Notes under the pieces: model-generated | Seen by the model: the letters and a program-made list of their open reading frames with translations, nothing else | Databases searched by the model: none | Told to the model about the DNA's origin: nothing | Shown here: in pieces, positions 1 through 64,000 of the stretch | Numbering within the stretch: the stretch's first letter is position 1 | How the letters are laid out: each line of letters opens with the position of its first letter | Translations under genes and position numbers: made by a program | Assembly: GCA_963558245.1 (NCBI GenBank) | Contig: CAUWGA010000001.1 | Coordinates: 14,284-78,283 of the forward strand | DNA: 64,000 bases | Direction: 5' to 3' | Source of the DNA: an uncultured Clostridia bacterium | Lineage (GTDB): Bacteria > Bacillota > Clostridia > TANB77 > CAG-508

Positions 1-77
1 TTTTTTCTAATATCATATTTTTCCCTCTTAATAAATACTAAATATCAATTATTATAACATATTTTTTTGATTTTTTA

Positions 78-106
78 TTACATTATTTTTATTTTTTTGG
101 TATAAT
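78..106 (+). promoter_or_regulatory. candidate sigma-A promoter (TTACAT-N17-TATAAT, with TG at -15/-14 giving an extended -10)
   Basis: -35-like TTACAT at 78-83, 17-nt spacer, TGgTATAAT at 98-106; 14 nt upstream of the first ATG of the 120..1058 ORF. Confidence 0.3.
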
Positions 107-119
107 AATAAAAATATTT

Positions 120-1058
120 ATGATAGGAGATGCTAAATTGCCAAGAGGTAAACATTCAAAATCAAAATCTATTTATAGTTATCACAGTTCTAATGTCAAA
201 CAGCCAAAATTAAAAAAGTCTATATTTGTTGTAATGTTTTCAGTTATTGCTTTAGGATTTACTTTTAGTAATTTATCATGTGTTCAAGGAGATAGTGCAA
301 ATAATCTTTTTTCAATAAATTTGTCAAAAAACTATTCAAGTAATTCTAATGAAGCTATTAACACTTCTGCAAATGTGGAAAATCCAGAAGCTGAATCAGA
401 AAATGTGAAAGTACAGGTGGTAGAACCTACTGAAGATGAAAAAATTAAATTACTGGTTCAATCTGAAATTGAAAATAATAATCTTACAGAAAACAATTTT
501 GCTTTTTTCTATTATAGACCTATTGATAAAAAATATTACTTTTACAATGAAAATACATATTTTACAGCAGCTAGCACAGTTAAAGTTCCTATAGCCATAC
601 ATTACTATAATATGATAAATAGTAATAAGTTAACTTCTGATAGTACAATAAAATATGATGACAGTTGTTATGAACCTGGTGGTGGTACAACTTCTGCAAC
701 ATATGATGCAGGCGATAATGTTCCTATTAGTTTTTTGCTAAAACAAAGTATTGTAAATAGTGATAATACAGCTGTTAATCTTTTAATTGATAATTTAGGA
801 TTTTCTGCATGTAGAAAAAGTATAGCTGAATTTGCTACTTTCCCTATAACTGATGAATTTTATACAGAAAATGTTACTTGTGCAAGATATTCTTTTGATG
901 TTCATGATTATGGTATTGTATTTGCTGAAAGTCCCTATTTAATAGGAATATTTACTAAAGGTATTTCAGAAGCGGATGAGTTTATTGCAAATCTTAGTCA
1001 AAAAGTTTTACAAACTACTTTAGATGATCGTACTACAATAACTGAAGATACATATTAG
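120..1058 (+). CDS. class A beta-lactamase-related serine hydrolase (secreted)
   Basis: S-x-x-K motif (AASTVK) and SDN motif (NSDNTAVN) of class A beta-lactamase/penicillin-binding folds; TKG replaces KTG; N-terminal hydrophobic signal region; true start uncertain (no clear RBS). Confidence 0.5.
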   Translation: MIGDAKLPRGKHSKSKSIYSYHSSNVKQPKLKKSIFVVMFSVIALGFTFSNLSCVQGDSANNLFSINLSKNYSSNSNEAINTSANVENPEAESENVKVQVVEPTEDEKIKLLVQSEIENNNLTENNFAFFYYRPIDKKYYFYNENTYFTAASTVKVPIAIHYYNMINSNKLTSDSTIKYDDSCYEPGGGTTSATYDAGDNVPISFLLKQSIVNSDNTAVNLLIDNLGFSACRKSIAEFATFPITDEFYTENVTCARYSFDVHDYGIVFAESPYLIGIFTKGISEADEFIANLSQKVLQTTLDDRTTITEDTY

Positions 1059-1141
1059 AAAGTCAGCATGACTTTCCTAATATATAAATAAAAAGAGTAC
1101 AAATAATGAATAATTTCATAGTCTGTACCCTTTTTATTTTA

Positions 1142-1717
1142 CTACTTAATATATCGAATACTAGATAATATAACATCTATTAAAAAAATTGCTATAATGC
1201 TATATAAAATAATTCTTTGTACCTTTAAATTGTTCTTCTTTATAATTTTTTCTGTATGCTTTTTAACAAATGGATGAATTACATTTATAAAAACAAGTCC
1301 AAAAAATCCCCATAATATTGAAAAACTCAAACAAATTCTTCCTTGTATATTAAACATGGCATCTGAATAATCCCACCATCTTTGATGAAATATGAGTTCT
1401 AATATCCATGAAGCTATAAATTCAAATACAGAAAATGCAACCATAGCAACAATAAACTTTATAAAATTATTTTTCTTAACATTGCCTAAATTGATTAATA
1501 GTAAAACTGCTCCAAAACCATATATAGGACATACTGGTCCATATAAGAAACCTCTTTTAACAAAATGTCCATGCACAGTAAACGCATAAAACGTCTCCAA
1601 GCACCAACCAATAAATGCATATAGTAGAAAATACAAACTTAATTTTTCTTTAGTAGTCAATTCTTTATATTCAATTAATGCTAATTTCTCTTTCACTGAA
1701 TTCACTCCTATGCCCAA
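1142..1717 (-). CDS. small polytopic membrane protein, CmpB-like putative ABC-transporter permease family
   Basis: 191 aa with about 5 TM segments and a YGPVCPIYGFG motif typical of the PF06541-like family; AGGAG RBS favours a GTG start near 1696. Confidence 0.45.
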   Translation of the reverse strand: MGIGVNSVKEKLALIEYKELTTKEKLSLYFLLYAFIGWCLETFYAFTVHGHFVKRGFLYGPVCPIYGFGAVLLLINLGNVKKNNFIKFIVAMVAFSVFEFIASWILELIFHQRWWDYSDAMFNIQGRICLSFSILWGFFGLVFINVIHPFVKKHTEKIIKKNNLKVQRIILYSIIAIFLIDVILSSIRYIK

Positions 1718-1739
1718 ATAAAATAAATAATTATTCTAT

Positions 1740-1782
1740 AAAATGTCCACTTTGGACCTGGACTCCGTCCTAATAAGACATT
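1740..1782. repeat. solo terminal-repeat unit of the nested-palindrome MITE family (long-TIR subtype, like copy B)
   Basis: aaaatgtccactttggacctggactccgtcctaataagacatt; about 90% identical to the right TIR of the element at 11392-11434; lies about 25 bp upstream of the start of the 1142..1717 gene. Confidence 0.7.
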
Positions 1783-1842
1783 AGCTGGTGCTCATTATAA
1801 CATATTTTACGTGTTTTTACAAATTTTATGCTATATACTCAA

Positions 1843-3939
1843 TTATTCTTCATCTTTAATTATACTTTTGCTTCCTAAATATGTTGCTAAGAAATATAGT
1901 CCATAAACTACTCCAATTATTACTACTGTAGCTATTACAGATGGTAATAATTCTTTTGTAGTTGCTAACCCTGACATCATAGTCATAACAAATTGTATTC
2001 CAAAAATTGAATGTATTATTGCAAGTACTAATGGCAACATAAAGAATATTGCAATCTGTCTAAATAATGCCTTATTTATTGTTTTTTCATCACAACCTAT
2101 TTTTCTTAATATAAGATATCTTTGTTTATTATCTGAACTTTCAGTTAATTGTTTTAGTGCTAGTATTGCAGCACTTGCAATTAAAAATACAATTCCTAAA
2201 TAAATAGCTATAAATATTACAATTGTTGACACTCCTAAACTTGCTTCTATAATTGTTATTTTTGTCATTCCATTTATAGGAATTCCCTTTTTTTCTATTT
2301 CTGTTGCTAATCCAGATTCTTTATCTACTAATTCCTTATCAAGTTCTCTTTTTTCTTCTTCTGTTTCTGCATTATAATTTGCTGATAATATATATTGTTC
2401 TTTCCATTCTTCTTTTAATTCACAACTATCTGGAACAATGATAATTCCTGTATTCATGTGGCTTGTTGACATCATTATATAGCCTTCTTTACATTCATTA
2501 TATTTAGAATGATATTCTTTTCCATTTAGCACTATACTAATTCCTGATTTTAGAGCTTGATTTCTAACTTGTATCATATTATCATAATCAGCAAGTACAA
2601 CAAATTCATCTTCATTTAGGCTATGTTCTTCTAGTCCATACATCCTTGCAAATTTGTTATAATCTGAAACTTTAATAAGTGTTTCAGGGGTATCATATTG
2701 TAACATTGAATATTGTGCCTTTACATTTTCAAATTGATTTCCTAGGCTATCTTTCCACGTCCATTCATTAGTCGCATATATTGGCATTTCCACAATGTCT
2801 TTTAATTTATTCATATCATATCCAGCATTTTTTAATGTATAGCTTACAGGATATTTTGAATCTTCTCTTGCCTCTTGAGTTGGTGTTATTTCAGAGCCAT
2901 ATGTTTCATATTTTAAATAACTTTCAGGTAAATTAGCTGTTTTATATAAATTCACATCAACAGGTGTCATTTCTTTTAAGTCTTTTTGCATTGTATTTCT
3001 TAGTGATAAACTTGAAGATAATATACTTATAGTCATAAATAACATTAAACATATTACACTCATGCTAATTACAGTTGTATTTATTTTGTTGTTTAGCTGT
3101 CTTAGTACAAACATATTAGTTCCTTTTAAGTATATGTTCTTTCTTGTTTGTACTACTTTTAAGACAAATCCTGATAATGACCAAAATATTGCAATTGTTC
3201 CTACAATTCCCATAACTATTATTGGTAATAGTTTATCTGCTGTGCTAAGTGATTCTACTCCACCTGTTACTTTCCAATAACTATATCCCAATATTCCTGC
3301 ACCTGCTAAAAATACTAATATTGAAAGAACAGGGTTTTTAATTTTTACTGTTTCATTCTTCTTTATTGCTGTTAATAAATTTATTAGTTTATATCTTGAA
3401 ATCGTAATTGTATTAAATATCATAACCGCAATGTACATTATTGCAAAATATAGGCACGTTTTTATACATGCATCTTTTGAAAATACAAACTGGAATTTTG
3501 TCATATCTGCTTCAAATAATTTACCTACCAAAATAGACATAAACTGAGAAGCAAACACTCCTATTATAACCCCTGTAATTAACGATAAAACTCCTATTAA
3601 TATTGTTTCTATTAATATAATCTTAGAAATTTGTCTTTTTCCCATTCCAAGTGTCATATAAATTCCGAATTCTTTTTTTCTTCTATTAATTAAAAAATTA
3701 TTTGCATATACAATTAATAGTCCTAAAATCACAGCTACAAATACTGATACATATCCAAGCATTGAAATCATTAATCGTATTAATTCTCTAGTAGATGCTG
3801 ATACTTCTAACATTGCTTGTTGACTATCTAGTGAGTTAAACATATAAAATATTGCAACACCTAATACCAATGTTAGAAAATAAATTGCATAATCTTTAAA
3901 ACTTTTTTTCATATTTTTTACTGATAATTTAAATAACAT
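1843..3939 (-). CDS. BceB-type FtsX-family ABC transporter permease (10 TM, large extracellular domain)
   Basis: 698 aa; FtsX-like permease topology with a roughly 200-aa extracytoplasmic loop; immediately downstream of and overlapping the ABC ATPase; family fits bacitracin/lantibiotic-type peptide resistance. Confidence 0.85.
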   Translation of the reverse strand: MLFKLSVKNMKKSFKDYAIYFLTLVLGVAIFYMFNSLDSQQAMLEVSASTRELIRLMISMLGYVSVFVAVILGLLIVYANNFLINRRKKEFGIYMTLGMGKRQISKIILIETILIGVLSLITGVIIGVFASQFMSILVGKLFEADMTKFQFVFSKDACIKTCLYFAIMYIAVMIFNTITISRYKLINLLTAIKKNETVKIKNPVLSILVFLAGAGILGYSYWKVTGGVESLSTADKLLPIIVMGIVGTIAIFWSLSGFVLKVVQTRKNIYLKGTNMFVLRQLNNKINTTVISMSVICLMLFMTISILSSSLSLRNTMQKDLKEMTPVDVNLYKTANLPESYLKYETYGSEITPTQEAREDSKYPVSYTLKNAGYDMNKLKDIVEMPIYATNEWTWKDSLGNQFENVKAQYSMLQYDTPETLIKVSDYNKFARMYGLEEHSLNEDEFVVLADYDNMIQVRNQALKSGISIVLNGKEYHSKYNECKEGYIMMSTSHMNTGIIIVPDSCELKEEWKEQYILSANYNAETEEEKRELDKELVDKESGLATEIEKKGIPINGMTKITIIEASLGVSTIVIFIAIYLGIVFLIASAAILALKQLTESSDNKQRYLILRKIGCDEKTINKALFRQIAIFFMLPLVLAIIHSIFGIQFVMTMMSGLATTKELLPSVIATVVIIGVVYGLYFLATYLGSKSIIKDEE

Positions 3940-4696
3940 CGTTCAAATCACCTCCAAGAAGTGTTTGCACCTCTATTATTTTTTCAAAAAATTGTTTTCT
4001 TGTATCATTTCCTTTATTTAATTCATTAAAAATTTTACCGTCTTTTATAAATAAAATTCTATTAGCATAACTTGCAGTAAAAGCATCATGAGTTACCATT
4101 AATATAGTTGCATTAAGTTTATTATTTAAAGTTTCAAATGTTTCCAATAATTGCCTTGCTGATTTACTATCTAATGCTCCTGTTGGTTCATCAGCTAATA
4201 CTAATTTTGGATTAGTTATAATAGCTCTTGCAGATGCACATCTTTGTTTTTGCCCCCCTGATATCTGATATGGATATTTATTTAATATTTCTGCTATATT
4301 TAATTTTTGGGCAATTTCTTTTACTCTACTATCTATTTCTTTCGGTTTTGCTTTTTGTATAGTTAATGCTAATGCTATATTTTCATATACTGTTAAAGTG
4401 TCTAATAAATTGAAATCTTGGAATATAAATCCTAATTCCTCCCTTCTAAATTTATTTAATTTGTTTCCTTTTAGTTTTGTGATATTTTCTCCATTTATTA
4501 TTATATTTCCTGATGTAACTTTGTCTATAGTTGAAATGCAATTTAATAATGTCGTCTTTCCGCTTCCACTAGCTCCCATTATCCCAACAAATTCTCCTTC
4601 ATTTACATCCAAACTAATATTATCTATGGCTTTAGTTAAATTAGATTTATTCCCATAGTACTTTTCAATTTGTTTTACCTCTAAAATTTTTCCCAT
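3929..4696 (-). CDS. BceA-type ABC transporter ATP-binding protein
   Basis: Walker A GASGSGKTT, ABC signature LSGGQKQR, Walker B LVLADEP; likely true start MGKILEVK at 4696 with a GGTGGA RBS (ORF track extends to 4774). Confidence 0.9.
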   Translation of the reverse strand: MGKILEVKQIEKYYGNKSNLTKAIDNISLDVNEGEFVGIMGASGSGKTTLLNCISTIDKVTSGNIIINGENITKLKGNKLNKFRREELGFIFQDFNLLDTLTVYENIALALTIQKAKPKEIDSRVKEIAQKLNIAEILNKYPYQISGGQKQRCASARAIITNPKLVLADEPTGALDSKSARQLLETFETLNNKLNATILMVTHDAFTASYANRILFIKDGKIFNELNKGNDTRKQFFEKIIEVQTLLGGDLNDVI

Positions 4697-4774
4697 TTTT
4701 CCACCATTCCTTCCTTGTTTGTTATACCTATTATAAAATCTTTTTAACTTATCTTCCATCGATTTTTCTTTCAA

Positions 4775-4798
4775 TAACCTTACAAAAATGCAAGGTTA
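4775..4798. promoter_or_regulatory. inverted repeat TAACCTT-N10-AAGGTTA upstream of the ABC ATPase gene; candidate response-regulator operator
   Basis: perfect 7-bp inverted repeat about 80 bp upstream of the likely bceA-like start; Bce-type response regulators bind inverted repeats upstream of the transporter promoter. Confidence 0.3.
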
Positions 4799-4847
4799 CA
4801 CTACTGTCTATAGTTTTAAATTTATACCCACATTATTTTCAAAAGCG

Positions 4848-4879
4848 ATAGAAATTAATTCTATCGCCATTATGTATTT
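4848..4879 (-). terminator. intrinsic terminator/attenuator hairpin between the histidine kinase and ABC transporter genes
   Basis: GGCGATAGAA-ttaatt-TCTATCGC stem (9 bp) followed by TTTTG on the minus strand, directly after the kinase stop codon. Confidence 0.5.
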
Positions 4880-4885
4880 GGTATA

Positions 4886-5905
4886 TTATTTTCTTAAATT
4901 GTAACTATTTTGTGGGAATACTAGCCTTATTTGGGTTCCAATATTTTCTTGTGAATTTAGTTCAATTGCAATATTTAGTTTATTACATAATTTCTTACAT
5001 AAATATAACCCTATTCCTGTTGATTTCTTTCCTAAAATTCGTCCATTACTTCCAGTGAAACCTTTTTCAAATACTCTTGTTATTTCTCCTTGTTTAATTC
5101 CTATTCCATTGTCTTTAATTATTAAAATTGTATTTTCTTTTTTCTCAATTGCATATATTTCAATTTCTAATACTTTATTATGATTTTTATATTTTATACT
5201 ATTTTGTACTAATTGGTTTAATATAAATCGTATCCATTTACTATCAGTAGCTACTTCATAATCAATATCATGTGTATTAATTACAACTTTATTATGTATT
5301 AATTCATTTTTATTTTTCTTTATTACATCATTTACAATTGGTTTTAATTTACTTCTTTTTATCACATAGTCTTTTTCTACCGCATTACTTCTTGCGTAAA
5401 ATAATGCTTGTTCTATATAATTTTCTATTTTATCTAATTCTTCATCAATACTTTTGGTTGCTTCATTTTTATTATTTTCTATAATCATCTTACTTGCTGC
5501 AATAGGGATTTTTATTTCGTGAATCCATAATTCTATATATTCTTTGTAATCTTCTTGTCTATATTTATATTCATTTACATGTTCTATCATATCTTTATCT
5601 GTTTGAATTAATATATCTCTCAAGATTTTAGCATCTATAAAGTTTTCCTTTGGCATAACTTCCGCAATTAAATATTTTTTATCTAATTCTTCTAATAGTT
5701 CTAGTGTTTTATTGTAAAACTTCTTTCTTTTTATGTAATCAATACATAGTCCAATAGAATATGTAGTTATTAATATAAGTGGTATATAAATTTGCATAAA
5801 TAAACTTGTAGGATATACTAATAAAAATATCTCGATAGTAATTATTGCAAAAAACACCAGCATTATAGTTATAAAATTGTCTTTTAAATATCTTTTAAAG
5901 TTCAT
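4886..5905 (-). CDS. BceS-type intramembrane-sensing histidine kinase
   Basis: 339 aa; two N-terminal TM helices with no extracellular sensor domain; HisKA H-box (EIKIPIA) and HATPase_c G-boxes (IKDNGIGI, GIGLYLC). Confidence 0.85.
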   Translation of the reverse strand: MNFKRYLKDNFITIMLVFFAIITIEIFLLVYPTSLFMQIYIPLILITTYSIGLCIDYIKRKKFYNKTLELLEELDKKYLIAEVMPKENFIDAKILRDILIQTDKDMIEHVNEYKYRQEDYKEYIELWIHEIKIPIAASKMIIENNKNEATKSIDEELDKIENYIEQALFYARSNAVEKDYVIKRSKLKPIVNDVIKKNKNELIHNKVVINTHDIDYEVATDSKWIRFILNQLVQNSIKYKNHNKVLEIEIYAIEKKENTILIIKDNGIGIKQGEITRVFEKGFTGSNGRILGKKSTGIGLYLCKKLCNKLNIAIELNSQENIGTQIRLVFPQNSYNLRK

Positions 5906-5918
5906 TATTTTACACCCT

Positions 5919-6593
5919 TTATCCTTTTAACATATACCCTTGTCCTCTTTTAGTTTCAATTAAATCTTTACATCCTATTTTATCTAATTTGTTTTTCAAT
6001 CTTGTCATATTAACAGTTAATGTATTATCATCGATAAATTCTTCGCTATCCCATAGATATTGCATTATTTCGTCTCTTGAAATTATTTTTCCTCTATTTT
6101 GAACCAAATAATGTATTATTTTTAATTCATTTTTTGTTAGGCTAATGTGTTCATTATCCTTTTCTATAACACTTTGTGAAACATTTAAAATAAATTCGTC
6201 ACAGTTAATTTTATCTAGGTTTACACCAACTTTACTAGACCTTCTTAATACAGATGATATTTTCGCTAATAATATATGAATATTAAATGGTTTTGTAACA
6301 TAATGATCTGCTCCGTAATTCATGCTAATTAATTCGTCCATTTCATTATCTCTACTTGTTATTATAATAATTGGCACTTCTGAAACTTTTCGGATCTCTT
6401 TTAATATATATTCACCATCGTAGTTTGGCAAATTAATATCTAATAAAATTAAATCAGCATGAAAGTCTAAAATTTCTTGAATAGTATTATTAAAAGTTTC
6501 TAATATATATGATTTATACCCGTTTTTATCCAAAAAAACTTTTAGCTCATTTCTTAGCTTTACTTCATCTTCTACTATTAATATTTTTTTCAT
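5919..6593 (-). CDS. OmpR-family response regulator (BceR-like)
   Basis: receiver domain (MKKILIVEDE, DLILLDINLP) plus winged-helix Trans_reg_C (LTKNELKIIHYL, RGQGYML); start taken at MKKIL (6593) with a GAGGTG RBS; the ORF track's first Met is at 6629. Confidence 0.9.
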   Translation of the reverse strand: MKKILIVEDEVKLRNELKVFLDKNGYKSYILETFNNTIQEILDFHADLILLDINLPNYDGEYILKEIRKVSEVPIIIITSRDNEMDELISMNYGADHYVTKPFNIHILLAKISSVLRRSSKVGVNLDKINCDEFILNVSQSVIEKDNEHISLTKNELKIIHYLVQNRGKIISRDEIMQYLWDSEEFIDDNTLTVNMTRLKNKLDKIGCKDLIETKRGQGYMLKG

Positions 6594-6634
6594 TTTACAC
6601 CTCTTTGCTGATTTAATTATTAAAAACAAATTTT

Positions 6635-9211
6635 CTATAATTTACGCATTTTTCTATATTTTATAAAACTAAATATTGATACAATAATCATAATTACAAT
6701 TCCTATAGCAATTAAATTTTTGCTACCTGCATATGGCAATTTGCTTTGTATTTGTTGATTTTGTTTATTATTACTTGTATTTACTTTTGAACCTGAATTA
6801 TTACTATTACTTGAATTTGTATTAATACCATTGTTTTTATTATCTTCTATATTTGTATTATTGTTTGTATTAGTATTATTATCATTGTTCGTATTTGTGT
6901 TGTTATTATTAGTATTTGTATTAGTGTTAGTATTGGTATTGGTATTTGTATTGTTGTTACTATTTGTGTTCGTATTGTTATTTGTATTATTTCCATCTGG
7001 ATCTACAGGTGGCTTTACTTCATCTTTTATATCTAACACATTAATTACTTTTACTATTCCATTTCCTTTTTCGTCTTCTCCATAAATTGTATATGTGCCA
7101 TTTTTTGTTATTTCAAGCATCGCAAAGGCTATTTTATCCTCTTTTTGTATATTTAGCTCTGTTCCATCATTTTTAAAATATTCTGTTTCTTTTTCACCAT
7201 TGGCTATTTTTACCGTTTTTATCTGACTTTCTTCATCTCTTACTTCAATAGTTATTATTGCTTTTTTATAATCATCAGAAACTTTTTTGCTTATTTTTAT
7301 TATTGGAGGATTTTTGTCTTCTGGTTCTGGAATTATAATAGTTGTTATATTAAAAGTTTTTATTGCTTTATTTCCTACACTGTCTTTGGTATATACTGTA
7401 TATTCGCCATTCTCACTAATATTTAAAGAAGCTTTAGCTGTATTTTTATCTTTTTGTAATTCTAAATTTTGTCCCTCATTTTCAAAATAATTTATATCTT
7501 TATTTCCTTTAGCAATTTTTATAACACTTATTTCATTAGACATATCTTTTGCTAAAATTGATACTGCAACATTTTTATCATTTATATTTTTTTGTGTGAT
7601 AGTAAGTTCTGGTGAAGTTATATCTTCTGCCGGTTTATTAATATTTGTTATTTCTATTTCTTCTACAATTTTATTTCCACTATCATCTTCTGCATATACA
7701 GTATATGTTCCTATATGTTCTATTTCAAATTTAGTTGTAATTAATTTCCCTAAACTTCCTTGTCCTATTTGTGTTCCATTATTTAAAAAATAGTCTACAT
7801 TTATACTTCCTTCTGCCCATTTAACTTTACTTATGTTAGAATCAGCATCACTTACTGTCACATCAACTTGTTTTAAATTATCTGTATTTTGTTTTATTGT
7901 AATTGTTGGTGGAACATTTATAGTTGGTCCATCAATTCCAATTATCATTTTTGATATCATATAACCATATCCTTGTTCATCTTGTATATATACATTTATT
8001 GTACAATTTTCTGTAATATTATATGTTGCTGTGACTTTTTTTCCAGGAGTTATAGATATATTCTCTCCTTTTTCTTTTATGTCTTTTATGGTTACATTTT
8101 TACCAATTAAAATTTTCATAGTGGTAATATTAGAAATTTCATCTGTTCCTATTATTATTAATTTTTTAGGTTCTTGTTTATCTTGTTCTATTGTAATGTT
8201 CATAGTATTTTCTTTTGCTGTAATTCTTTTTTCTGTCATTTTTTTGTATCCAGCTTCATTTTCTATATAAAATACATATGTATTATCCTCTGGAGCTGTA
8301 TATGTTGTATTTACTTCTTGACTTGGTGTAAATTTTATTTCTTCACCTTTTGTATTAAAATCTTCAAAGTCTGTTATTTCTGATTTTTTTGCTACTTTTA
8401 TTTTTACAATTTTACATAATGAATCTGTTGCTTTTATATTTACTTTTCTTACATCATTTCCTTCTGTTATTTCAACATTTATAGGTGTTCCTTCTTTTGA
8501 TATATAAATTTCTCTACTTACTTTATTTGCTTTGTTATCTTCAACATAAACCTGATATAATCCTGCTTCTGTTAATTTTGTATATTTTATATTAACATTA
8601 TTACTTGGAACAAATTCAATTTCTGTCCCTTCTTTTGAAAAGTCAATTTCGTCATTTATATTATCTTTTTTGGCGATTTTTATTTTAGAAATTATATTGT
8701 TTTTACTTGTTGCTTGTATAGTTAAATATAATGGATTTTGTTCATCTTTAATTAATGTTAAATCTGGCATATCCTCTGGGTCTTTTAATGTTATTCTACT
8801 TAAATATCTATCTCCATTGGCATTTTTACCATATACTGTATAGCTTCCATATTCTTCTAATTCAAAAGATGTTTGAATATTTTTACTTGGTGTTATATTA
8901 AATGTTTTTACATCATTATTATTTCCTTCAAAATAATCAATATTATCTACATCAATATATTTATGTACATATTTCAAATCAGTTATATTATATGTTGTAT
9001 CTGTAGCTGTTACATTTATTTTATTGTTATTTATTTCATCTCTTTTTAGTTTTATGCTCATTGTTGTAGTAGCTGTTCTTATTTGTGATGTAAGCTCATA
9101 TGCCTCTGAAATTGTTGGCATACACAATGGCGTCAAAATTGTTAATATCATAATTACTATAATTATTAATTTTACATTTCTTTTCATTGTTACTCCTCCT
9201 TTTATTGACAT
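6635..9211 (-). CDS. large cell-surface protein with seven tandem beta-sandwich-like repeats, an Asn/Thr low-complexity stalk and a C-terminal LPYAG sorting-signal-like anchor
   Basis: 858 aa; N-terminal signal peptide; seven roughly 85-aa repeats sharing the pattern I.K[IV]K.AKG...DYF...G.E[IL]......K.......I...G.YTVY..D..GN; (N-T)n stalk; C-terminus LPYAGS, then a hydrophobic segment, then KYRKMRKL, as in sortase substrates. Confidence 0.8.
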   Translation of the reverse strand: MSIKGGVTMKRNVKLIIIVIMILTILTPLCMPTISEAYELTSQIRTATTTMSIKLKRDEINNNKINVTATDTTYNITDLKYVHKYIDVDNIDYFEGNNNDVKTFNITPSKNIQTSFELEEYGSYTVYGKNANGDRYLSRITLKDPEDMPDLTLIKDEQNPLYLTIQATSKNNIISKIKIAKKDNINDEIDFSKEGTEIEFVPSNNVNIKYTKLTEAGLYQVYVEDNKANKVSREIYISKEGTPINVEITEGNDVRKVNIKATDSLCKIVKIKVAKKSEITDFEDFNTKGEEIKFTPSQEVNTTYTAPEDNTYVFYIENEAGYKKMTEKRITAKENTMNITIEQDKQEPKKLIIIGTDEISNITTMKILIGKNVTIKDIKEKGENISITPGKKVTATYNITENCTINVYIQDEQGYGYMISKMIIGIDGPTINVPPTITIKQNTDNLKQVDVTVSDADSNISKVKWAEGSINVDYFLNNGTQIGQGSLGKLITTKFEIEHIGTYTVYAEDDSGNKIVEEIEITNINKPAEDITSPELTITQKNINDKNVAVSILAKDMSNEISVIKIAKGNKDINYFENEGQNLELQKDKNTAKASLNISENGEYTVYTKDSVGNKAIKTFNITTIIIPEPEDKNPPIIKISKKVSDDYKKAIITIEVRDEESQIKTVKIANGEKETEYFKNDGTELNIQKEDKIAFAMLEITKNGTYTIYGEDEKGNGIVKVINVLDIKDEVKPPVDPDGNNTNNNTNTNSNNNTNTNTNTNTNTNTNNNNTNTNNDNNTNTNNNTNIEDNKNNGINTNSSNSNNSGSKVNTSNNKQNQQIQSKLPYAGSKNLIAIGIVIMIIVSIFSFIKYRKMRKL
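6835..7000. repeat. imperfect hexanucleotide microsatellite (GTATTA/GTATTG)n encoding the (N-T)n stalk of the surface protein
   Basis: runs such as gtattagtgttagtattggtattggtatttgtattgttgtt; translates on the minus strand to NTNTNTNTNTN. Confidence 0.7.
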
Positions 9212-9215
9212 TTTT

Positions 9216-9244
9216 ATTATATCATTCTTTATTAATGGTTACAA
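9216..9244 (-). promoter_or_regulatory. candidate promoter TTGTAA-N17-TATAAT for the surface-protein gene
   Basis: minus-strand reading ttgtaaccattaataaagaatgatataat, about 10 nt upstream of the GGAGGAG RBS. Confidence 0.35.
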
Positions 9245-9366
9245 TATAAGCTTTTGTATTTTTGTTAATTTTTTGTAAATTTACTAGACAGCTTTTAAGC
9301 TTTGTGATATTATATGATTTGAAAACAAAAGAAATGAAATTTTATATTTCTATTAGGAGGTCAAAA

Positions 9367-9804
9367 ATGTTAAAGAAATCCAAAAATTTAAAATTAATTA
9401 TATTATTAATAGCTATTATTGCTATATTTTCTATTTTTAGCTGTTCTTATGCAGTTGATTTAAACTTAAGTAATGACTTAACATTAAATACTAATTCTAC
9501 TGCAACACCTGACAATACTAGCTCTACTGATAATACAGTTGCTAATAATACTTCTACAGATAATAGCTCAAGTTCAAACCAAATTACAGATACTAATACA
9601 TCGTCTAATGAAACTACAAGTACTAATAGTTCTAGCACTTCTAATACCGCAAATCCATCAAGTTCAGGAGCAAAAGTTACAAGTACAATGTCTTCTAGTG
9701 ACGATGGTTTAGGAATTGCTAATATATTAAATATATTTTTAATTGTTATTGGAATACTTTTAATTTTATTAGCTATTGCAATTCTAATTAGATTAAAAAA
9801 ATAA
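9367..9804 (+). CDS. Ser/Thr-rich secreted protein with a C-terminal membrane anchor (hypothetical)
   Basis: AGGAGG RBS then ATG at 9367 (ORF track starts at 9262); signal peptide; low-complexity S/T/N-rich region; C-terminal hydrophobic helix followed by RLKK. Confidence 0.55.
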   Translation: MLKKSKNLKLIILLIAIIAIFSIFSCSYAVDLNLSNDLTLNTNSTATPDNTSSTDNTVANNTSTDNSSSSNQITDTNTSSNETTSTNSSSTSNTANPSSSGAKVTSTMSSSDDGLGIANILNIFLIVIGILLILLAIAILIRLKK

Positions 9805-9824
9805 TTTTCAGTTAAGATATCTTT

Positions 9825-9858
9825 AGAAACGAATACATTAATTCGTTTCTTTTTTTAT
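9825..9858 (+). terminator. rho-independent terminator
   Basis: AGAAACGAAT-acatta-ATTCGTTTCT stem followed by TTTTTTT. Confidence 0.7.
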
Positions 9859-10042
9859 CTTGTTTATATCATAATATAAACTATGTTAATAATTATGGTT
9901 TTATAAATCAATTTTATTTTTAATTGTTAAAATTTATTTTTTCTTTTATATGTATATTTTATTCAAAATTTAAAATAATAATATTAATATTACTTTTTAT
10001 ATTTTATATAAAAATAATTAATATTTTATAGGAGGATTTCAT

Positions 10043-10495
10043 ATGTATAAAAAATTATTAGTAGGATTTACTTTACTTATTGTTTGTGTATTTTCTTTTA
10101 GTTTATGTTTTGCTAATGACGCAAAAACTATGGTTGAAGATGCTTCCAATAGTGTTAAAAATGTAGTTGGCGGTGCTGAAAACGTAGTTAAAAATACAGT
10201 TGAAGATGTTTCAAATGGAGCAAAAAACATGACTCAAAGAGTAGAAAATGGTGCACAAAATACTGCAAATCAAGCTGGAAATGTTATGCAAGGCACAATG
10301 AATGATGGTTATAATGCTACTAGAACAGCTACTGATACAGATGCTGGTGTAGGTGCATCTACATTTATGGGAATGAGTGCAACAGCATGGACTTGGCTAA
10401 TAATGGGAATTGCCGCAGCTGCCATAGTTGCTTTAGTTTGGTATTATGGCTCTCAAGTTCGTTCTTCAAATTATGATGATAATGATAGATTTTAA
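10043..10495 (+). CDS. small secreted/membrane-anchored hypothetical protein with degenerate roughly 11-aa repeats
   Basis: signal peptide (LLIVCVFSFSLCFA); repeats VKNVVGGAENVVKNTVEDVSNGAKN; C-terminal TM helix; AGGAGG RBS. Confidence 0.55.
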   Translation: MYKKLLVGFTLLIVCVFSFSLCFANDAKTMVEDASNSVKNVVGGAENVVKNTVEDVSNGAKNMTQRVENGAQNTANQAGNVMQGTMNDGYNATRTATDTDAGVGASTFMGMSATAWTWLIMGIAAAAIVALVWYYGSQVRSSNYDDNDRF

Positions 10496-10500
10496 TTTTT

Positions 10501-10542
10501 TGAGTGAAGATATTACTTTAAATTCTTCACTCTACTATTTTT
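10501..10542 (+). terminator. rho-independent terminator
   Basis: GAGTGAAGA...TCTTCACTC stem, then a T-run. Confidence 0.55.
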
Positions 10543-10697
10543 TGTGTCAGATTATATTGCGGATATACTCTGCAATATGGTATAATTATGCAATAAATTA
10601 TATTATATATGAGATAATTAGTTTTAAATAAATTATTTCTTTTATAACTATTTTATGTGATTTTCAAGCAAATTAAGAAAGGAATGGATTTTATATT

Positions 10698-11141
10698 ATG
10701 AATACAAAATTAATCGCAAAAAATCCAACTGCATATCATAATTATACTATTCAAGATAGATTAGAAGTTGGAATTGTATTATCTGGTACAGAAATAAAAT
10801 CAATTAGAAGCGGAAAAGTAAACTTAAAAGATACATATGCAACTATAAAAAAAGGAGAAGTTTATATCATAGGTATGCATATTGCTCCATATGAACATGG
10901 AAATATTTTTAACAAAGACCCTTTACGTGATAGAAAACTGCTTTTAAATAAAAGAGAAATTAATAAATTAATTGGTCTAACTAAACAACAAGGATGCACT
11001 TTAGTTCCAATAAGTTTATATTTTAAAGGAAGCTTAGTAAAATTAGAACTTGGAATTGGAAAAGGAAAAAAATTATACGATAAACGACAAGATATTGCCA
11101 AAAAAGATGCTCAAAGACAAATTGCTCGTAGTCTAAAATAA
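10698..11141 (+). CDS. smpB: SsrA-binding protein SmpB
   Basis: 147 aa; conserved SmpB regions ([37 protein letters not shown]) and a basic C-terminal tail. Confidence 0.95.
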
Positions 11142-11434
11142 TGTCCGATTAGGACGGGATCCAGGTCCAAAGTGGACATTTTGGAAATATTATATAAATT
11201 AATATATAACTTATACCTGCTCTTATAAAAAACTCTAGTATATAATAAAAAATACTGCATAAGTGCCTAAACAAGCCAAATATCGGCGAGTGTAACTTGA
11301 ATAACCTACATAAAATTCAATTATGTGGTTGCTATACACAAAGTATTTTTTATTATATACTAGAGTTTTATTAAAAATAACATAATTTTACAAAATGTCC
11401 ACTTTGGACCTGGATCCCATCCTAATCGGACATT
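11140..11434. mobile_element. full-length nested-palindrome MITE-like element (copy B; 295 bp; 43-bp TIRs, 28-bp perfect inner IR, 85-bp core)
   Basis: left TIR aatgtccgattaggacgggatccaggtccaaagtggacatttt matches the right TIR in reverse complement with one mismatch; inner IR aaaactctagtatataataaaaaatact (11227-11256) pairs with agtattttttattatatactagagtttt (11342-11369); core 11257-11341; ends overlap the smpB and fba stop codons. Confidence 0.85.
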
Positions 11435-12363
11435 TATATTTTGTTGCTTGAACCAAAAACATCTTTCATTTTATGAGCTACTGTTTCTTTTATTAATTCT
11501 CTTGCTGGTGTTAAATATTTTCTAGGGTCAAATGCATTAGGTTCTTCTACAAATGTTTTACGAATTCCAGCTGTCATAGCTAATCTTAAGTCTGTATCAA
11601 CATTTATTTTTGATACTCCTGATATACTTGCCTCATGTAATATTTCGTCTGGTACACCTTTTGCTCCTGGAATGTCTCCACCATATTTATTACACATTTC
11701 TACTAATTCTGGAATTACAGTAGAAGCTCCATGTAATACTATTGGTGTATTTGGTATTCTTTCTTTTATTTCTTTTAAAATATCAAATCTTAGTTTTGCT
11801 TCTCCTTTAAACTTATATGCACCATGGCTTGTTCCTATAGCTATTGCCAAAGAATCACATCCTGTTCTTTTTACAAATTCTTCAGCTTGTTCTGGATCTG
11901 TATACATAGCATCTGCTGCATCTACGTTAACATCATCTTCAATACCTGCTAATTTTCCAAGTTCAGCCTCAACTACAACACCTTTTGAGTGTGCATAGTC
12001 TACTACTTTTTTTGTTAAAGCTACATTTTCTTCAAAATCATATTTTGAACCATCTATCATAACTGATGTAAATCCATTGTCAATACACATTTTAGCTGTT
12101 TCAAAATCTGGTCCGTGGTCTAAATGAATTGCAACTGGAACTTCTGGATGTTCTTCAACTGCTGCTTCAACCATTTTCATTAAATATCCTATTCTTGCAT
12201 ATTTAATAGCACTTGATGAAGCTTGTAATATTACTGGTGATTTACTTTCTGCTGCTGCATCCATAATTGCTTGAATTATTTCCATGTTATTTACATTGAA
12301 TGCCCCTATTGCATATCCTTCTTTCATTGATTTTTCAAACATATCCTTTGTTGTTACTAACAT
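11434..12363 (-). CDS. fba: class II fructose-bisphosphate aldolase
   Basis: 309 aa; class II aldolase signatures (GAFNVNN, HLDHG, GFTSVMIDGS, LHGASG-like LHGAST); stop codon overlaps the MITE terminus. Confidence 0.9.
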   Translation of the reverse strand: MLVTTKDMFEKSMKEGYAIGAFNVNNMEIIQAIMDAAAESKSPVILQASSSAIKYARIGYLMKMVEAAVEEHPEVPVAIHLDHGPDFETAKMCIDNGFTSVMIDGSKYDFEENVALTKKVVDYAHSKGVVVEAELGKLAGIEDDVNVDAADAMYTDPEQAEEFVKRTGCDSLAIAIGTSHGAYKFKGEAKLRFDILKEIKERIPNTPIVLHGASTVIPELVEMCNKYGGDIPGAKGVPDEILHEASISGVSKINVDTDLRLAMTAGIRKTFVEEPNAFDPRKYLTPARELIKETVAHKMKDVFGSSNKI

Positions 12364-12481
12364 ATATATTCCTCCTTTAAAAATACTTTTGGATTTTGTT
12401 ATTCCTTTGTCATTATATTTCTAAATTTATTATCTGTCAAGAAGAGTATTTCATAAAAGCATCTTTGCAAATTTTTTATTT

Positions 12482-13141
12482 TTATTTAATATTTTTGAAG
12501 GCTGTATACCAATTTATAGCATTTCTTTGTTTTTTTATTTCATTTATTCTATTTTCCAATTCTTCAAATGTTTTAGGCGATGGCACTATAACAGGTTGAT
12601 TAGGAATCCAATTAGCTGGTGTAGCAGTTTGATTTTTGTCTGATACCTGTAATGCTATAACTGTTCTTAATATTTCTGGTATAAACCTTCCTATGTTCAT
12701 AGGATATACTAATATCGTTCTTATGATACCATGATTATCTATAATATATACATTTCTCACGGTTTCTGTATTACTTATGTCATTTGCTATCATTCCATAT
12801 TTTCTGGCTATTTCTCCGTTTCTATCTGCTATTATGGGGAAGGAAACTTTTATTCCAGTTTTACAATATATATCATATACCCATGCTAAGTGTGAACTAT
12901 TGCTATCTATACTAAGCCCTAAAAGTTCTGTATTATTTTCTTTAAAGTATGTACTTGCTCTTGTAAATGCAATCATTTCTGTTGTACATACTGGACTAAA
13001 ATCTCCTGGATGCGAAAAAAGAACTATCCATTTTCCTTCATAATCCTTTAACTTTATATTTCCAAAAGTTGTATTAGCATCAAAATCAGGTGCTTTTTGT
13101 CCTATTTTAACATTCCCGTTCATCATTAATTCATAATCCAT
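12482..13141 (-). CDS. peroxiredoxin (Prx6-like 1-Cys type)
   Basis: 219 aa; peroxidatic motif FSPVCTTE in an AhpC/TSA fold. Confidence 0.85.
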   Translation of the reverse strand: MDYELMMNGNVKIGQKAPDFDANTTFGNIKLKDYEGKWIVLFSHPGDFSPVCTTEMIAFTRASTYFKENNTELLGLSIDSNSSHLAWVYDIYCKTGIKVSFPIIADRNGEIARKYGMIANDISNTETVRNVYIIDNHGIIRTILVYPMNIGRFIPEILRTVIALQVSDKNQTATPANWIPNQPVIVPSPKTFEELENRINEIKKQRNAINWYTAFKNIK

Positions 13142-13240
13142 AAAAAATAAACTCCTCTCTTATTTTTGTATATAATATAGAAAAGAGTTTATTTTTGTTA
13201 CAAAATTAATATAATAACAATGCATTACAAATTTTATATT

Positions 13241-14812
13241 TTATCTTTTTATAATCGTTACACCTTCTTTTATTGTTTCTAGTACCCTTACATTTCTAAT
13301 GTCATCTATATCTATTTTTAGGGGATTTTTATCTATTATAATCAAATCAGCAAGTTTCCCTTCTTTTATACTCCCTTTGATATCTTCTTCTGAATATTGA
13401 TATGCACTGTTAATAGTAACTGCTTTAATTGCATCTATTACTGATATTTTTTCTTCTTTTCCTAAAATTTTTCCTCCTTTTGTTTTTCTGTTTACTGCAC
13501 ACCATATTGTTTCAAACATATTAGGTTCAATTACTGGTGCATCTTGGTGAAATGTAAATCTTGTATTATTTTTTATTGCACTTCCAGCAGGACTTATTAT
13601 GTTTGCTCTTTCAAGTCCAAAATTTTTAATATGAATATCTCCCCAATGATATATATGAGCTATAAAAAATGATGGAATAATTCCATATTCTTTTACTTCT
13701 TTTAATTGGTCTACACCTAATAGCTGTCCATGTATCAACACTGGTTTAATTTCTTTAATATTTTTAGTTGTATCTTTTATTGCTTTAATATATTGTTCAG
13801 CTGCTTTATCTCCATTACAATGTGCTAATATTTGTAATTTTTCTTCATATGCATATTCTACATCTTTTTTTACTTCTTCATCACTCATAGTTCCATATCC
13901 AAAATACTCTTTGTCGTCTATATATGGTGTTCTCATCCATGCCGTTCTTCCTTGTGGCGAACCGTCTAAGAATATTTTAATTCCACTTATTTTAAAGCGA
14001 TTTTTATATTTTTTAATATTTTCTTTGAAGGCATTCCTTATATCTTTTTCTGTTTTTTTGTCCATATATGCAATTACATCTAAATATAATTTATTGTCTT
14101 CTACTAACTTTTTATATATTGGTATTAATTCTTTGACCATCATTCCTTCTTGTACAGTTGTTATTCCATATGATGCATATTTTTCTTGTGCTTTATCGCA
14201 AAGTTTTACTAAATCTTCTAAACTTGCCATTGGAATTTTCTTTACATTTTCAATAAAAGCATTTTCTTCTAAATATCCAGTTAATACATTGTTTATCTTT
14301 TCTATTTTTCCACCAAATGGCGGTATAGTTTCGTTTGTAATTTGTAAATATTCTAAACCTCTTGAATTTAAAACACCATTATGTCCTGATTTATGATGAA
14401 TTATAACTGGATTATTTTTTATAACTTTATCTATTTCTTCTTTTGTAATATGTCTTTTTTCTGTTAAAGCATTGTTATCGTATCCACTTGCTATAATCCA
14501 TTTTCCATCTTCTATGTTATTTACATTTTTGTATTCATATAACTTATTTTGTATTTCTTCAACAGATTTGCACTCATTTAGAGGAATTTGTAATAAATTA
14601 TTTGCTACTGCAAAAAAATGGCTATGTGCATCTATAAATGCTGGCATCATTGTTTTTCCTTGTAAATCTATTAGTTCAGTTTCATCATCTTTTAGTTCTA
14701 ATATTTCTTTTTCTATTCCTACTTTTTTTATTTTTCCATTTTCAATTAATATTGCTTCAACATTGTTATTTTCTAAAGTTATGAAGTCTCCATTAAAATA
14801 TATTTTTTTCAT
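13241..14812 (-). CDS. amidohydrolase-3 family metal-dependent hydrolase (YtcJ-like)
   Basis: 523 aa; N-terminal IDAHSHF metal-binding motif and a C-terminal amidohydrolase signature. Confidence 0.8.
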   Translation of the reverse strand: MKKIYFNGDFITLENNNVEAILIENGKIKKVGIEKEILELKDDETELIDLQGKTMMPAFIDAHSHFFAVANNLLQIPLNECKSVEEIQNKLYEYKNVNNIEDGKWIIASGYDNNALTEKRHITKEEIDKVIKNNPVIIHHKSGHNGVLNSRGLEYLQITNETIPPFGGKIEKINNVLTGYLEENAFIENVKKIPMASLEDLVKLCDKAQEKYASYGITTVQEGMMVKELIPIYKKLVEDNKLYLDVIAYMDKKTEKDIRNAFKENIKKYKNRFKISGIKIFLDGSPQGRTAWMRTPYIDDKEYFGYGTMSDEEVKKDVEYAYEEKLQILAHCNGDKAAEQYIKAIKDTTKNIKEIKPVLIHGQLLGVDQLKEVKEYGIIPSFFIAHIYHWGDIHIKNFGLERANIISPAGSAIKNNTRFTFHQDAPVIEPNMFETIWCAVNRKTKGGKILGKEEKISVIDAIKAVTINSAYQYSEEDIKGSIKEGKLADLIIIDKNPLKIDIDDIRNVRVLETIKEGVTIIKR

Positions 14813-14914
14813 GGTAACATCAATTCCTTTCTTACTTCTTTCGGAAGTTTATCATAATTATAAAAGAAATAAATTCTTTTAGGATAATCTTTTTTCAAAT
14901 GCACATATTTAAAA

Positions 14915-16660
14915 TTATTTTTCTTCATCACCTTGCTTTAGTCTTAAATATCCTAGTTCTTCCCAAACATTATAAGCTAAATTTAATCTAAATACTAATG
15001 TAGGTTTTGCACCTGCTCTGTTTTTATCAATTACACATGCATAATATCTAACATCTGGATTTTTTTCCTTTTTTAAATCAAAAAATTTAGTATCTACTTC
15101 TTCTAAAGAATATTCATAATTTTGTAAAGTATCTCTATGAATTTGTTTCATTAAACTTAGTGTATCTAAAACTTCTTTTACTGTTCTACTAACCGCTAAA
15201 TCATTTACATTTAAGTTAACAGGTAATGTATTGCTTTCTGCTAATTGTAAAGTTGAACAAATAAACATATTAAAATTTTGTGCTAAATTTGAAAGTATTG
15301 TAGCGGTTTTCTTTAGTTCTTCACCAACGCCAATATTTGCTGTATCTGTTTTTAATGTATCATAAAACACATACTCTATTTGCTCTTTATAATAATAATT
15401 CATTATAACTTTTTTTAGTTCATCATTTGTATGGTCTGTAATATTAATAAAATAAATTGAATTTTCAATTTCTTTATTTGCCCAATTTGTTACCTCTATA
15501 GTTTTTTTAAATTCTGTTGATTCTTTTAATAATCTCTTTACAAAGTCTCCTTGTTTTTCGTCTGGATGCTTTATTATAAATCCATCTTCATCTACTTGTG
15601 TTGTTTTTGGATTATCTGCTCTAAATTTAAATTCTAATAATTCTCCTTCCGTCTTTTTTAAATCAGTTTGTCCATGTAATTCTTGAATTGCTTTATTATT
15701 AATTATTGTTGTAATTAAACATAGTTTCATTTTTTCTTCGGACATTTCGTTTGAAATTATTAATACTTTCTTTTTATGGACTAACGCAACATGTGCAGCT
15801 ATATCCATTGTTAATCTACTTTTTCCTGAATTTGATGGCATTGCTATTGCCATTGTTTCTCCTCTTCTTATTCCTTTAAATACTTTTGTCATTATTGGAA
15901 ATGGTAATTCTAATCCATTTCTTAAATTATTATCTCCTAATTCTAGAAAACTTGTAAGGTCTGAATTCAACACAGCTCTTTTAAATTTTTCTGTGTCATT
16001 TACTTGTTGTATTGCGTTTTCTATTTCTTCCACTGACATTCTATCATATAAGATATATTGTGTAATTTCTACAATTTTATCTTGTATGTTTTTTATTGGT
16101 ATCGCTAGGTAACTTTTTCTAAGTACAAACAATTTTTTCAAATTAATATATATTTTTTCCATGTCATAATCATTAGGATTTATTTCTTCTTTTAATTTTG
16201 ATTTAAATATATAACTTTCTTCGTTATCTTTCGCGAAATTAAAATTTGCTTTTGCTTCTTCGGAGCTATATGCTCCTCCTTCTGTAAACAATACACTTTT
16301 ATATGCATTTAATGCATCTGCATCTTCAAAATAGCATTCTTCAAATTTAAAATAAAATTTAACTATTTGTTTTGGATCATTTAAAAGCATTCCTATATAT
16401 ATTCTTTCTAAATTAATGTCACTCAATTGTTTTGGATATATTCCATCTTCTTCTAGCTCTTCATCTTTTTCCATTTCAAATTCTTCTGGTTCTTCTTTTA
16501 AATTACTTAGTTCTTCTATCTTTCTAAATGCTTTTACATAGTCTTCATTTAATAGTTCTCTTCTTATTTCTTCTATTAAATCTTTATTCTTTTCTGTTAC
16601 TGGTATATTGTTTAAAATTTCATATATTTTTTTTATTTTGCTTTCTTCCATATTTACCAA
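14915..16660 (-). CDS. divergent DnaB-family helicase paralog (DnaB_N-like plus RecA-like DnaB_C domain) with an acidic N-terminal extension
   Basis: 581 aa; DnaB_N-like ERIYIGMLLNDPKQI; Walker A IAMPSNSGKSRLTMDIA (compare DnaB AARPSMGKTAF); Walker B-like EYVFYDTLK; C-terminal KNRAGAKPTLVFRLNLAYNVWEEL resembles DnaB KHRNGPTG...F; Glu/Asp-rich N-terminus. Confidence 0.65.
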   Translation of the reverse strand: MVNMEESKIKKIYEILNNIPVTEKNKDLIEEIRRELLNEDYVKAFRKIEELSNLKEEPEEFEMEKDEELEEDGIYPKQLSDINLERIYIGMLLNDPKQIVKFYFKFEECYFEDADALNAYKSVLFTEGGAYSSEEAKANFNFAKDNEESYIFKSKLKEEINPNDYDMEKIYINLKKLFVLRKSYLAIPIKNIQDKIVEITQYILYDRMSVEEIENAIQQVNDTEKFKRAVLNSDLTSFLELGDNNLRNGLELPFPIMTKVFKGIRRGETMAIAMPSNSGKSRLTMDIAAHVALVHKKKVLIISNEMSEEKMKLCLITTIINNKAIQELHGQTDLKKTEGELLEFKFRADNPKTTQVDEDGFIIKHPDEKQGDFVKRLLKESTEFKKTIEVTNWANKEIENSIYFINITDHTNDELKKVIMNYYYKEQIEYVFYDTLKTDTANIGVGEELKKTATILSNLAQNFNMFICSTLQLAESNTLPVNLNVNDLAVSRTVKEVLDTLSLMKQIHRDTLQNYEYSLEEVDTKFFDLKKEKNPDVRYYACVIDKNRAGAKPTLVFRLNLAYNVWEELGYLRLKQGDEEK

Positions 16661-16854
16661 TTCTCCTTTATTTTAAACTATAAGTGTTAATAATATCCTT
16701 TTTTTATTAACTTTACTAGAACTTTTTGTATTTTCATAATATTCTATTTCCACATCAACCTAATTATACACTTAAGATTTTTTTAAGGCAATAGATTTTT
16801 TTCTATTTTTATGTTATTATATTTGTGTAATTTTTTATAGAAAGGAATATATTT

Positions 16855-18558
16855 ATGGCATTTGATGGAATTATAACAAAAGCAATATCCTCTGAACTCC
16901 AACTTTTAAAAGGAGCTAGAATTGACAAAATTTTTCAGCCAGATTCTAATACTATTATTCTAGGAATGTATTTAAATGGTAATAATTATGCACTTAATAT
17001 TTGTACAAATCCTAAATATTATAGAATTCATTTAACTACACATCCTAAATCTAATCCTAAAGTAGCACCTAATTTTTGTATGGTTCTACGAAAACATTTA
17101 ATCGGATTACGCATAAAAAACATTATCACTAATTCTTTAGAAAGACTTGTTATTATTGAATTAGAAGGTTTTGATGATATAGATGATATTATTTCTTCTA
17201 AACTTATTGTTGAACTTATGGGAAAACATTGTAATGTTATTTTATTAAATGATGAAGGAATTATTGTTGATAGTCTAAGGCATATTAATAATGAAAATTC
17301 AACACATATTGTTGTTCCACATATAAAATATACATATCCACATATATCAAAAATTAGTTTTCTGGATATATCAGATTTTACAGAATTTAAAAATATTATT
17401 GGAGATACTGAATTAACACATATTCCTGAAAAAATTAGTAATACTTTTAATGGTATTAGTAAAAATCTAGTTTCTTTTATAATAAGCAATTTATCTCTTA
17501 ATAATTTAGAAGATATTTTTTATTGTTTAAAAAATATTATAAATAAAACTGATTCTTTTGAATTAACATTTAAAGAGCTTTCTAACGATTATTTTTTATT
17601 GCCTACTAATAATTCTTATAGCAATTTTTATTTGAATTTTAAAATTGATGATTTTTATTATTCAAAAGAAAGTAAAGAAGAATTACAAGTAACTAAGAAC
17701 AATGTTTTAAAATTAATTTTACTAACATTGAAAAAATATAAAAAAAGGCTTCAAAATATTGACCAAAAATTAAATGATTGTACTAATATGGACAGTTATA
17801 AATTATTTGGAGAGCTTATTACTTCAAATTTATATAGAATACCTAATAAAAATGTTACTGAAATTACTGTAGAAAACTATTACGATAATAATAATTTATT
17901 ATCAATTCCATTAGATAATAGATATTCTCCTAGTTATAATGCAAAAAGATTTTTTAAAAAATATCATAAATTAAAAAATGCATTGGAAATTATAAGTATT
18001 CAGAAAGAAAAAACAATTCATGAAATAAACTACATTGAAAGTGTAGTCTATGAACTTGAGGCAGCCAATTCAATTTCTGAAATTGCAGAAATTCTTCAAG
18101 AAATATCTGAAAACGAAATATTTCAGGAACAAACCAAAAGTTTATTTAAACCACAAAAAAGTAAAATAAAGAAAAGTAACTTAAGTAAAAATAAAACAGT
18201 TTCTTTTAATCCTTTAAAATATAATATAAACGGTTTTACTCTTTTAGTTGGAAGAAATAATAAAGAAAACGATTATTTAAGTTTGAAATATGCAAATAAA
18301 TCTGATATCTGGTTTCATACAAAAGATATTCACGGTAGCCATGCAATTCTAATTTTAAATAACAAAACTCCTAATGAAGAAATTTTATTAAAATGTGCTG
18401 AAATAACTGCTTACCATAGCAAAGCTCGTCTTTCTTCTAATGTTCCTGTCAATACTTGTGAAGTTAAATTTGTAAAAAAACCAAAAGGAGCAAAACCTGG
18501 TATGGTTATTTACACAAACTACACAACTTTATATGTTAATCCTAAAAACATTAAATAA
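16855..18558 (+). CDS. rqcH: NFACT-family ribosome quality-control protein RqcH (FbpA/YloA-like)
   Basis: 567 aa; NFACT-N (MAFDGIITKAISSEL...RIDKI), coiled-coil middle and NFACT-R C-terminal region. Confidence 0.85.
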   Translation: MAFDGIITKAISSELQLLKGARIDKIFQPDSNTIILGMYLNGNNYALNICTNPKYYRIHLTTHPKSNPKVAPNFCMVLRKHLIGLRIKNIITNSLERLVIIELEGFDDIDDIISSKLIVELMGKHCNVILLNDEGIIVDSLRHINNENSTHIVVPHIKYTYPHISKISFLDISDFTEFKNIIGDTELTHIPEKISNTFNGISKNLVSFIISNLSLNNLEDIFYCLKNIINKTDSFELTFKELSNDYFLLPTNNSYSNFYLNFKIDDFYYSKESKEELQVTKNNVLKLILLTLKKYKKRLQNIDQKLNDCTNMDSYKLFGELITSNLYRIPNKNVTEITVENYYDNNNLLSIPLDNRYSPSYNAKRFFKKYHKLKNALEIISIQKEKTIHEINYIESVVYELEAANSISEIAEILQEISENEIFQEQTKSLFKPQKSKIKKSNLSKNKTVSFNPLKYNINGFTLLVGRNNKENDYLSLKYANKSDIWFHTKDIHGSHAILILNNKTPNEEILLKCAEITAYHSKARLSSNVPVNTCEVKFVKKPKGAKPGMVIYTNYTTLYVNPKNIK

Positions 18559-18637
18559 AAAGATATTTATTCTTTATTTATTAGATATTAGTAATAATAG
18601 TAATAAATAATACAAAATTTTACTCAAAGTTATTACA

Positions 18638-18690
18638 AAAAATTAAGCACTAATTATTATCATAAATAACAATTAGTGCTTGTTTTTTTA
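18638..18690. terminator. bidirectional rho-independent terminator between convergent rqcH and scpA
   Basis: AAGCACTAATT...AATTAGTGCTT 11-bp stem flanked by A-run and T-run. Confidence 0.65.
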
Positions 18691-18699
18691 TTGCTTAAA

Positions 18700-19452
18700 T
18701 TATGCTTGCTTTTTGCTTTTTTCTACTTCTATATCTCCAAATAATTCTTCTTGTCTTGTTTGTACTTTACTTCTTCTTGATAATTCTAATAATCCAGAAA
18801 ATGCAGTTACTACTTCTTGTTTGTTGTGCTTTTCTAATGAAAATAATTTATTAAAAACAAATCGCTTTTGTTTAATCAAAACTTTAAACATTTCTTTTAC
18901 TTTACTTGCAACTGTGTAATTTTCTGTAATAGCAATCTTTTCTATATTTTTTGCATTCTGATTAATTTTTTCTTTATTGCGATTAATAAGATTTGCATAT
19001 ATTTCTGGTATTAATGTATTTTTATAGTCTTTTTCTATTTTTTGTTTTGGTAATTCTATTTGTTCTGGCACTTTATAATACCTATTAGAATATACATTAT
19101 AATTATTTTTTAATGTTTTACTTATTTCTTTAAATTTTTTATATTCGATTATTCTTCGTATTAATTCTTCTTCTGTTATTTCTTCTTCTTCATCTTCTTG
19201 TTTTGGTAAAAGATTTTTAGATTTCAGATATAGTAATGTTGAAGCCATTACTAAAAACTCACTTGCAATTTCTAAGTTTAATTTTTCTTGCTCTTTTAAA
19301 TAATTTATATATTGGTCTGTTATTTCACTTAAATTTATATCATATATATTCATTTTATTTTTATCTATTAAATGACATAGTAAATCTATTGGACCTTCAA
19401 AATTATCTATTTTGATAGCATATTTCTTTGTTTCTAATGTTAGAATAGCCAT
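18700..19452 (-). CDS. scpA: segregation and condensation protein A
   Basis: 250 aa; N-terminal FEGPIDLLCHLIDKNKMNIYDINLSEITDQYINYL matches ScpA (kleisin) consensus. Confidence 0.85.
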   Translation of the reverse strand: MAILTLETKKYAIKIDNFEGPIDLLCHLIDKNKMNIYDINLSEITDQYINYLKEQEKLNLEIASEFLVMASTLLYLKSKNLLPKQEDEEEEITEEELIRRIIEYKKFKEISKTLKNNYNVYSNRYYKVPEQIELPKQKIEKDYKNTLIPEIYANLINRNKEKINQNAKNIEKIAITENYTVASKVKEMFKVLIKQKRFVFNKLFSLEKHNKQEVVTAFSGLLELSRRSKVQTRQEELFGDIEVEKSKKQA

Positions 19453-19467
19453 TTTTTACTCCTTTTA

Positions 19468-19905
19468 TTATTTTAATGCTTTGTTAATATTTTCTGATTT
19501 ATATCCTTTTTTTAATAAATATTGTTTAATTTCTTCTTGTTCCATTGATGTTGATTTTTTATATATTATATTTTCAGCTGATTTTATTTCATATTCTTCT
19601 AGTTCTTCTTTATTTTCATAAAAATAGTCTTCTATATCTTCTTTTTTTAATCCTTTGGATAATAATTTATATTGTATTTCTCTTTTAGATAAGTTTTTTA
19701 ATGCTATAAAGTTATTTATTGTTTTTCTTATATATTCTTTATCATCAATATATTTTGCTTCTTTTAAATATTCTATTATATCTTCTAATAAATTTTCTTC
19801 TATGCTTTTTTTAAATTTAGTTCTTACTTCATTTTCACTTCTTTTTTTATATAAAATATATCTTAATATTTTTGTTTTTTCTCTATCAAATTCTTCTACA
19901 GTGTA
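19468..19905 (-). CDS. recX: recombination regulator RecX
   Basis: immediately downstream of recA; triple helical-repeat pattern (ILRYILYKKRSENEVRTKF, EDIIEYLKEAKYIDDKEY, KREIQYKLLSKGL) typical of RecX; likely start MYTVEEF (ORF track extends to 19959). Confidence 0.75.
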   Translation of the reverse strand, partial: YTVEEFDREKTKILRYILYKKRSENEVRTKFKKSIEENLLEDIIEYLKEAKYIDDKEYIRKTINNFIALKNLSKREIQYKLLSKGLKKEDIEDYFYENKEELEEYEIKSAENIIYKKSTSMEQEEIKQYLLKKGYKSENINKALK

Positions 19906-20090
19906 CATTTTTTCCTTCTTTCTTTTAGATATTTTACTATATATTGATGTAAATATCAAGTAAAAAATAACCCTTCTTATTAAACCATGTAGTTTAGTAA
20001 AAAAGGGTTATTTTATAATACTTCTATTATATTTTTATTTAATTTTAAAAATACATTTTATATCAAAGTTTTATAACCAATTTATTCTTC

Positions 20091-21188
20091 TTATTCTTCG
20101 TCTTCTTGACTTGGTAATTCTTCGCCTAAACTTTGTTCAAATGCTTTTGCAAAATTTTCTCTTACTTTTTCTTCTATATCTTCTAATATTTCTGGATTTT
20201 CACGAAGATATTTTTTTACATTTTCTCTTCCTTGTCCAATTCTTTCTCCATCATAACTAAACCAAGAACCTGCTTTATCCACAATATCTAAATTTACTGC
20301 CATATCTAGTATATTACCTTCTTTTGATATACCTTGTCCATATACTATATCAAATTCAGCTTCTCTAAATGGTGGAGCAACTTTATTTTTTATTACTTTA
20401 ACACGTACTCTATTTCCTTTCACTTCTCCATCTTGTTTTATATTTTCTATTTTTCTGATGTCCATTCTAACTGATGCATAAAATTTTAATGCTCTACCAC
20501 CAGTTGTTGTTTCAGGATTTCCAAACATAACTCCAATTTTTTCCCTTAATTGGTTTATAAATATTAATACTGTTTTTGATTTATTAATTGCTCCTGCTAG
20601 TTTTCTTAAAGCTTGTGACATTAATCTTGCTTGTAATCCCATATGAGAATCTCCCATATCTCCATCTATTTCAGCCTTTGGAACAAGTGCTGCAACAGAG
20701 TCAACTACTATAACATCTAATGCTCCACTTCTAACTAAACTTTCAGTAATTTCTAATGCTTGCTCTCCTGTATCTGGTTGTGAAACAATTAAATTATCAA
20801 TATCTACTCCTAGTTTTTTAGCATATACTGGGTCTAATGCATGCTCTGCATCTATAAAAGCTGCTTCTCCACCCATTTTTTGTGCTTCTGCTACAATATG
20901 TAATGCTAATGTTGTTTTTCCAGAAGATTCTGGTCCAAATACTTCTATAATTCTTCCTCTTGGAACTCCTCCTATACCTAAAGCTATATCTAAGCTTAAA
21001 GCTCCTGTTGGAATAGCTTCTATTTCCATTGCTTTAAACTCTCCAAGTTTCATAACTGAACCTTTACCAAATTGCTTTTCTATTTGACTCATTGCTGCTT
21101 CCAATGCTTTTCTTTTTTCTGCATTTTCTTCCATAATTTCCTCCTTAACTTCTTTGAACTTTTGTTTGCTGATGACATTATATAACAA
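20091..21188 (-). CDS. recA: recombinase RecA
   Basis: 365 aa; [41 protein letters not shown] (Walker A), and L1/L2 loop regions conserved. Confidence 0.97.
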
Positions 21189-21224
21189 ATATTTGTTTTG
21201 TCAATACTTTTTTAATTTTTTTTA

Positions 21225-22808
21225 CTATTTATACCATCCTTCTATTCCATAAAACATATTAAACCAGTTAGGTGTAAGGTCTCCGACTAATTGTGAACTA
21301 TATGCTATTGTATATTTATTGTTGTATAAACTTACATATGGAATATCCGATTTATATATTTCAATTAATCTTTTGTATTTTTCTTTTAATACATTTTCAT
21401 CAGTTGTATTATTTACTTCTGCCATAATATTTGCAACTTCTTCATTTGCATAATTGGATAAATTATTGTTTCCAAAAAATAATTCTAAATTTGGACTAGG
21501 AGATAATGTCATACTACATAATGCAATATCAAAATTTCTACTATTTATCATATTATTATACTGCTCATCAGAAGCTTGTATTATATTAATTCTTATGCCT
21601 TGGTTTTCTAATTGTTGTTCTATATTTTGCGCTACAGATACTTTACTTGAATCACTTGCTCTTACTAATAAATTCAACTCAATTCTTTGATTCTTTTTAT
21701 TTTCTACTTTTTGCCAATAATTATTTTTATAATTCCAACCTGAATCAACTAAAATTTGTTTTGCTTGTTCGGCATTATAACCACTACTTGCTTCTTCTTG
21801 ATATAGCCAATTACCATAGTCTAAAGGAAAGCTACAAGATACATTTTTGCTATTAAATATATTTGAAGTTATATTTTCTTTATCTATAGAATATGATATT
21901 GATTTTCTTATTTCTTGCTTATTTAATAATTCATTAGAAACATTTAATGCTAAAAATGTATGTTCACGTCCTTTAACTTCTTTAGGTGTATATCCTATAC
22001 TACCTATATAATCTTGAACATTGACATTATCAGTTGCAATTGCATCTAAATTTCCTATTTTAAAGCTATTATATAATTCACCTACTGAAGAATATAAATT
22101 GACTGTTATTTTTTCCAAAATTGTATTTTTTTCTTTATTCCACCAATTAGTATTTTTTTCCAATATTATATAAGATGATTGCACATCTGATATTTTAAAT
22201 TTACCTGTTCCTATTGGAGAATTATTTTTAGAGGTTGTAGCAAAATCTTCTCCTTGATAATATTCTTTACATAGTATTGGAAAAGTTAGATTATACTCAA
22301 AAAATGGTACTTCTTGGCTTAGATTTATTCTTACTGTGTAATCATCAATAATTTCTATTCCAGTAACATATTCTACATTTGCAGAATATATCGTTTGTGT
22401 ATCTTTTAGTCTATCTATTGTAAACTGGACATCTTCTGCAGTAAAAGACTGTCCATTTGACCATCTAACATTTTCTCGTAGTTTAATTAAATATGAATTA
22501 TCACTTTGTTTTGCCCATTCTTTTGCTAAACAAGGAACTGCTTTATAGTCTGATGATAAATCTACCAATGGTTCATATATTAATTTTGTCACTTGCTGAA
22601 CATTTTTATTATTACTAAGTATAGGATTTATAGTATCTAATTCTGCTATTCCTATCTTTATTTCTTTAATTTTATCATCCTGATTACTTGCCGTATATTC
22701 TTGCTCTTGCTTTTTTACTTCTTCATCTTTTTTTATTATATATATAGCAAATACTAATAGAATTATAATAATTACTATAAACAAATATTTAATCCAATTT
22801 GATTTCAT
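21225..22808 (-). CDS. solute-binding protein family 5 (OppA/DppA-like), N-terminally membrane-anchored, with no adjacent permease genes
   Basis: 527 aa; single N-terminal TM helix; SBP_bac_5 core (LVDLSSDYKAVPCLAKEW, VRWSNGQSFTAEDVQFTIDRL). Confidence 0.75.
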   Translation of the reverse strand: MKSNWIKYLFIVIIIILLVFAIYIIKKDEEVKKQEQEYTASNQDDKIKEIKIGIAELDTINPILSNNKNVQQVTKLIYEPLVDLSSDYKAVPCLAKEWAKQSDNSYLIKLRENVRWSNGQSFTAEDVQFTIDRLKDTQTIYSANVEYVTGIEIIDDYTVRINLSQEVPFFEYNLTFPILCKEYYQGEDFATTSKNNSPIGTGKFKISDVQSSYIILEKNTNWWNKEKNTILEKITVNLYSSVGELYNSFKIGNLDAIATDNVNVQDYIGSIGYTPKEVKGREHTFLALNVSNELLNKQEIRKSISYSIDKENITSNIFNSKNVSCSFPLDYGNWLYQEEASSGYNAEQAKQILVDSGWNYKNNYWQKVENKKNQRIELNLLVRASDSSKVSVAQNIEQQLENQGIRINIIQASDEQYNNMINSRNFDIALCSMTLSPSPNLELFFGNNNLSNYANEEVANIMAEVNNTTDENVLKEKYKRLIEIYKSDIPYVSLYNNKYTIAYSSQLVGDLTPNWFNMFYGIEGWYK

Positions 22809-22883
22809 TTTTTCACCCTCTATACATTGCTAATAATACATTAAAATTCATAAAATTTCAAGTTCTAATATGATTTTTTCCTT

Positions 22884-23046
22884 AATGTCCAATTGGGGTC
22901 AGGTCCAAAGTGGACATTTTCTGTGATTATAAATAAAACTCGAGTATATAGTATAAAGCATTTTTTATAATATATACTCGAGTTTCTTATTATAATAAAT
23001 ATATTTTGTAAAATGTCCACTTTGGACCTGACCCCAATTGGACATT
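22884..23046. mobile_element. nested-palindrome MITE-like element (copy C; 163 bp; 37-bp TIRs, inner IR, no core)
   Basis: aatgtccaattggggtcaggtccaaagtggacatttt ... aaaatgtccactttggacctgaccccaattggacatt; inner IR aaaactcgagtatata / tatatactcgagttt; lies between the start of the SBP gene and the spoVS stop. Confidence 0.85.
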
Positions 23047-23065
23047 CACTCTATATAAAACTTTT

Positions 23066-23329
23066 TTATGTTCTTGACTCTACAATTAATTTTATTCCTG
23101 TTCTGTCTTCTCCTTCAACTTCTACTTCTGCAAATGCTGGTATGCAAACTAAATCTACTCCTGCTGGTGCTACAAAACCTCTTGCTATAGCTACCGCTTT
23201 AACTGCTTGATTTAATGCTCCTGCTCCAATTGCTTGCATTTCTGCTTTGTTTGATTCTTTTACCAATCCAGCTATTGCTCCTGCAACTGAATTTGGGTTT
23301 GATTTTGATGAAATTTTTAGAATTTCCAT
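23066..23329 (-). CDS. spoVS: stage V sporulation protein S
   Basis: 87 aa; near-invariant SpoVS sequence (KISSKSNPNSVAGAIAG, QAIGAGALNQAVKAVAIARGF). Confidence 0.92.
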   Translation of the reverse strand: MEILKISSKSNPNSVAGAIAGLVKESNKAEMQAIGAGALNQAVKAVAIARGFVAPAGVDLVCIPAFAEVEVEGEDRTGIKLIVESRT

Positions 23330-23634
23330 TTTCTTTTGCCTCCTATAATTTTTATTTTTGTTGTTGCAACTTTTACATTTTCCATTTTACAATATTTGGA
23401 AATACTTGTAAATACCTTTTACATATTTTTCCAATAAAGTTATCGCAAAAATATATTATATTCGACAAAAATTACTATTATTATGTATAAAATTTTAAGT
23501 TATATCTTTTTTCATATTATATATTTATGTTAAATGTTTTTATATTTATAGTATTTTAAAATTTGGATATTACAACACATATGGTATAAAATTCTGAATT
23601 TTAAATTATTATAGTCTAAATAGTAACTTTTTTA

Positions 23635-24405
23635 TTATTTATTTATTCTATAAATATTTGATACTTTATTTGTATTATCATCAATTTCAAACACTACAGA
23701 ATTTAACATGCATTCACCTGTTGCTATTTTATATCTTTCTGGAAGTGTGGTAACAAATCTTTTTATTGATGCATCCATATCCATTCCAATTACTGATTCT
23801 TTTGGCCCAGTCATTCCTATATCAGTTATATATCCTGTTCCCTTCTTTAAAACTGTTTCATCCGCAGTTTGTACATGAGTATGTGTTCCATATAGTAAAG
23901 TAACCTCACCGTCTAAATAACGTGCCATAGCAATTTTTTCTGCTGTAGCTTCTGCGTGAAAATCTATTGCGATTATATCTACATCATGTTTTATTTTTTC
24001 TATAATTTCTTTAGCTACTATAAATGGATTTTCTGAAAGAACATTTACATCTACTCTACCTATTAAATTAATTACTGCAATTTTTTTATCATTGCATTTA
24101 TAAATATTATATCCCTTACCTACAATGCCTTTTGTATAATTGGCTGGTCTTAACAATTTTGGATGGTCAATAAATTTAAAAATATCTTTTTTTCCCCAAG
24201 TGTGATTTCCCATTGTTATTACATCAATTTTTTCTTCTAATAAATCATTAAAGTTTCTTTGGGTAATTCCCATCCCTTCTCCAGCATTTTCTCCATTTAC
24301 TATTACAAAATCTATATTTTCTTGCTCGCAAATATTTTTTAATTCTTTTTTTAATTTACTTACGCCTGCATTTCCTACTAAATCTCCTACAGCTAAAATT
24401 TTCAA
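23635..24405 (-). CDS. ymdB: YmdB-family metallophosphoesterase (2',3'-cyclic-nucleotide 2'-phosphodiesterase)
   Basis: 256 aa; MKILAVGDLVG, GENAGEGMGIT, MGNHTW motifs; located between rny and spoVS as in Bacillus. Confidence 0.88.
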   Translation of the reverse strand: MKILAVGDLVGNAGVSKLKKELKNICEQENIDFVIVNGENAGEGMGITQRNFNDLLEEKIDVITMGNHTWGKKDIFKFIDHPKLLRPANYTKGIVGKGYNIYKCNDKKIAVINLIGRVDVNVLSENPFIVAKEIIEKIKHDVDIIAIDFHAEATAEKIAMARYLDGEVTLLYGTHTHVQTADETVLKKGTGYITDIGMTGPKESVIGMDMDASIKRFVTTLPERYKIATGECMLNSVVFEIDDNTNKVSNIYRINK

Positions 24406-24508
24406 ACTAAATTCCTTCTTTCTATATTTATTCTTCTTTTAAACTCTATAATCAATTTCTATGATACTATAAAATCATATTAGTGTCAAATTATAAAAAT
24501 TCTTAAAT

Positions 24509-24603
24509 CATGTGGCTACGACACACAAAGTATTTTTATATTATATACTTGAGTTTTATAAATAATATAATTTTCCAGAATGGCCACTTAAAAAATGTCC
24601 CCC
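24509..24603. repeat. decayed right-half remnant of a copy-B-type MITE (core 3' end plus inner IR plus degenerate TIR)
   Basis: atgtggctacgacacacaaagtatttttatattatatacttgagtttt aligns with copy B 11323-11369; followed by a degenerate agaatggccactt...aaaaaatgtccccc. Confidence 0.6.
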
Positions 24604-24650
24604 ATCTAGACAAAAAAAGAGTTATGCTTTTATTGGCATAACTCTAAATT

Positions 24651-26198
24651 TTATTTTGCATAATCTACAACTCTTGTTTCTCTAATGATGTTTACCTTAA
24701 TTTGACCTGGATAGTCCATTTCGTTTTCTACTTTGTTTGCTACATCTCTTGCAAGTATTGTCATTTGATCATCTGTAATTTTTTCTGGTTTAACTACTAT
24801 TCTTACTTCACGACCTGCTTGTATTGCAAATGATTTTTCAACACCTTCAAATGAATCTGCAATTTCTTCAAGATTTTGTAGTCTTTTAATATATGCTTCT
24901 AATGTTTCTCTTCTTGCTCCTGGTCTTGATGCTGATATAGCATCTGCGGCTTGTACTAAAACAGCTTCTAATGTTTGTGGTTCTACATCTCCATGATGTG
25001 CTTCAACTGCATTTATCACTAATGGGTTTTCTTTGTATTTCTTTAATACATCTACACCTATTTCTACATGTGTTCCTTCCATATCATGATCTAATGCTTT
25101 TCCTATATCATGTAAAAGACCTGCACGTCTTGCAAGTTTAGGATCTAACCCTAATTCATCTGCCATTATTCTTGCTAAGTTTGAAACTTCTATAGAATGA
25201 TTTAATACATTTTGTCCATAACTTGTCCTATATTTTAGTTTTCCAAGTAATTTTACAATGTCAGGATGAAGTCCTATAACACCTGTTTCTAAGACTGCTC
25301 TTTCTCCTTCTTCTTTTATAGTATTTTCTACTTCTTCCTTAGCTTTTTCTACCATTTCTTCAATTTTAGCTGGATGAATTCTTCCATCTTCGATTAATTT
25401 TTCTAATGCTATTTTTGCAACTTCCCTTCTTAATGGATCAAATCCTGATAGCACTACTGCTTCTGGTGTATCATCAATTATTAAGTCAATTCCTGTTAAA
25501 GTTTCTAGAGCTTTTATATTTCTACCTTCTCTACCTATTATTCTTCCTTTCATTTCATCACTTGGAAGCGCTACTATAGATACTGTTGTTTCTTGAGAAT
25601 GGTCTGCTGCACATTTTTGTATTGCATAGCAAAGCATTTCTTTTGCTTCTTTTCCAACTGTTTCCTTTGCTTTTTGTTCTTGTTCTCTAATTAATGCGGC
25701 TTTTTCAGCTACTAATTCTTTTTCCATTTCATTTAATAATCGTGCTTTAGCTTCTTCTTTTGTTAAAGCTGCTATTTTTTGAAGTTCTATCATTTCTTGT
25801 TCATGTAATTTTTCGATTTTCTCTTTTTGTTCTTCAATTTTTTGAAGTTCTTGTTCCAATTCTCTTTCTTTCTTCTCAAAATTATCTGAACGTCTTTCTA
25901 AATTTTCTTCTTTTTGAATTAGTCTTGCTTCTTGTCTTTGTACTTCGCCTCTTCTTTCTTTAATCTCTTGGTCTAATTCTTTACGACTTGCCATTATTTC
26001 TTCTTTTGCTTTAAAAATTTCTTCTTTTTTTAAGTTTTCGGCTTCTTTTTTTGCTAAATCTACTAATCTTTTTGCTTCGTTCTCTGCCCCTTGTATTTTA
26101 GACTCTGCAACTTTCTTCCTATATGCTATACCTATTGGAATTCCAATTGCAAGTGAGATTAAGACAGCGGCGATAGTGATTACTATTGTCATAATCAT
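24651..26198 (-). CDS. rny: ribonuclease Y
   Basis: 515 aa; N-terminal TM anchor, long coiled-coil, KH domain ([13 protein letters not shown]), HD domain (GLLHDIGKA). Confidence 0.95.
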
Positions 26199-26512
26199 AC
26201 ACCTCTTTCTTATTTAATTTTCAATGTTCGAATAAAATATATGTAATTATTATTTTTAAAAATATATTTTTTCCTACCTATTATATTTTATCGTTATTAT
26301 TGTAAACTGTCAAGTAAATATATGAAAAAGAACAAGGAAAATTATAGCTAATAGTTATATAAAATTATATAAACTTACTTTAAAAGCAATTGTATTATAT
26401 TTTTTCATTATCTTTGTTTAAGAAAATGTAATTTATTTTATTAAAATATTTTCTTAAAATTCTCCAGATTTTGTTAAAAATATCCTACAATTGCTTTTAA
26501 GGTAAGTTATTT

Positions 26513-27514
26513 CTACTCTTTTTCTGTATCTACAGTTATTTTTTGACCATTTGAAATAACTGTTATTGTTCCATTTTTATCCGTTCTATAAATTGTACTT
26601 CCTATTTTTTCTAGTCTTTCTAATATTTCTTGCTTTGGTAATCCATAGCTATTTCCTTCTTCTACCATAATTATACTAATCTTTGGTCTTGTTTGGCTTA
26701 AAAACTTAGTTGAGCTACTTGTTTTTGAACCATGATGTCCTACTTTTAGTAAATCTACATTTTTCCATTCTATCGTATCTTCATTTTCTTTTTCTGCATC
26801 TCCCATAAATAAAAATGTATTATTTCCATATTGAAGTTGTAATGTAATTGAAGATAAATTTATATTGTCTTTATTTATAATACTATCTGTCATAATTTTT
26901 ATATTCGCATCACCCAGAGTTAATTTATCTCCTTTTTTAGGTGCAGTTACTTTTAATCCTTTGTTTTTAATTGCATTCAACACATCTTCAAACGTTTTCG
27001 TATTAGTTTGCATTTTTGGCATGAGTATATTTTCTATTTTTATATCACTATTTATAACATCGTCAAGCCCTCCTATATGATCTTCATGAGGATGAGTTCC
27101 TATTAAATAATCTAATTTTTTTATCCCTTTATTTTTAACAAAGTTTACTACCATTTCTCCATCTTCATTGTTTCCTGCATCTATTAGCATATTGTGTTCT
27201 TTATTAGATACTAAAATACTATCCGCTTGTCCTACATCAATAAAATACACTTTTAAGTTCTCATCAATATTTAAATTAATGTTTTCATCAGTATTGTTTT
27301 GTTTAACTTCATGGTTAGTAGTTTCCACATTTTCTATTCCTAGCTGTTTTGCTAAATTTTGTATTTCTGGTGTATTAAATCCTAAAACACCTGCTAAAAT
27401 CACAATGATAATTCCTATTATTCCAGCTAATATTTTTTTATTTTTACTATTTAATCCTTTGTTTTTTCTTTTTCCCATTTTTATACCCCTAAATAAATTT
27501 TTATTTAATTCCAT
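26513..27514 (-). CDS. ComEC C-terminal-like MBL-fold metallohydrolase, membrane-anchored
   Basis: 333 aa; signal/anchor helix then metallo-beta-lactamase motif GTHPHEDHIGG. Confidence 0.75.
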   Translation of the reverse strand: MELNKNLFRGIKMGKRKNKGLNSKNKKILAGIIGIIIVILAGVLGFNTPEIQNLAKQLGIENVETTNHEVKQNNTDENINLNIDENLKVYFIDVGQADSILVSNKEHNMLIDAGNNEDGEMVVNFVKNKGIKKLDYLIGTHPHEDHIGGLDDVINSDIKIENILMPKMQTNTKTFEDVLNAIKNKGLKVTAPKKGDKLTLGDANIKIMTDSIINKDNINLSSITLQLQYGNNTFLFMGDAEKENEDTIEWKNVDLLKVGHHGSKTSSSTKFLSQTRPKISIIMVEEGNSYGLPKQEILERLEKIGSTIYRTDKNGTITVISNGQKITVDTEKE

Positions 27515-27852
27515 AGCTCTTGCATCTTATCAGATATTCTTTGTGATATATTATTTGTTTTATCTATATTCAAAATAAATTTCCCATTAATTTTATCTAA
27601 TATATTTCCCTCTTTAGTTCCTTTTGGTAATTTATCTTTTTCTATTTCAATAATTTTTCCTGTTTTCCTATCTTCCAAAATTGCTATATTTCCTTCTATT
27701 CTATCTAATGTGAATTCTTCTATTGCATCTAATTTTTGTGCTAATTCTATTTCATCTTTGGTTAATCTTTCGCTTTTGTCAATTATTTTTTCATCGTTTA
27801 TTGTTTTTGATATATTTTCTAATATCTCTTTTCCTATTTCTCCTAAGTCCAT
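27505..27852 (-). CDS. DUF3006-family small protein
   Basis: 115 aa; DRIEGNIAILEDRKTGKIIEIEKDKLPKGTKEGNIL matches the DUF3006 pattern; overlaps the preceding MBL gene by 10 nt, a frequent pairing. Confidence 0.6.
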   Translation of the reverse strand: MDLGEIGKEILENISKTINDEKIIDKSERLTKDEIELAQKLDAIEEFTLDRIEGNIAILEDRKTGKIIEIEKDKLPKGTKEGNILDKINGKFILNIDKTNNISQRISDKMQELWN

Positions 27853-27954
27853 TTTCGCTCCTTTCCTAATTTTAAGTTATTTCTATTCTAATCTATAGTC
27901 CTTATTTTTATGTTTGATGTTTCTTATATAACATATTATTTTTATTTTTTCAAC

Positions 27955-27995
27955 ACAAAAAATAGGCGGTTATTTTCTAATTCCGCCTATTTTCT
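27955..27995 (-). terminator. rho-independent terminator downstream of ileS
   Basis: AATAGGCGG...CCGCCTATT 9-bp GC-containing stem with a flanking T-run on the minus strand. Confidence 0.65.
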
Positions 27996-27999
27996 ATTG

Positions 28000-30900
28000 T
28001 TATTTAACTAATTCTACTTCTATGTCTAAATTTTGACCATTTATGTTTGTTGCTACATAATTGTCTCTTTCTTCATGATATACGATTTTTTCTGCTAAAG
28101 TATCATGTTTAATTAGTTCTTCATTTTCTTTTATAACTCTTTCTAAATCACTATCTCCAGCTACATATAAATTGATATGGTCCAATACTTCAAAGCCTTG
28201 GTCTTTTCTCATGTTTTGTACTTTTGAAAGTACTTCACGAACATATCCTTCTTCTTTTAGTTCTTTTGTTATATTAGTATCTAATACAACCCCCATCTCT
28301 CCTTCTCCACTAAATGCAAAACCATCTTTTCCTTGCATTGTAACCAATAAATTATCTGCATTTAATTCGATTTGTGTGTCACCAATTTCAATATATTCGC
28401 ATTTTCCGTTTTTAACTTTAGTAGCTAATTCCATTTGATTTAGTTTTCCAAGTTCTTCTCTTATTCTAGGTATTAATTTTCCATATTCTTTTCCTAAAAC
28501 TGGTAAATTTGGTTTTATTTCAAAGTCTACATATTTATTCATTTCAGCACCTAGTTTTACTTCTTTTACATTTAATTCTTCTTTTACTATGTCTTCGTAA
28601 TATTTAGGTAATGTATCTACTGAAATAAGCATTTCTGAAAGTGGTTGTCTATTTTTAATATTTGCAGAATTTCTTGCACTTCTACCTAATTTTACAATTT
28701 TATATGCTAAATCCATTTCTTTTTCAAGTTCTTCATTTATTGTGCTTTCATCTACTTCTGGCCATAAGCATAAGTGAACACTTTCAGGTGCATTGTTATC
28801 TAATCCTACTACTAAGTTTTGGTATATTTCGTCTGTCATAAATGGTACAAATGGCGCTGCAACTTTTATTAATGTTGTTAATACTTTGTATAAAGTTACA
28901 TATGCTCCAATTTTATCATCTGTTAGACTTTCTGACCAAAATCTTTCTCTATTTCTACGTACATACCAGTTTGATAGTTCATCTGTGAAACTTTCAATTT
29001 CTAATGCTGCACTTGTTATATCATAACTTTCTAATTTGCTGTCTACTACTTTTATTAGCGTATTTAATTTAGAAATTATCCATTTATCCATAACATTAGT
29101 TAATTCAAAATCTGAATATTTTAATGGATTAAATTGGTCTATTTCTGCATATAAAACATAGAAAGAATATACATTCCATAATGTGCTTAAAAATCCTCTT
29201 TGTGTTTCTTGCACATTTTTAATTCCTAATCGTGTAGGAAGCCATGGCGCACTACAAGTGTAGAAGTGCCAACGCGTTGCATCTGCTCCTACTGTATCTA
29301 ATAATGTCATTGGGTCTACACCATTTTTCTTTGATTTAGACATTTTTTGACCATGTTCATCTAAAACATGTCCTAAAACTATACAATTTTCAAACGGTGT
29401 TTTATTAAATAACGCTGTACCTATAGCTGTTAAAGTATAGAACCATCCTCTAGTTTGGTCTATTGCTTCTGAAATAAATCCTGCTGGGAAGTTATTTTCA
29501 AACATTTCCTTATTTTCAAATGGATAGTGCCATTGTGCAAAAGGCATTGAACCTGAATCAAACCAACAGTCGATAACTTCTTTTGCTCTATGCATTTTCT
29601 TACCACATTTCGGACATTTTAAATGTACGTCATCTATATATGGTTTGTGTAATTCGATATCTTCTGGACAATCAATTGCTTTTTCTTTTAGTTCTTCAAT
29701 AGAGCCTATACATTCTTGATGTCCGCAATTCTCATCCTCACATGTCCATACTGGGAATGGAGTTCCCCAATATCTATCTCTTGAAATTCCCCAGTCAATT
29801 ACATTTTCTAAGAATTTTCCAAATCTACCTGTTTTTATTGTTTCAGGATACCAGTTTACTTTGCTATTATTTTCAACTAATTCATCTCTTAGTTTACTCA
29901 TAGCTACAAACCAACTTTCTTTTGGATAATATAGAAGTGGTGTATCACATCTCCAGCAGTGAGGATAAGAGTGCATGTGCTTTTCTTTGCTAAATAGTTT
30001 ATTTTCTTTAGCTAGCCATTTACATATGTCTTCATTACAGTCTCTTACAAATTTACCTGCCCATGGCTCTACTTCTTTTACAAAGTTTCCTGATTTATCT
30101 ACTAAATTGACAAAAGTAATTCCATTTTGTTTTGCAACTAAGCTATCATCTTCACCATATGCTGGTGCAATATGAACTATACCTGTACCATCTGTTAGTG
30201 TAACATAATCTCCATGGATTACTTCAAATGCTTTTCCTTCAACTTTTGCAAATGGCATTAATTGTTCATATTTAACACCTAATAATTCGCTTCCTTTAAA
30301 TGTTTTTACAACTTCATATGGTGTTTCTTTTAATACCGTTTCTATTAAATCTTTAGCTAAAATATAGTTTTCATATTTAGGCTCATCATCAGTACCTATA
30401 TTTGCTTTAACCTCTGCATATTCATATGATTTATTAACACATAGTGCTAAGTTAGATGGCAAAGTCCATGGTGTAGTTGTCCATGCTAAAATATAAGTAT
30501 TTTCATCAAATTTTGTATTATCAAGTACTTTGAATTTTGCAACACAAGTCAAATCTTTTACATCTTTATAGCCTTGCGCAACTTCGTGTGATGATAACGC
30601 TGTACCACATCTTGGACAATATGGCATAACTTTGTGCCCTTCATATAAAAGTCCTTTATCCCACATTTGTTTTAATGCCCACCATACTGATTCTATATAA
30701 TTGTTATGATAAGTTACATATGGATTTTCCATGTCTACCCAATATCCAACTTTATTAGTCATTTCTTCCCACATGTGCACATAAGTGAACACACTTTCTT
30801 TGCATTTTTTTACAAATTTTTCTACTCCATATTCTTCTATTTGTTCTTTTCCTGATATTCCAAGGCTTTTTTCGATTTCTAATTCTACTGGAAGTCCATG

Positions 30901-31161
30901 TGTATCCCATCCAGCTTTACGAATAACTTTATAACCTTTCATTACTTTATAACGTGGTATAATATCTTTCATTACTCTTGTTTCGATGTGCCCAACATGA
31001 GGTTTACCATTTGCTGTTGGTGGTCCATCATAAAAAGTAAAATACCTTTTACCTTCATTCATATCAAAATTTTTCTTGATTATGTCTTTTTCCTTCCAAT
31101 TTTCCGCAACTCTACGTTCCATTCCTACGAAACCATCTTTAAGTTCAACTTTCTTATACAT
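28000..31161 (-). CDS. ileS: isoleucine--tRNA ligase (type 2, about 1050 aa)
   Basis: 1053 aa; class I signatures [12 protein letters not shown] (HIGH) and KMSKS; CP1 editing domain; C-terminal zinc-binding region. Confidence 0.95.
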
Positions 31162-31171
31162 ATTTTTCCTC

Positions 31172-31209
31172 CTTGTCTTATTGGGGACAGGTCCAAAGTG
31201 GACATTTTC
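31172..31209. repeat. solo, partly decayed MITE terminal-repeat unit directly upstream of the ileS RBS
   Basis: cttgtcttattggggacaggtccaaagtggacatttt; the AGGAGG RBS of ileS abuts or overlaps the unit. Confidence 0.65.
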
Positions 31210-31237
31210 CGCTTTAGTTCCTATTCCTAAATATATT

Positions 31238-31498
31238 TTATTTTATATAATTACTTGAAATTGTTTTATCCAACTCAAATCTATATTTTTGACCTGTAAT
31301 ATTATCCGGTCTTTCTGGAATTTCTTCTAAAAACATTTTCTCTGGTCTTACCCAAATTTTTCTACCATCTTCTCTTTCATATAATGGTTTATATACTACC
31401 ATTCTTTCTTTTGTTTCTGAATCATAGGCTATATTCTCTACGAAATAATAGTTTCCTTTAAAATGTCTATATACTTTTCCTATTTTTACTTCTGGCAT
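31238..31498 (-). CDS. DUF1653-family small protein
   Basis: 86 aa; [13 protein letters not shown] motif characteristic of DUF1653; first gene after the T-box leader. Confidence 0.6.
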
Positions 31499-31596
31499 TT
31501 AATTACCTCCTTCTATTTCTGTTAGTTCAAACAAATTCTTTTTTTAATTTTTTTACAATATTTTGCAATAAATTAGTTTTCCCTTTTTCCTAAATA

Positions 31597-31866
31597 AACA
31601 AAAAATCTTCTCATCCTAATTATTAGGACGAAAAGATTTATATATCTACTCCGCGGTACCACCTAAGTTAACAATATTTATGTTTTCTATTGTTCGCTCC
31701 AAAATCTTTAACGCAGATTTACGACTAACTTACTATGATTTCAGTTTAGTGAAAACTAGGTGATAATAAATAATTTTTACTTACCAAACTTGCACCTCAC
31801 ATTGGCTCTCTTTAAAGTTATTTTATTATTTATCTTGTCCTTGTTATATTCTTTTCTTATTGATTA
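31597..31866 (-). promoter_or_regulatory. T-box riboswitch leader (probable AUC/Ile specifier) with intrinsic terminator, controlling the DUF1653-ileS operon
   Basis: minus-strand UUAGGUGGUACCGCGG T-box sequence (31651-31675 on +), then terminator aaatcttttcgtcctaat/attaggatgagaagatttttt; AGAGAG GA-motif and candidate specifier ...UUAUCACC upstream. Confidence 0.8.
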
Positions 31867-31873
31867 TGTCAAT

Positions 31874-31901
31874 ATTATATCATCTTTTTTTTAATTTGCA
31901 A
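31874..31901 (-). promoter_or_regulatory. candidate promoter TTGCAA-N16-TATAAT driving the T-box leader
   Basis: minus strand ttgcaaattaaaaaaaagatgatataat. Confidence 0.4.
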
Positions 31902-31993
31902 GTTTTTTATAGAAATTTTATTTTTAAATTTGAAATTTATATAATTGCATTTGTCTAATTTTAGATTAGACATTAAATTATTTATTATGAAAT

Positions 31994-32725
31994 TTATACA
32001 AATGATAGTGTTCCTTTTTCAAATCTATCTTTCCAGTTTTCTAATTCTTTTATCTTTATTCCATGTAAATTTAATGTCATTTTTTGTAATTTTAATTCTT
32101 TTGTTATTTCTTTATATTGTATATCTCTAGCTAACTCACTAGCATGTATCTTTTCAAAATTAATGTCCATATAATTTTTAATTTCTGAAAAACTCTCTGT
32201 AATGCTTTTGTCCATTGTTTGCAATATCTCTATTACGCCAAATCGGTCTTCTTTTCGACCTTTTTCTAATCTCATTATGCCTTCTGTATTTTCTTTTGTT
32301 GCTTTTTCCAAACTTACTATTCTTTCTGTATTTTCTTCTGTTGCTTTTTCCAAGCCTACTATCCTTTTTGTATTTTCTTGCGTTGCTTTTTCCAAGCCTA
32401 CTATCCTTTTTGTATTTTCTTGCGTTGCTTTTTCCAAGCCTACTATCCTTTTTGTATTTTCTTGCGTTGCTCTCTTTAGTTCATTAGTTTCATTTCTTAA
32501 TTCTTTCGTAGTTTCTTCCAAAGCAATTATTCTTTCTGTGTTTTCTTTAGTTGTCTCTCTTAGTTCCTGTATAGCTACTGTGTGTTCGTCTGTTTTCTTA
32601 TGTAACTCTCCTATTTCTTGTTGTAATGTTACAACTTGTGTTTCTAATCCATTAAACCTTGAATTAGTTTCCGTTCTAAACGCTCTTAGTTCTTTTAGAA
32701 CAACTGCGGTCATTTCATCTGACAT
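31994..32725 (-). CDS. coiled-coil protein with tandem 14-aa repeats (hypothetical)
   Basis: 243 aa; predicted all-helical; repeats KRIVGLEKATQENT in about 6 copies; heptad-like pattern throughout. Confidence 0.6.
   Translation of the reverse strand: MSDEMTAVVLKELRAFRTETNSRFNGLETQVVTLQQEIGELHKKTDEHTVAIQELRETTKENTERIIALEETTKELRNETNELKRATQENTKRIVGLEKATQENTKRIVGLEKATQENTKRIVGLEKATEENTERIVSLEKATKENTEGIMRLEKGRKEDRFGVIEILQTMDKSITESFSEIKNYMDINFEKIHASELARDIQYKEITKELKLQKMTLNLHGIKIKELENWKDRFEKGTLSFV
32283..32480. repeat. 42-bp tandem repeat (about 4.7 copies; last two full copies identical) inside the coiled-coil gene
   Basis: unit ttttgtattttcttgcgttgctttttccaagcctactatcct; encodes the 14-aa KRIVGLEKATQENT repeat on the minus strand. 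Confidence 0.85.
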
Positions 32726-32825
32726 AGCATCAACTCCTTAAAAATATTGATAGCCCCTATTGGTTTATATTTAATCACACATTAATATAAAAGTCAAGCA
32801 TAAATATGAATTTATTCGTTAATTT

Positions 32826-32873
32826 TTTAAAATAAAAAATACATCCTAAATACTTTAAAATTTAAGATGTATT
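32826..32873 (-). terminator. rho-independent terminator after the pta-ackA-ackA operon
   Basis: AATACATCCTAAAT...ATTTAAGATGTATT stem with a T-run on the minus strand. Confidence 0.55.
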
Positions 32874-32883
32874 CTTTATTTTA

Positions 32884-34101
32884 TTACTGAATATTTGCTA
32901 ATCTTTCTGTCTCTTTAGCTATCATTAATTCTTCATTTGTAGGTATTACATAAACCTTAATTTTAGAATTTTCAGTTGAAATAGCTTTTTCTTCTCCTCT
33001 CATATTATTAGCATCAATGTCTAAATCTACTCCCATAAATTTAAGTTTTTCACAAATTCCTTTTCTTATATTAATTTGATTTTCTCCTATTCCTCCAGTA
33101 AATATAATATAATCTAAACCATCCATTTCAGCTGCATATTTTGCAACATCACCTGCTATTGCATATTCAAAACTTTCTATTGCAATTTTAGCTCTTTCAT
33201 TTCCTTCATTTGATGCTTCTTCAATTACTCTAAAATCTGGTGCTAAACCTGATATTCCAGAAACACCTGATTTTTTATTTAATAAATCTTCCATTTCTTG
33301 AGCTGTTAATTTTTCTTTTTTCATTAAATATGTTAAAACTGATGGATCTAAGTCTCCACTTCTTGTAACCATTGGAATTCCTCCTAGTGGTGTTAATCCC
33401 ATGCTTGTATCTATTGATTTTCCTCCATCAACAGCACATATACTTGATCCTTGACCTAAGTGGCATGTAACTATTTTTAAGTCTTTTATATCTTTTTCTT
33501 CTATTTGAGCTAATCTTTGTGAAACATACATATGAGATGTTCCGTGTGCTCCATATTTTCTTACACCATATTTTTTGTAAAATTCATATGGTATTGCATA
33601 AATATATTTGTCTTTAGGCATTGTTTGATGAAAAGTTGTATCAAAAACTGCTACCATTGGTTTTCCAGGCATCACATTTTTACATGCTTCCATTCCTAAA
33701 ATAGATGCTGGGTTATGTAATGGAGCAAATTCACTACATTCATCTATTTGTGTCATAACCTTATCATTTATTAATGCTGATTCTTTAAATATTTCTCCTC
33801 CATGTACTACTCTATGTCCTATTGCATCTATTTCATCTAAGTTATCTATTACTTTGTATTCTGGATTTGTAAATTGAGCAAGTGTAAATTCAATAGCCTC
33901 TTTGTGATTATATGCAGGTTTTTTTATTTCTGTTTTTTTACCATTTGCTTTATGAGTAATAAAAGCTTCTTCTTCTCCTATTCTTTCATATTTACCAGAA
34001 GCTAGTACTTCTTCAGTTTGCATATTTATTAATTGATATTTTAATGATGAACTTCCACAGTTTAATACTAATATTTTCATTATTATTCCTCCTCTATACA
34101 T
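32884..34101 (-). CDS. ackA: acetate kinase (paralog 1)
   Basis: 405 aa; KILVLNCGSSSLKYQL N-terminus and AckA/propionate kinase signatures (HGTSH, IVTCHLGQGSSI). Confidence 0.9.
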   Translation of the reverse strand: MYRGGIIMKILVLNCGSSSLKYQLINMQTEEVLASGKYERIGEEEAFITHKANGKKTEIKKPAYNHKEAIEFTLAQFTNPEYKVIDNLDEIDAIGHRVVHGGEIFKESALINDKVMTQIDECSEFAPLHNPASILGMEACKNVMPGKPMVAVFDTTFHQTMPKDKYIYAIPYEFYKKYGVRKYGAHGTSHMYVSQRLAQIEEKDIKDLKIVTCHLGQGSSICAVDGGKSIDTSMGLTPLGGIPMVTRSGDLDPSVLTYLMKKEKLTAQEMEDLLNKKSGVSGISGLAPDFRVIEEASNEGNERAKIAIESFEYAIAGDVAKYAAEMDGLDYIIFTGGIGENQINIRKGICEKLKFMGVDLDIDANNMRGEEKAISTENSKIKVYVIPTNEELMIAKETERLANIQ

Positions 34102-35291
34102 TTTTTAGTTTCTCTAGCAATCATTAATTCTTCATTTGTAGGTATTACATAAACTGGCATACTAGAATCTTCCGCTGATACTTTTGCTTCGTCTCCTTTT
34201 ATTGCTTGATTTTGTACTTCATCAAGTTTTATTCCAAAATATTTTAATCTATTACAGATCTCTTGTCTAGAATCTTGACCTTTCTCTCCTACTCCTGCTG
34301 TAAATGTAATTACATCGGCTCCTCCCATTGCAACCATATATTTTGCAACATATGATGCAACAGTATCATGGAAAATATCTAATGCTAATTGAGCATGTTT
34401 TCCACCAGAAGCTGCATCTACTTCTATATCTCTAAAATCAACAGATACTCCTGAAATTCCATATACTCCTGATTCTTTATTTAATATACTTTCTATTTCT
34501 CTTGCATTAAGCTCATGTTTTTGCATTATATATGTTACTACTGATGGGTCTAAATCTCCACTTCTTGTCCCCATAACTATTCCTCCAAGTGGTGTTAATC
34601 CCATACTTGTTTCTACAGATTTACCATTTTGGATTGCACATATACTTCCCCCTTGACCTAAATGACAGTTTATAATTTTTAGATCTTTTATATCTTTTCC
34701 CATTAGTTCTGCTACTCTATATGCAACATATTTATGTGAAGTTCCATGGAATCCATATTTTCTAATACCATATTTTTCATAATATTCATATGGTATAGGA
34801 TATAAATATCTTTCCTTTGGAATTGTTTGATGAAATGCTGTATCAAAAACAGCTACCATTTTCATATTTGGAACAACTTTTCTACATGCTTCTATTCCTA
34901 AAAGTACAGCAGGATTATGAATAGGTGCTAGTTCACTACATTCTTTCATTATATTTATAACATTATCATCTATAATAACTGAATCAGAAATTTTCTCTCC
35001 TCCGTGAACTGCTCTATGTCCTATTCCCATTAATTCATCCAAACTTTTTATAACTCCATAATGGTCATTTGTTAATCTTTTTAAAACAAATCTAATTGCT
35101 TCTTCATGGTTTGCTACTCTTACTTCAAATTTATGTTTTACGCCATTAACTTTATGTGTTAAAAAAGAATTTGCTTGACCAATTCTTTCAAAGTTACCTT
35201 TAGCTAATTGTTGTTCTGTATCCATATCTATAACTTGATATTTAAGTGTTGAACTTCCTGAATTTAATACTAAAATTTTCATATTTACCAT
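34083..35291 (-). CDS. acetate/propionate kinase (paralog 2, tandem duplicate)
   Basis: 402 aa; KILVLNSGSSTLKYQV, HGTSH, IINCHLGQGGSI; about 55-60% identical to the downstream paralog; overlaps it by 19 nt. Confidence 0.85.
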   Translation of the reverse strand: MVNMKILVLNSGSSTLKYQVIDMDTEQQLAKGNFERIGQANSFLTHKVNGVKHKFEVRVANHEEAIRFVLKRLTNDHYGVIKSLDELMGIGHRAVHGGEKISDSVIIDDNVINIMKECSELAPIHNPAVLLGIEACRKVVPNMKMVAVFDTAFHQTIPKERYLYPIPYEYYEKYGIRKYGFHGTSHKYVAYRVAELMGKDIKDLKIINCHLGQGGSICAIQNGKSVETSMGLTPLGGIVMGTRSGDLDPSVVTYIMQKHELNAREIESILNKESGVYGISGVSVDFRDIEVDAASGGKHAQLALDIFHDTVASYVAKYMVAMGGADVITFTAGVGEKGQDSRQEICNRLKYFGIKLDEVQNQAIKGDEAKVSAEDSSMPVYVIPTNEELMIARETKKCIEEE

Positions 35292-35307
35292 CTTTCCTTT
35301 CTAATCG

Positions 35308-35402
35308 GATGTCCTATTGGGGACAGGTCCAAAATGGACATTCTATTTTTTGATTATATGCTTTGCTAAATGTCCACTTTGGACCTGTCCCCAATTAGAC
35401 AT
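35308..35402. mobile_element. minimal nested-palindrome MITE-like element (copy F; 95 bp) inside the pta-ackA operon
   Basis: gatgtcctattggggacaggtccaaaatggacatt ... aaatgtccactttggacctgtccccaattagacat; lies between the pta stop (35405) and the RBS of ackA paralog 2. Confidence 0.85.
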
Positions 35403-35404
35403 AA

Positions 35405-36409
35405 TTACATTTTTTGGGCTTGAACAGCTGTTATTGCAACCACTCCCACAATATCTTTACTACTACATCCTCTTGACAAGTCATTTACTGGTCTTGCTAT
35501 TCCTTGACAAAGTGGACCATATGCTTCAGCTTTTCCTAATCTTTGTACTAATTTATATCCAATATTTCCTGCATCTAAATTTGGAAATATTAATACATTT
35601 GCTTCTCCTTTAATTGGACTATTGGGAGCTTTTGATTTTGCTATTTCTGGTATTATTGCTGCATCTAATTGTAATTCACCATCTACCAATAATTCTGGCA
35701 TCTTTTCTTTTACTTTATTTGTAGCATTTATTACTTTTTCTGTTAGTTCTGATTTTGCACTTCCGTGTGTAGAATAAGAAAGCATTGCAACTTTGGGTTC
35801 TTTTTCTACTAATTGTTTAAAACTCTTGCTTGATGAAATTGCAATTTCTGAAAGTTGTTCATCTGTTGGATTTTCATTTAATCCACTATCTCCAAAAATA
35901 AATGTTCCTTTTTCTCCACTTTCGCACTCTGGAACTACCATAACAAAAAATGCTGAAACTAATTTTGTGTTAGGTGCTGTTTTTAAAATTTGAAGCGCAG
36001 GCCTTAATGTATCTGATGTTGAATGTGCTGCTCCCGAAACTAATCCATCCGCTTCTGATTTTTCGTCTTTTAACATTAATGTCCCAAAATAAACTGGATC
36101 ATTAACTAATTCTTCTGCTTTTTCTTTAGTCATTCCTTTTTCTTTTCTTAATTCATACAAAAGGTTTACATATTCAGCATGCTTAGTTGAAGTTATCGGA
36201 TTAACTATTTTTGCTTTTGAAATATTAATATTATTTTCATTTGCTATTTTTTGTATTTCATCTTCATTACCAATAAGAACTATTTTAGCAAATTCTTCTT
36301 TTAATATTTGTTCTGCTGCTTGTAATACTCTTATGTCATTAGCCTCTGGAAGAACAATTGTCTTTATTTCTTCTTTTGCCCTTTGTTTTACTCTATCTAT
36401 GAATGTCAT
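35405..36409 (-). CDS. pta: phosphate acetyltransferase
   Basis: 334 aa; PTA_PTB domain (VLPEANDIRVL, GDSGLNENPTDEQL, SRGCSSKDIV). Confidence 0.9.
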   Translation of the reverse strand: MTFIDRVKQRAKEEIKTIVLPEANDIRVLQAAEQILKEEFAKIVLIGNEDEIQKIANENNINISKAKIVNPITSTKHAEYVNLLYELRKEKGMTKEKAEELVNDPVYFGTLMLKDEKSEADGLVSGAAHSTSDTLRPALQILKTAPNTKLVSAFFVMVVPECESGEKGTFIFGDSGLNENPTDEQLSEIAISSSKSFKQLVEKEPKVAMLSYSTHGSAKSELTEKVINATNKVKEKMPELLVDGELQLDAAIIPEIAKSKAPNSPIKGEANVLIFPNLDAGNIGYKLVQRLGKAEAYGPLCQGIARPVNDLSRGCSSKDIVGVVAITAVQAQKM

Positions 36410-36493
36410 TTTCTTCCTCCTAACTTTTATATTTTGAATACATTATATAGGTAAAAATTAAAAAGTACAAGACTTTACTTGTACTTTTCTTTT

Positions 36494-37018
36494 TTATCCC
36501 ATTAATTCTTTTATTTCTTCATCTTGTTGTAATTCTTTAGATATAAAATGATATGCTTGTTTATTTTGTTTTACTGCAATAATTGCAAGCTCTTTATCAT
36601 TTTTCAATCTACTACTTGCATATTTTATTATTATTCCTTTATTACTTACAGCTGATTTTACAAGTTCTCTATCATCTCTTAATTTTTCACTTGCAAAATA
36701 TAATCCTTGTCCATAATTTTTGCAACTTTCTAAAATTACATCTCTATCTTCTCTTAATTCTTCTGAAGCATAACATACTGTCCATGGAGCTCCACATACA
36801 CCTTTCATGATGACTTCTTTGTCATTTTTTAGTCTTGGACTTGCAAATTCTAATGCTTCTGGGTCTTGTTCTAATGCTGTCATTACTACTTTTTTGTCAT
36901 CTTGCAGTTCTTTTGATGCTAAATCTAAAAATTTCCCGTTTTCTTTAACCGCTTCTAATACAAATTCTTTATTGTTATTATTTTGCATAACATCTTCTTC
37001 GGTCATCTTTATTTTCAT
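36494..37018 (-). CDS. DUF4116 repeat protein
   Basis: 174 aa; five repeats of the LxxDxExVxxAVxxNGxxLxYAS pattern (e.g. LKNDKEVIMKGV, LRDDRELVKSAV). Confidence 0.6.
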   Translation of the reverse strand: MKIKMTEEDVMQNNNNKEFVLEAVKENGKFLDLASKELQDDKKVVMTALEQDPEALEFASPRLKNDKEVIMKGVCGAPWTVCYASEELREDRDVILESCKNYGQGLYFASEKLRDDRELVKSAVSNKGIIIKYASSRLKNDKELAIIAVKQNKQAYHFISKELQQDEEIKELMG

Positions 37019-37069
37019 CCCTTTCCGAAAGCATCAATAAAAAGTTAAATTTGTAGTTTTTTCAACTAT

Positions 37070-37732
37070 TTATTTTAACTTTGCAATCAATGCTTTTATT
37101 TTAATTCCCTGTTCCGAAAACATTTTTTCATGTTCTGTTTCTATATTTCTCTCAAAAATAGGTTCACTATGTAAATCATATGTTTTATTTAAAATTTCAA
37201 ATCCAGCTTCTTCAAAATATCCTAAACTTGATTCAAATAGTCCATCATCATCTGTTTTAAAATATATTTCACCATTTTCTGATAAAAATTCTTTATATTT
37301 TTCTAATTGTCTTGTATGTGTTAGTCTCTTTTTTCTATGTTTTCCTTTAGGCCAAGGATTACAAAAATTAATATAAATTCTTTTTACATTATCCTCTTTT
37401 GATAATATTAAATTTATTCTTTCAATATCAAATCTAGTAATCATGACATTATTAGGCTCTAATTTAGCTTCATTATAACTTTGTTCTATATTTCTTTTTG
37501 CTAGCCCTAACATTGCATCAACTAAGTCAATTGCTAAATAATTTATTTTTTGATTTTCTACTGCTAATTGTGATATAAATTGACCTTTTCCACATCCTAA
37601 TTCTAACATAAACGGTTGATTTTGATTATTAAAGTGCTCTTTCCACTTTCCTTTCCATCTTTCTGGTTCATCTTCATAAAATTTACTAGCTTCTAATTCT
37701 GGTCTTGCCCATTTTTTATATCTGATTCTCAT
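37070..37732 (-). CDS. trmB: tRNA (guanine46-N7)-methyltransferase
   Basis: 220 aa; SAM-binding LELGCGKGQF and conserved FCNPWPK. Confidence 0.88.
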   Translation of the reverse strand: MRIRYKKWARPELEASKFYEDEPERWKGKWKEHFNNQNQPFMLELGCGKGQFISQLAVENQKINYLAIDLVDAMLGLAKRNIEQSYNEAKLEPNNVMITRFDIERINLILSKEDNVKRIYINFCNPWPKGKHRKKRLTHTRQLEKYKEFLSENGEIYFKTDDDGLFESSLGYFEEAGFEILNKTYDLHSEPIFERNIETEHEKMFSEQGIKIKALIAKLK

Positions 37733-37870
37733 ATTGTGTTCCTTCCTATTTTTTAATTAAATTTCTTTCTTATTTTATCAAATAAATCATAGTTATTCAA
37801 GAATATTTATTTACATTATGTAAATTTTTTTATATAATGTTGTTTAAATTTGTATAAAGGAATTATTTAA

Positions 37871-38749
37871 ATGGATTTAAAATATGTTGTAAAAGATTTA
37901 TTAACTTATCAAAATATTAATCAAATACTTACTAATCACTTTAAAATTTCGACAAGATTACTAAATAAATTAATTAAAAATCATCTTATTTATAAAAATT
38001 TTGAAATTGCTGATACCAGAGAAAACATAAGCATTGGAGATATAATAACTATCAATTTAAACTATAATGAAGATAATTCAAATATAATTCCAACTAAAAT
38101 GCCGTTAGATATAATATATGAGGATGATTGGTTTATAATTATAAATAAGCCAGCTGGCATCCCTGTTCATCCTGCTGTTCTTCATTACACTGATTCTCTT
38201 TCTAATGGTGTTAGATATTATTTTGATTCTATTAATTTAAAGAAAAAAATTAGACCTGTTAATAGACTTGATTTAAATACTTCTGGAATAGTTATCTTTG
38301 CAAAGTCTGAATATATACAAGAACAGTTATCTTATCAAATGAAAGAAGATACATTAAAAAAAGAATATATTTGTTTTATTAATGGTTCTTTAGATAAAAA
38401 GTCTGGAATTATAGATTTACCAATAGCAAGAAAAGATGGAAGCATAATTGAAAGATGTATTGATAATACTGGTCAAAAATCTATTACTATTTATGAAGTA
38501 TTAAGAAAATATGATAAATATAGTAAAGTTAGATGTCTTTTAAAAACAGGTAGAACTCATCAAATACGAGTTCATTTTAGTCATATTGGGCATCCTCTTT
38601 TAGGCGATACTTTATATGGATTTTCTTCTGATTTTATTGATAGACAGGCTTTACATAGTTATAAAGTTAGCTTTATTCATCCAATTACTTTAGAATATTT
38701 AAGTTTTACTGCTCCAATTCCTGACGATATGGCTAATTTAGATATATAA
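37871..38749 (+). CDS. RluA-family pseudouridine synthase
   Basis: 292 aa; catalytic motif VNRLDLNTSGIVIFAKS and TGRTHQIRVHF. Confidence 0.85.
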   Translation: MDLKYVVKDLLTYQNINQILTNHFKISTRLLNKLIKNHLIYKNFEIADTRENISIGDIITINLNYNEDNSNIIPTKMPLDIIYEDDWFIIINKPAGIPVHPAVLHYTDSLSNGVRYYFDSINLKKKIRPVNRLDLNTSGIVIFAKSEYIQEQLSYQMKEDTLKKEYICFINGSLDKKSGIIDLPIARKDGSIIERCIDNTGQKSITIYEVLRKYDKYSKVRCLLKTGRTHQIRVHFSHIGHPLLGDTLYGFSSDFIDRQALHSYKVSFIHPITLEYLSFTAPIPDDMANLDI

Positions 38750-38864
38750 CACATTAAAATTTCTAAGATATTATTTTAAAAAGGAAACTACTCTATTAAT
38801 TAGTAATTTCCTTTTTATAGTTATTTCTTTATATTTCACAGTTATCTTTAGAATAATTGTCAAT

Positions 38865-39767
38865 TTAATTAACATTATTAGATTTTATTATATTCATTGC
38901 AGCAATTACACCTTCATGAACAGCTTTCGCAACTTGTAGTAATCCTCCAACGCAGTCTCCACAAGCATATAAACCTTTAATGCTTGTTTCCATATTTTCA
39001 TTTACTACAATTTTATCTTTATTTACTAATGCTCCTAATTTTTTAGCAAATTCTGTACTTCCTGCAACGCCTTGAGCAACAAAAACTCCGTCTGTTTTTA
39101 TTGTACTTCCATCTTCTAACTCAACTGCTTCTACTTTCTCCGTTCCATTAATAGCTGTTACACCTCTTGTTTCTATTTTAACATTTTCAGCTCTAATTTC
39201 TGGCGCTTTTTCGCCATTAGTTAATATTGTTATTGAATTTGCTAAATTTATTAAATCATTTGTTTCAGAAATTGCATAATCTCCACTTCCTAAAACTGTC
39301 ACATCTTTTCCCCTGTAAAAGAATCCATCACAAATAGCACAATAACTTACACCTTTTCCTTCTAATTCTTTAATACCTTTAATTTGGGGCTTATTCTTTT
39401 TATTTCCTGTAGCCAAAATTACATATTTAGATTTATATTCACTTTTAGATGTAATTATCAAAAATCCATCTGGAATTTTTTCTAATTTTATTACTTCTTC
39501 TTCATATACGTCTACTCCAATATTTTTTGCTTGTTTAATTCCATTTTCATATAAGTCTTTACCAGAAATTCCATTTTCAAATCCATAGTAATTATCAATT
39601 TCAGTTGCTTTTTCTAAACTTGAATCATCTTTATATAATACCAATGTTTTTTTATTTGCTCTTTTTGTATATAAACTTGCTGAAATTCCAGCAGGTCCAG
39701 CTCCTATTATAACAACATCATATTCCATAATTTTCCTCCTTGCTGTTACTATAATATTTTTTATCAT
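38865..39767 (-). CDS. trxB: thioredoxin-disulfide reductase
   Basis: 300 aa; FAD motif IIGAGPAG, redox-active CAICDG, NADPH motif. Confidence 0.85.
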   Translation of the reverse strand: MIKNIIVTARRKIMEYDVVIIGAGPAGISASLYTKRANKKTLVLYKDDSSLEKATEIDNYYGFENGISGKDLYENGIKQAKNIGVDVYEEEVIKLEKIPDGFLIITSKSEYKSKYVILATGNKKNKPQIKGIKELEGKGVSYCAICDGFFYRGKDVTVLGSGDYAISETNDLINLANSITILTNGEKAPEIRAENVKIETRGVTAINGTEKVEAVELEDGSTIKTDGVFVAQGVAGSTEFAKKLGALVNKDKIVVNENMETSIKGLYACGDCVGGLLQVAKAVHEGVIAAMNIIKSNNVN

Positions 39768-39788
39768 TAAAACACATTCATATCTTTT

Positions 39789-40331
39789 TTGTCAATAATT
39801 ATAAATTATTCTTTTAAGCTACAATTCCTATTTCTTACTTTTTATGTTATAATAATTGTGGTGATTAAATTGAAAGAATTATTTTTAAATAAAACAACAT
39901 ATACTCAAGAATTATATAGTCAATTCATTAAATTTCATAATAAAACTTATCATTTTTCTTATAAGTCATTCACAATAATTATTCTAGGCTTTTTATTGCT
40001 TTGTTTAGTACTTCAATTTATAAATCATTACTATGTTTTAGTTTGCTTACTTACCATTATAACTATTTCCTTTTTATTGTGGAGAATTTTTCATCCTATA
40101 TCACTTGTACAAAAAGAATTTACAAGTGATAAAATTAAAAATAATAAAATATTTACTTTTAAGTTTTATGATAAATATTTTGAAATTTTAGATGATTTGC
40201 AATATTCCAAATTAAAATATTATAATATTTATAAAGTATATGAAACTAACAATTTTTTCTACATCTATATTGATAAAACACATGCACTTATATTAAAAAA
40301 AGAAAATTTTTTAATCCGGTACAACCTCTGA
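39789..40331 (+). CDS. hypothetical membrane protein (YcxB-like)
   Basis: two TM helices followed by a roughly 70-aa soluble domain; start uncertain (possible GTG/TTG near 39861). Confidence 0.35.
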   Translation: MSIIINYSFKLQFLFLTFYVIIIVVIKLKELFLNKTTYTQELYSQFIKFHNKTYHFSYKSFTIIILGFLLLCLVLQFINHYYVLVCLLTIITISFLLWRIFHPISLVQKEFTSDKIKNNKIFTFKFYDKYFEILDDLQYSKLKYYNIYKVYETNNFFYIYIDKTHALILKKENFLIRYNL

Positions 40332-40373
40332 TTTTACTAGGTTTATTAACAAAAAAACTTTATTCAAATGCAA

Positions 40374-40408
40374 AAAAGTCAAATAAATGTTTGACTTTTT
40401 ATTTTTTT
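40374..40408 (+). terminator. rho-independent terminator
   Basis: AAAAGTCAAA-taaatg-TTTGACTTTT, then a T-run. Confidence 0.7.
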
Positions 40409-40442
40409 ATGTTATAATAAGTACAAATGTTCGTACAGGAGT

Positions 40443-41747
40443 TTGAAAATGGATATTTTTGATAAATTACAAATATTAGCTGATTCTGCTAAATATGATG
40501 CTTCTTGTAGTTCAAGTGGAAGTTCTAGAAAAAATCTTCTCAATGGCATTGGAAATGCTCATACTTCAGGAATATGCCATAGTTGGGGTGCTGATGGAAG
40601 ATGCATTTCATTACTCAAAATACTTTTTTCTAATTGTTGCATATATGATTGTAAATATTGTGTCAATCGATGTACTAACAATGTAAAAAGAGCTACTTTT
40701 ACTCCTAGAGAAGTTGCAGATTTAACAATAAATTTTTATAAAAGAAATTATATAGAAGGCTTATTTTTAAGTTCTGCCGTTATTAAATCTCCTGATTATA
40801 CAATGGAATTATTAATAAAAACTGTTACTATTCTAAGAAAAGAATATTTATTTAATGGATATATACATTGTAAGACTATTCCTGGATGTAGCCAAGATTC
40901 AATTTCCAAATTAGGTAATATGGTTGATAGAATGAGTGTTAATATAGAACTTCCTTCTAATAATAGTTTAAAATTACTTGCACCACAAAAACAAAAAGAT
41001 GGTATTTTACAACCTATGTCTTATATCTCTAATAAAATACATCAAAACAAATTAATAAAAAGTAAATTAAAAACAAACTTCGTTCCAGCTGGTCAAACTA
41101 CCCAATTAATTATTGGAGCAACTCCAGAAAGTGATTTAAAAATTTTAACATTATCGCAAAATTTATATAAAAAATTAAGTTTAAAAAGAGTTTATTATTC
41201 TGCATATATAAGTGTTAATAATGATAAAAATTTGCCAACATTGGAATCTCCTCCATTACTTAGAGAAAATCGATTATATCAAGCAGATTGGCTTTTACGT
41301 TTCTATGGTTTTACAGCTGATGAACTTTTAGATGAAAAACATCCTAACTTCAATAATATTTTAGACCCTAAATGCGATTGGGCTCTTAGACATTTAGAAA
41401 ATTTTCCTGTAGAAATTAATAATGCTGATTATTACACACTACTAAGAGTCCCTGGAATAGGTGTTATTTCCGCTAAAAAAATTATTAGAGCAAGACGTTC
41501 TTTTATGTTAGATTTTGAATCTTTGCAAAAACTAGGAGTAACACTAAAAAGAGCAAAATACTTTATTACCTGCAAAGGAAAATATTTTGATAAAGTGTAT
41601 AAATTTAATTCAAACTTTATAGAAACTAATCTTGTTTATCAAGAACGAAATCAACTACAAAATAATACATTTGAGCAATTATCTTTATTTGATAAATTGC
41701 TCCCTACAAAGGAGGACAAGTTAAAATGCTTAACTGGAAGCTTATAA
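40443..41747 (+). CDS. putative DNA modification/repair radical SAM protein (TIGR03916-like)
   Basis: 434 aa; CxxxCxxC cluster (CKYCVNRC) in a radical-SAM core; C-terminal helix-hairpin-helix-like region (LLRVPGIGVISAKKIIRAR); family normally paired with the downstream DUF4130 gene. Confidence 0.75.
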   Translation: MKMDIFDKLQILADSAKYDASCSSSGSSRKNLLNGIGNAHTSGICHSWGADGRCISLLKILFSNCCIYDCKYCVNRCTNNVKRATFTPREVADLTINFYKRNYIEGLFLSSAVIKSPDYTMELLIKTVTILRKEYLFNGYIHCKTIPGCSQDSISKLGNMVDRMSVNIELPSNNSLKLLAPQKQKDGILQPMSYISNKIHQNKLIKSKLKTNFVPAGQTTQLIIGATPESDLKILTLSQNLYKKLSLKRVYYSAYISVNNDKNLPTLESPPLLRENRLYQADWLLRFYGFTADELLDEKHPNFNNILDPKCDWALRHLENFPVEINNADYYTLLRVPGIGVISAKKIIRARRSFMLDFESLQKLGVTLKRAKYFITCKGKYFDKVYKFNSNFIETNLVYQERNQLQNNTFEQLSLFDKLLPTKEDKLKCLTGSL

Positions 41748-42484
41748 ACAAAGTATATTTATATGATGGAACTTTTGATGGTTTGCTATCTATTGTATTT
41801 GAAGCATATACAACCCGAACTTTACCTCAAAAAATTGTCTCTCAAAATAATTATACTTCTAATTTTTTAGATAAAACTTTATTTATTGAAACAGATTATG
41901 AGAAATCTCAAAGAATTTTTAATGGAATTGCCAAAAATGTATCTCATAATACTTTATCTAATGCCTACTATGCATTTCTATCAAATGATATTTCTAAAGA
42001 AATAAATATCTTAAAATATTTATGTGATGCATTTAATACTGGTCCAGAAATTAATAACAAAATTACTATTTCTTATGTTTTTAAAGTTATAAATCTATGT
42101 AAAAAATCTTTAGCAGAGTGTCACAAATTAAAAGGATTATTACGTTTTCAAGAAATTGGAGATAATCTATGCTATGCTAGTATTCATCCTGATAATAATA
42201 TTTTAGAGCCATTAGGGCATCACTTTATTAATAGATTTTCTTCCATGTCATTTATTATACATGACCAAAATAGAGATATCTGTTTTGTTTATAATAATGG
42301 TACTTATAAAATTATTGATAGTTACAATATTAAATTGCCTAAGCTATCAGAAGATGAAATTGCATATCAAGAATTGTGGAAATTATTTTTTAATACAATT
42401 GCTATTAGAGAAAGAACAAATCGCAGATGTCAAATGAATTACATGCCTAAAAAATATTGGAAAGATTTAATAGAAATTCCTTGA
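41726..42484 (+). CDS. DUF4130/TIGR03915-family probable DNA-metabolism protein (partner of the radical SAM protein)
   Basis: 252 aa; overlaps the upstream gene by 22 nt; family hallmarks LYDGTFDGLLS and WKLFFNTIAIRERTN. Confidence 0.7.
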   Translation: MLNWKLINKVYLYDGTFDGLLSIVFEAYTTRTLPQKIVSQNNYTSNFLDKTLFIETDYEKSQRIFNGIAKNVSHNTLSNAYYAFLSNDISKEINILKYLCDAFNTGPEINNKITISYVFKVINLCKKSLAECHKLKGLLRFQEIGDNLCYASIHPDNNILEPLGHHFINRFSSMSFIIHDQNRDICFVYNNGTYKIIDSYNIKLPKLSEDEIAYQELWKLFFNTIAIRERTNRRCQMNYMPKKYWKDLIEIP

Positions 42485-42595
42485 TACTTACTAATATTAT
42501 ATAAAATTTTTATTATAAAATTTTTATTATAAAACTGATTGTAAATATTATGTTTTTATGTTATATTTTTTAAAAATTATATATAGGAGGATTTT

Positions 42596-43672
42596 ATGAA
42601 CAAATATTTAGAAACATTAAATGAAGAAGTACAAGAATATTTAAATGTGCTGTCACCTGAATTTCCAGATTGGCTATTAGAATATATTTATACTCCAGAA
42701 ATGTTAAGATTAGATGGTATTAGTATGGCTTGTGGAACAACTTATACAAGGGTATATAATGATAAATATTTTTATTCTACTTTGACTCATAGTGTCGGAG
42801 TTGCTTTAATAATATGGAACTTTACTCATGATAAAAAGCAAACTTTATCTGGTCTATTTCATGATATAGCAACACCAACTTTTAAACATTGTATTGATTT
42901 TTTAAATGGTGATTCTGAAACTCAAGAATCAACTGAAGAAAAAACAGAAGAAATTATTAAGAACTCAAAAGAAATATCTTTTCTACTAGCTCGAGATAAT
43001 ATAAAAATAGAAGAAGTTTCTGATTATCACATATACCCAATAGCTGATAATGATACTCCTAAATTAAGTGCTGATAGATTAGAATATACTTTATCAGGTG
43101 GACTTAGTCAAAAAAGAGTTTTTGATGTCTGTGCTATAAAGAAGTACTACAATAATTTAACTGTTCTAAAAAACGAAAACAATATAGATGAATTAGGTTT
43201 TAAAGATATATCTATATGTGAACAATTTATAGCTGATATTTCAAACTTATGGCCTCGTTGGATTGAAGATGAAGATAGATTATGTATGCAATTTATAGCT
43301 GATATTGTAAAATCTTTAAATATTAAAAAATATATATCTGTTAAAGATTTATATAACCTTTCTGAAAAAGATGTTATAAATTTAATACAAACATGTGATG
43401 ATTCATATATAAAAACAGCATTTGATAAATTTCAAAGTGCTACTAGAAATTCCGTTTATAAAAGTGATGAAATTCCTCAAAAAGATAATTATTGCACATC
43501 TGTTAAAGGTAAAAAAAGATATATTAATCCTTTAGTTAGTTATAATAATGAAATTCATAGAATAATGGCTATTTCAAATAGTGCAAATGATAACATTAAT
43601 AATTTCTTGAATATGAAACTTCATAAATACATTGGCTTTAATTTTGAATTTAAACCATATGAATATAATTAA
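42596..43672 (+). CDS. HD-domain phosphohydrolase (uncharacterised subfamily)
   Basis: 358 aa; H...HD metal-binding motif (LTHSVGV ... LFHDIATP) with further D residues; same strand as the radical SAM/DUF4130 pair. Confidence 0.6.
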   Translation: MNKYLETLNEEVQEYLNVLSPEFPDWLLEYIYTPEMLRLDGISMACGTTYTRVYNDKYFYSTLTHSVGVALIIWNFTHDKKQTLSGLFHDIATPTFKHCIDFLNGDSETQESTEEKTEEIIKNSKEISFLLARDNIKIEEVSDYHIYPIADNDTPKLSADRLEYTLSGGLSQKRVFDVCAIKKYYNNLTVLKNENNIDELGFKDISICEQFIADISNLWPRWIEDEDRLCMQFIADIVKSLNIKKYISVKDLYNLSEKDVINLIQTCDDSYIKTAFDKFQSATRNSVYKSDEIPQKDNYCTSVKGKKRYINPLVSYNNEIHRIMAISNSANDNINNFLNMKLHKYIGFNFEFKPYEYN

Positions 43673-43699
43673 ATATTAGCCTATTAATTTAATTATATA

Positions 43700-43772
43700 A
43701 ATAAAATAGTGTTTTATTATAATTAATAATTCCCAAATATAATAAAACACTATTCTATATTTTTATTTTTTT
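43700..43772. terminator. bidirectional terminator between convergent HD-domain and 5'-nucleotidase genes
   Basis: AATAGTGTTTTATTA...TAATAAAACACTATT 15-bp stem, then a T-run. Confidence 0.6.
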
Positions 43773-43841
43773 AATTTTAATAAAGCTTCTAATTTTTATA
43801 TTTACCACTAACATCTTATTTGAGTATTTTTATCATACTTA

Positions 43842-44672
43842 TTATATGTTTATAATTTTCTCTATTTCATTATAATTTGTGTCTTCTTCTGTTAAAACTA
43901 TATCAAATGCATCTTTATAAAAATCTATATTTTCTATATTATTTTCCAAAAATCCTACACTTATTGTTGAACTCCATTCTGATTTGTCTATCATATTTTT
44001 ATCTTCAATTAAATCTCCAAACAGTAACTTGTTATATCTTCCCTGCAATTTATTGCTAAATTCTTCTAATTCATTTATGTCTAATTTTTTATTCATTGTG
44101 TAAATTATTTTTCCATCAAATTCTTTCATATTTCCATCATAATCGAATTCTATAAAGTTACTAAGAATATAAATATTTTTATAATAACAGTTATTATTTT
44201 TTAAAAATTCTTCTATAACATTTCCTATTCCTGCTGATAATATAATAACAGGAACATTACTTTTATTCATATCATTTAAAAATTCTTTAACACCATCTCT
44301 AAATAACATTTTACAATTCACAACAGAACTTTGTAAATTTGATTTTTTTAAATTGTATTTATAATATAAATACATACATTTTGTGTACCATTCTTCCATT
44401 TTCTTCTTTTTTTCTTCATATGAAATATTATAATCTATTTCTATTGGTCTATATGTATCATATAAATTTACTAATTCATTTTTAAAATTCTCACTTAAAC
44501 TATCTCCTGCCACGTCCCATGAATCTACTTTTGTATGCTTAGTTATTGTTCCATCAAAATCCATTATCACATACATATTTTCTTTATTCAAATTGCATTT
44601 TTCTAATTTTTCTTTTTTTACATATATCATAAAAATTCCTCTTTTCTCCACTTTCTCTTTTGGCATATTCAC
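43842..44672 (-). CDS. HAD-superfamily pyrimidine 5'-nucleotidase (eukaryotic UMPH-1/P5N-1 type)
   Basis: 276 aa; HAD motif I IMDFDGTITK, motif II VIILSAGIG, motif IV LLFGDLIED; overall P5N-1 architecture with an alpha-helical cap. Confidence 0.65.
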   Translation of the reverse strand: MNMPKEKVEKRGIFMIYVKKEKLEKCNLNKENMYVIMDFDGTITKHTKVDSWDVAGDSLSENFKNELVNLYDTYRPIEIDYNISYEEKKKKMEEWYTKCMYLYYKYNLKKSNLQSSVVNCKMLFRDGVKEFLNDMNKSNVPVIILSAGIGNVIEEFLKNNNCYYKNIYILSNFIEFDYDGNMKEFDGKIIYTMNKKLDINELEEFSNKLQGRYNKLLFGDLIEDKNMIDKSEWSSTISVGFLENNIENIDFYKDAFDIVLTEEDTNYNEIEKIINI

Positions 44673-44836
44673 AAACCATAATTATATATATTACTTTTTT
44701 TGTTACAATGTATTTTACTATATAGACTTAAAAATATCAATATGATATAATATTCAAAAATAAAAATGTAAGTTCTATTTTAAATTTATATTTTTATATA
44801 AATCTATATTTTTTACTTTAAGAAGGGATTTTTATT

Positions 44837-46159
44837 ATGAAAAATTTTTTTATTATTTTTATCATGAAAATTTTAAATATTATTCTTAAAATTTTTGGAA
44901 AAAATGGAGGTAATTTATTAGGTAAAATTGCTTTTAAATGGAATTCTAAAATATTTCAGTATTTTAAGGTTGAATGTCCTGTAATTGCAGTTACTGCTAC
45001 AAATGGGAAAACAATGACTAATAATGCAATTGGTTATGTTTTAAAAACTGCTAATAAAAAAGTAGTTAGTAATGTTGAAGGTAATAATATGGAAACTGGC
45101 ATTTTATCTACCTTATTAAAAAACTGTACTTTAACTGGAAAAATAGAAGCAGATTTTTTAGTGTTTGAAGTTGACGAAGGATATGTTCCAATTGTATTTA
45201 AAGATTTAAAGTTAGACACATTAGTTATTTTAGACTTTTTCAGAGACCAATTAGATAGAAATGGAGAAGTTGAAACTTTAATATTAAAAATAAATGAGTT
45301 TTTAAAAACTTATAATGGTAATCTTGTATTAAATAATGATGACCCTAATGTTGCAAGATTAGGACAAGCAAATCCTAATAACAAAAATGTATATTATTTT
45401 AGCGTAGAAAAATATAAATTTGCAACTGATGAAGAAAAAGAAGCAGGTGAAGGAAAATTCTGTCCTTTCTGCTCTACACGACTTGAATATGAATACTATC
45501 AATACTCACATATTGGAAAATTCAAATGTCCTAATTGTAATTATGGTAATAATAATATTTATAAATTAGCAACAAATATTGATTTAAAAAATAGAACTTT
45601 TAAAGTTGATGATATTACATATCATATAAAATTCAACAGTATTTATAATATATATAATTTTGTTGCCGTAATTTCAGCAGTAAGTTTATATAATATTGAT
45701 ACTGAAATTGTACAAAAAGCTCTATCACAATTTGTTTTAAATAATGGTAGACTTGAAGAAATAAAAATTAATGATATTGACACTATAATCAATTTAGCTA
45801 AAAACCCTACTGGATGCAACGTTAGTCTTAGAATCCTTAACGAAGATGATTCAGAAAAAGAATTATTATTTGTTTTAAATGACAACCTTGCAGATGGTCG
45901 AGATGTTTCTTGGATTTGGGATATTAATTTTGATAACTTAAATAATGTAACTAGAATTGTCACTTCTGGTCAAAGAGCTTACGATATTGCAATTAGAATA
46001 AAAACTGCAGGATATGATAGCAATAAAATAGAACCTTATTTAAATTTAAAAGATGCTGTTAAAAGCTTATATCAAACAGATACTAAAAAATATATCATAG
46101 CTAACTATACAGCTCTACAACCTACTAGAACAGAAATATTTAATATCCAAAATAAATAA
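44837..46159 (+). CDS. murT: lipid II isoglutaminyl synthase subunit MurT (Mur-ligase-like with Cys4 zinc ribbon)
   Basis: 440 aa; Mur ligase P-loop VTATNGKTMT; zinc ribbon CPFC...CPNC; C-terminal DUF1727-like domain. Confidence 0.85.
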   Translation: MKNFFIIFIMKILNIILKIFGKNGGNLLGKIAFKWNSKIFQYFKVECPVIAVTATNGKTMTNNAIGYVLKTANKKVVSNVEGNNMETGILSTLLKNCTLTGKIEADFLVFEVDEGYVPIVFKDLKLDTLVILDFFRDQLDRNGEVETLILKINEFLKTYNGNLVLNNDDPNVARLGQANPNNKNVYYFSVEKYKFATDEEKEAGEGKFCPFCSTRLEYEYYQYSHIGKFKCPNCNYGNNNIYKLATNIDLKNRTFKVDDITYHIKFNSIYNIYNFVAVISAVSLYNIDTEIVQKALSQFVLNNGRLEEIKINDIDTIINLAKNPTGCNVSLRILNEDDSEKELLFVLNDNLADGRDVSWIWDINFDNLNNVTRIVTSGQRAYDIAIRIKTAGYDSNKIEPYLNLKDAVKSLYQTDTKKYIIANYTALQPTRTEIFNIQNK

Positions 46160-46194
46160 TTATATCAATTACAAAAATATTTTAGAAAGGAATT

Positions 46195-46268
46195 ATGTTT
46201 AGAAATATAAGCATGATTATACAAAGAATTGTGTTTAAAAATATAAACATGATTATAAAGGTAAAATT
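46195..46268. repeat. two tandem imperfect 36-bp direct repeats in the murT-gatD spacer
   Basis: tatgtttagaaatataagcatgattatacaaagaatt / gtgtttaaaaatataaacatgattataaaggtaaaatt. Confidence 0.6.
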
Positions 46269-46274
46269 GTAAAA

Positions 46275-47018
46275 ATGAAAGAATTAAAAATATTATACTT
46301 ATACCCAGATATTTTAGAACTTTATGGTGATTTTGGTAACATTCAAGTATTACGTTATAGATTAGAACAACGTGGAATACAAGCTACAATAACTTCATAT
46401 TCTATGGGTGACCCTGCTCCAAATTTTGATGAATATGATTTAGTTTTTGCTGGTGGTGGTGCTGACCAAGAACAAAATATTCTTTCTAAAGATTTAATTC
46501 AATATAAAGAAAATATAAAAACTGCTATCGACAATGGTGTATTTTTCTTGTTGATATGTGGTGCTTATCAATTATTTGGTCAATATTATAAAGATGTTGA
46601 AGGAAATATTATTGAAGGCTTAAATATTTTTGATTATTATACAGAAGCAATTGAAGATAGATCAAAAAGATGTATTGGAAACATCGTTATAAATACAAAA
46701 TTAGACAATGAAGACACACAAATAATAGGTTTTGAAAATCATGGTGGACAAACTTTTGATATAAAAAAACCTTTTGGTTCGATAGTTTACGGAAATGGAA
46801 ATAGATTTGGAGATAAATTTGAAGGCTTCTTTGACACAAATGTTATCGCAACGTATTTACATGGTCCCCTACTTTCTAAAAATCCTGTACTTGCTGATTA
46901 TATTATCAAATATTGCTTAGATAGGAAATATAAAGAAAATATTTCTTTAGAACCTTTAGATGACACTTTTGAAAATTTATGTAGAGAGCAATTACTAAAA
47001 CAATATTTGTCTAATTAA
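46275..47018 (+). CDS. gatD: lipid II isoglutaminyl synthase glutaminase subunit GatD
   Basis: 247 aa; CobB/CobQ-like GATase with catalytic Cys in LLICGAYQLFG; His near the C-terminus (ATYLHGPLL). Confidence 0.85.
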   Translation: MKELKILYLYPDILELYGDFGNIQVLRYRLEQRGIQATITSYSMGDPAPNFDEYDLVFAGGGADQEQNILSKDLIQYKENIKTAIDNGVFFLLICGAYQLFGQYYKDVEGNIIEGLNIFDYYTEAIEDRSKRCIGNIVINTKLDNEDTQIIGFENHGGQTFDIKKPFGSIVYGNGNRFGDKFEGFFDTNVIATYLHGPLLSKNPVLADYIIKYCLDRKYKENISLEPLDDTFENLCREQLLKQYLSN

Positions 47019-47274
47019 AATAATATTTATTAAATAACTAATTAATTATAATTCAATATATACAAATATACAAAATAAAAGCGACATATAAATAACTAAA
47101 TTTTTAATATTTATGTTATTATATATCGTTTTTATTTTTATACCAAATTTATAATATTTTTATATTTGTATATAACATTTTCTATGTTTTCACTTTATTT
47201 TTATCTGTATTGTTAAATTATTTATGCACAGAGTTAGATAAACAAATTATATGCAGTTTATATATAGTTTGTCT

Positions 47275-49401
47275 TTATAAATGCATAACTCTTTGCTTAA
47301 TTTCCTTTGTTTTTCCTTCATTCCAAAAGTTTTCTCCTAAATATCCGCATGTTCTTCTTACTACCGTCATTTTACTATAGTTTTTGTTTCCACAATTAGG
47401 GCATTCCCATTGATTATTATCATTAATTGTAATTTCGCCATCAAACCCACATATATGGCAATAATCTGATTTTGTATTAAACTCTGCATATTGAATATTT
47501 TCATATATAAATTTTACAACTGATTCTAGTGCTTCTAAATTGTTTGACATGTTAGGTATTTCTATATATGAAATTGCTCCTCCTGTAGAGATATTTTGAA
47601 ATTCACTTTCAAATTTTAATTTATCAAAAGCATTTATTTTTTCTCTTACATCAACATGATATGAATTTGTATAATATCCTTTATCTGTTATATCTTTTAT
47701 TGTTCCAAATTTTTCTTTATCTATTCTTGCAAATCTGTAACATAAACTTTCTGCTGGGGTACCATATAAAGCAAAACCAAGTCCAGTTTCTTTTTTCCAT
47801 TTCTTTACTGTATCATTTAATTTATTCATTAATTTTAAAGCAAATTTTCTTCCTTCTTCTGTTGTATGAGATACACCTTTTATCAATTTTGTTGTCTCAT
47901 ATATGCCTATATACCCTAATGACAATGTAGAATATCCATCCATTAATAATTTATCAATTTTTTCGCCTTTATTTAGTCTAGCAATTGCTCCATATTGCCA
48001 GTGAATTGGACTAATATCAGAATATGTCCCTAATAATGCATAATGTCTACACATCAAAGCTTCTTTGCATAGTTCTAATCTTTCTTCTAGTAACTCCCAG
48101 AACTTTTCTTCATCTCCATCTGCAATTATTGAAATTTGAGGTAAGTTAAGGCTTACAACCCCTTGATTAAATCTACCTTCAAATTTATAATTTCCTTCTT
48201 TATCTTTCCATGGAGATAAAAAGCTTCTACATCCCATTGGACTAAATACATTTCCTTCATAATTTTCACGCATTTTTTTAGCTGAAATATAATCTGGATA
48301 CATTCTTTTAGCAGAACATTTTACAGCAAGTTTTGTCAAATAATCATATTCTCCACCTGTTAAATTGTTAAATTCATCTAACACATATACTAATTTTGGA
48401 AACGCAGGTGTTACAAAAATACCTTCTTCATTTTTTATTCCTTCATATCTTTGTCTTAAAATTTCTTCAATTATCATTGCATTTTCTTTTATATATGGGT
48501 CGTCTTTGTCTAAATGTAAAAATAATGTAACAAAGGGAGATTGTCCATTTGTTGTCATTAATGTATTTATTTGATATTGTATTGTTTGTACTCCTGCTTT
48601 TAGTTCTTCTTTTATTCTTTCTTGTACTAATTCTTCAATTATCTTCTTTTTGATTTGTCCTTTATGTTTGTTTTCAATTTCTTTTTTAAATCTATTGTAA
48701 CTTTTTCTTAAATATTTTCCTAAATGAATCATATCAACAGATTGTCCACCATATTGGTTACTTGCAACAGCTGCAATTATTTGAGTAGTAACAGTACATG
48801 CTACTCTGAAACTTTTTGGACTTTCAATCATTTTCCCATTCATTACTGTACCATTGTCTAACATATCTCCGATATTTATAAGGCAACAATTAAATATCGG
48901 CTGAATGAAATAATCCGCATCGTGGAAATGTAAAATGCCATCTTCATGTGCTTTTGAAATTTTTTCTGGAAGTAACATCCTTTTAGTTAAATCTCTTGAA
49001 ACTTCTCCTGCAATGTAATCTCTTTGAGTTGAAGCAAGTTTAGTATTTTTATTTGAATTTTCTTCTGCTAATTCTTTGTTTTCATTTCTTATTAATCCTA
49101 AAATTGATTCATCTGTTGTGTTTTGTTTTCTAACTAAAGCTCTAGTGTAGCGATATACAATATATCTTTTAGCTAATTCATATTTTTTTATTTCCATTAA
49201 TTTTTGTTCTATAATATCTTGAATATCTTCTACGAGAATTCTTTTTTTAGCTAAATCTTCAATATATAAAATAATTTCTTTTATATCTTCTATTGAAGCT
49301 CTTTCTTTTGTTTTAACTTCTTTGTTCGCTTTTGATACAGCTACCATTATCTTCTCTCTATCAAAATCTGCAACACGTCCATCTCTTTTAATGACTTTCA
49401 T
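47275..49401 (-). CDS. nrdD: anaerobic ribonucleoside-triphosphate reductase (class III)
   Basis: 708 aa; N-terminal ATP-cone (VIKRDGRVADFDREKI); C-terminal glycyl-radical motif RTCGYLG and Zn ribbon CPNCG. Confidence 0.92.
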   Translation of the reverse strand: MKVIKRDGRVADFDREKIMVAVSKANKEVKTKERASIEDIKEIILYIEDLAKKRILVEDIQDIIEQKLMEIKKYELAKRYIVYRYTRALVRKQNTTDESILGLIRNENKELAEENSNKNTKLASTQRDYIAGEVSRDLTKRMLLPEKISKAHEDGILHFHDADYFIQPIFNCCLINIGDMLDNGTVMNGKMIESPKSFRVACTVTTQIIAAVASNQYGGQSVDMIHLGKYLRKSYNRFKKEIENKHKGQIKKKIIEELVQERIKEELKAGVQTIQYQINTLMTTNGQSPFVTLFLHLDKDDPYIKENAMIIEEILRQRYEGIKNEEGIFVTPAFPKLVYVLDEFNNLTGGEYDYLTKLAVKCSAKRMYPDYISAKKMRENYEGNVFSPMGCRSFLSPWKDKEGNYKFEGRFNQGVVSLNLPQISIIADGDEEKFWELLEERLELCKEALMCRHYALLGTYSDISPIHWQYGAIARLNKGEKIDKLLMDGYSTLSLGYIGIYETTKLIKGVSHTTEEGRKFALKLMNKLNDTVKKWKKETGLGFALYGTPAESLCYRFARIDKEKFGTIKDITDKGYYTNSYHVDVREKINAFDKLKFESEFQNISTGGAISYIEIPNMSNNLEALESVVKFIYENIQYAEFNTKSDYCHICGFDGEITINDNNQWECPNCGNKNYSKMTVVRRTCGYLGENFWNEGKTKEIKQRVMHL

Positions 49402-49463
49402 TTTACATTTCCTCCCATTAAGTTAAATTTCTGTTTAATTATAACTCAAGAATTTTCTTTTTC

Positions 49464-49479
49464 TGTTGCAAAAGCAACA
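49464..49479. promoter_or_regulatory. palindrome TGTTG-N6-CAACA (site 1) upstream of nrdD; candidate Crp/Fnr-type operator
   Basis: TGTTGCAAAAGCAACA, a perfect 5-6-5 palindrome 63 bp upstream of the nrdD start. Confidence 0.4.
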
Positions 49480-49596
49480 AATTATTTTGTCGAATTTTGA
49501 ATATTGCATTATTCTAAGTTCTTATTTTATATTACATTTATATTACAAAAAAAGCACGTTTTTATTTCTTTTATTGCTATGTTTTATGTATATTTT

Positions 49597-49612
49597 TGTT
49601 GTATTTGCAACA
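49597..49612. promoter_or_regulatory. palindrome TGTTG-N6-CAACA (site 2) upstream of the Crp/Fnr regulator gene
   Basis: TGTTGTATTTGCAACA, 35-50 bp upstream of the regulator start; same half-sites as site 1. Confidence 0.4.
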
Positions 49613-49645
49613 CTTTTATGTTATATTAATATTATATAAATTAAG

Positions 49646-50296
49646 TTGAAAGTGGTAATTTTTATGAACTTAAGTTTTGATTTTGAAAATTTCATACAAG
49701 AATTTGCCAATACTTGTAGTAAAGTTGAAAAAAAAGTTTTTTTAAAAGATGAAGTTATTACTTCATATATAGAAAAACGAAATCAGTTTTGTATTTTAAT
49801 ACATGGCAATGCTGATTTAGTTCGTTATGATTCAAATGGTAATAGAACAATAGTAGAACATTTTTCTAATAATGATATTTTTGGTGAATTATTTTATGAT
49901 ATTATTACTAATAATGAATTATTTGTTGAAGCTAAAGAAAAATGTGAAGTACTTTTTTATATTTATGACTGTATTCATGTAAAATGTAAACATAATTGCA
50001 AGTTCCATCAAAAACTTACAGAATATTTACCGGAACTTATTTTGTTAAAAATAATGAATTTAAATACACGAATTGAATTATTAACTAAACGTTCCACTCG
50101 TGACAAATTAATTACTTATTTTACATCTCTTTCCAAAAAATCTTTTAGCAAGTCTTTTAAACTTTCTTTGTCTTTAACAGACTTAGCCGATTATCTAGGA
50201 GTTGATAGAAGTGCAATGATGAGGGAATTAAAACTATTAAAAGAAGATGGTTTTATTCAAAAAGACGGAAATAGAATTACTTTATTATATAAATAA
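49646..50296 (+). CDS. Crp/Fnr-family transcriptional regulator
   Basis: 216 aa; N-terminal cNMP-binding-like beta-roll; C-terminal HTH (LSLTDLADYLGVDRSAMMRELKLLKEDGFI); stop codon overlaps the MITE terminus. Confidence 0.8.
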   Translation: MKVVIFMNLSFDFENFIQEFANTCSKVEKKVFLKDEVITSYIEKRNQFCILIHGNADLVRYDSNGNRTIVEHFSNNDIFGELFYDIITNNELFVEAKEKCEVLFYIYDCIHVKCKHNCKFHQKLTEYLPELILLKIMNLNTRIELLTKRSTRDKLITYFTSLSKKSFSKSFKLSLSLTDLADYLGVDRSAMMRELKLLKEDGFIQKDGNRITLLYK

Positions 50297-50537
50297 TGTC
50301 CAGTTAGGGTCAGGTCCAAAGTGGACATTTTATATGACTATAAACCTCAAAGATATATAATAAAAAATACTTTGTGTGTCGCAACCAGATGATTAAATTC
50401 TTGAAGGTTGCTCCAATCGCACTCACTTCGTTCGTTTGGTCGCTTACGCAGTATTTTTTATTATATATCTTTGAGGTTTTTAATAATAACATAATTTTCC
50501 CAAATGTCCACTTTGGACCTGACCCTAATTGGACATT
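50295..50537. mobile_element. full-length nested-palindrome MITE-like element (copy G; 243 bp; 37-bp TIRs, 30-bp inner IR, 78-bp core in opposite orientation to copy B)
   Basis: aatgtccagttagggtcaggtccaaagtggacatttt ... aaatgtccactttggacctgaccctaattggacatt; inner IR aaacctcaaagatatataataaaaaatact (50342-50371) / agtattttttattatatatctttgaggttt (50450-50479); core 50372-50449; overlaps the stops of the crp-like gene and hisS. Confidence 0.85.
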
Positions 50538-51819
50538 AAAATTCTATTTTTTGTTCTTCTCCTGTGTCCATATTTTTTAGTGTATATTTTCTTGTTTGTA
50601 TTTCATCTTCTCCTATTACTATAACATATGGTATTTCCAGTTTATCTGCATATTTAAATTTTGCTTTTAGCTTTTTATTGTTTAAATATATTTCTGTGTT
50701 TGTGCCTTCTTTTCTTAATTTATTAGCTATTTGAATTGGTACAGTTAAATCTTCTGTCATTGGAATTATTAGTACATCTGCTACTGATTTTTTGTCTGCT
50801 TTTATTAAGTTCATTTCATTTAATTTGTAGAATAATCTTGTAAGTCCTATTGATATTCCTACTCCTGGTAATTTTTTATCAGTATAATATTCTGCTAGGT
50901 TTTCGTACCTTCCTCCTGAACATACACTTCCAAGTTCCCTGTAATCATTGAAAAATGTTTCATAAACTGTTCCTGTATAATAGTCTAATCCACGAGCTAT
51001 CGTTAAATCTACATTAAAATTGTTTTCTGGAATTTCAAATATTCTCATATGTTTTACAACATATTCTAATTCTTCTACACCTTTTTTAAATGTTTCGTTT
51101 TCAATCCCTAGTCCTTTTAGTTTTTCAATTTTTTCATCTGAACTTCCGCTAATACTAATAAAATTCATTATTTTATTAATAGCACTTTTTTCAATTTCTA
51201 TTTTTAATAGTTCTTCTATTACTTCATCTTTTCCTATTTTGTCTATTTTATCTATTATTCTTAAAATATCTGTTGCTTTTTCTTTTTGATTTAAATCTTC
51301 AAATAAACCATTTAATATTTTTCTATTATTTAATCTTATTGTAAAATTAGAAAATCCCAATTTAGTAAATATTGTGTAAATTACGCTTGGAATTTCTGCA
51401 TCATTAATTAAATCCAGTTCTCCATCTCCAATAACGTCAATATCACATTGATAAAATTCGCGAAATCTTCCTTTTTGTGTTCTTTCTCCACGATATACTT
51501 TTCCTATTTGATATCTTCTAAATGGGAAATTCAAGTTTCCATAATTTTTAGCTACATATTTTGAAAGTGGTACAGTTAAATCAAATCTTAATGATAAGTC
51601 ATTATCTCCTTTATTAAATCTATAAATTTGTTTTTCTGTTTCTCCTCCAGCTTTTGCAAGTAATACTTCTGACAATTCTATTACTGGAGTATCTAAAGGT
51701 AAAAATCCAAATTTTTGGTATGTTTCTTCTATTACTTTTTTCATTTGATTAAATAAAATTTGTTCATTTGGTAATAATTCCATAAATCCTGATAATGTTC
51801 TTGGTTCTGTTTTAGCCAT
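50536..51819 (-). CDS. hisS: histidine--tRNA ligase
   Basis: 427 aa; class II motifs (FRYQIGKVYRGE, motif 3 GGRYENL) and a C-terminal anticodon-binding domain. Confidence 0.88.
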   Translation of the reverse strand: MAKTEPRTLSGFMELLPNEQILFNQMKKVIEETYQKFGFLPLDTPVIELSEVLLAKAGGETEKQIYRFNKGDNDLSLRFDLTVPLSKYVAKNYGNLNFPFRRYQIGKVYRGERTQKGRFREFYQCDIDVIGDGELDLINDAEIPSVIYTIFTKLGFSNFTIRLNNRKILNGLFEDLNQKEKATDILRIIDKIDKIGKDEVIEELLKIEIEKSAINKIMNFISISGSSDEKIEKLKGLGIENETFKKGVEELEYVVKHMRIFEIPENNFNVDLTIARGLDYYTGTVYETFFNDYRELGSVCSGGRYENLAEYYTDKKLPGVGISIGLTRLFYKLNEMNLIKADKKSVADVLIIPMTEDLTVPIQIANKLRKEGTNTEIYLNNKKLKAKFKYADKLEIPYVIVIGEDEIQTRKYTLKNMDTGEEQKIEF

Positions 51820-51843
51820 ATTATCATCCTCCTTATAATTTTA

Positions 51844-52491
51844 TTATGGCAATTTTGGTTTTAATTCTAAATATATTGGTCTTTCATCTTTAATTTTTGT
51901 GCTTAAACCATGCCCTGGATAGCATATTGTTTCCGCTGGCAATATCATTAATTTATTAATGATAGAATTCATTATTGCTTCTAAACTACCTGTTGGTACA
52001 TCTGTTCTTCCCCATGTTCCTCTAAATAGAGTATCTCCTGAAAATAAACAATTTTCTTCTTTACAATAAAGTGATGTGCCTCCTTTAGTATGACCAGGTG
52101 TATGTATAACTCTAAACTCTAAATCTCCTATATGAATTAAATCCCCATCATCAATTCTAGAATCCGCTTCTAGCTCAATTGTTTTTTCAAAAATATATGG
52201 TGTTAAATTTATTTCCGCATTGTTTAATCCTTCTGCATCATCTCTATGTATTAGAATTTTTCCACCACATCTATTTTTTAAGTCTGTTACTCCTAATATA
52301 TGGTCTCCATGACAATGTGTTAAATATATATACTTTAATTTTCCTTCTAGAATATTTATCATTTCTTCAATTTTTTGAACACCACCTGCTGGATCAATAA
52401 CTATAGTTTCTTTTGATTTCTCATCAAATATAATATAACAATTAGTTGAATCTCCTATCCAAGTATCTATCTTTAGTTCTTTTAAAATCAT
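51844..52491 (-). CDS. MBL-fold metallohydrolase (glyoxalase II-like)
   Basis: 215 aa; HCHGDH metal-binding motif. Confidence 0.75.
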   Translation of the reverse strand: MILKELKIDTWIGDSTNCYIIFDEKSKETIVIDPAGGVQKIEEMINILEGKLKYIYLTHCHGDHILGVTDLKNRCGGKILIHRDDAEGLNNAEINLTPYIFEKTIELEADSRIDDGDLIHIGDLEFRVIHTPGHTKGGTSLYCKEENCLFSGDTLFRGTWGRTDVPTGSLEAIMNSIINKLMILPAETICYPGHGLSTKIKDERPIYLELKPKLP

Positions 52492-52515
52492 TTTTTGACC
52501 TTCCTATCTTTATTT

Positions 52516-54711
52516 TTATATACGTTTTACTTCATAAACACTAGTTACTTTTCTTATTACTTTTATAGCTTTATTTAATTCTTCTAAGCTTTCTACCTGT
52601 AATATAACATCTATTATAGCAATTCTTTCTTTTGTTGTTTTTGTATTTACACCTAATATCTTAGCCTTTGTAGTTCCTATTTCTTTTAGTATATCTAATA
52701 GCAATCCTGCTCTATCGTTTGCATGCACTTCTATATCTGCTTGATAAATATCTTTATTTTCATCAAACCACTCTACATCTATCATTCTGTTTTCTTCTGA
52801 TATTAAGTTTTTAATGTTTGTACAATCTTTTCTATGTACAGATACTCCTCTTCCTTTAGTAATATATCCTACTATTTCATCTCCTGGAAGTGGATTACAA
52901 CATCTAGATAGTTTTACAAGACAATTATCAATTCCTTTTACTATAACTCCTGAACTCGATGGCTTTGGTTTTCTATTTTTTGCTTTTACTAATTCTTCTA
53001 TTTTTTCTTCTATATCATCTTCTATATGTTCTTTTCTATATTCTTGTAATACTCTAGCTATTATCTTATATGCTGAATTTGCCCCAAAACCGACTGCTGC
53101 ATACATTTCATCTAAATCGCTATAACGATATTTGTTCATCATTGGATCTATATATTCTTGCTTAAATAAATCAGCATGAGTAAGTCCAATTCTTTTGATT
53201 TCTTTTTCTATTAGTTCTTTTCCTTTTTCAATGTTTTCAGATTTTTGCTCTTTTTTAAACCAGCTTTTTATTTTATTTTTTGCACTTGAACTTTTTATAA
53301 ATTTTAGCCAGTCCCTACTTGGTCCTTTAGAATTTTCTGAAGTTATTATTTCTACTATATCTCCACTATTTAAAGGTGTTATTATTGGCATCATTTTACT
53401 ATTTATTTTACATCCTGTCATATGATGTCCTATTTCTGCATGGATACTATATGCAAAATCTATTGGTGTAGCTCCCCTTGGCAAAACTTTAATAGCTCCT
53501 TTAGGAGTAAATACATATACTTCATCTTCGAACAATTCTGTTTTTAATGTTTCTAAAAACTCTTGAGGATCTTCCATATCTTTTTGCCATTCTAGTGTTT
53601 CACGAAGCCATGCTAATTTATCTTCTCCTACTTTTACAGCTTGTTTCTTTCCACTAAAATAGCTTGCCTCTTTATATGCCCAATGTGCTGCTATACCATA
53701 TTCAGCAATTCTATGCATTTCCCATGTACGAATTTGCACTTCAAATGGTGTTCCTTTTTCTCCTAAAAGTGTTGTATGTATAGATTGATACATATTTGGT
53801 TTAGGTACTGCTATATAGTCTTTAAATCTTCCTGGCATTGGACTATATAATTCATGTACAACACCTAAAACAGAATAGCAGTCTTTTACAGAATTAACTA
53901 AAATTCTAAGTGCAAATAAGTCATATATTTGGTCTAATGTTTTGTTATCTCTTTTCATTTTTCTATATATTGAGTATAAATGTTTTGCTCTACCTGTTAC
54001 TTCTGCATCAATTCTTTGTTTTTTTAATGCTACTCGTATATCTGTCATTATTTTATCTATAAACTTCAAACGTTCTTCTCTCTTTTTGTTTATTCCTTCA
54101 ACTAATTCATGATATTCTTCTGGATACAAATATTTAAATGCTAAATCTTCTAATTCCCATTTCAAAGAATATAATCCAAGTCTATTGGCAAGTGGAGCAT
54201 ATAATTCCATTGTTTCTTTGCTTATTGCTTGTTGTCTATCAGGTTTTAAGAATTTTAATGTTCTCATATTATGAAGTCTATCAGCTAATTTTATTAATAT
54301 TACTCTTATATCTTTTCCCATGGCTAAAAACATTTTTCTATAATTTTCTACCTGTTGTTCTTCTACAGAAGCAAAAGAAATCTTACTTAATTTTGTAACA
54401 CCTGATACCATATCAGAAATTCCTTGTCCAAACTCTTTGGTTATATCATCTTGTGATGCTTTTGTATCTTCGACAACATCATGCAATAAAGCTGCACAAA
54501 TTGTACTATCATCAAGTCCTATATCTGCTAATATGTATGCTACATTTATCGGATGAATTATATATGGTTCACCTGACTTTCTTTTTTGATCTCCGTGAAG
54601 ATTTACTGCATAGTTATATGCACGCATAATTAATTTTGTATCAACTCGTCTTGAGTGTTGTTTTCTTTTAGAAATTACATCTTGTATTGTTGCATTTTTT
54701 TGTTCACTCAT
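52516..54711 (-). CDS. relA: bifunctional (p)ppGpp synthetase/hydrolase RelA/SpoT
   Basis: 731 aa; HD hydrolase domain (HDVVEDT), synthetase domain (DLFALRILV, RFKDYIAVPK), TGS and C-terminal ACT domains. Confidence 0.93.
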   Translation of the reverse strand: MSEQKNATIQDVISKRKQHSRRVDTKLIMRAYNYAVNLHGDQKRKSGEPYIIHPINVAYILADIGLDDSTICAALLHDVVEDTKASQDDITKEFGQGISDMVSGVTKLSKISFASVEEQQVENYRKMFLAMGKDIRVILIKLADRLHNMRTLKFLKPDRQQAISKETMELYAPLANRLGLYSLKWELEDLAFKYLYPEEYHELVEGINKKREERLKFIDKIMTDIRVALKKQRIDAEVTGRAKHLYSIYRKMKRDNKTLDQIYDLFALRILVNSVKDCYSVLGVVHELYSPMPGRFKDYIAVPKPNMYQSIHTTLLGEKGTPFEVQIRTWEMHRIAEYGIAAHWAYKEASYFSGKKQAVKVGEDKLAWLRETLEWQKDMEDPQEFLETLKTELFEDEVYVFTPKGAIKVLPRGATPIDFAYSIHAEIGHHMTGCKINSKMMPIITPLNSGDIVEIITSENSKGPSRDWLKFIKSSSAKNKIKSWFKKEQKSENIEKGKELIEKEIKRIGLTHADLFKQEYIDPMMNKYRYSDLDEMYAAVGFGANSAYKIIARVLQEYRKEHIEDDIEEKIEELVKAKNRKPKPSSSGVIVKGIDNCLVKLSRCCNPLPGDEIVGYITKGRGVSVHRKDCTNIKNLISEENRMIDVEWFDENKDIYQADIEVHANDRAGLLLDILKEIGTTKAKILGVNTKTTKERIAIIDVILQVESLEELNKAIKVIRKVTSVYEVKRI

Positions 54712-54726
54712 ATATAAATCCCCCTT

Positions 54727-56415
54727 TTATAACGATTTCATGATATCTTTTATATTTATTTGTAAATTATCTACACCATTGAAAGTGTTTACTTCTAAAA
54801 CTCCTGCTATATCTACTTTATCTCCAATTCTATATTCGTCAACTAATTTCCCCATATTAAATCCAATTGCATTTACAATTTGATTATTTTCTCTTAAAGT
54901 TAGCTTTAAATGTTTTCCTTCTGATAAAGCTCTAATTGAATCTATTTTTACATTTTTAAATGCAAATACCGGCATTTTATTAGCTTCTCCATATGGTTCT
55001 AATTCTTTTAGATCTTCTACCATTGTCTTGTTTATTTCACTTAGTTCTACTTTAGCATCTACATTGACTATTGGTATTATTTCCTCTATTTTATGTTCTT
55101 CTGCAATTTTTTCAAATTCTTTATAAAATTTATCTAAGTTATCTTCTTTTATAGCTATACCTACAGCCATACTATGTCCACCAAATTTTTCTATACTATC
55201 TTCACATCTCATTAATGCATCATGTAAATCAAATCCTGGTATGCTTCTTCCAGAACCTTTTCCCAGGCCTTCTTCTAAGCTTAGTAAAATGCTAGGTTTA
55301 AAATACATTTCAGTAATTTTAGAAGAAACTATACCAATTACACCATGATGCCAGTTTTTTCCTGCCAATACTATAGTTCTATTCTTTTTTAAATGATTTT
55401 TTTCTATTTTATAAACTGCATCTTCAAATATAGCTTTTTCTATTTCTTGTCTTTCCCTGTTATGCTCATTTAATTTTTGAGTTAATTTATTCACTTCATA
55501 TATATCTTTTGAAAGTAATAAATTTAAGGCTTCTTCTGCTTTTCCCATTCTACCACAAGCATTAATCCTTGGTGCCACACCAAATGATATCGTTGTAGAA
55601 TTTATTTGATTATATCCTGATGAATTTATTATAGACCTTAATCCCATATTTTTTGTTTGCTTAATTAATTTTAATCCTAGTTTTGCTATTACTCTGTTTT
55701 CACTAACCAATGGTACTATATCTGAAATTGTTCCAACACATACAATATCTAAATATTTTAAATATGTTTCTTCTTTTAAATTTAATTTTTGACCTAATGC
55801 TTGAATAACCTTAAATGATACGCCTACTCCTGCTAATTCTCGAAATGGATATGTACTATCTTTTCTTTTATTATCAATTACTGCTAATGCTTTTGGTAAT
55901 TCTTCAGTTGGCTCATGATGGTCTGTTACAATTACTTCTAGTCCTAATGAATTTGCATATTTTATTTCTTCTACTGCTGATATACCACAATCCACTGTAA
56001 TCATTAATTTGTATCCTTGCTCATAAATCTTGTCTATTGCGTTTTTATTTAGTCCATATCCTTCTTCTAATCTGTTTGGAATATAATAATCAGCATTTAA
56101 TCCTATATCACATAAAAAACTTTTTAATACAGTAATACTTGTTATTCCATCAACATCATAATCCCCATAAATAATTACTTTTTCTTGATTATCCATTGCT
56201 TTGATAATTCTATTTGTTGCAATTTCCATATCATTCATTAAAAATGGATTATAAAAATCGTTTCTTGTTGGATTTAAAAATAATTCAATATCTTGTTTTG
56301 TTGTTATATTTTTATTAACTAATATTGTGGCAAGTAAATTACTAATATTATATTGTTTTTTTATTTCATTAATTTTATCTTGATTTATTTCACATATTTG
56401 CCATTTTTTATTCAT
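54727..56415 (-). CDS. recJ: single-stranded-DNA-specific exonuclease RecJ
   Basis: 562 aa; DHH motifs (IIYGDYDVDGITS, VDCGIS, VTDHHEP) and DHHA1 domain. Confidence 0.88.
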   Translation of the reverse strand: MNKKWQICEINQDKINEIKKQYNISNLLATILVNKNITTKQDIELFLNPTRNDFYNPFLMNDMEIATNRIIKAMDNQEKVIIYGDYDVDGITSITVLKSFLCDIGLNADYYIPNRLEEGYGLNKNAIDKIYEQGYKLMITVDCGISAVEEIKYANSLGLEVIVTDHHEPTEELPKALAVIDNKRKDSTYPFRELAGVGVSFKVIQALGQKLNLKEETYLKYLDIVCVGTISDIVPLVSENRVIAKLGLKLIKQTKNMGLRSIINSSGYNQINSTTISFGVAPRINACGRMGKAEEALNLLLSKDIYEVNKLTQKLNEHNRERQEIEKAIFEDAVYKIEKNHLKKNRTIVLAGKNWHHGVIGIVSSKITEMYFKPSILLSLEEGLGKGSGRSIPGFDLHDALMRCEDSIEKFGGHSMAVGIAIKEDNLDKFYKEFEKIAEEHKIEEIIPIVNVDAKVELSEINKTMVEDLKELEPYGEANKMPVFAFKNVKIDSIRALSEGKHLKLTLRENNQIVNAIGFNMGKLVDEYRIGDKVDIAGVLEVNTFNGVDNLQINIKDIMKSL

Positions 56416-56591
56416 ATACCTCTCCTAAAAATATTTTCTAATATTGTATAACATTTTGGTTTTTTTTAAAAGGTTTTTTGACATAAAAAATAAAAAATAG
56501 CAAAAAACTGCTATTTTTTATATAACTTTATATAAAATAATTTTTAAATCCTTTACATTTCTAAATATTTCACAAATTTCAGGAATTATTT

Positions 56592-57362
56592 TTATGCTCC
56601 CATAATTGAATATCCATTATCTACATGTATAATTTCGCCTGTAATAGCACTTGACATATCACTAAATAAAAATGATGTGCTATCTCCAACTTGATCTATT
56701 GTTACATTTTTATGTAATGGTGCTTTTTCTTCAACTACATTTAATATTGAACCAAAATCTTTAATTCCTTTTGCTGATAATGTTTTAATTGGTCCTGCTG
56801 ATATTCCATTTATCCTATATCCATATCTTCCTATATCAGCAGATAAATATTTTATACTTGTTTCTAATGCTGCTTTTGCAACTCCCATTACATTATATCC
56901 TTCAACTACTTTTTCTGCTCCATAATATGTATATGCTACAATACTTGCTCCTTGATTTAACATTTCTTTTTCTTTTGCTGTTCTTACTATTGCTGTCAAT
57001 GAATAGCTACTTACATCTAATGCATGTAAAAATCCTTCTTGAGAAGTAAGCGAATAATCATTTCTTAAATCTTCTGTATTAGCATGAGCTATAGCATGTA
57101 AAATCCCGTCTACTTTTCCATGTTTATTTTTTATTTCCTCTAAACATTTATCTATATTCTCTTGATTACTAACATCACCTAGTACATATAATTTGCTTCC
57201 TGGTAGCTCTTCTAATAATGTTTTTACTTTATCAAAATTATCTTCTGCACAAGTACAAATAATCTCTGCACCTTGATTATACGCTGACTTAGCCGCACCA
57301 AATGCAATACTCCACTTATTTCTTACTCCCATAATAATTACTTTTTTTCCTTTTAAAATCAT
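56592..57362 (-). CDS. fabI: enoyl-[acyl-carrier-protein] reductase (NADH), FabI
   Basis: 256 aa; Rossmann GVRNKWSIAFGAAK; catalytic Y...K (YYGAEKVV...MGVAKAALE). Confidence 0.88.
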   Translation of the reverse strand: MILKGKKVIIMGVRNKWSIAFGAAKSAYNQGAEIICTCAEDNFDKVKTLLEELPGSKLYVLGDVSNQENIDKCLEEIKNKHGKVDGILHAIAHANTEDLRNDYSLTSQEGFLHALDVSSYSLTAIVRTAKEKEMLNQGASIVAYTYYGAEKVVEGYNVMGVAKAALETSIKYLSADIGRYGYRINGISAGPIKTLSAKGIKDFGSILNVVEEKAPLHKNVTIDQVGDSTSFLFSDMSSAITGEIIHVDNGYSIMGA

Positions 57363-57383
57363 CTTCTCCTCCTTCTTTTCGAA

Positions 57384-57515
57384 AATGTCCTTTTGGGGAC
57401 AGGTCCAAAGTGGACATTTTGGAAAATTATGTTATTTTTAAATATCAAACTTAATTTTTTGCACTTATATACACCCTAAAAATGTCCACTTTGGACCTGT
57501 CCCCAAATAGGCATT
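57384..57515. mobile_element. nested-palindrome MITE-like element (copy H; 132 bp) between the fabI RBS and the 3' end of accA; its right TIR is translated as the AccA C-terminus
   Basis: aatgtccttttggggacaggtccaaagtggacatttt ... aaaatgtccactttggacctgtccccaaataggcatt; the reverse complement of the right unit reads ATG CCT ATT TGG GGA CAG GTC CAA AGT GGA CAT TTT TAG, i.e. [12 protein letters not shown] plus stop. Confidence 0.85.
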
Positions 57516-58222
57516 TTAAGAATACATTTCTTTATGTCTTGTATTATTCTATCAAAGTCATTTTGTGCTCCATTTTCTGGTTCTTTTATAATCTCATCTA
57601 TTATTTTTAATTCTTTTAAATCTTTTGCTGTAATCTTCATATTTTCTGCTGCTTCTTTTGCTTTACTTGAATCTTTATATAAAATACTTGCAAATCCTTC
57701 TGGAGATAATATAGAATATACAGCATTTTCGAGCATTATAGTTTTGTCTCCTACTCCTATTGCTAATGCTCCCCCACTAGATGCTTCTCCTATCACTATA
57801 CATATAACTGATACTTTTAATCTTGACATTTCCATTATATTAGTTGCAATAGCTTCTCCTTGTCCTCTTTCTTCTGCACCTATTCCTGGATACGCTCCTG
57901 GTGTATCTATAAATGTAATAATTGGTCTGTTGAATTTTTCAGCTTGTTTCATTAATCTTAATGCTTTTCTGTATCCTTCTGGGTTTGGCATTCCAAAGTT
58001 TCTTTCCATATTTTCTTTTATATTTTTCCCTTTTTGCTCTCCTATAACTGTTACTGGTTTACCATTTAGTGTAGCAATTCCACCTATTATAGCTTTATCA
58101 TCTCCATATCTTCTATCTCCATGTAATTCAATGAAATTGTCAAACAAAGCATTTATATAGTCTAAAGCTTTAGGTCTTTCTGGTTGTCTTGACAGCATAA
58201 CTTTATCCCATGCAGTTATCAT
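57476..58222 (-). CDS. accA: acetyl-CoA carboxylase carboxyltransferase subunit alpha (short form; C-terminus encoded by MITE sequence)
   Basis: 248 aa; AccA core ([42 protein letters not shown]); lacks the roughly 55-aa N-terminal coil of the Bacillus/E. coli enzymes; last 12 codons lie within the MITE TIR. Confidence 0.85.
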
Positions 58223-58242
58223 ATTTTCACCTCTTTCATATT

Positions 58243-59094
58243 TTATTTGTAATTATGTAGTGTTAATAATTCTGCTAGTGTATTTCTTAGATCTTTTCTT
58301 TCTACTATTTTATCTATAAATCCATGTTCTAATAAAAATTCAGAACTTTGAAATCCTTCTGGTAATGTTTGATTTATTGTCTGTTCTATTACTCTTGGTC
58401 CTGCAAATCCTATAAGAGCTTTAGGCTCTGCTAAAATTATATCTCCTAAACTTGCAAAACTTGCTGTTACACCTCCAGTTGTTGGATCTGTTAAAACAGA
58501 AATATATAAATTTTTATTATCATCTAATTTTGCTATCGCTTTTGCCGTTTTAACCATTTGCATTAATGAAACTATTCCCTCTTGCATCCTTGCACCACCA
58601 GACACGCAAAATATTATAACTGGTAAGTTTTCTTCTATAGCTTTTTCTATTGCAAGTGTTATTCTTTTTCCTACAACTTCTCCCATACTTCCCATAAAAA
58701 AATTGCTATCCATAACACCCAAAACTACTTTAATTCCTTTTATTTTACACGTTCCACATTTAATAGCCTCATCTATCTTTGTTTTTTCTTTTAATAATTC
58801 TATCTTCTTTAAATATCCTTCAAAATTTAGTGGATCTTCTGTAACAATATTTTCTCCAATTTCTTTAAAGGTACCTTCATCAGCTATTTGTTTTATTCTC
58901 CTTCTAGCTGATAGTCTAAAATGTTTCCCACAATTAGGGCAAACACTTAAATTATTATGCAAATCTTCTTTGTATAAAATCTCTTTACATGAATCACATT
59001 TAACCCATTTTCCTATCATTTTATCTGATGCTTTTTCATTTTTCATTCGTATATTTTCTTCTTTATTAATTTTTTTTAACTTATCAATTACCAA
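58243..59094 (-). CDS. accD: acetyl-CoA carboxylase carboxyltransferase subunit beta
   Basis: 283 aa; N-terminal Cys4 zinc ribbon (CDSC...CPNCG) and carboxyltransferase domain (GGARMQEG). Confidence 0.9.
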
Positions 59095-59246
59095 AAATTA
59101 TATCCTCCTTTTATCAGTCTTAATATGTAAAACTCTTTATCCACTCTTTTCTGTAATTAAATAAGAGCATCGTTTTTTTCAATGCTCTTATTATATATTC
59201 TATTTTTTTGTTTTTCAATTAGGATAAGTGGTCAAAAGTTTGTAAT

Positions 59247-60272
59247 CTATATCATTACTTCTTTTTTTATTTTTTGAAGCTCTTGCTCACTAATATTTGT
59301 TGCTCTTTTAATATCAGTATCCTTCATTTTGATATTAATCATTCCTATAACTGCTTGTTTTATTCCTTTTTGCATTCCTCTTTGCATCCCTTTTTCCATT
59401 CCGCTTTTTGTAGCTTTTCTTTCTATTTCTGAAAACTTATCATCTAGTATTTCTTCAAAAAATCTTTCTGCTTTTGTCATTTCAACACCTCCTCTTTCTA
59501 AAACTTTTTTATATCCTTCTATTTCTTCCTGTGTAAATTTTCTTTTTATAAAATTAGAATATGTTAATATTATAATTAGATATTGTTTTTCTTTTTCGGT
59601 TAAACCTCTTTTTAAAAGCTTTGTAAAAATTTCTTTTATTTCTTCTTTAGTCTTTACTTTTTCAAACAACATAGCTTTAGATATTCTTGAATCTTCTTGT
59701 ATTAATTGTTCTTTTTTATACTCATTTACATCTATTAAATTATATCTAGGATATTCTTGTATTGGAAAACCGTACATTTCTGTTTGTTTTTCTGTTATTG
59801 TAAATGCAGAATTCCACTTCTTCGTTCCTGTATATAGTACAATTGGAACTATTAAAGGATACTCATTTTTTATTCCTCTTTTTATATTTCTACTTTCTAT
59901 AATTTCCAAACACATTGTAGTTACTCTTTCTGCCATATTCTTATCTACTGTACTTTGATGTTCAATTAGTATAAATATTTCTTTTTCTTTTATTTTGTAT
60001 AATAAGTCTGCCTCTCTTTTCCTAAATTTTTTAGTTATAAACTCTTTATCATATTTTTCTAAGTCATCTTTTTCAATTTCTTTGCTTTTATCATAACCTA
60101 GATATTTTCTTATTAATAAAAGTATTTCTTCCTCATTGCTAAGTATTTCTTTAAATATTTTATCATGATAATGATAAGTATCCCCATTAATTTTATCATT
60201 ATTTTTCACATTATCATCTTCTATAGGCAACAAATTCTTGTATTTCCAATAATCTTCTGGGGTAAAAATCAT
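59247..60272 (-). CDS. Rpn-family recombination-promoting nuclease / putative transposase (YhgA-like, PD-(D/E)xK)
   Basis: 341 aa; N-terminal HDKIFKEIL, ADLLYK...IFILIEHQS core typical of the Transposase_31/Rpn family; Lys/Glu-rich C-terminal tail. Confidence 0.65.
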   Translation of the reverse strand: MIFTPEDYWKYKNLLPIEDDNVKNNDKINGDTYHYHDKIFKEILSNEEEILLLIRKYLGYDKSKEIEKDDLEKYDKEFITKKFRKREADLLYKIKEKEIFILIEHQSTVDKNMAERVTTMCLEIIESRNIKRGIKNEYPLIVPIVLYTGTKKWNSAFTITEKQTEMYGFPIQEYPRYNLIDVNEYKKEQLIQEDSRISKAMLFEKVKTKEEIKEIFTKLLKRGLTEKEKQYLIIILTYSNFIKRKFTQEEIEGYKKVLERGGVEMTKAERFFEEILDDKFSEIERKATKSGMEKGMQRGMQKGIKQAVIGMINIKMKDTDIKRATNISEQELQKIKKEVMI

Positions 60273-60757
60273 TTATTTATATTACTTCCTTTCTATGTAT
60301 TATATTTCTTTTTTATTTCCGAGTCAATTTTTATTTTAAAGTAAATTCATCTATTTATTTTATTTATCTCTATTTTTCTTTTATTATCACCTTCTTTTAT
60401 CATTTTTCTATTTTTTTGAACTTTTTAGATTTAATTTTTGAATTTAATTTCTGTTTTAAATAAATTTAAAGTTTGACTAAAAATGTCGTTTTGAAATTTT
60501 TGAAATAAAATTAATATGTACTATTTCTAACTTTTCACAAATGTATTGTACAATAACTATAAATACAGATATATCTTGAACTTCATTTTAATACTTTCTC
60601 TGCCAGTTTGTCAAGATAAATATTCATAATTTTCTACATGATTTATTTTTTGTATATATTATTTATTTTTCAAAAAACTTTAACTATTTTGCTTGAATTT
60701 ATTTTACTTTTAGTATAAGATATTGTGTAAGTAAATGAGATTACATAGGAGGATAAA

Positions 60758-61646
60758 AATGCCAAGAAAAACAAAAGAACAAAATGAAAAAGAATTAGAA
60801 AATGAAATAAAAAAAACATCTAATAAAAGTAATAAAAAATCACATAATGCTGATATTTCTTCAAAGTCTATCAATAAAAAAAATGAAAACTCTACCGTCA
60901 ATACCCAAAAATCTACTGCAAAAAAAGTAAATAAAACAGCTAAGTCAACAAAAACTTCAAAGACAACTACTACAAAAAAAACAAAATCTACAGTTTCAAA
61001 ATCTAAAAAAGCTACTACTAAAAAAGTAACTGCTAAATCAAAACCAAATTCAGTAAAAAAACTTTCTAAATCAGTAGATATTGTTGAATATTACGATTTG
61101 CCATATAGATATAATCAAACTGTAGTAAAAGTTTTAGCTCAAACTCCATCAACTTTATTTATCTATTGGGATATTTCAGATAGTGATAGAAAAAAATTTG
61201 AAAAGCAATATGGAGAAAACTTTTTTCAAGATACTAAACCAGTATTAATTGTTCATAATGCTACATTAAATTATAGTTTTGAAGTCGAAATTAACGATTT
61301 TGCAAACAGTTGGTATTTGCATGTTGCTGATAGCAAATGTGATTATAAAATAGAACTTGGTAGACGTCCTATTGTAAAAACAGAACAATTTAAAAATACA
61401 AATTATATTTATGTAACAACTTCAAATGAAATGGAATCTCCTAATGATAAGATTCTAATTAATAAAGAACAAAAAATGGTTTATTTTAAAAATATAAAAA
61501 CAGGTCAAACTAAAGAAAAACCTTTTGCATCTTTATCATTTATTACAAACATGGGAAAAATCTATAATATTTATGATTTCTATAAAGCAATTTATAAAAA
61601 CGAAAATATTGATACTATTTATGATTTAAATAATCCATCTTCTTAG
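60758..61646 (+). CDS. DUF4912-domain protein with a Lys/Ser/Thr-rich disordered N-terminus
   Basis: AGGAGG RBS then ATG at 60758; C-terminal domain (YRYNQTVVKVLAQTPSTLFIYWDISD...SWYLHV) matches DUF4912, a family usually adjacent to GH57 genes. Confidence 0.6.
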
Positions 61647-61783
61647 TTATTGTAAATACAATTTTATTAAAATAACTAAATTTGAATGCGACATCCCTTC
61701 TTTAGAACTATACACTATATTTCTAAAAATGTCGCTTTTATTTTTGAAAACACAAAAAATACTAATTAAAAAGGAGATATATT

Positions 61784-63379
61784 ATGCAAGAGAAAAAAGG
61801 TTATGTAAGTTTTGTACTTCACGCTCACCTTCCTTTTATACATCATCCTGAAAGTGATGATTATTTAGAAGAATCTTGGCTTTATGAAGCTATTTCAGAA
61901 ACTTATATTCCATTACTTACAAATTTTCAAAAATTGATAGATGAAGGAGTTGATTTTAGAATTACAATGTCTATGACACCTCCTCTACTTTCTATGTTAG
62001 ACAATAAATTATTACAAAAAAAATATATTAATTATTTAAAAAAATTAATAGAACTTTCTAAAAAAGAAATTACTAGAACAGCTAATGACGAACGTTTAAA
62101 TAAATTATCTCATTATTATTTTGAACGTTATTCTAATGACCTACACCTATTTAAAGATGTTTATAAATGTAATTTAATTGAAGCATTTAAACATTTTCAA
62201 GATATTGGTGTTTTAGAAATTATTACCTGTGGTGCTACTCATGGATACTTTCCTATTTTATATGTTAATGAAAAAACAGTTAAAGCACAAATTGCTGTCG
62301 GAGTTCAAACATACGAAAAGTATTTCGGAAAAAAACCTCGTGGAATATGGCTTCCTGAATGTGGCTATGTTCCTGAAGCAGATAAATATTTAAAAGAATT
62401 TGGAATTGAATATATAATAACAGAATCTCATGGTATATTATATGCTGACCCTACACCTATTTATGGCACATTTGCTCCAATTGTTTCCCCTGAAGGTGTT
62501 GTAGCATTTGGTCGTGATATAGAATCTTCAAGACAAGTTTGGAGTTCTATAAATGGTTATCCTGGTGATTATAACTATCGTGAATTTTATCGTGACATTG
62601 GATATGAAGCTGATTATGACTATATAAAACCTTATATTGCTCATAATGGAGTTAGAGTTCATACTGGTATAAAATATTATAGAATTACTGGTGACACAGA
62701 CTTTAAAGATTATTATAATGTTCAATGGGCTAAAGATTCCGCTGAAAAACAAGCAGGTCATTTTTTAGATTCTAGAAATGTTCAAATAGAAAATTTATCT
62801 AATTATATGGAAACTCCACCTATCGTCTTATGCCCTTATGATGCTGAACTTTATGGTCATTGGTGGTATGAAGGTCCATATTGGTTATATATTTTATTTA
62901 AAAAAATTTATTATGATGACTGTAACTTCAAACTTATCACACCATCTGAATACATTGATAAATATCCTAATATTCAAGTCTCATCTCCTTGTCGTTCTAG
63001 TTGGGGTGCAAACGGCTACAGTGAAGTATGGTTAAATCCATCTAATGATTATGTCCACAGACATCTACATACCGCTGGAGATAGAATGTGTGAACTTGCT
63101 AATTTGTATCCTAATGCAAAAGGGTTAAAGAAAAAAGCATTAAATCAATGTGCTAGGGAACTTCTACTTGCACAAAGTAGCGATTGGTTATTTATTATAA
63201 CTAATGGAACAATGGTTGATTATGCTAAAAAAAGAATTAAAGACCATATTGGACGTTTTACTAAATTATATTATCAAATTAAAGAAAATAAAATTGATGA
63301 AGTATTTTTAAAAGACATAAATAAAAAAGACTGTCTATTCCCTGATATTGATTATAATATATATCGGTTAATTTTATAA
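61784..63379 (+). CDS. glycoside hydrolase family 57 protein (1,4-alpha-glucan branching enzyme-like)
   Basis: 531 aa; N-terminal HAHLPF motif, catalytic region (WLPECGY) and C-terminal DUF1957-like helical domain. Confidence 0.8.
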   Translation: MQEKKGYVSFVLHAHLPFIHHPESDDYLEESWLYEAISETYIPLLTNFQKLIDEGVDFRITMSMTPPLLSMLDNKLLQKKYINYLKKLIELSKKEITRTANDERLNKLSHYYFERYSNDLHLFKDVYKCNLIEAFKHFQDIGVLEIITCGATHGYFPILYVNEKTVKAQIAVGVQTYEKYFGKKPRGIWLPECGYVPEADKYLKEFGIEYIITESHGILYADPTPIYGTFAPIVSPEGVVAFGRDIESSRQVWSSINGYPGDYNYREFYRDIGYEADYDYIKPYIAHNGVRVHTGIKYYRITGDTDFKDYYNVQWAKDSAEKQAGHFLDSRNVQIENLSNYMETPPIVLCPYDAELYGHWWYEGPYWLYILFKKIYYDDCNFKLITPSEYIDKYPNIQVSSPCRSSWGANGYSEVWLNPSNDYVHRHLHTAGDRMCELANLYPNAKGLKKKALNQCARELLLAQSSDWLFIITNGTMVDYAKKRIKDHIGRFTKLYYQIKENKIDEVFLKDINKKDCLFPDIDYNIYRLIL

Positions 63380-63532
63380 AATTTTTAATATATTATTTTT
63401 AACGTATTAATATTAAATATTAATACGTTTTTTTATATATAAACAAGGTACTTTTTTATTTTATTCTCATACAATAATGTATAAGTTTCAAATATTTAGT
63501 AGATAATATATTTATTGGAAAGGAGATTTTAA

Positions 63533-64000
63533 TGAAATCATTATGTATAAAAACAAATAATTCTAATCTACTCCAATATCTACTAAATGAACTAAGGCAT
63601 TTAGAGTTAGATAATGTTTGTTTTTCGTTAAAAAACTTTAAACATTATAACAATGTTGTTATTCATTATAATGGTAATAATAGTTCTGAATTTATAAATA
63701 AAATCTCATATATTTTATCTATAATGGTTATTGATGAATTAGAAGATCAAATATTAACTAATATTATTTCTCAAAATTATTTTTACTTTAATATGGATGA
63801 ACAAAAACAAATTATAAATTTATGTTTTGATATTATGATAGAAAACTTTTCAAATCATTTTGAACAAAAATTACAAATTCTAAATTCATTATTTTATAAT
63901 TACTTACTATGTAATAAATCATTATATTTAACTGGTTTCCTAACTTTTAGAATGCAAAATTACATTAATATTTTAGATACCATATTAAGCGAAGCTGTAA
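63533..64000 (+). CDS. hypothetical protein, 3'-truncated by the window edge (possibly YtxC-like sporulation-associated)
   Basis: ORF with GGAGA RBS continues past the window end; no confident family signature. Confidence 0.3.

Follow-up and report, generated by a model that had tools for sequence, protein, structure and literature searches.

A conserved core module with a predicted fold at the centre of fold-back repeats from uncultured gut bacteria

MITEs usually combine conserved ends with a disposable middle. The 64,000-nt stretch of DNA from an uncultured Clostridia bacterium that was analysed here (henceforth the window; 26% GC) hosts a family of small palindromic repeats, two long copies of which, B and G, hold a less AT-rich core between their inner inverted repeats, and this raises the question of what such a core is and what it might do. 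A sequence-only reading had offered two answers, namely a small-RNA cargo, or an invertible or recombinogenic segment. The object turns out to be larger than that reading had it: it is a conserved and apparently covarying module at the heart of fold-back repeats, the role of which we infer from patterns in its sequence. In these elements it is the compact, structured middle that is conserved while the ends drift. With moderate confidence we propose that cores B and G are two copies of a conserved module with a predicted structure, which forms the non-palindromic apex of fold-back MITE-like elements and works as an RNA. If so, uncultured gut bacteria would have yielded a new class of structured RNA that is linked to a mobile element, and the role of this RNA in the spread of that element would be directly testable.

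The palindromic repeats of the window

Word counts and a repeat search recovered seven copies or remnants of the element and two solo outer TIRs in the window (Table 1); the word GTCCAAAGTGGACAT, which is part of the outer TIRs, occurs 12 times against an expectation of 0.06 (15-mer count). On re-reading, the coordinates and sequences that had been given for the two cores proved correct, as did the perfect 28-bp inner inverted repeat around core B. The cores resemble each other only when one of them is reverse-complemented (67% identity, where ~65% had been estimated, versus 52% on the same strand), and the same relation was returned independently by the repeat search of the window. Their GC content (0.35 in B and 0.46 in G) exceeds that of the remainder of each element (0.27-0.29) and of the window (0.26), as the description of the cores as less AT-rich had implied. 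Matches to the core covariance model in the window are confined to G (50360-50461, minus strand, 109 bits, E-value 1.8e-23) and B (11245-11353, plus strand, 79 bits). In core B several conserved pairs are broken, with GAGCAACC changed to GAATAACC and GCGACACACAA to GCTATACACAA; likewise, the GCAACC...GGTTGC hairpin that had been ascribed to both cores is present in G and in every related copy, but is degraded to AACC...GGTT in B. Remnant D does retain the end of the core, ~23 nt of it, in the arrangement of B.

Table 1. Coordinates of the repeat copies and their parts in the window
Feature	Position	Strand	Remarks
Core G	50372-50449	-	minus-strand reading 5'-GCGTAAGCGACCAAACGAACGAAGTGAGTGCGATTGGAGCAACC..GGTTGCGACACACAA; canonical, near-identical to family consensus
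Inner arm of G	50333-50371		39 nt, 92% complementary to 50450-50488
Inner arm of G, partner	50450-50488		pairs with 50333-50371
Outer TIR of G	50294-50330		37 nt, 97% complementary to 50502-50538
Outer TIR of G, partner	50502-50538		pairs with 50294-50330
Interior of element G	50330-50503		found in the opposite orientation at the same site in related strains and the related MAG
Core B	11257-11341	+	decaying copy of the core-G module
Left inner arm of B	11229-11256		perfect 28-bp inverted repeat with 11342-11369; TATAAT box 10 nt ahead of core
Right inner arm of B	11342-11369		pairs with 11229-11256
Outer TIR of B	11140-11187		48 nt, 96% complementary to 11387-11434
Outer TIR of B, partner	11387-11434		pairs with 11140-11187
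Copy C	22884-23046		short, coreless; both inner-arm ends and ..TATAAAGCATTTTTT (homologous to the core-end/arm junction)
Remnant D	24506-24603	+	last ~23 nt of core (to 24528), right inner arm, scaffold, degenerate TIR
Copy F	35309-35403		short; right inner arm remnant only (TATTTTTTGATTATATGCTTTG), read directly against the G sequence
Copy H	57384-57515		short in the window; orthologous MAG site (L002) is a long form with intact core
Solo outer TIR	1740-1783		word count and repeat search
Solo outer TIR	31173-31206		word count and repeat search

Since each of them retains inner-arm or core-end pieces, the short copies of the window (C, D, F and H) and a further one in the locus L011 are deletion derivatives of a core-bearing ancestor. 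The converse scenario, in which a core was inserted into an empty palindrome, was rejected, as no empty site was found and every short copy contains remnants of the module. In the ancestral form of the whole family, the core lay at the centre of the element. The proposal of a small-RNA cargo hence survives to the extent that there is a deeply conserved, covarying module with a predicted structure, as would be expected of an RNA gene, and fails to the extent that this module is not the cargo of a few copies.

Distribution, scaffolds and arms of the module

A scan for the junction of core end and arm through one genome per species recovered 10 copies, all of them in a single MAG ("Clostridia bacterium HGM13654") that is about 88-94% identical to the window over 16 kb; a regular-expression pass over the loci of this MAG added two, bringing its core-bearing copies to 12. 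A metagenome scan with a core-internal pattern yielded 46 loci from human, marmot, shrew and other gut samples, among which diverged copies are under-sampled because the pattern fixed 23 bases. The core covariance model, which was built from 34 copies, gave 62 matches in 444 kb of related loci, with E-values from 1e-8 to 1e-25. All core-bearing loci have a GC content of 25-33%, and orthologous proteins encoded on the core-bearing contigs are often only 60-90% identical, indicating that several species or genera carry the module.

The module appears to be undescribed, being absent from Rfam 15 and from the searchable literature. The Rfam scan that the sequence-only reading had suggested gave no Rfam 15 match at the gathering score in the window; at E<=1, 14 loci comprising canonical, long-form and extended copies likewise gave no real match, the two chance hits to miRNA-precursor hairpins lying far below the cut-offs. 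Nothing relevant was recovered from plasmids and phages (blastn of the consensus core) or from viral contigs (pattern scan), and literature searches by core and TIR sequence strings and by topic found no description. ARAGORN predicted no tRNA or tmRNA gene in the window, where B lies directly after smpB. A protein-coding core is ruled out by stop codons and by indels that are not multiples of three.

The elements display the generic features of MITEs, namely small size (95-300 bp), TIRs (31-107 nt), no coding capacity, dispersed copies, presence or absence at a given site, and target duplications. In many lineages the core with about 31-38 nt of arms stands alone (L003 has three such cores, two of them in tandem with a common arm). 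It also occupies the middle of longer palindromes, whose outer-TIR scaffolds are of at least three unrelated kinds: ATGTCC..GGGGnCAGGTCC in the window, the MAG and L016; TTTAAGTTTCGAC in L013, L015, L020 and L049; and GTTACAGTT in L021 and L031; a different outer TIR is found in L011. Direct repeats flank the outer TIRs of L013 (TATAGTTAAG, 10 bp), L049 (GTTATATTT, 9 bp) and L021 (TTTCTATT, 8 bp); at the window's own copies a clear target duplication is not readable. In L057 (positions 1160-1375) a related outer TIR encloses an unrelated interior, which shows scaffold and module to be separable, and in one orthologous intergenic region the module is present in L046 but missing from L050. All copies lie between genes. 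Set against raw flanking ORFs, they are co-directional in 15 cases and anti-directional in 15, while six sit between convergent and two between divergent ORFs, counts that are not de-duplicated by site. A search for TIR pairs 0.7-4 kb apart, such as an autonomous parent might have, found none in the window or in 71 related loci.

Between arm lineages, the core blocks outside the search-pattern bases are 84-87% identical, as against 48-51% for the adjacent 25 nt of each arm; within a copy, the arms are nearly perfectly complementary (1370 matches versus 106 mismatches and 69 gap positions). Judged by these identities, a conserved core with divergent arms is the reverse of the ordinary MITE pattern, and the elements had aptly been called atypical for simple MITEs.

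The arms are also polar. In 24 of 27 lineages other than that of the window, the arm on the 5' side has TTTTG-N-A 6-8 nt ahead of the core; the other arm has T's only, with the motif in 1/27. In most lineages the G of this motif sits 5-7 nt past a TATATT-like hexamer, and it could mark the point where transcription starts, or else belong to a conserved GNA/AA internal loop in the long stem, of which it would form one side. The lineage of the window is without TTTTG-N-A and has perfect arms, with TATAAT 10 nt ahead of the core. The GNRA loop, the GAA/GAAA loops and three tandem G.A motifs of the core occur on the GCGTAAG strand only, and these strand-limited motifs, taken together with the polar asymmetry of the arms, would speak for one functional strand. 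The counts of G.U versus A.C mismatches favour neither strand (7 versus 8 in the helices and 20 versus 22 in the arms). Elements B and G have more promoter-like and terminator-like matches than shuffled sequences would lead one to expect; -10-like hexamers are expected by chance in AT-rich arms, and most lineages have no terminator 3' of the core.

Predicted fold and compensatory changes

The module is ~80 nt in length, or ~135 nt with an optional extra hairpin (80-140 nt over the whole range), and its edges are sharp, with GCGTAAG... at the start and ...GACACACAA at the end. Three GCGA(C/U) direct repeats are visible in its consensus, 5'-GCGUAAGCGACCAAA-CGA[stem-loop]GAG-UGCGAU-UGGAGCAACC[variable hairpin]GGUUGCGACA-CACAA. 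RNAalifold in combination with manual reading predicts a four-helix fold on the GCGTAAG strand. Its first helix would be a closing stem made of the innermost 5-8 bp of the arms, and its second a GC-GUAA-GC mini-hairpin with a GNRA loop. Hairpin 1 is predicted to consist of a C-G pair, tandem G.A/A.G and 2-4 Watson-Crick pairs below a free loop (UAU, GAA, GAAA and others). Hairpin 2, of the form UG-GA-GCAACC...GGUUGC-GA-CA, would comprise a U-A and a G-C pair, tandem G.A/A.G, the GCAACC/GGUUGC helix and an extension of variable length.

In an alignment that had been fitted to the model, 96.6% of the cells are paired, and 10 pairs have changes on both sides, in 84 cells versus 22.6 cells in shuffles; the covariation score is 0.211, against ~0.03 when the partners are slid, which abolishes the signal. 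Where this covariation falls in the closing stem, it coincides with the inverted repeat of the DNA, and processes acting on the DNA could maintain it. Individual substitutions can also be read directly. For instance, the C-G pair at the base of hairpin 1 is U-A in L016, the tandem G.A pairs are replaced by U-A/A-U in L046, and the inner pair of hairpin 1 is G-C in 31 copies, A-U in 14 and C-G in one, across several arm lineages. Five lineages (L012, L015, L029, L048 and L054) have an extra hairpin domain of ~55 nt after GCGACCA, which has compensatory changes of its own (CCACUGU/ACAGUGG versus UCGCUGU/ACAGCGA, and AAGC/GCUU versus AGGC/GCCU). Compensatory changes among the cores, which the sequence-only reading had named as a check on its proposal, are thus present and are readable as such in L016, L046, L048 and L054. 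As modelled, the core is a conserved secondary structure backed by these changes, and structured RNAs typically show the features predicted for it: a multi-helix junction, an optional inserted domain and numerous unpaired positions that do not vary.

When all column pairs were scanned, no helix or pseudoknot was seen to covary beyond the modelled helices, and an alternative CCAA/UUGG helix was dropped for lack of covariation in the same scan. Folding of B and G alone, as single sequences, did no better than shuffles; canonical copies with the closing stem fold well, about equally on either strand. Several known motifs were set aside. Threading by eye as an HDV-like ribozyme left the required P2 partner and core bases absent. 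The hammerhead core consists of CUGANGA...GAAA around stem II; the flanks of hairpin 1, CAAACGA...GAGUG, share its G.A pairs but miss U4, G5 and A14, and there is no Rfam hammerhead match. A K-turn was rejected since the 3-nt bulge is missing beside the tandem G.A pairs.

Rearrangements and possible modes of action

The interior of the element differs in orientation both between strains and between paralogs. At site G, among contigs with identical HisRS, L058, L060 and L061 have the state of the window and L059 and L062 have the interior flipped; in the MAG (locus L009) the whole interior of G between the outer TIRs is inverted, as in L059 and L062. The alignment score of the G interior is 530 when flipped and 324 when not. 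The two states carry linked SNPs, which marks them as real lineages and not assembly noise, and one event could explain them. When the core is placed against the asymmetric scaffold, it faces one way in G, L001, L002, L004 and L009 and the other way in L006, B, L005 and L008, by a clear margin in L006 (97 versus 73), a small one in B (72.5 versus 67.5) and also smaller ones in L005 and L008. The flip between B and G that had been reported at the outset is therefore real relative to this scaffold, and the opposite facing among paralogs implies that inversion across the inner repeat has happened as well. At site B the long form is present in four strains; in L064, L067, L069 and L071 all that is left of the element is its two outer TIRs, joined at a TCCAAA microhomology.

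The two sites are each flanked by the ends of convergent genes, site G with RelA, an MBL-fold protein, HisRS, a Crp-like regulator and NrdD as neighbours and site B with peroxiredoxin, aldolase and SmpB, and no recombinase or invertase gene is found among the annotated neighbours of either. What holds of the label "invertible or recombinogenic" is the rearrangement itself, as witnessed by in-place inversion at G, inner flips among paralogs and deletions at B and H; a dedicated switch does not follow, there being no recombinase neighbour. Given the convergent gene ends, the lack of a neighbouring recombinase and the sufficiency of one event, generic repeat-mediated rearrangement of an unstable palindrome fits the flips better than a programmed switch. 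These sites provide a clean natural case of between-strain in-place inversion and deletion of palindromic repeats, which matters for the reading of metagenome assemblies.

In-place inversion has also been reported for the Correia elements, MITEs of Neisseria, the transcripts of which form hairpins that are cut by RNase III (PMC10969869). Like the elements described here, these are small, multi-copy and intergenic, with inverted-repeat flanks, promoter-like boxes, and long and short forms that differ by internal deletion. However, Correia elements have conserved TIRs, a core with an IHF site and a TA target, whereas here the TIRs or arms diverge freely, the core is conserved and covaries, and the duplications are of 8-10 bp; host lineage and sequence are unrelated, and the 26-bp TIR and TA target of Correia elements are lacking, as far as a comparison of descriptions (in part that of PMC10969869) rather than of aligned sequences goes. 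QMITE1/2 of Coxiella burnetii (Cbsr3, Cbsr13 and Cbsr16), which have direct repeats, TIRs and a core, give transcripts that were detected as small RNAs (PMC10969869). They too are MITEs with a core, but are species-specific and without reported cross-species conservation or covariation of that core, whereas the present one, known from sequence alone, is conserved and predicted to be structured.

The module might alternatively act as folded single-stranded DNA, that is, as a hairpin or cruciform recognised by its shape by a recombinase, transposase or replication protein, with the side-specific unpaired G-N-A marking the strand in the manner of extrahelical bases in integron attC sites or in the hairpin ends of IS200/IS605. 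We regard this as rather doubtful, even though it would accommodate the free arm sequence with its pairing kept, the conserved asymmetric bulge on one arm only, the missing strand signal in the G.U versus A.C counts, an orientation unrelated to neighbouring genes, the mobility of the element with its target duplications, and the position of the module, which is always central in larger palindromes. GNA/GNRA loops and sheared G.A pairs are, moreover, stable in DNA too. Integron attC sites would then offer a parallel, with their recognition by folded shape, variable paired arms and unpaired conserved bases on one strand; yet attC conserves the base of its stem (R and L boxes) and varies the apex, the opposite of the pattern seen here, and is found in cassette arrays beside an integrase rather than as single dispersed copies between housekeeping genes. 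Direct reading of the arm bases found no GTTRRRY or R''-R' boxes (RYYYAAC...GTTRRRY). What speaks more generally against a single-stranded DNA site is that a multi-helix junction with an optional domain and ~45 near-invariant unpaired bases, as modelled, would be rare for such sites and usual for RNAs, that duplications of 8-10 bp beyond long TIRs suggest that the outer scaffold moved by ordinary cut-and-paste transposition, and that no HUH or integrase gene is seen beside any copy, among the few neighbours annotated.

Were the core a functionless relic of the interior of a parent insertion sequence, its conservation would have to reflect the recent horizontal spread of one MITE. Many individual copies do decay or are deleted, the hosts all resemble one another in their very low GC content and might belong to a single clade, and pattern-based ascertainment favours conserved copies; but the arms of the same copies are ~50% identical when the core is still ~85% identical, two internal hairpins and the optional domain have compensatory changes, and the core lies in at least three unrelated TIR scaffolds, so that we consider this quite unlikely. 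Hairpins of variable length with compensatory changes would also be unexpected of a double-stranded DNA regulatory cassette, in which the MITE would carry protein-binding sites (the three GCGA(C/U) direct repeats), a promoter or a terminator, and copies have no orientation bias to neighbouring genes. Such a cassette thus seems very unlikely, for all that the consensus has its three GCGA repeats, both elements have promoter- and terminator-like matches above shuffled expectation, and Correia elements set a precedent for a carried IHF site and promoters (PMC10969869). The least probable account, to which we give very little credit, is that a site-specific invertase flips the core or the interior and thereby aims an outward-facing promoter (with its -35 box, TTGCGA, in the core and its -10 box in the arm) at either neighbour. 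Site G does occur in both orientations in strains whose HisRS is identical, paralogs differ by inner flips, and an outward promoter-like TTGCGA-16-TATTAT is present at the 3' end of the core in G (TTGCTA-16-TATTAT in B). In this the elements recall the invertons of gut bacteria, inverted-repeat-bounded segments that are found in both orientations (here between strains, at site G); those, however, have a nearby invertase and a promoter driving an adjacent gene, neither of which is seen at sites B and G. Both sites lie between the 3' ends of convergent genes, the neighbours (HisRS, the Crp-like regulator, NrdD, SmpB and aldolase) include no recombinase, the states of site G go with linked SNPs so that one old event is enough, the elements are also deleted at microhomologies, as long palindromes are, and a promoter would leave the covarying internal hairpins unexplained.

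Conserved structured non-coding RNAs that are kept by an element that needs them are known from IS200/IS605 (omega RNA) and IS110 (bridge RNA), and the module resembles them by functional analogy alone. They are 150-250 nt in length, lie beside their nuclease or recombinase gene and belong to elements without long TIRs, whereas here a core of ~80 nt lies between long inverted arms with no adjacent protein gene. PATEs derived from IS200/IS605 lack both TIRs and target duplications, have imperfect hairpins near their ends and are linked to TnpA or TnpB. A derivation of this kind, PATE or omega RNA, is ruled out for the present elements by their long TIRs and target duplications, and no adjacent transposase ORF was seen.

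If the module is an element-encoded structured RNA, the reading that we prefer, it would be transcribed by read-through or from the TATATT-like box in the 5' arm, in the latter case perhaps starting at the side-specific G 6-8 nt ahead of the core. The arms would pair as a long duplex that presents the folded core or allows its excision, and the opposite orientations would result from recombination or template switching between the inner or the outer inverted repeats, with no need of a dedicated invertase. A bolder version, which we put forward tentatively and think unlikely, is that the core is what defines a mobile unit, either as a functional RNA of a new, element-encoded class (a ribozyme or a recruiter of proteins in trans) or as a DNA site recognised by its shape. 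Propagation of that unit would then depend on the conserved apex and any complementary arms and not on sequence-specific terminal repeats, which would explain why the arms are free but paired, why the module takes an exact central position in unrelated scaffolds and why there is an unpaired G-N-A in one arm. On the preferred reading, the core would probably serve the propagation or persistence of the element itself rather than a host function at each site, because consensus copies persist across species while single insertions decay. The decayed copies include B, L027 and L003a, and at site B itself the strains L065 and L070 have a version of the core that is nearer to the consensus.

Terminator-like and promoter-like sites in the outer TIRs

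Examination of the outer TIRs, the terminal inverted repeats enclosing each element, revealed that each of those in the window has GTCCAAAGTGGAC, a small hairpin that resembles a terminator and precedes ATTTT, as well as the -35-like hexamer TGGACA. The occurrence of these sequences in every outer TIR implies that inward-facing terminator-like and promoter-like sites come with every insertion.

Coordinates of the features described in this part
Feature	Sequence	Positions
Terminator-like hairpin (examples)	window	50314-50326; 11397-11409
smpB	window	10698-11141
ORF with tandem repeats (minus strand)	window	31994-32725
42-bp repeats	window	32218-32597
Adjoining similar stretches	window	32901-35287
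Site B with synteny break	L071	2431-2637
Contig end at site G	L063	3785-3810
Modules with bracketed ORF	L003	1930-3455
Bracketed ORF	L003	2312-3016
GC-rich hairpin	L024	~1760-1850
Related TIR with unrelated interior	L057	1160-1375

Breaks at the two element sites

In one strain (L071), which retains only fused outer TIRs at site B, this remnant is followed by different DNA in place of smpB, namely a hairpin rich in GC and the start of another gene, and the break in synteny coincides exactly with the element. At site G, a Logan contig (L063) ends within the outer TIR, an assembly break of the kind expected from a repeated or heterogeneous inverted repeat.

Module arrangements in related contigs

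The module, the hairpin-forming core of these elements, also occurs in other settings. In L003 three stand-alone modules, all in the same orientation and two of them in tandem with one arm in common, flank a possibly disrupted ORF, some 1 kb long, that has no Pfam match; this layout resembles a composite or cassette. Just outside the module of L024, beyond its right arm, lies a perfect GC-rich hairpin, GGGTCGCCGTGGGCGGCGACCC, in an otherwise AT-rich contig. L057 has an unrelated interior with tandem AAAAACTAGGTATGATT units, and the TIR around it (GGGACGTGCCAAATTGGACATTTT) is related to the outer TIR found in the window.

RNA gene searches and other repeats in the window

The entire 64 kb (1-64000) contains smpB, yet neither a tRNA nor a tmRNA was recovered from it, and no Rfam family reached its gathering score. 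Elsewhere in the window, one ORF carries at least seven tandem 42-bp repeats encoding 14-residue protein repeats (..KATQENTKRIVGLE..); its product is coiled-coil-like, with a weak match to DUF16. Further, two adjoining stretches of ~1.2 kb share 70-76% identity, with the offset between them constant at 1199-1202 bp; the pair looks like a tandem gene duplication.

Follow-up and report, generated by a model that had tools for sequence, protein, structure and literature searches.

A solitary DnaB-family helicase gene of uncultured gut Clostridia with its closest outside relatives in large gut phages

Relation to described DnaB-family helicases

The closest described relatives of the helicase presented here are the helicases of large gut Caudoviricetes (PHROG 19-type, about 495-520 aa), the gene of which lies in a helicase-primase-Pol III alpha module after a small ORF with an acidic tail. 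Our gene, in contrast, is solitary and chromosomal, and was found in a stretch of 64,000 nucleotides of an uncultured Clostridia bacterium, which was analyzed as a whole and is referred to as the window. The window protein and the phage helicases are 27-37% identical over the full core, and share the unusual P-loop M-x-S-N-x-G-K-[ST]-R, a KNR(F/A)G motif, and a ~45-aa insertion that lies after motif H1a and before Walker B. However, the window protein carries an N-terminal three-helix unit and a charged linker, neither of which occurs in any phage member.

Canonical DnaB (DnaC in Bacillus; PDB 4esv, 7t22, 4nmn) has the same two domains, the motifs H1, H1a, H2, and H3, and the arginine finger, and its N-terminal domain opens with the same “xxE..(L/I)G..L” helix. 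It is distinguished from the window protein by the Met at the first P-loop position, the extra insertion, and the extra N-terminal extension of the latter. Unlike the canonical DnaB gene, the window gene is not located beside rplI or any replication gene. SPP1 G40P (3bgw) and T4 gp41 (8dtp, 8gao) were full-length Foldseek matches with E of about 1e-15, while no close sequence relationship to them was detectable. Both demonstrate that helicases as divergent from DnaB as the window protein can be working replicative hexamers, although G40P and gp41 act together with cognate loaders and primases that are encoded close by, and the window gene has no such neighbors.

RadA/Sms is a DnaB-related recombination helicase of the RecA fold that is characterized by a KNRFG motif, an N-terminal C4 zinc finger, and a C-terminal Lon-like domain. 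The likeness in the motif is evident, with “DKNRFG” in the phage members and “DKNRAG” in the window protein. However, both the zinc finger and the Lon-like domain are absent from the window protein according to Pfam and the structural model, a DnaB-type N-terminal domain is found instead, and the protein ends about 30 residues past the KNRAG motif. No RadA structures occurred in the best 50 fold matches.

Gene structure and expression signals

The initial annotation had described an ORF of 581 aa at 14915..16660, which is real on the minus strand when counted from a TTG at 16660, and every motif quoted from it was found: ERIYIGMLLNDPKQI where the N-terminal domain begins, IAMPSNSGKSRL as the P-loop, and KNRAGAKP...NVWEEL. 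The TTG sits just 2 nt past AAGGAG, while the ATG at 16651, which all database gene calls use (MEESK..., 578 aa, P0001), sits 11 nt 3' of the GGAG core. The ATG is the likely start of the helicase, and the gene with its signals and neighbors is arranged as follows.

13241-14812: amidohydrolase gene
14915..16651, minus strand: helicase CDS of 578 aa, beginning with the ATG at 16651 and closed by the stop codon at 14915-14917
16663..16668, minus strand: ribosome-binding site AAGGAG, for the ATG at 16651
16763..16791, minus strand: sigma-A-type promoter-like site TTGCCT-17 nt-TATAAT, 10/12, the best match of the region
16855..18558, plus strand: rqcH (NFACT), divergent from the helicase

The helicase gene thus has its own promoter-like site and its own ribosome-binding site. 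No terminator-like site was found 3' of it on the strand of the gene, so that read-through into the amidohydrolase gene is possible. Regarding SOS control, a Cheo box is absent 5' of the helicase and present at recA, while the counts of Cheo boxes over the whole window equal those expected by chance.

Domains, motifs, and family assignment

Behind an N-terminal extension, which is treated separately below, the protein consists of two domains with the following features.

15917..16444, minus strand: DnaB-type helical N-terminal domain with globular head, helical hairpin, and linker helix (residues 70-245)
14918..15916, minus strand: RecA-like ATPase domain, DnaB_C (residues 246-578)
15815..15841, minus strand: Walker A / H1 variant MPSNSGKSR with Met for the usual first Gly/Ala, without variation among host and phage members
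15467..15694, minus strand: family-specific insertion of ~45 aa, lying between H1a (SNEMS) and Walker B (FYDTLK) (residues ~320-395)
15011..15025, minus strand: KNRAG arginine-finger motif (K543-G547), with K543, R545, and G547 invariant

The assignment to the DnaB family made in the initial annotation was borne out by Pfam, PHROG, hhalign, and Foldseek alike. Pfam DnaB_C (PF03796) matched with 36.6 bits against a cutoff of 27, the aligned part being the first ~80 profile positions (Walker A/H1a), and this model was matched by 17 of 25 host and phage members of the family. The Pfam model of the DnaB N-terminal domain (PF00772) was not detected in the helicase and matched 2 of 25 relatives. PHROG 19, “DnaB-like replicative helicase”, was matched with an E of 9.7e-24 across residues 47-570, and hhalign of the family profile against E. 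coli DnaB reached a probability of 92% (E 7e-7) over 364 columns, corresponding to E. coli residues 30-413. The NCBIfam equivalog model of DnaB (TIGR00665), the alignment of which starts at residue 80 of the 581-aa ORF, yielded 27.2 bits against a cutoff of 385; judged by sequence, the helicase should not be filed as a DnaB equivalog.

An AF2 model built from 25 host and phage sequences had a mean pLDDT of 81, with helices of the N-terminal domain at residues 79-240 and the RecA-like fold at 250-572. Its best Foldseek matches in the PDB were full-length DnaB proteins with E of about 1e-18 over ~500-530 columns. Matches included DnaB of G. stearothermophilus with ssDNA and those of Aquifex, H. 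pylori, V. cholerae, and E. coli as well as SPP1 G40P and T4 gp41. In a search of the viral models of BFVD, phage replicative helicases ranked at the top. The low identity to canonical replicative helicases noted earlier is confirmed by the 13-16% identity in these structural matches and by a best phmmer E of about 0.2 against the PDB.

Residues K277, E302, D431, Q469, and R545 match the Walker A Lys, H1a Glu, Walker B Asp, H3 Gln, and arginine finger of DnaB, respectively, and are invariant in 85 orthologs and also in the 25 host and phage members. In total, 16 of 16 checked motif positions were invariant in 85 of 85 orthologs and common to the phage members. Based on the profiles, the AF2 model, and the fold matches, the protein is a genuine two-domain helicase of the DnaB family that is very remote from canonical DnaB, and the same evidence excludes membership in an unrelated P-loop family. 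The “specialized DnaB-like helicase” first proposed is therefore upheld as far as a two-domain DnaB-family protein with all catalytic motifs intact is concerned; from its sequence, the helicase is presumably active.

Distribution and selection

One genome per GTDB species was scanned, which gave at least 418 stretches with a gene for a relative. The best 80 of these stretches carry the gene at 64-97% identity and all belong to MAGs of uncultured gut Clostridia, the hosts of which are humans, mice, rabbits, and others. One of the best 80 loci is from MAG UMGS1663. The genus UMGS1663 is assigned to the uncultured order TANB77, which is without isolates and is grouped with uncultured clades of reduced genome size (PMC11680825). 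Given the ortholog in UMGS1663 and this placement, the organism of the window is probably TANB77 or a close relative.

The GC content of the helicase gene is 25.3%, compared to 26.3% in the window. The dN/dS of the helicase ranged from 0.05 to 0.15, while that of the neighboring rqcH was 0.16-0.27. The helicase is thus a conserved, strongly constrained, solitary chromosomal gene across a lineage of gut Clostridia that includes TANB77.

Genomic context

The setting between an amidohydrolase and rqcH described in the initial annotation was found as stated, and no phage, plasmid, or primase genes occur within about 10 kb of the helicase in the window. Independent assemblies of the window's species show the identical order rny-ymdB-spoVS-SBP-recA-recX-scpA-<rqcH-helicase-amidohydrolase-prx-fba-<smpB. 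Across the best 80 of the at least 418 stretches, rqcH is the sole widely conserved neighbor and is linked to the helicase in 54 of 80 species. Clustering of neighbors over the 80 species recovered rqcH, a membrane protein with a signal peptide and a Gly-rich tail, and a GH3-like enzyme as recurrent, and AddA recurs three or four genes from the helicase. Other contexts of the helicase are all housekeeping, i.e., ArgRS/PFK, RsmB/AdhE, topA, and mutS, and in a more distant lineage the gene lies between sigE and sigG. No primase, polymerase, loader, or phage partner gene was found beside the host gene in the window and the 80 species, and the clustering returned no conserved replication partner.

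Four host-type copies with 57-65% identity were found in IMG/VR. A reading as viral copies was rejected for three of the four contigs (L098-L100), which are prophages integrated right beside the helicase of the host, with integrase, ImmA, XRE, and Xis directly next to it. The fourth is a short contig of 8.3 kb (L101). One ortholog (P0122) lies among conjugation-like genes. As it nests within the host clade in the tree, these neighbors may be an element inserted beside the host gene.

Phage relatives and family tree

A search of 1.84 billion cluster representatives returned 472 relatives at E <= 1e-3, which fall into two groups. The host-type group comprises a handful of clusters with at least 55-65% identity, all of which have the N-terminal extension (P0121-P0124, 601-889 aa). 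The phage-type group comprises many proteins of ~495-540 aa with 27-37% identity and without the extension, which carry the name “replicative helicase [Caudoviricetes sp.]” and are located on contigs of about 100-150 kb. The gene order of the phages is Sak4-like/AAA_24, small ORF, helicase, Toprim primase, DHH/RecJ-like, Pol III alpha, RecD2-like helicase, and ligase, and the GC content of the gut-phage relatives is 29-34%. Matches in INPHARED and PLSDB agreed with this and were to Geobacillus virus E3, Psychrobacillus phage Perkons, large Bacillus plasmids, and the C. botulinum plasmid p1.

Mean identity was 67% among host-type members, 42% among phage-type members, and 29% between the two. 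In a neighbor-joining tree rooted on E. coli DnaB, the host-type group was monophyletic in 200 of 200 bootstraps, while monophyly of the phage members with the host group excluded was supported by 8%. The host group therefore nests inside the phage diversity, a topology that is open to long-branch effects as it stems from a distance tree with a very distant outgroup.

The N-terminal extension

The initial annotation had placed an acidic extension of roughly 90 aa before the helicase domains. An extension does exist; it is shorter, at about 69 aa (24 D/E and 12 K/R), and strongly acidic only at residues ~51-69. It consists of a three-helix unit followed by a linker of ~20 aa.

16502..16651, minus strand: N-terminal three-helix unit with motif KIYEILxxIxVT, specific to the host-type group (residues 1-50)
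16445..16501, minus strand: disordered, acidic, fast-evolving linker NLKEEPEEFEMEKDEELEED (residues 51-69)

The three helices were modeled by AF2 at residues 2-15, 23-34, and 38-50 with pLDDT of 70-85, and this unit is of mixed charge with a mean identity of 51% over the orthologs. The linker, modeled as disordered at residues 53-69, has a pLDDT of about 40 and a mean identity of 26%, which makes it the fastest-evolving part of the protein, and it varies in length among orthologs. Essentially all orthologs have the extension and no phage member does. Its median length is 72 aa; most members of the close clade have ~63-113 aa, and distant orthologs up to 380 aa; the shortest extensions measure ~30 aa, and two shorter calls in the close clade look truncated. 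When close orthologs were compared, the dN/dS of the extension was 0.05-0.11, indicating purifying selection. The linker is usually acidic, but about 10 of 80 species (the best 80 of at least 418 stretches) have one without a net acidic charge, which makes a strict role as DNA mimic doubtful.

The small ORF 5' of the phage helicase terminates with an acidic amphipathic tail in all three loci examined closely (L087, L089, and L094). These ORFs matched no known family and no PHROG family. An origin of the host extension by fusion of this ORF to the helicase was considered and is retained as a hypothesis only, as the BLAST matches between them are compositional and not significant. The acidic tail of the phage ORFs suggests that the host extension may supply in cis a function similar to that of the small phage protein.

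P0123 and P0124 have long extensions built from tandem acidic repeats with “DDDFLPG” or “EDFELPM” units. These units recall the tip of SSB, and the SSB from the organism of P0123 has a DDDLPF end. SSB-tip mimicry was rejected for the window protein, since the LP-containing acidic repeats are limited to these two distant orthologs. With the LP motif being internal, amplified by duplication, and not found in the window protein, the likeness to SSB is kept as a lead only.

Proposed origin and role

Taking sequences, models, and context together, it is moderately probable that the helicase was derived from a phage, captured once, and kept vertically, and that it is a competent hexamer that is auxiliary to DnaC/DnaB and carries an N-terminal regulator or adaptor. 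The ancestral gene would have been the replicative helicase of large gut phages, captured in a single event by the ancestor of an uncultured lineage of gut Clostridia including TANB77 and inherited vertically thereafter as a solitary core gene. The protein is predicted to form a hexameric ring that would move 5'->3' on ssDNA with ATP. Because no cognate primase, polymerase, or loader gene is located nearby, an auxiliary role in the host beside a canonical helicase of the DnaC/DnaB type appears most likely, e.g., in restart or recombination-linked DNA synthesis. The three-helix unit on its flexible charged linker could be an intrinsic regulatory or adaptor module and may substitute in cis for the small acidic-tailed phage protein, so that the enzyme would work without the primase and loader partners of the phage. 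Neither a conserved partner gene, an SOS box, nor a match to a defense system hinted at a pathway, and a literature search returned nothing on this protein. The retention of a constrained, phage-derived helicase of the replicative type by a streamlined genome would imply an important, undescribed role in replication or repair. It would also be a clean case of a host taking over a core part of a phage replisome and equipping it with a new tail that regulates it or serves as an adaptor.

This reading presupposes a canonical DnaB elsewhere in the genome. When E. coli DnaB was compared by phmmer to all ORFs of the window and 85 loci, it matched the helicase itself and nothing else, and a further 10 kb past the right end of the window contained only housekeeping and sporulation genes and no canonical DnaB. 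As all of this sequence is the same small region, about 64-84 kb of the genome, the absence of canonical DnaB from it says almost nothing. Canonical DnaB is not known to be missing from any bacterial lineage and is, on general grounds, expected in these genomes as well. The DnaG of a related lineage retains a recognizable DnaB_bind domain, which slightly favors the presence of canonical DnaB.

Alternatively, the phage-type helicase could be the only replicative helicase of the clade, acting at the fork after displacement of canonical DnaB/DnaC, with the N-terminal add-on coupling it to the initiator, loader, or primase of the host. The gene is clade-wide and occurs as a single copy per locus in small genomes; P0020, for instance, is encoded on a contig of about 1.5 Mb, and TANB77 is grouped with the uncultured clades of reduced genome size (PMC11680825). 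Moreover, the constraint on it is as strong as on core genes, every motif is intact, and canonical DnaB was not seen in the window and 85 loci, all of them from the one region. That region is, however, too small for the absence of canonical DnaB from it to carry weight, no bacteria are known to be without canonical DnaB, and the DnaB_bind domain of the related DnaG points the other way. The position of the gene also shifts by lineage, from beside rqcH to between sigE and sigG or near topA or mutS, and an extension varying from about 30 to 380 aa would be unusual for a core part of the replisome. Overall, we consider a sole fork helicase unlikely; if true, this would be the first known bacterial lineage with a chromosome run by a phage-type DnaB, and canonical DnaB could no longer be assumed to be universal in bacteria.

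It is very unlikely that the helicase serves as a counter-measure of the host against phages using the same helicase family, by co-assembling or competing with the phage helicase, loader, or primase. The gut-phage replicative helicases are indeed its closest relatives and similarly low in GC (29-34%), prophages are integrated immediately beside the gene in three IMG/VR contigs, and the host copy stands without the partner genes of the phages and has an extra N-terminal module. However, a search of PADLOC-DB v2 gave no match at E <= 0.01, and the surroundings are housekeeping genes, with no defense-island neighbors found. Identity to the phage proteins is about 29%, which makes the formation of mixed hexamers unlikely. 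Defense genes usually have a patchy distribution and evolve fast, whereas this gene occurs nearly throughout the clade at a dN/dS of 0.05-0.15. The initial annotation had also considered a remnant of the replication module of an integrated element. Its origin part stands, as the family is phage-type and the closest outside relatives lie in phage modules, and the ortholog P0122 among conjugation-like genes could be read in the same way. That ortholog nests in the host clade, however, and its neighbors may be an inserted element, as are the prophages of L098-L100, while no other element genes flank the helicase in the window or at most loci. The part concerning decay does not hold: the reading frame is intact and the gene is constrained across 80 species (the best 80 of at least 418 stretches), the catalytic residues do not vary, dN/dS is low, and the GC content matches that of the genome, all of which speaks against a remnant and makes a decaying module of a phage, plasmid, or ICE highly improbable.

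Mobile elements beside host-type helicase copies

The host-type helicase copies on L098, L099, and L100, IMG/VR contigs from a related species, lie at the contig edge, with prophages integrated immediately downstream. These prophages carry integrase, ImmA-like, XRE, and Xis-like genes, and their gene content differs from one to another, which suggests that the 3' side of the host helicase gene is an integration hotspot. The ortholog P0122 (691 aa, with an extension of 183 aa) was found at locus L097 beside conjugation-like neighbours, namely a VirB4/TraG-like ATPase, a 1108-aa lysozyme/NlpC-P60 protein, and DUF3846. It could be either cargo of an ICE or part of the host flank.

A distant ortholog, P0123 (889 aa), occupies positions 10001-12670 of locus L095, where it is inserted between sigE and sigG in a sporulation cluster ordered ftsA-ftsZ-spoIIGA-sigE-helicase-sigG. 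Acidic tandem repeats bearing 'DD(D)[F/G/V]LPG' units make up its extension of 380 aa; the SSB of the same organism has DDDLPF at its C-terminus.

Small ORFs upstream of phage helicases

Small ORFs were located directly upstream of the phage helicase at four loci:
L087, 9515-9988
L089, 9269-9982
L094, 443-1360
L102, 4853-5554

Those of L089, L094, and L102 have a Cys-rich, zinc-ribbon-like motif at the N-terminus. Those of L087, L089, and L094 were assigned to no PHROG family, and their C-terminal tails (DIDSILDEI, DIEAFLEGY, and NDEFLEELLAGI) are acidic and amphipathic. The small ORF may act as a loader or adaptor of the helicase.

Regulatory sites and other genes of the window

Two regulatory sites were identified in the window:
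31621-31856, (-), T-box leader upstream of ileS (28000-31161)
21156-21167, Cheo/LexA-like box GAACTTTTGTTT with one mismatch, shortly before the start codon of recA (ATG, 21134)

The default Rfam run over the whole window reported no match because the T-box leader scores 92.5 bits against a gathering score of 93. The ATG of ileS lies about 460 nt from the leader, an unusually large distance. No Cheo/LexA-like box like that of recA was found at the helicase gene.

Further genes are as follows:
6635-9211, (-), 858-aa ORF, directly upstream of the sensor and transporter genes
5919-6629, 4886-5905, 3929-4774, and 1843-3939, (-), response regulator, histidine kinase, and ABC/FtsX-type transporter
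59247-60272, (-), Transposase_31 (PF04754) family gene, flanked by accD/accA-like genes and a DUF4912/GH57 pair
10043-10495, (+), gene of a 150-aa protein, adjoining smpB

The 858-aa ORF had no match in Pfam or PADLOC; together with the regulator, kinase, and transporter genes on the same strand, it could form a Bce-like sensing/export module with an unknown large component. The Transposase_31 gene differs among strains in length and Pfam detectability. The 150-aa protein, which belongs to no Pfam family, combines degenerate 'NVVKNTVEDVSNGAKN'-type repeats with a signal peptide and a membrane helix at the C-terminus, and its gene is kept beside smpB in many species of the clade.
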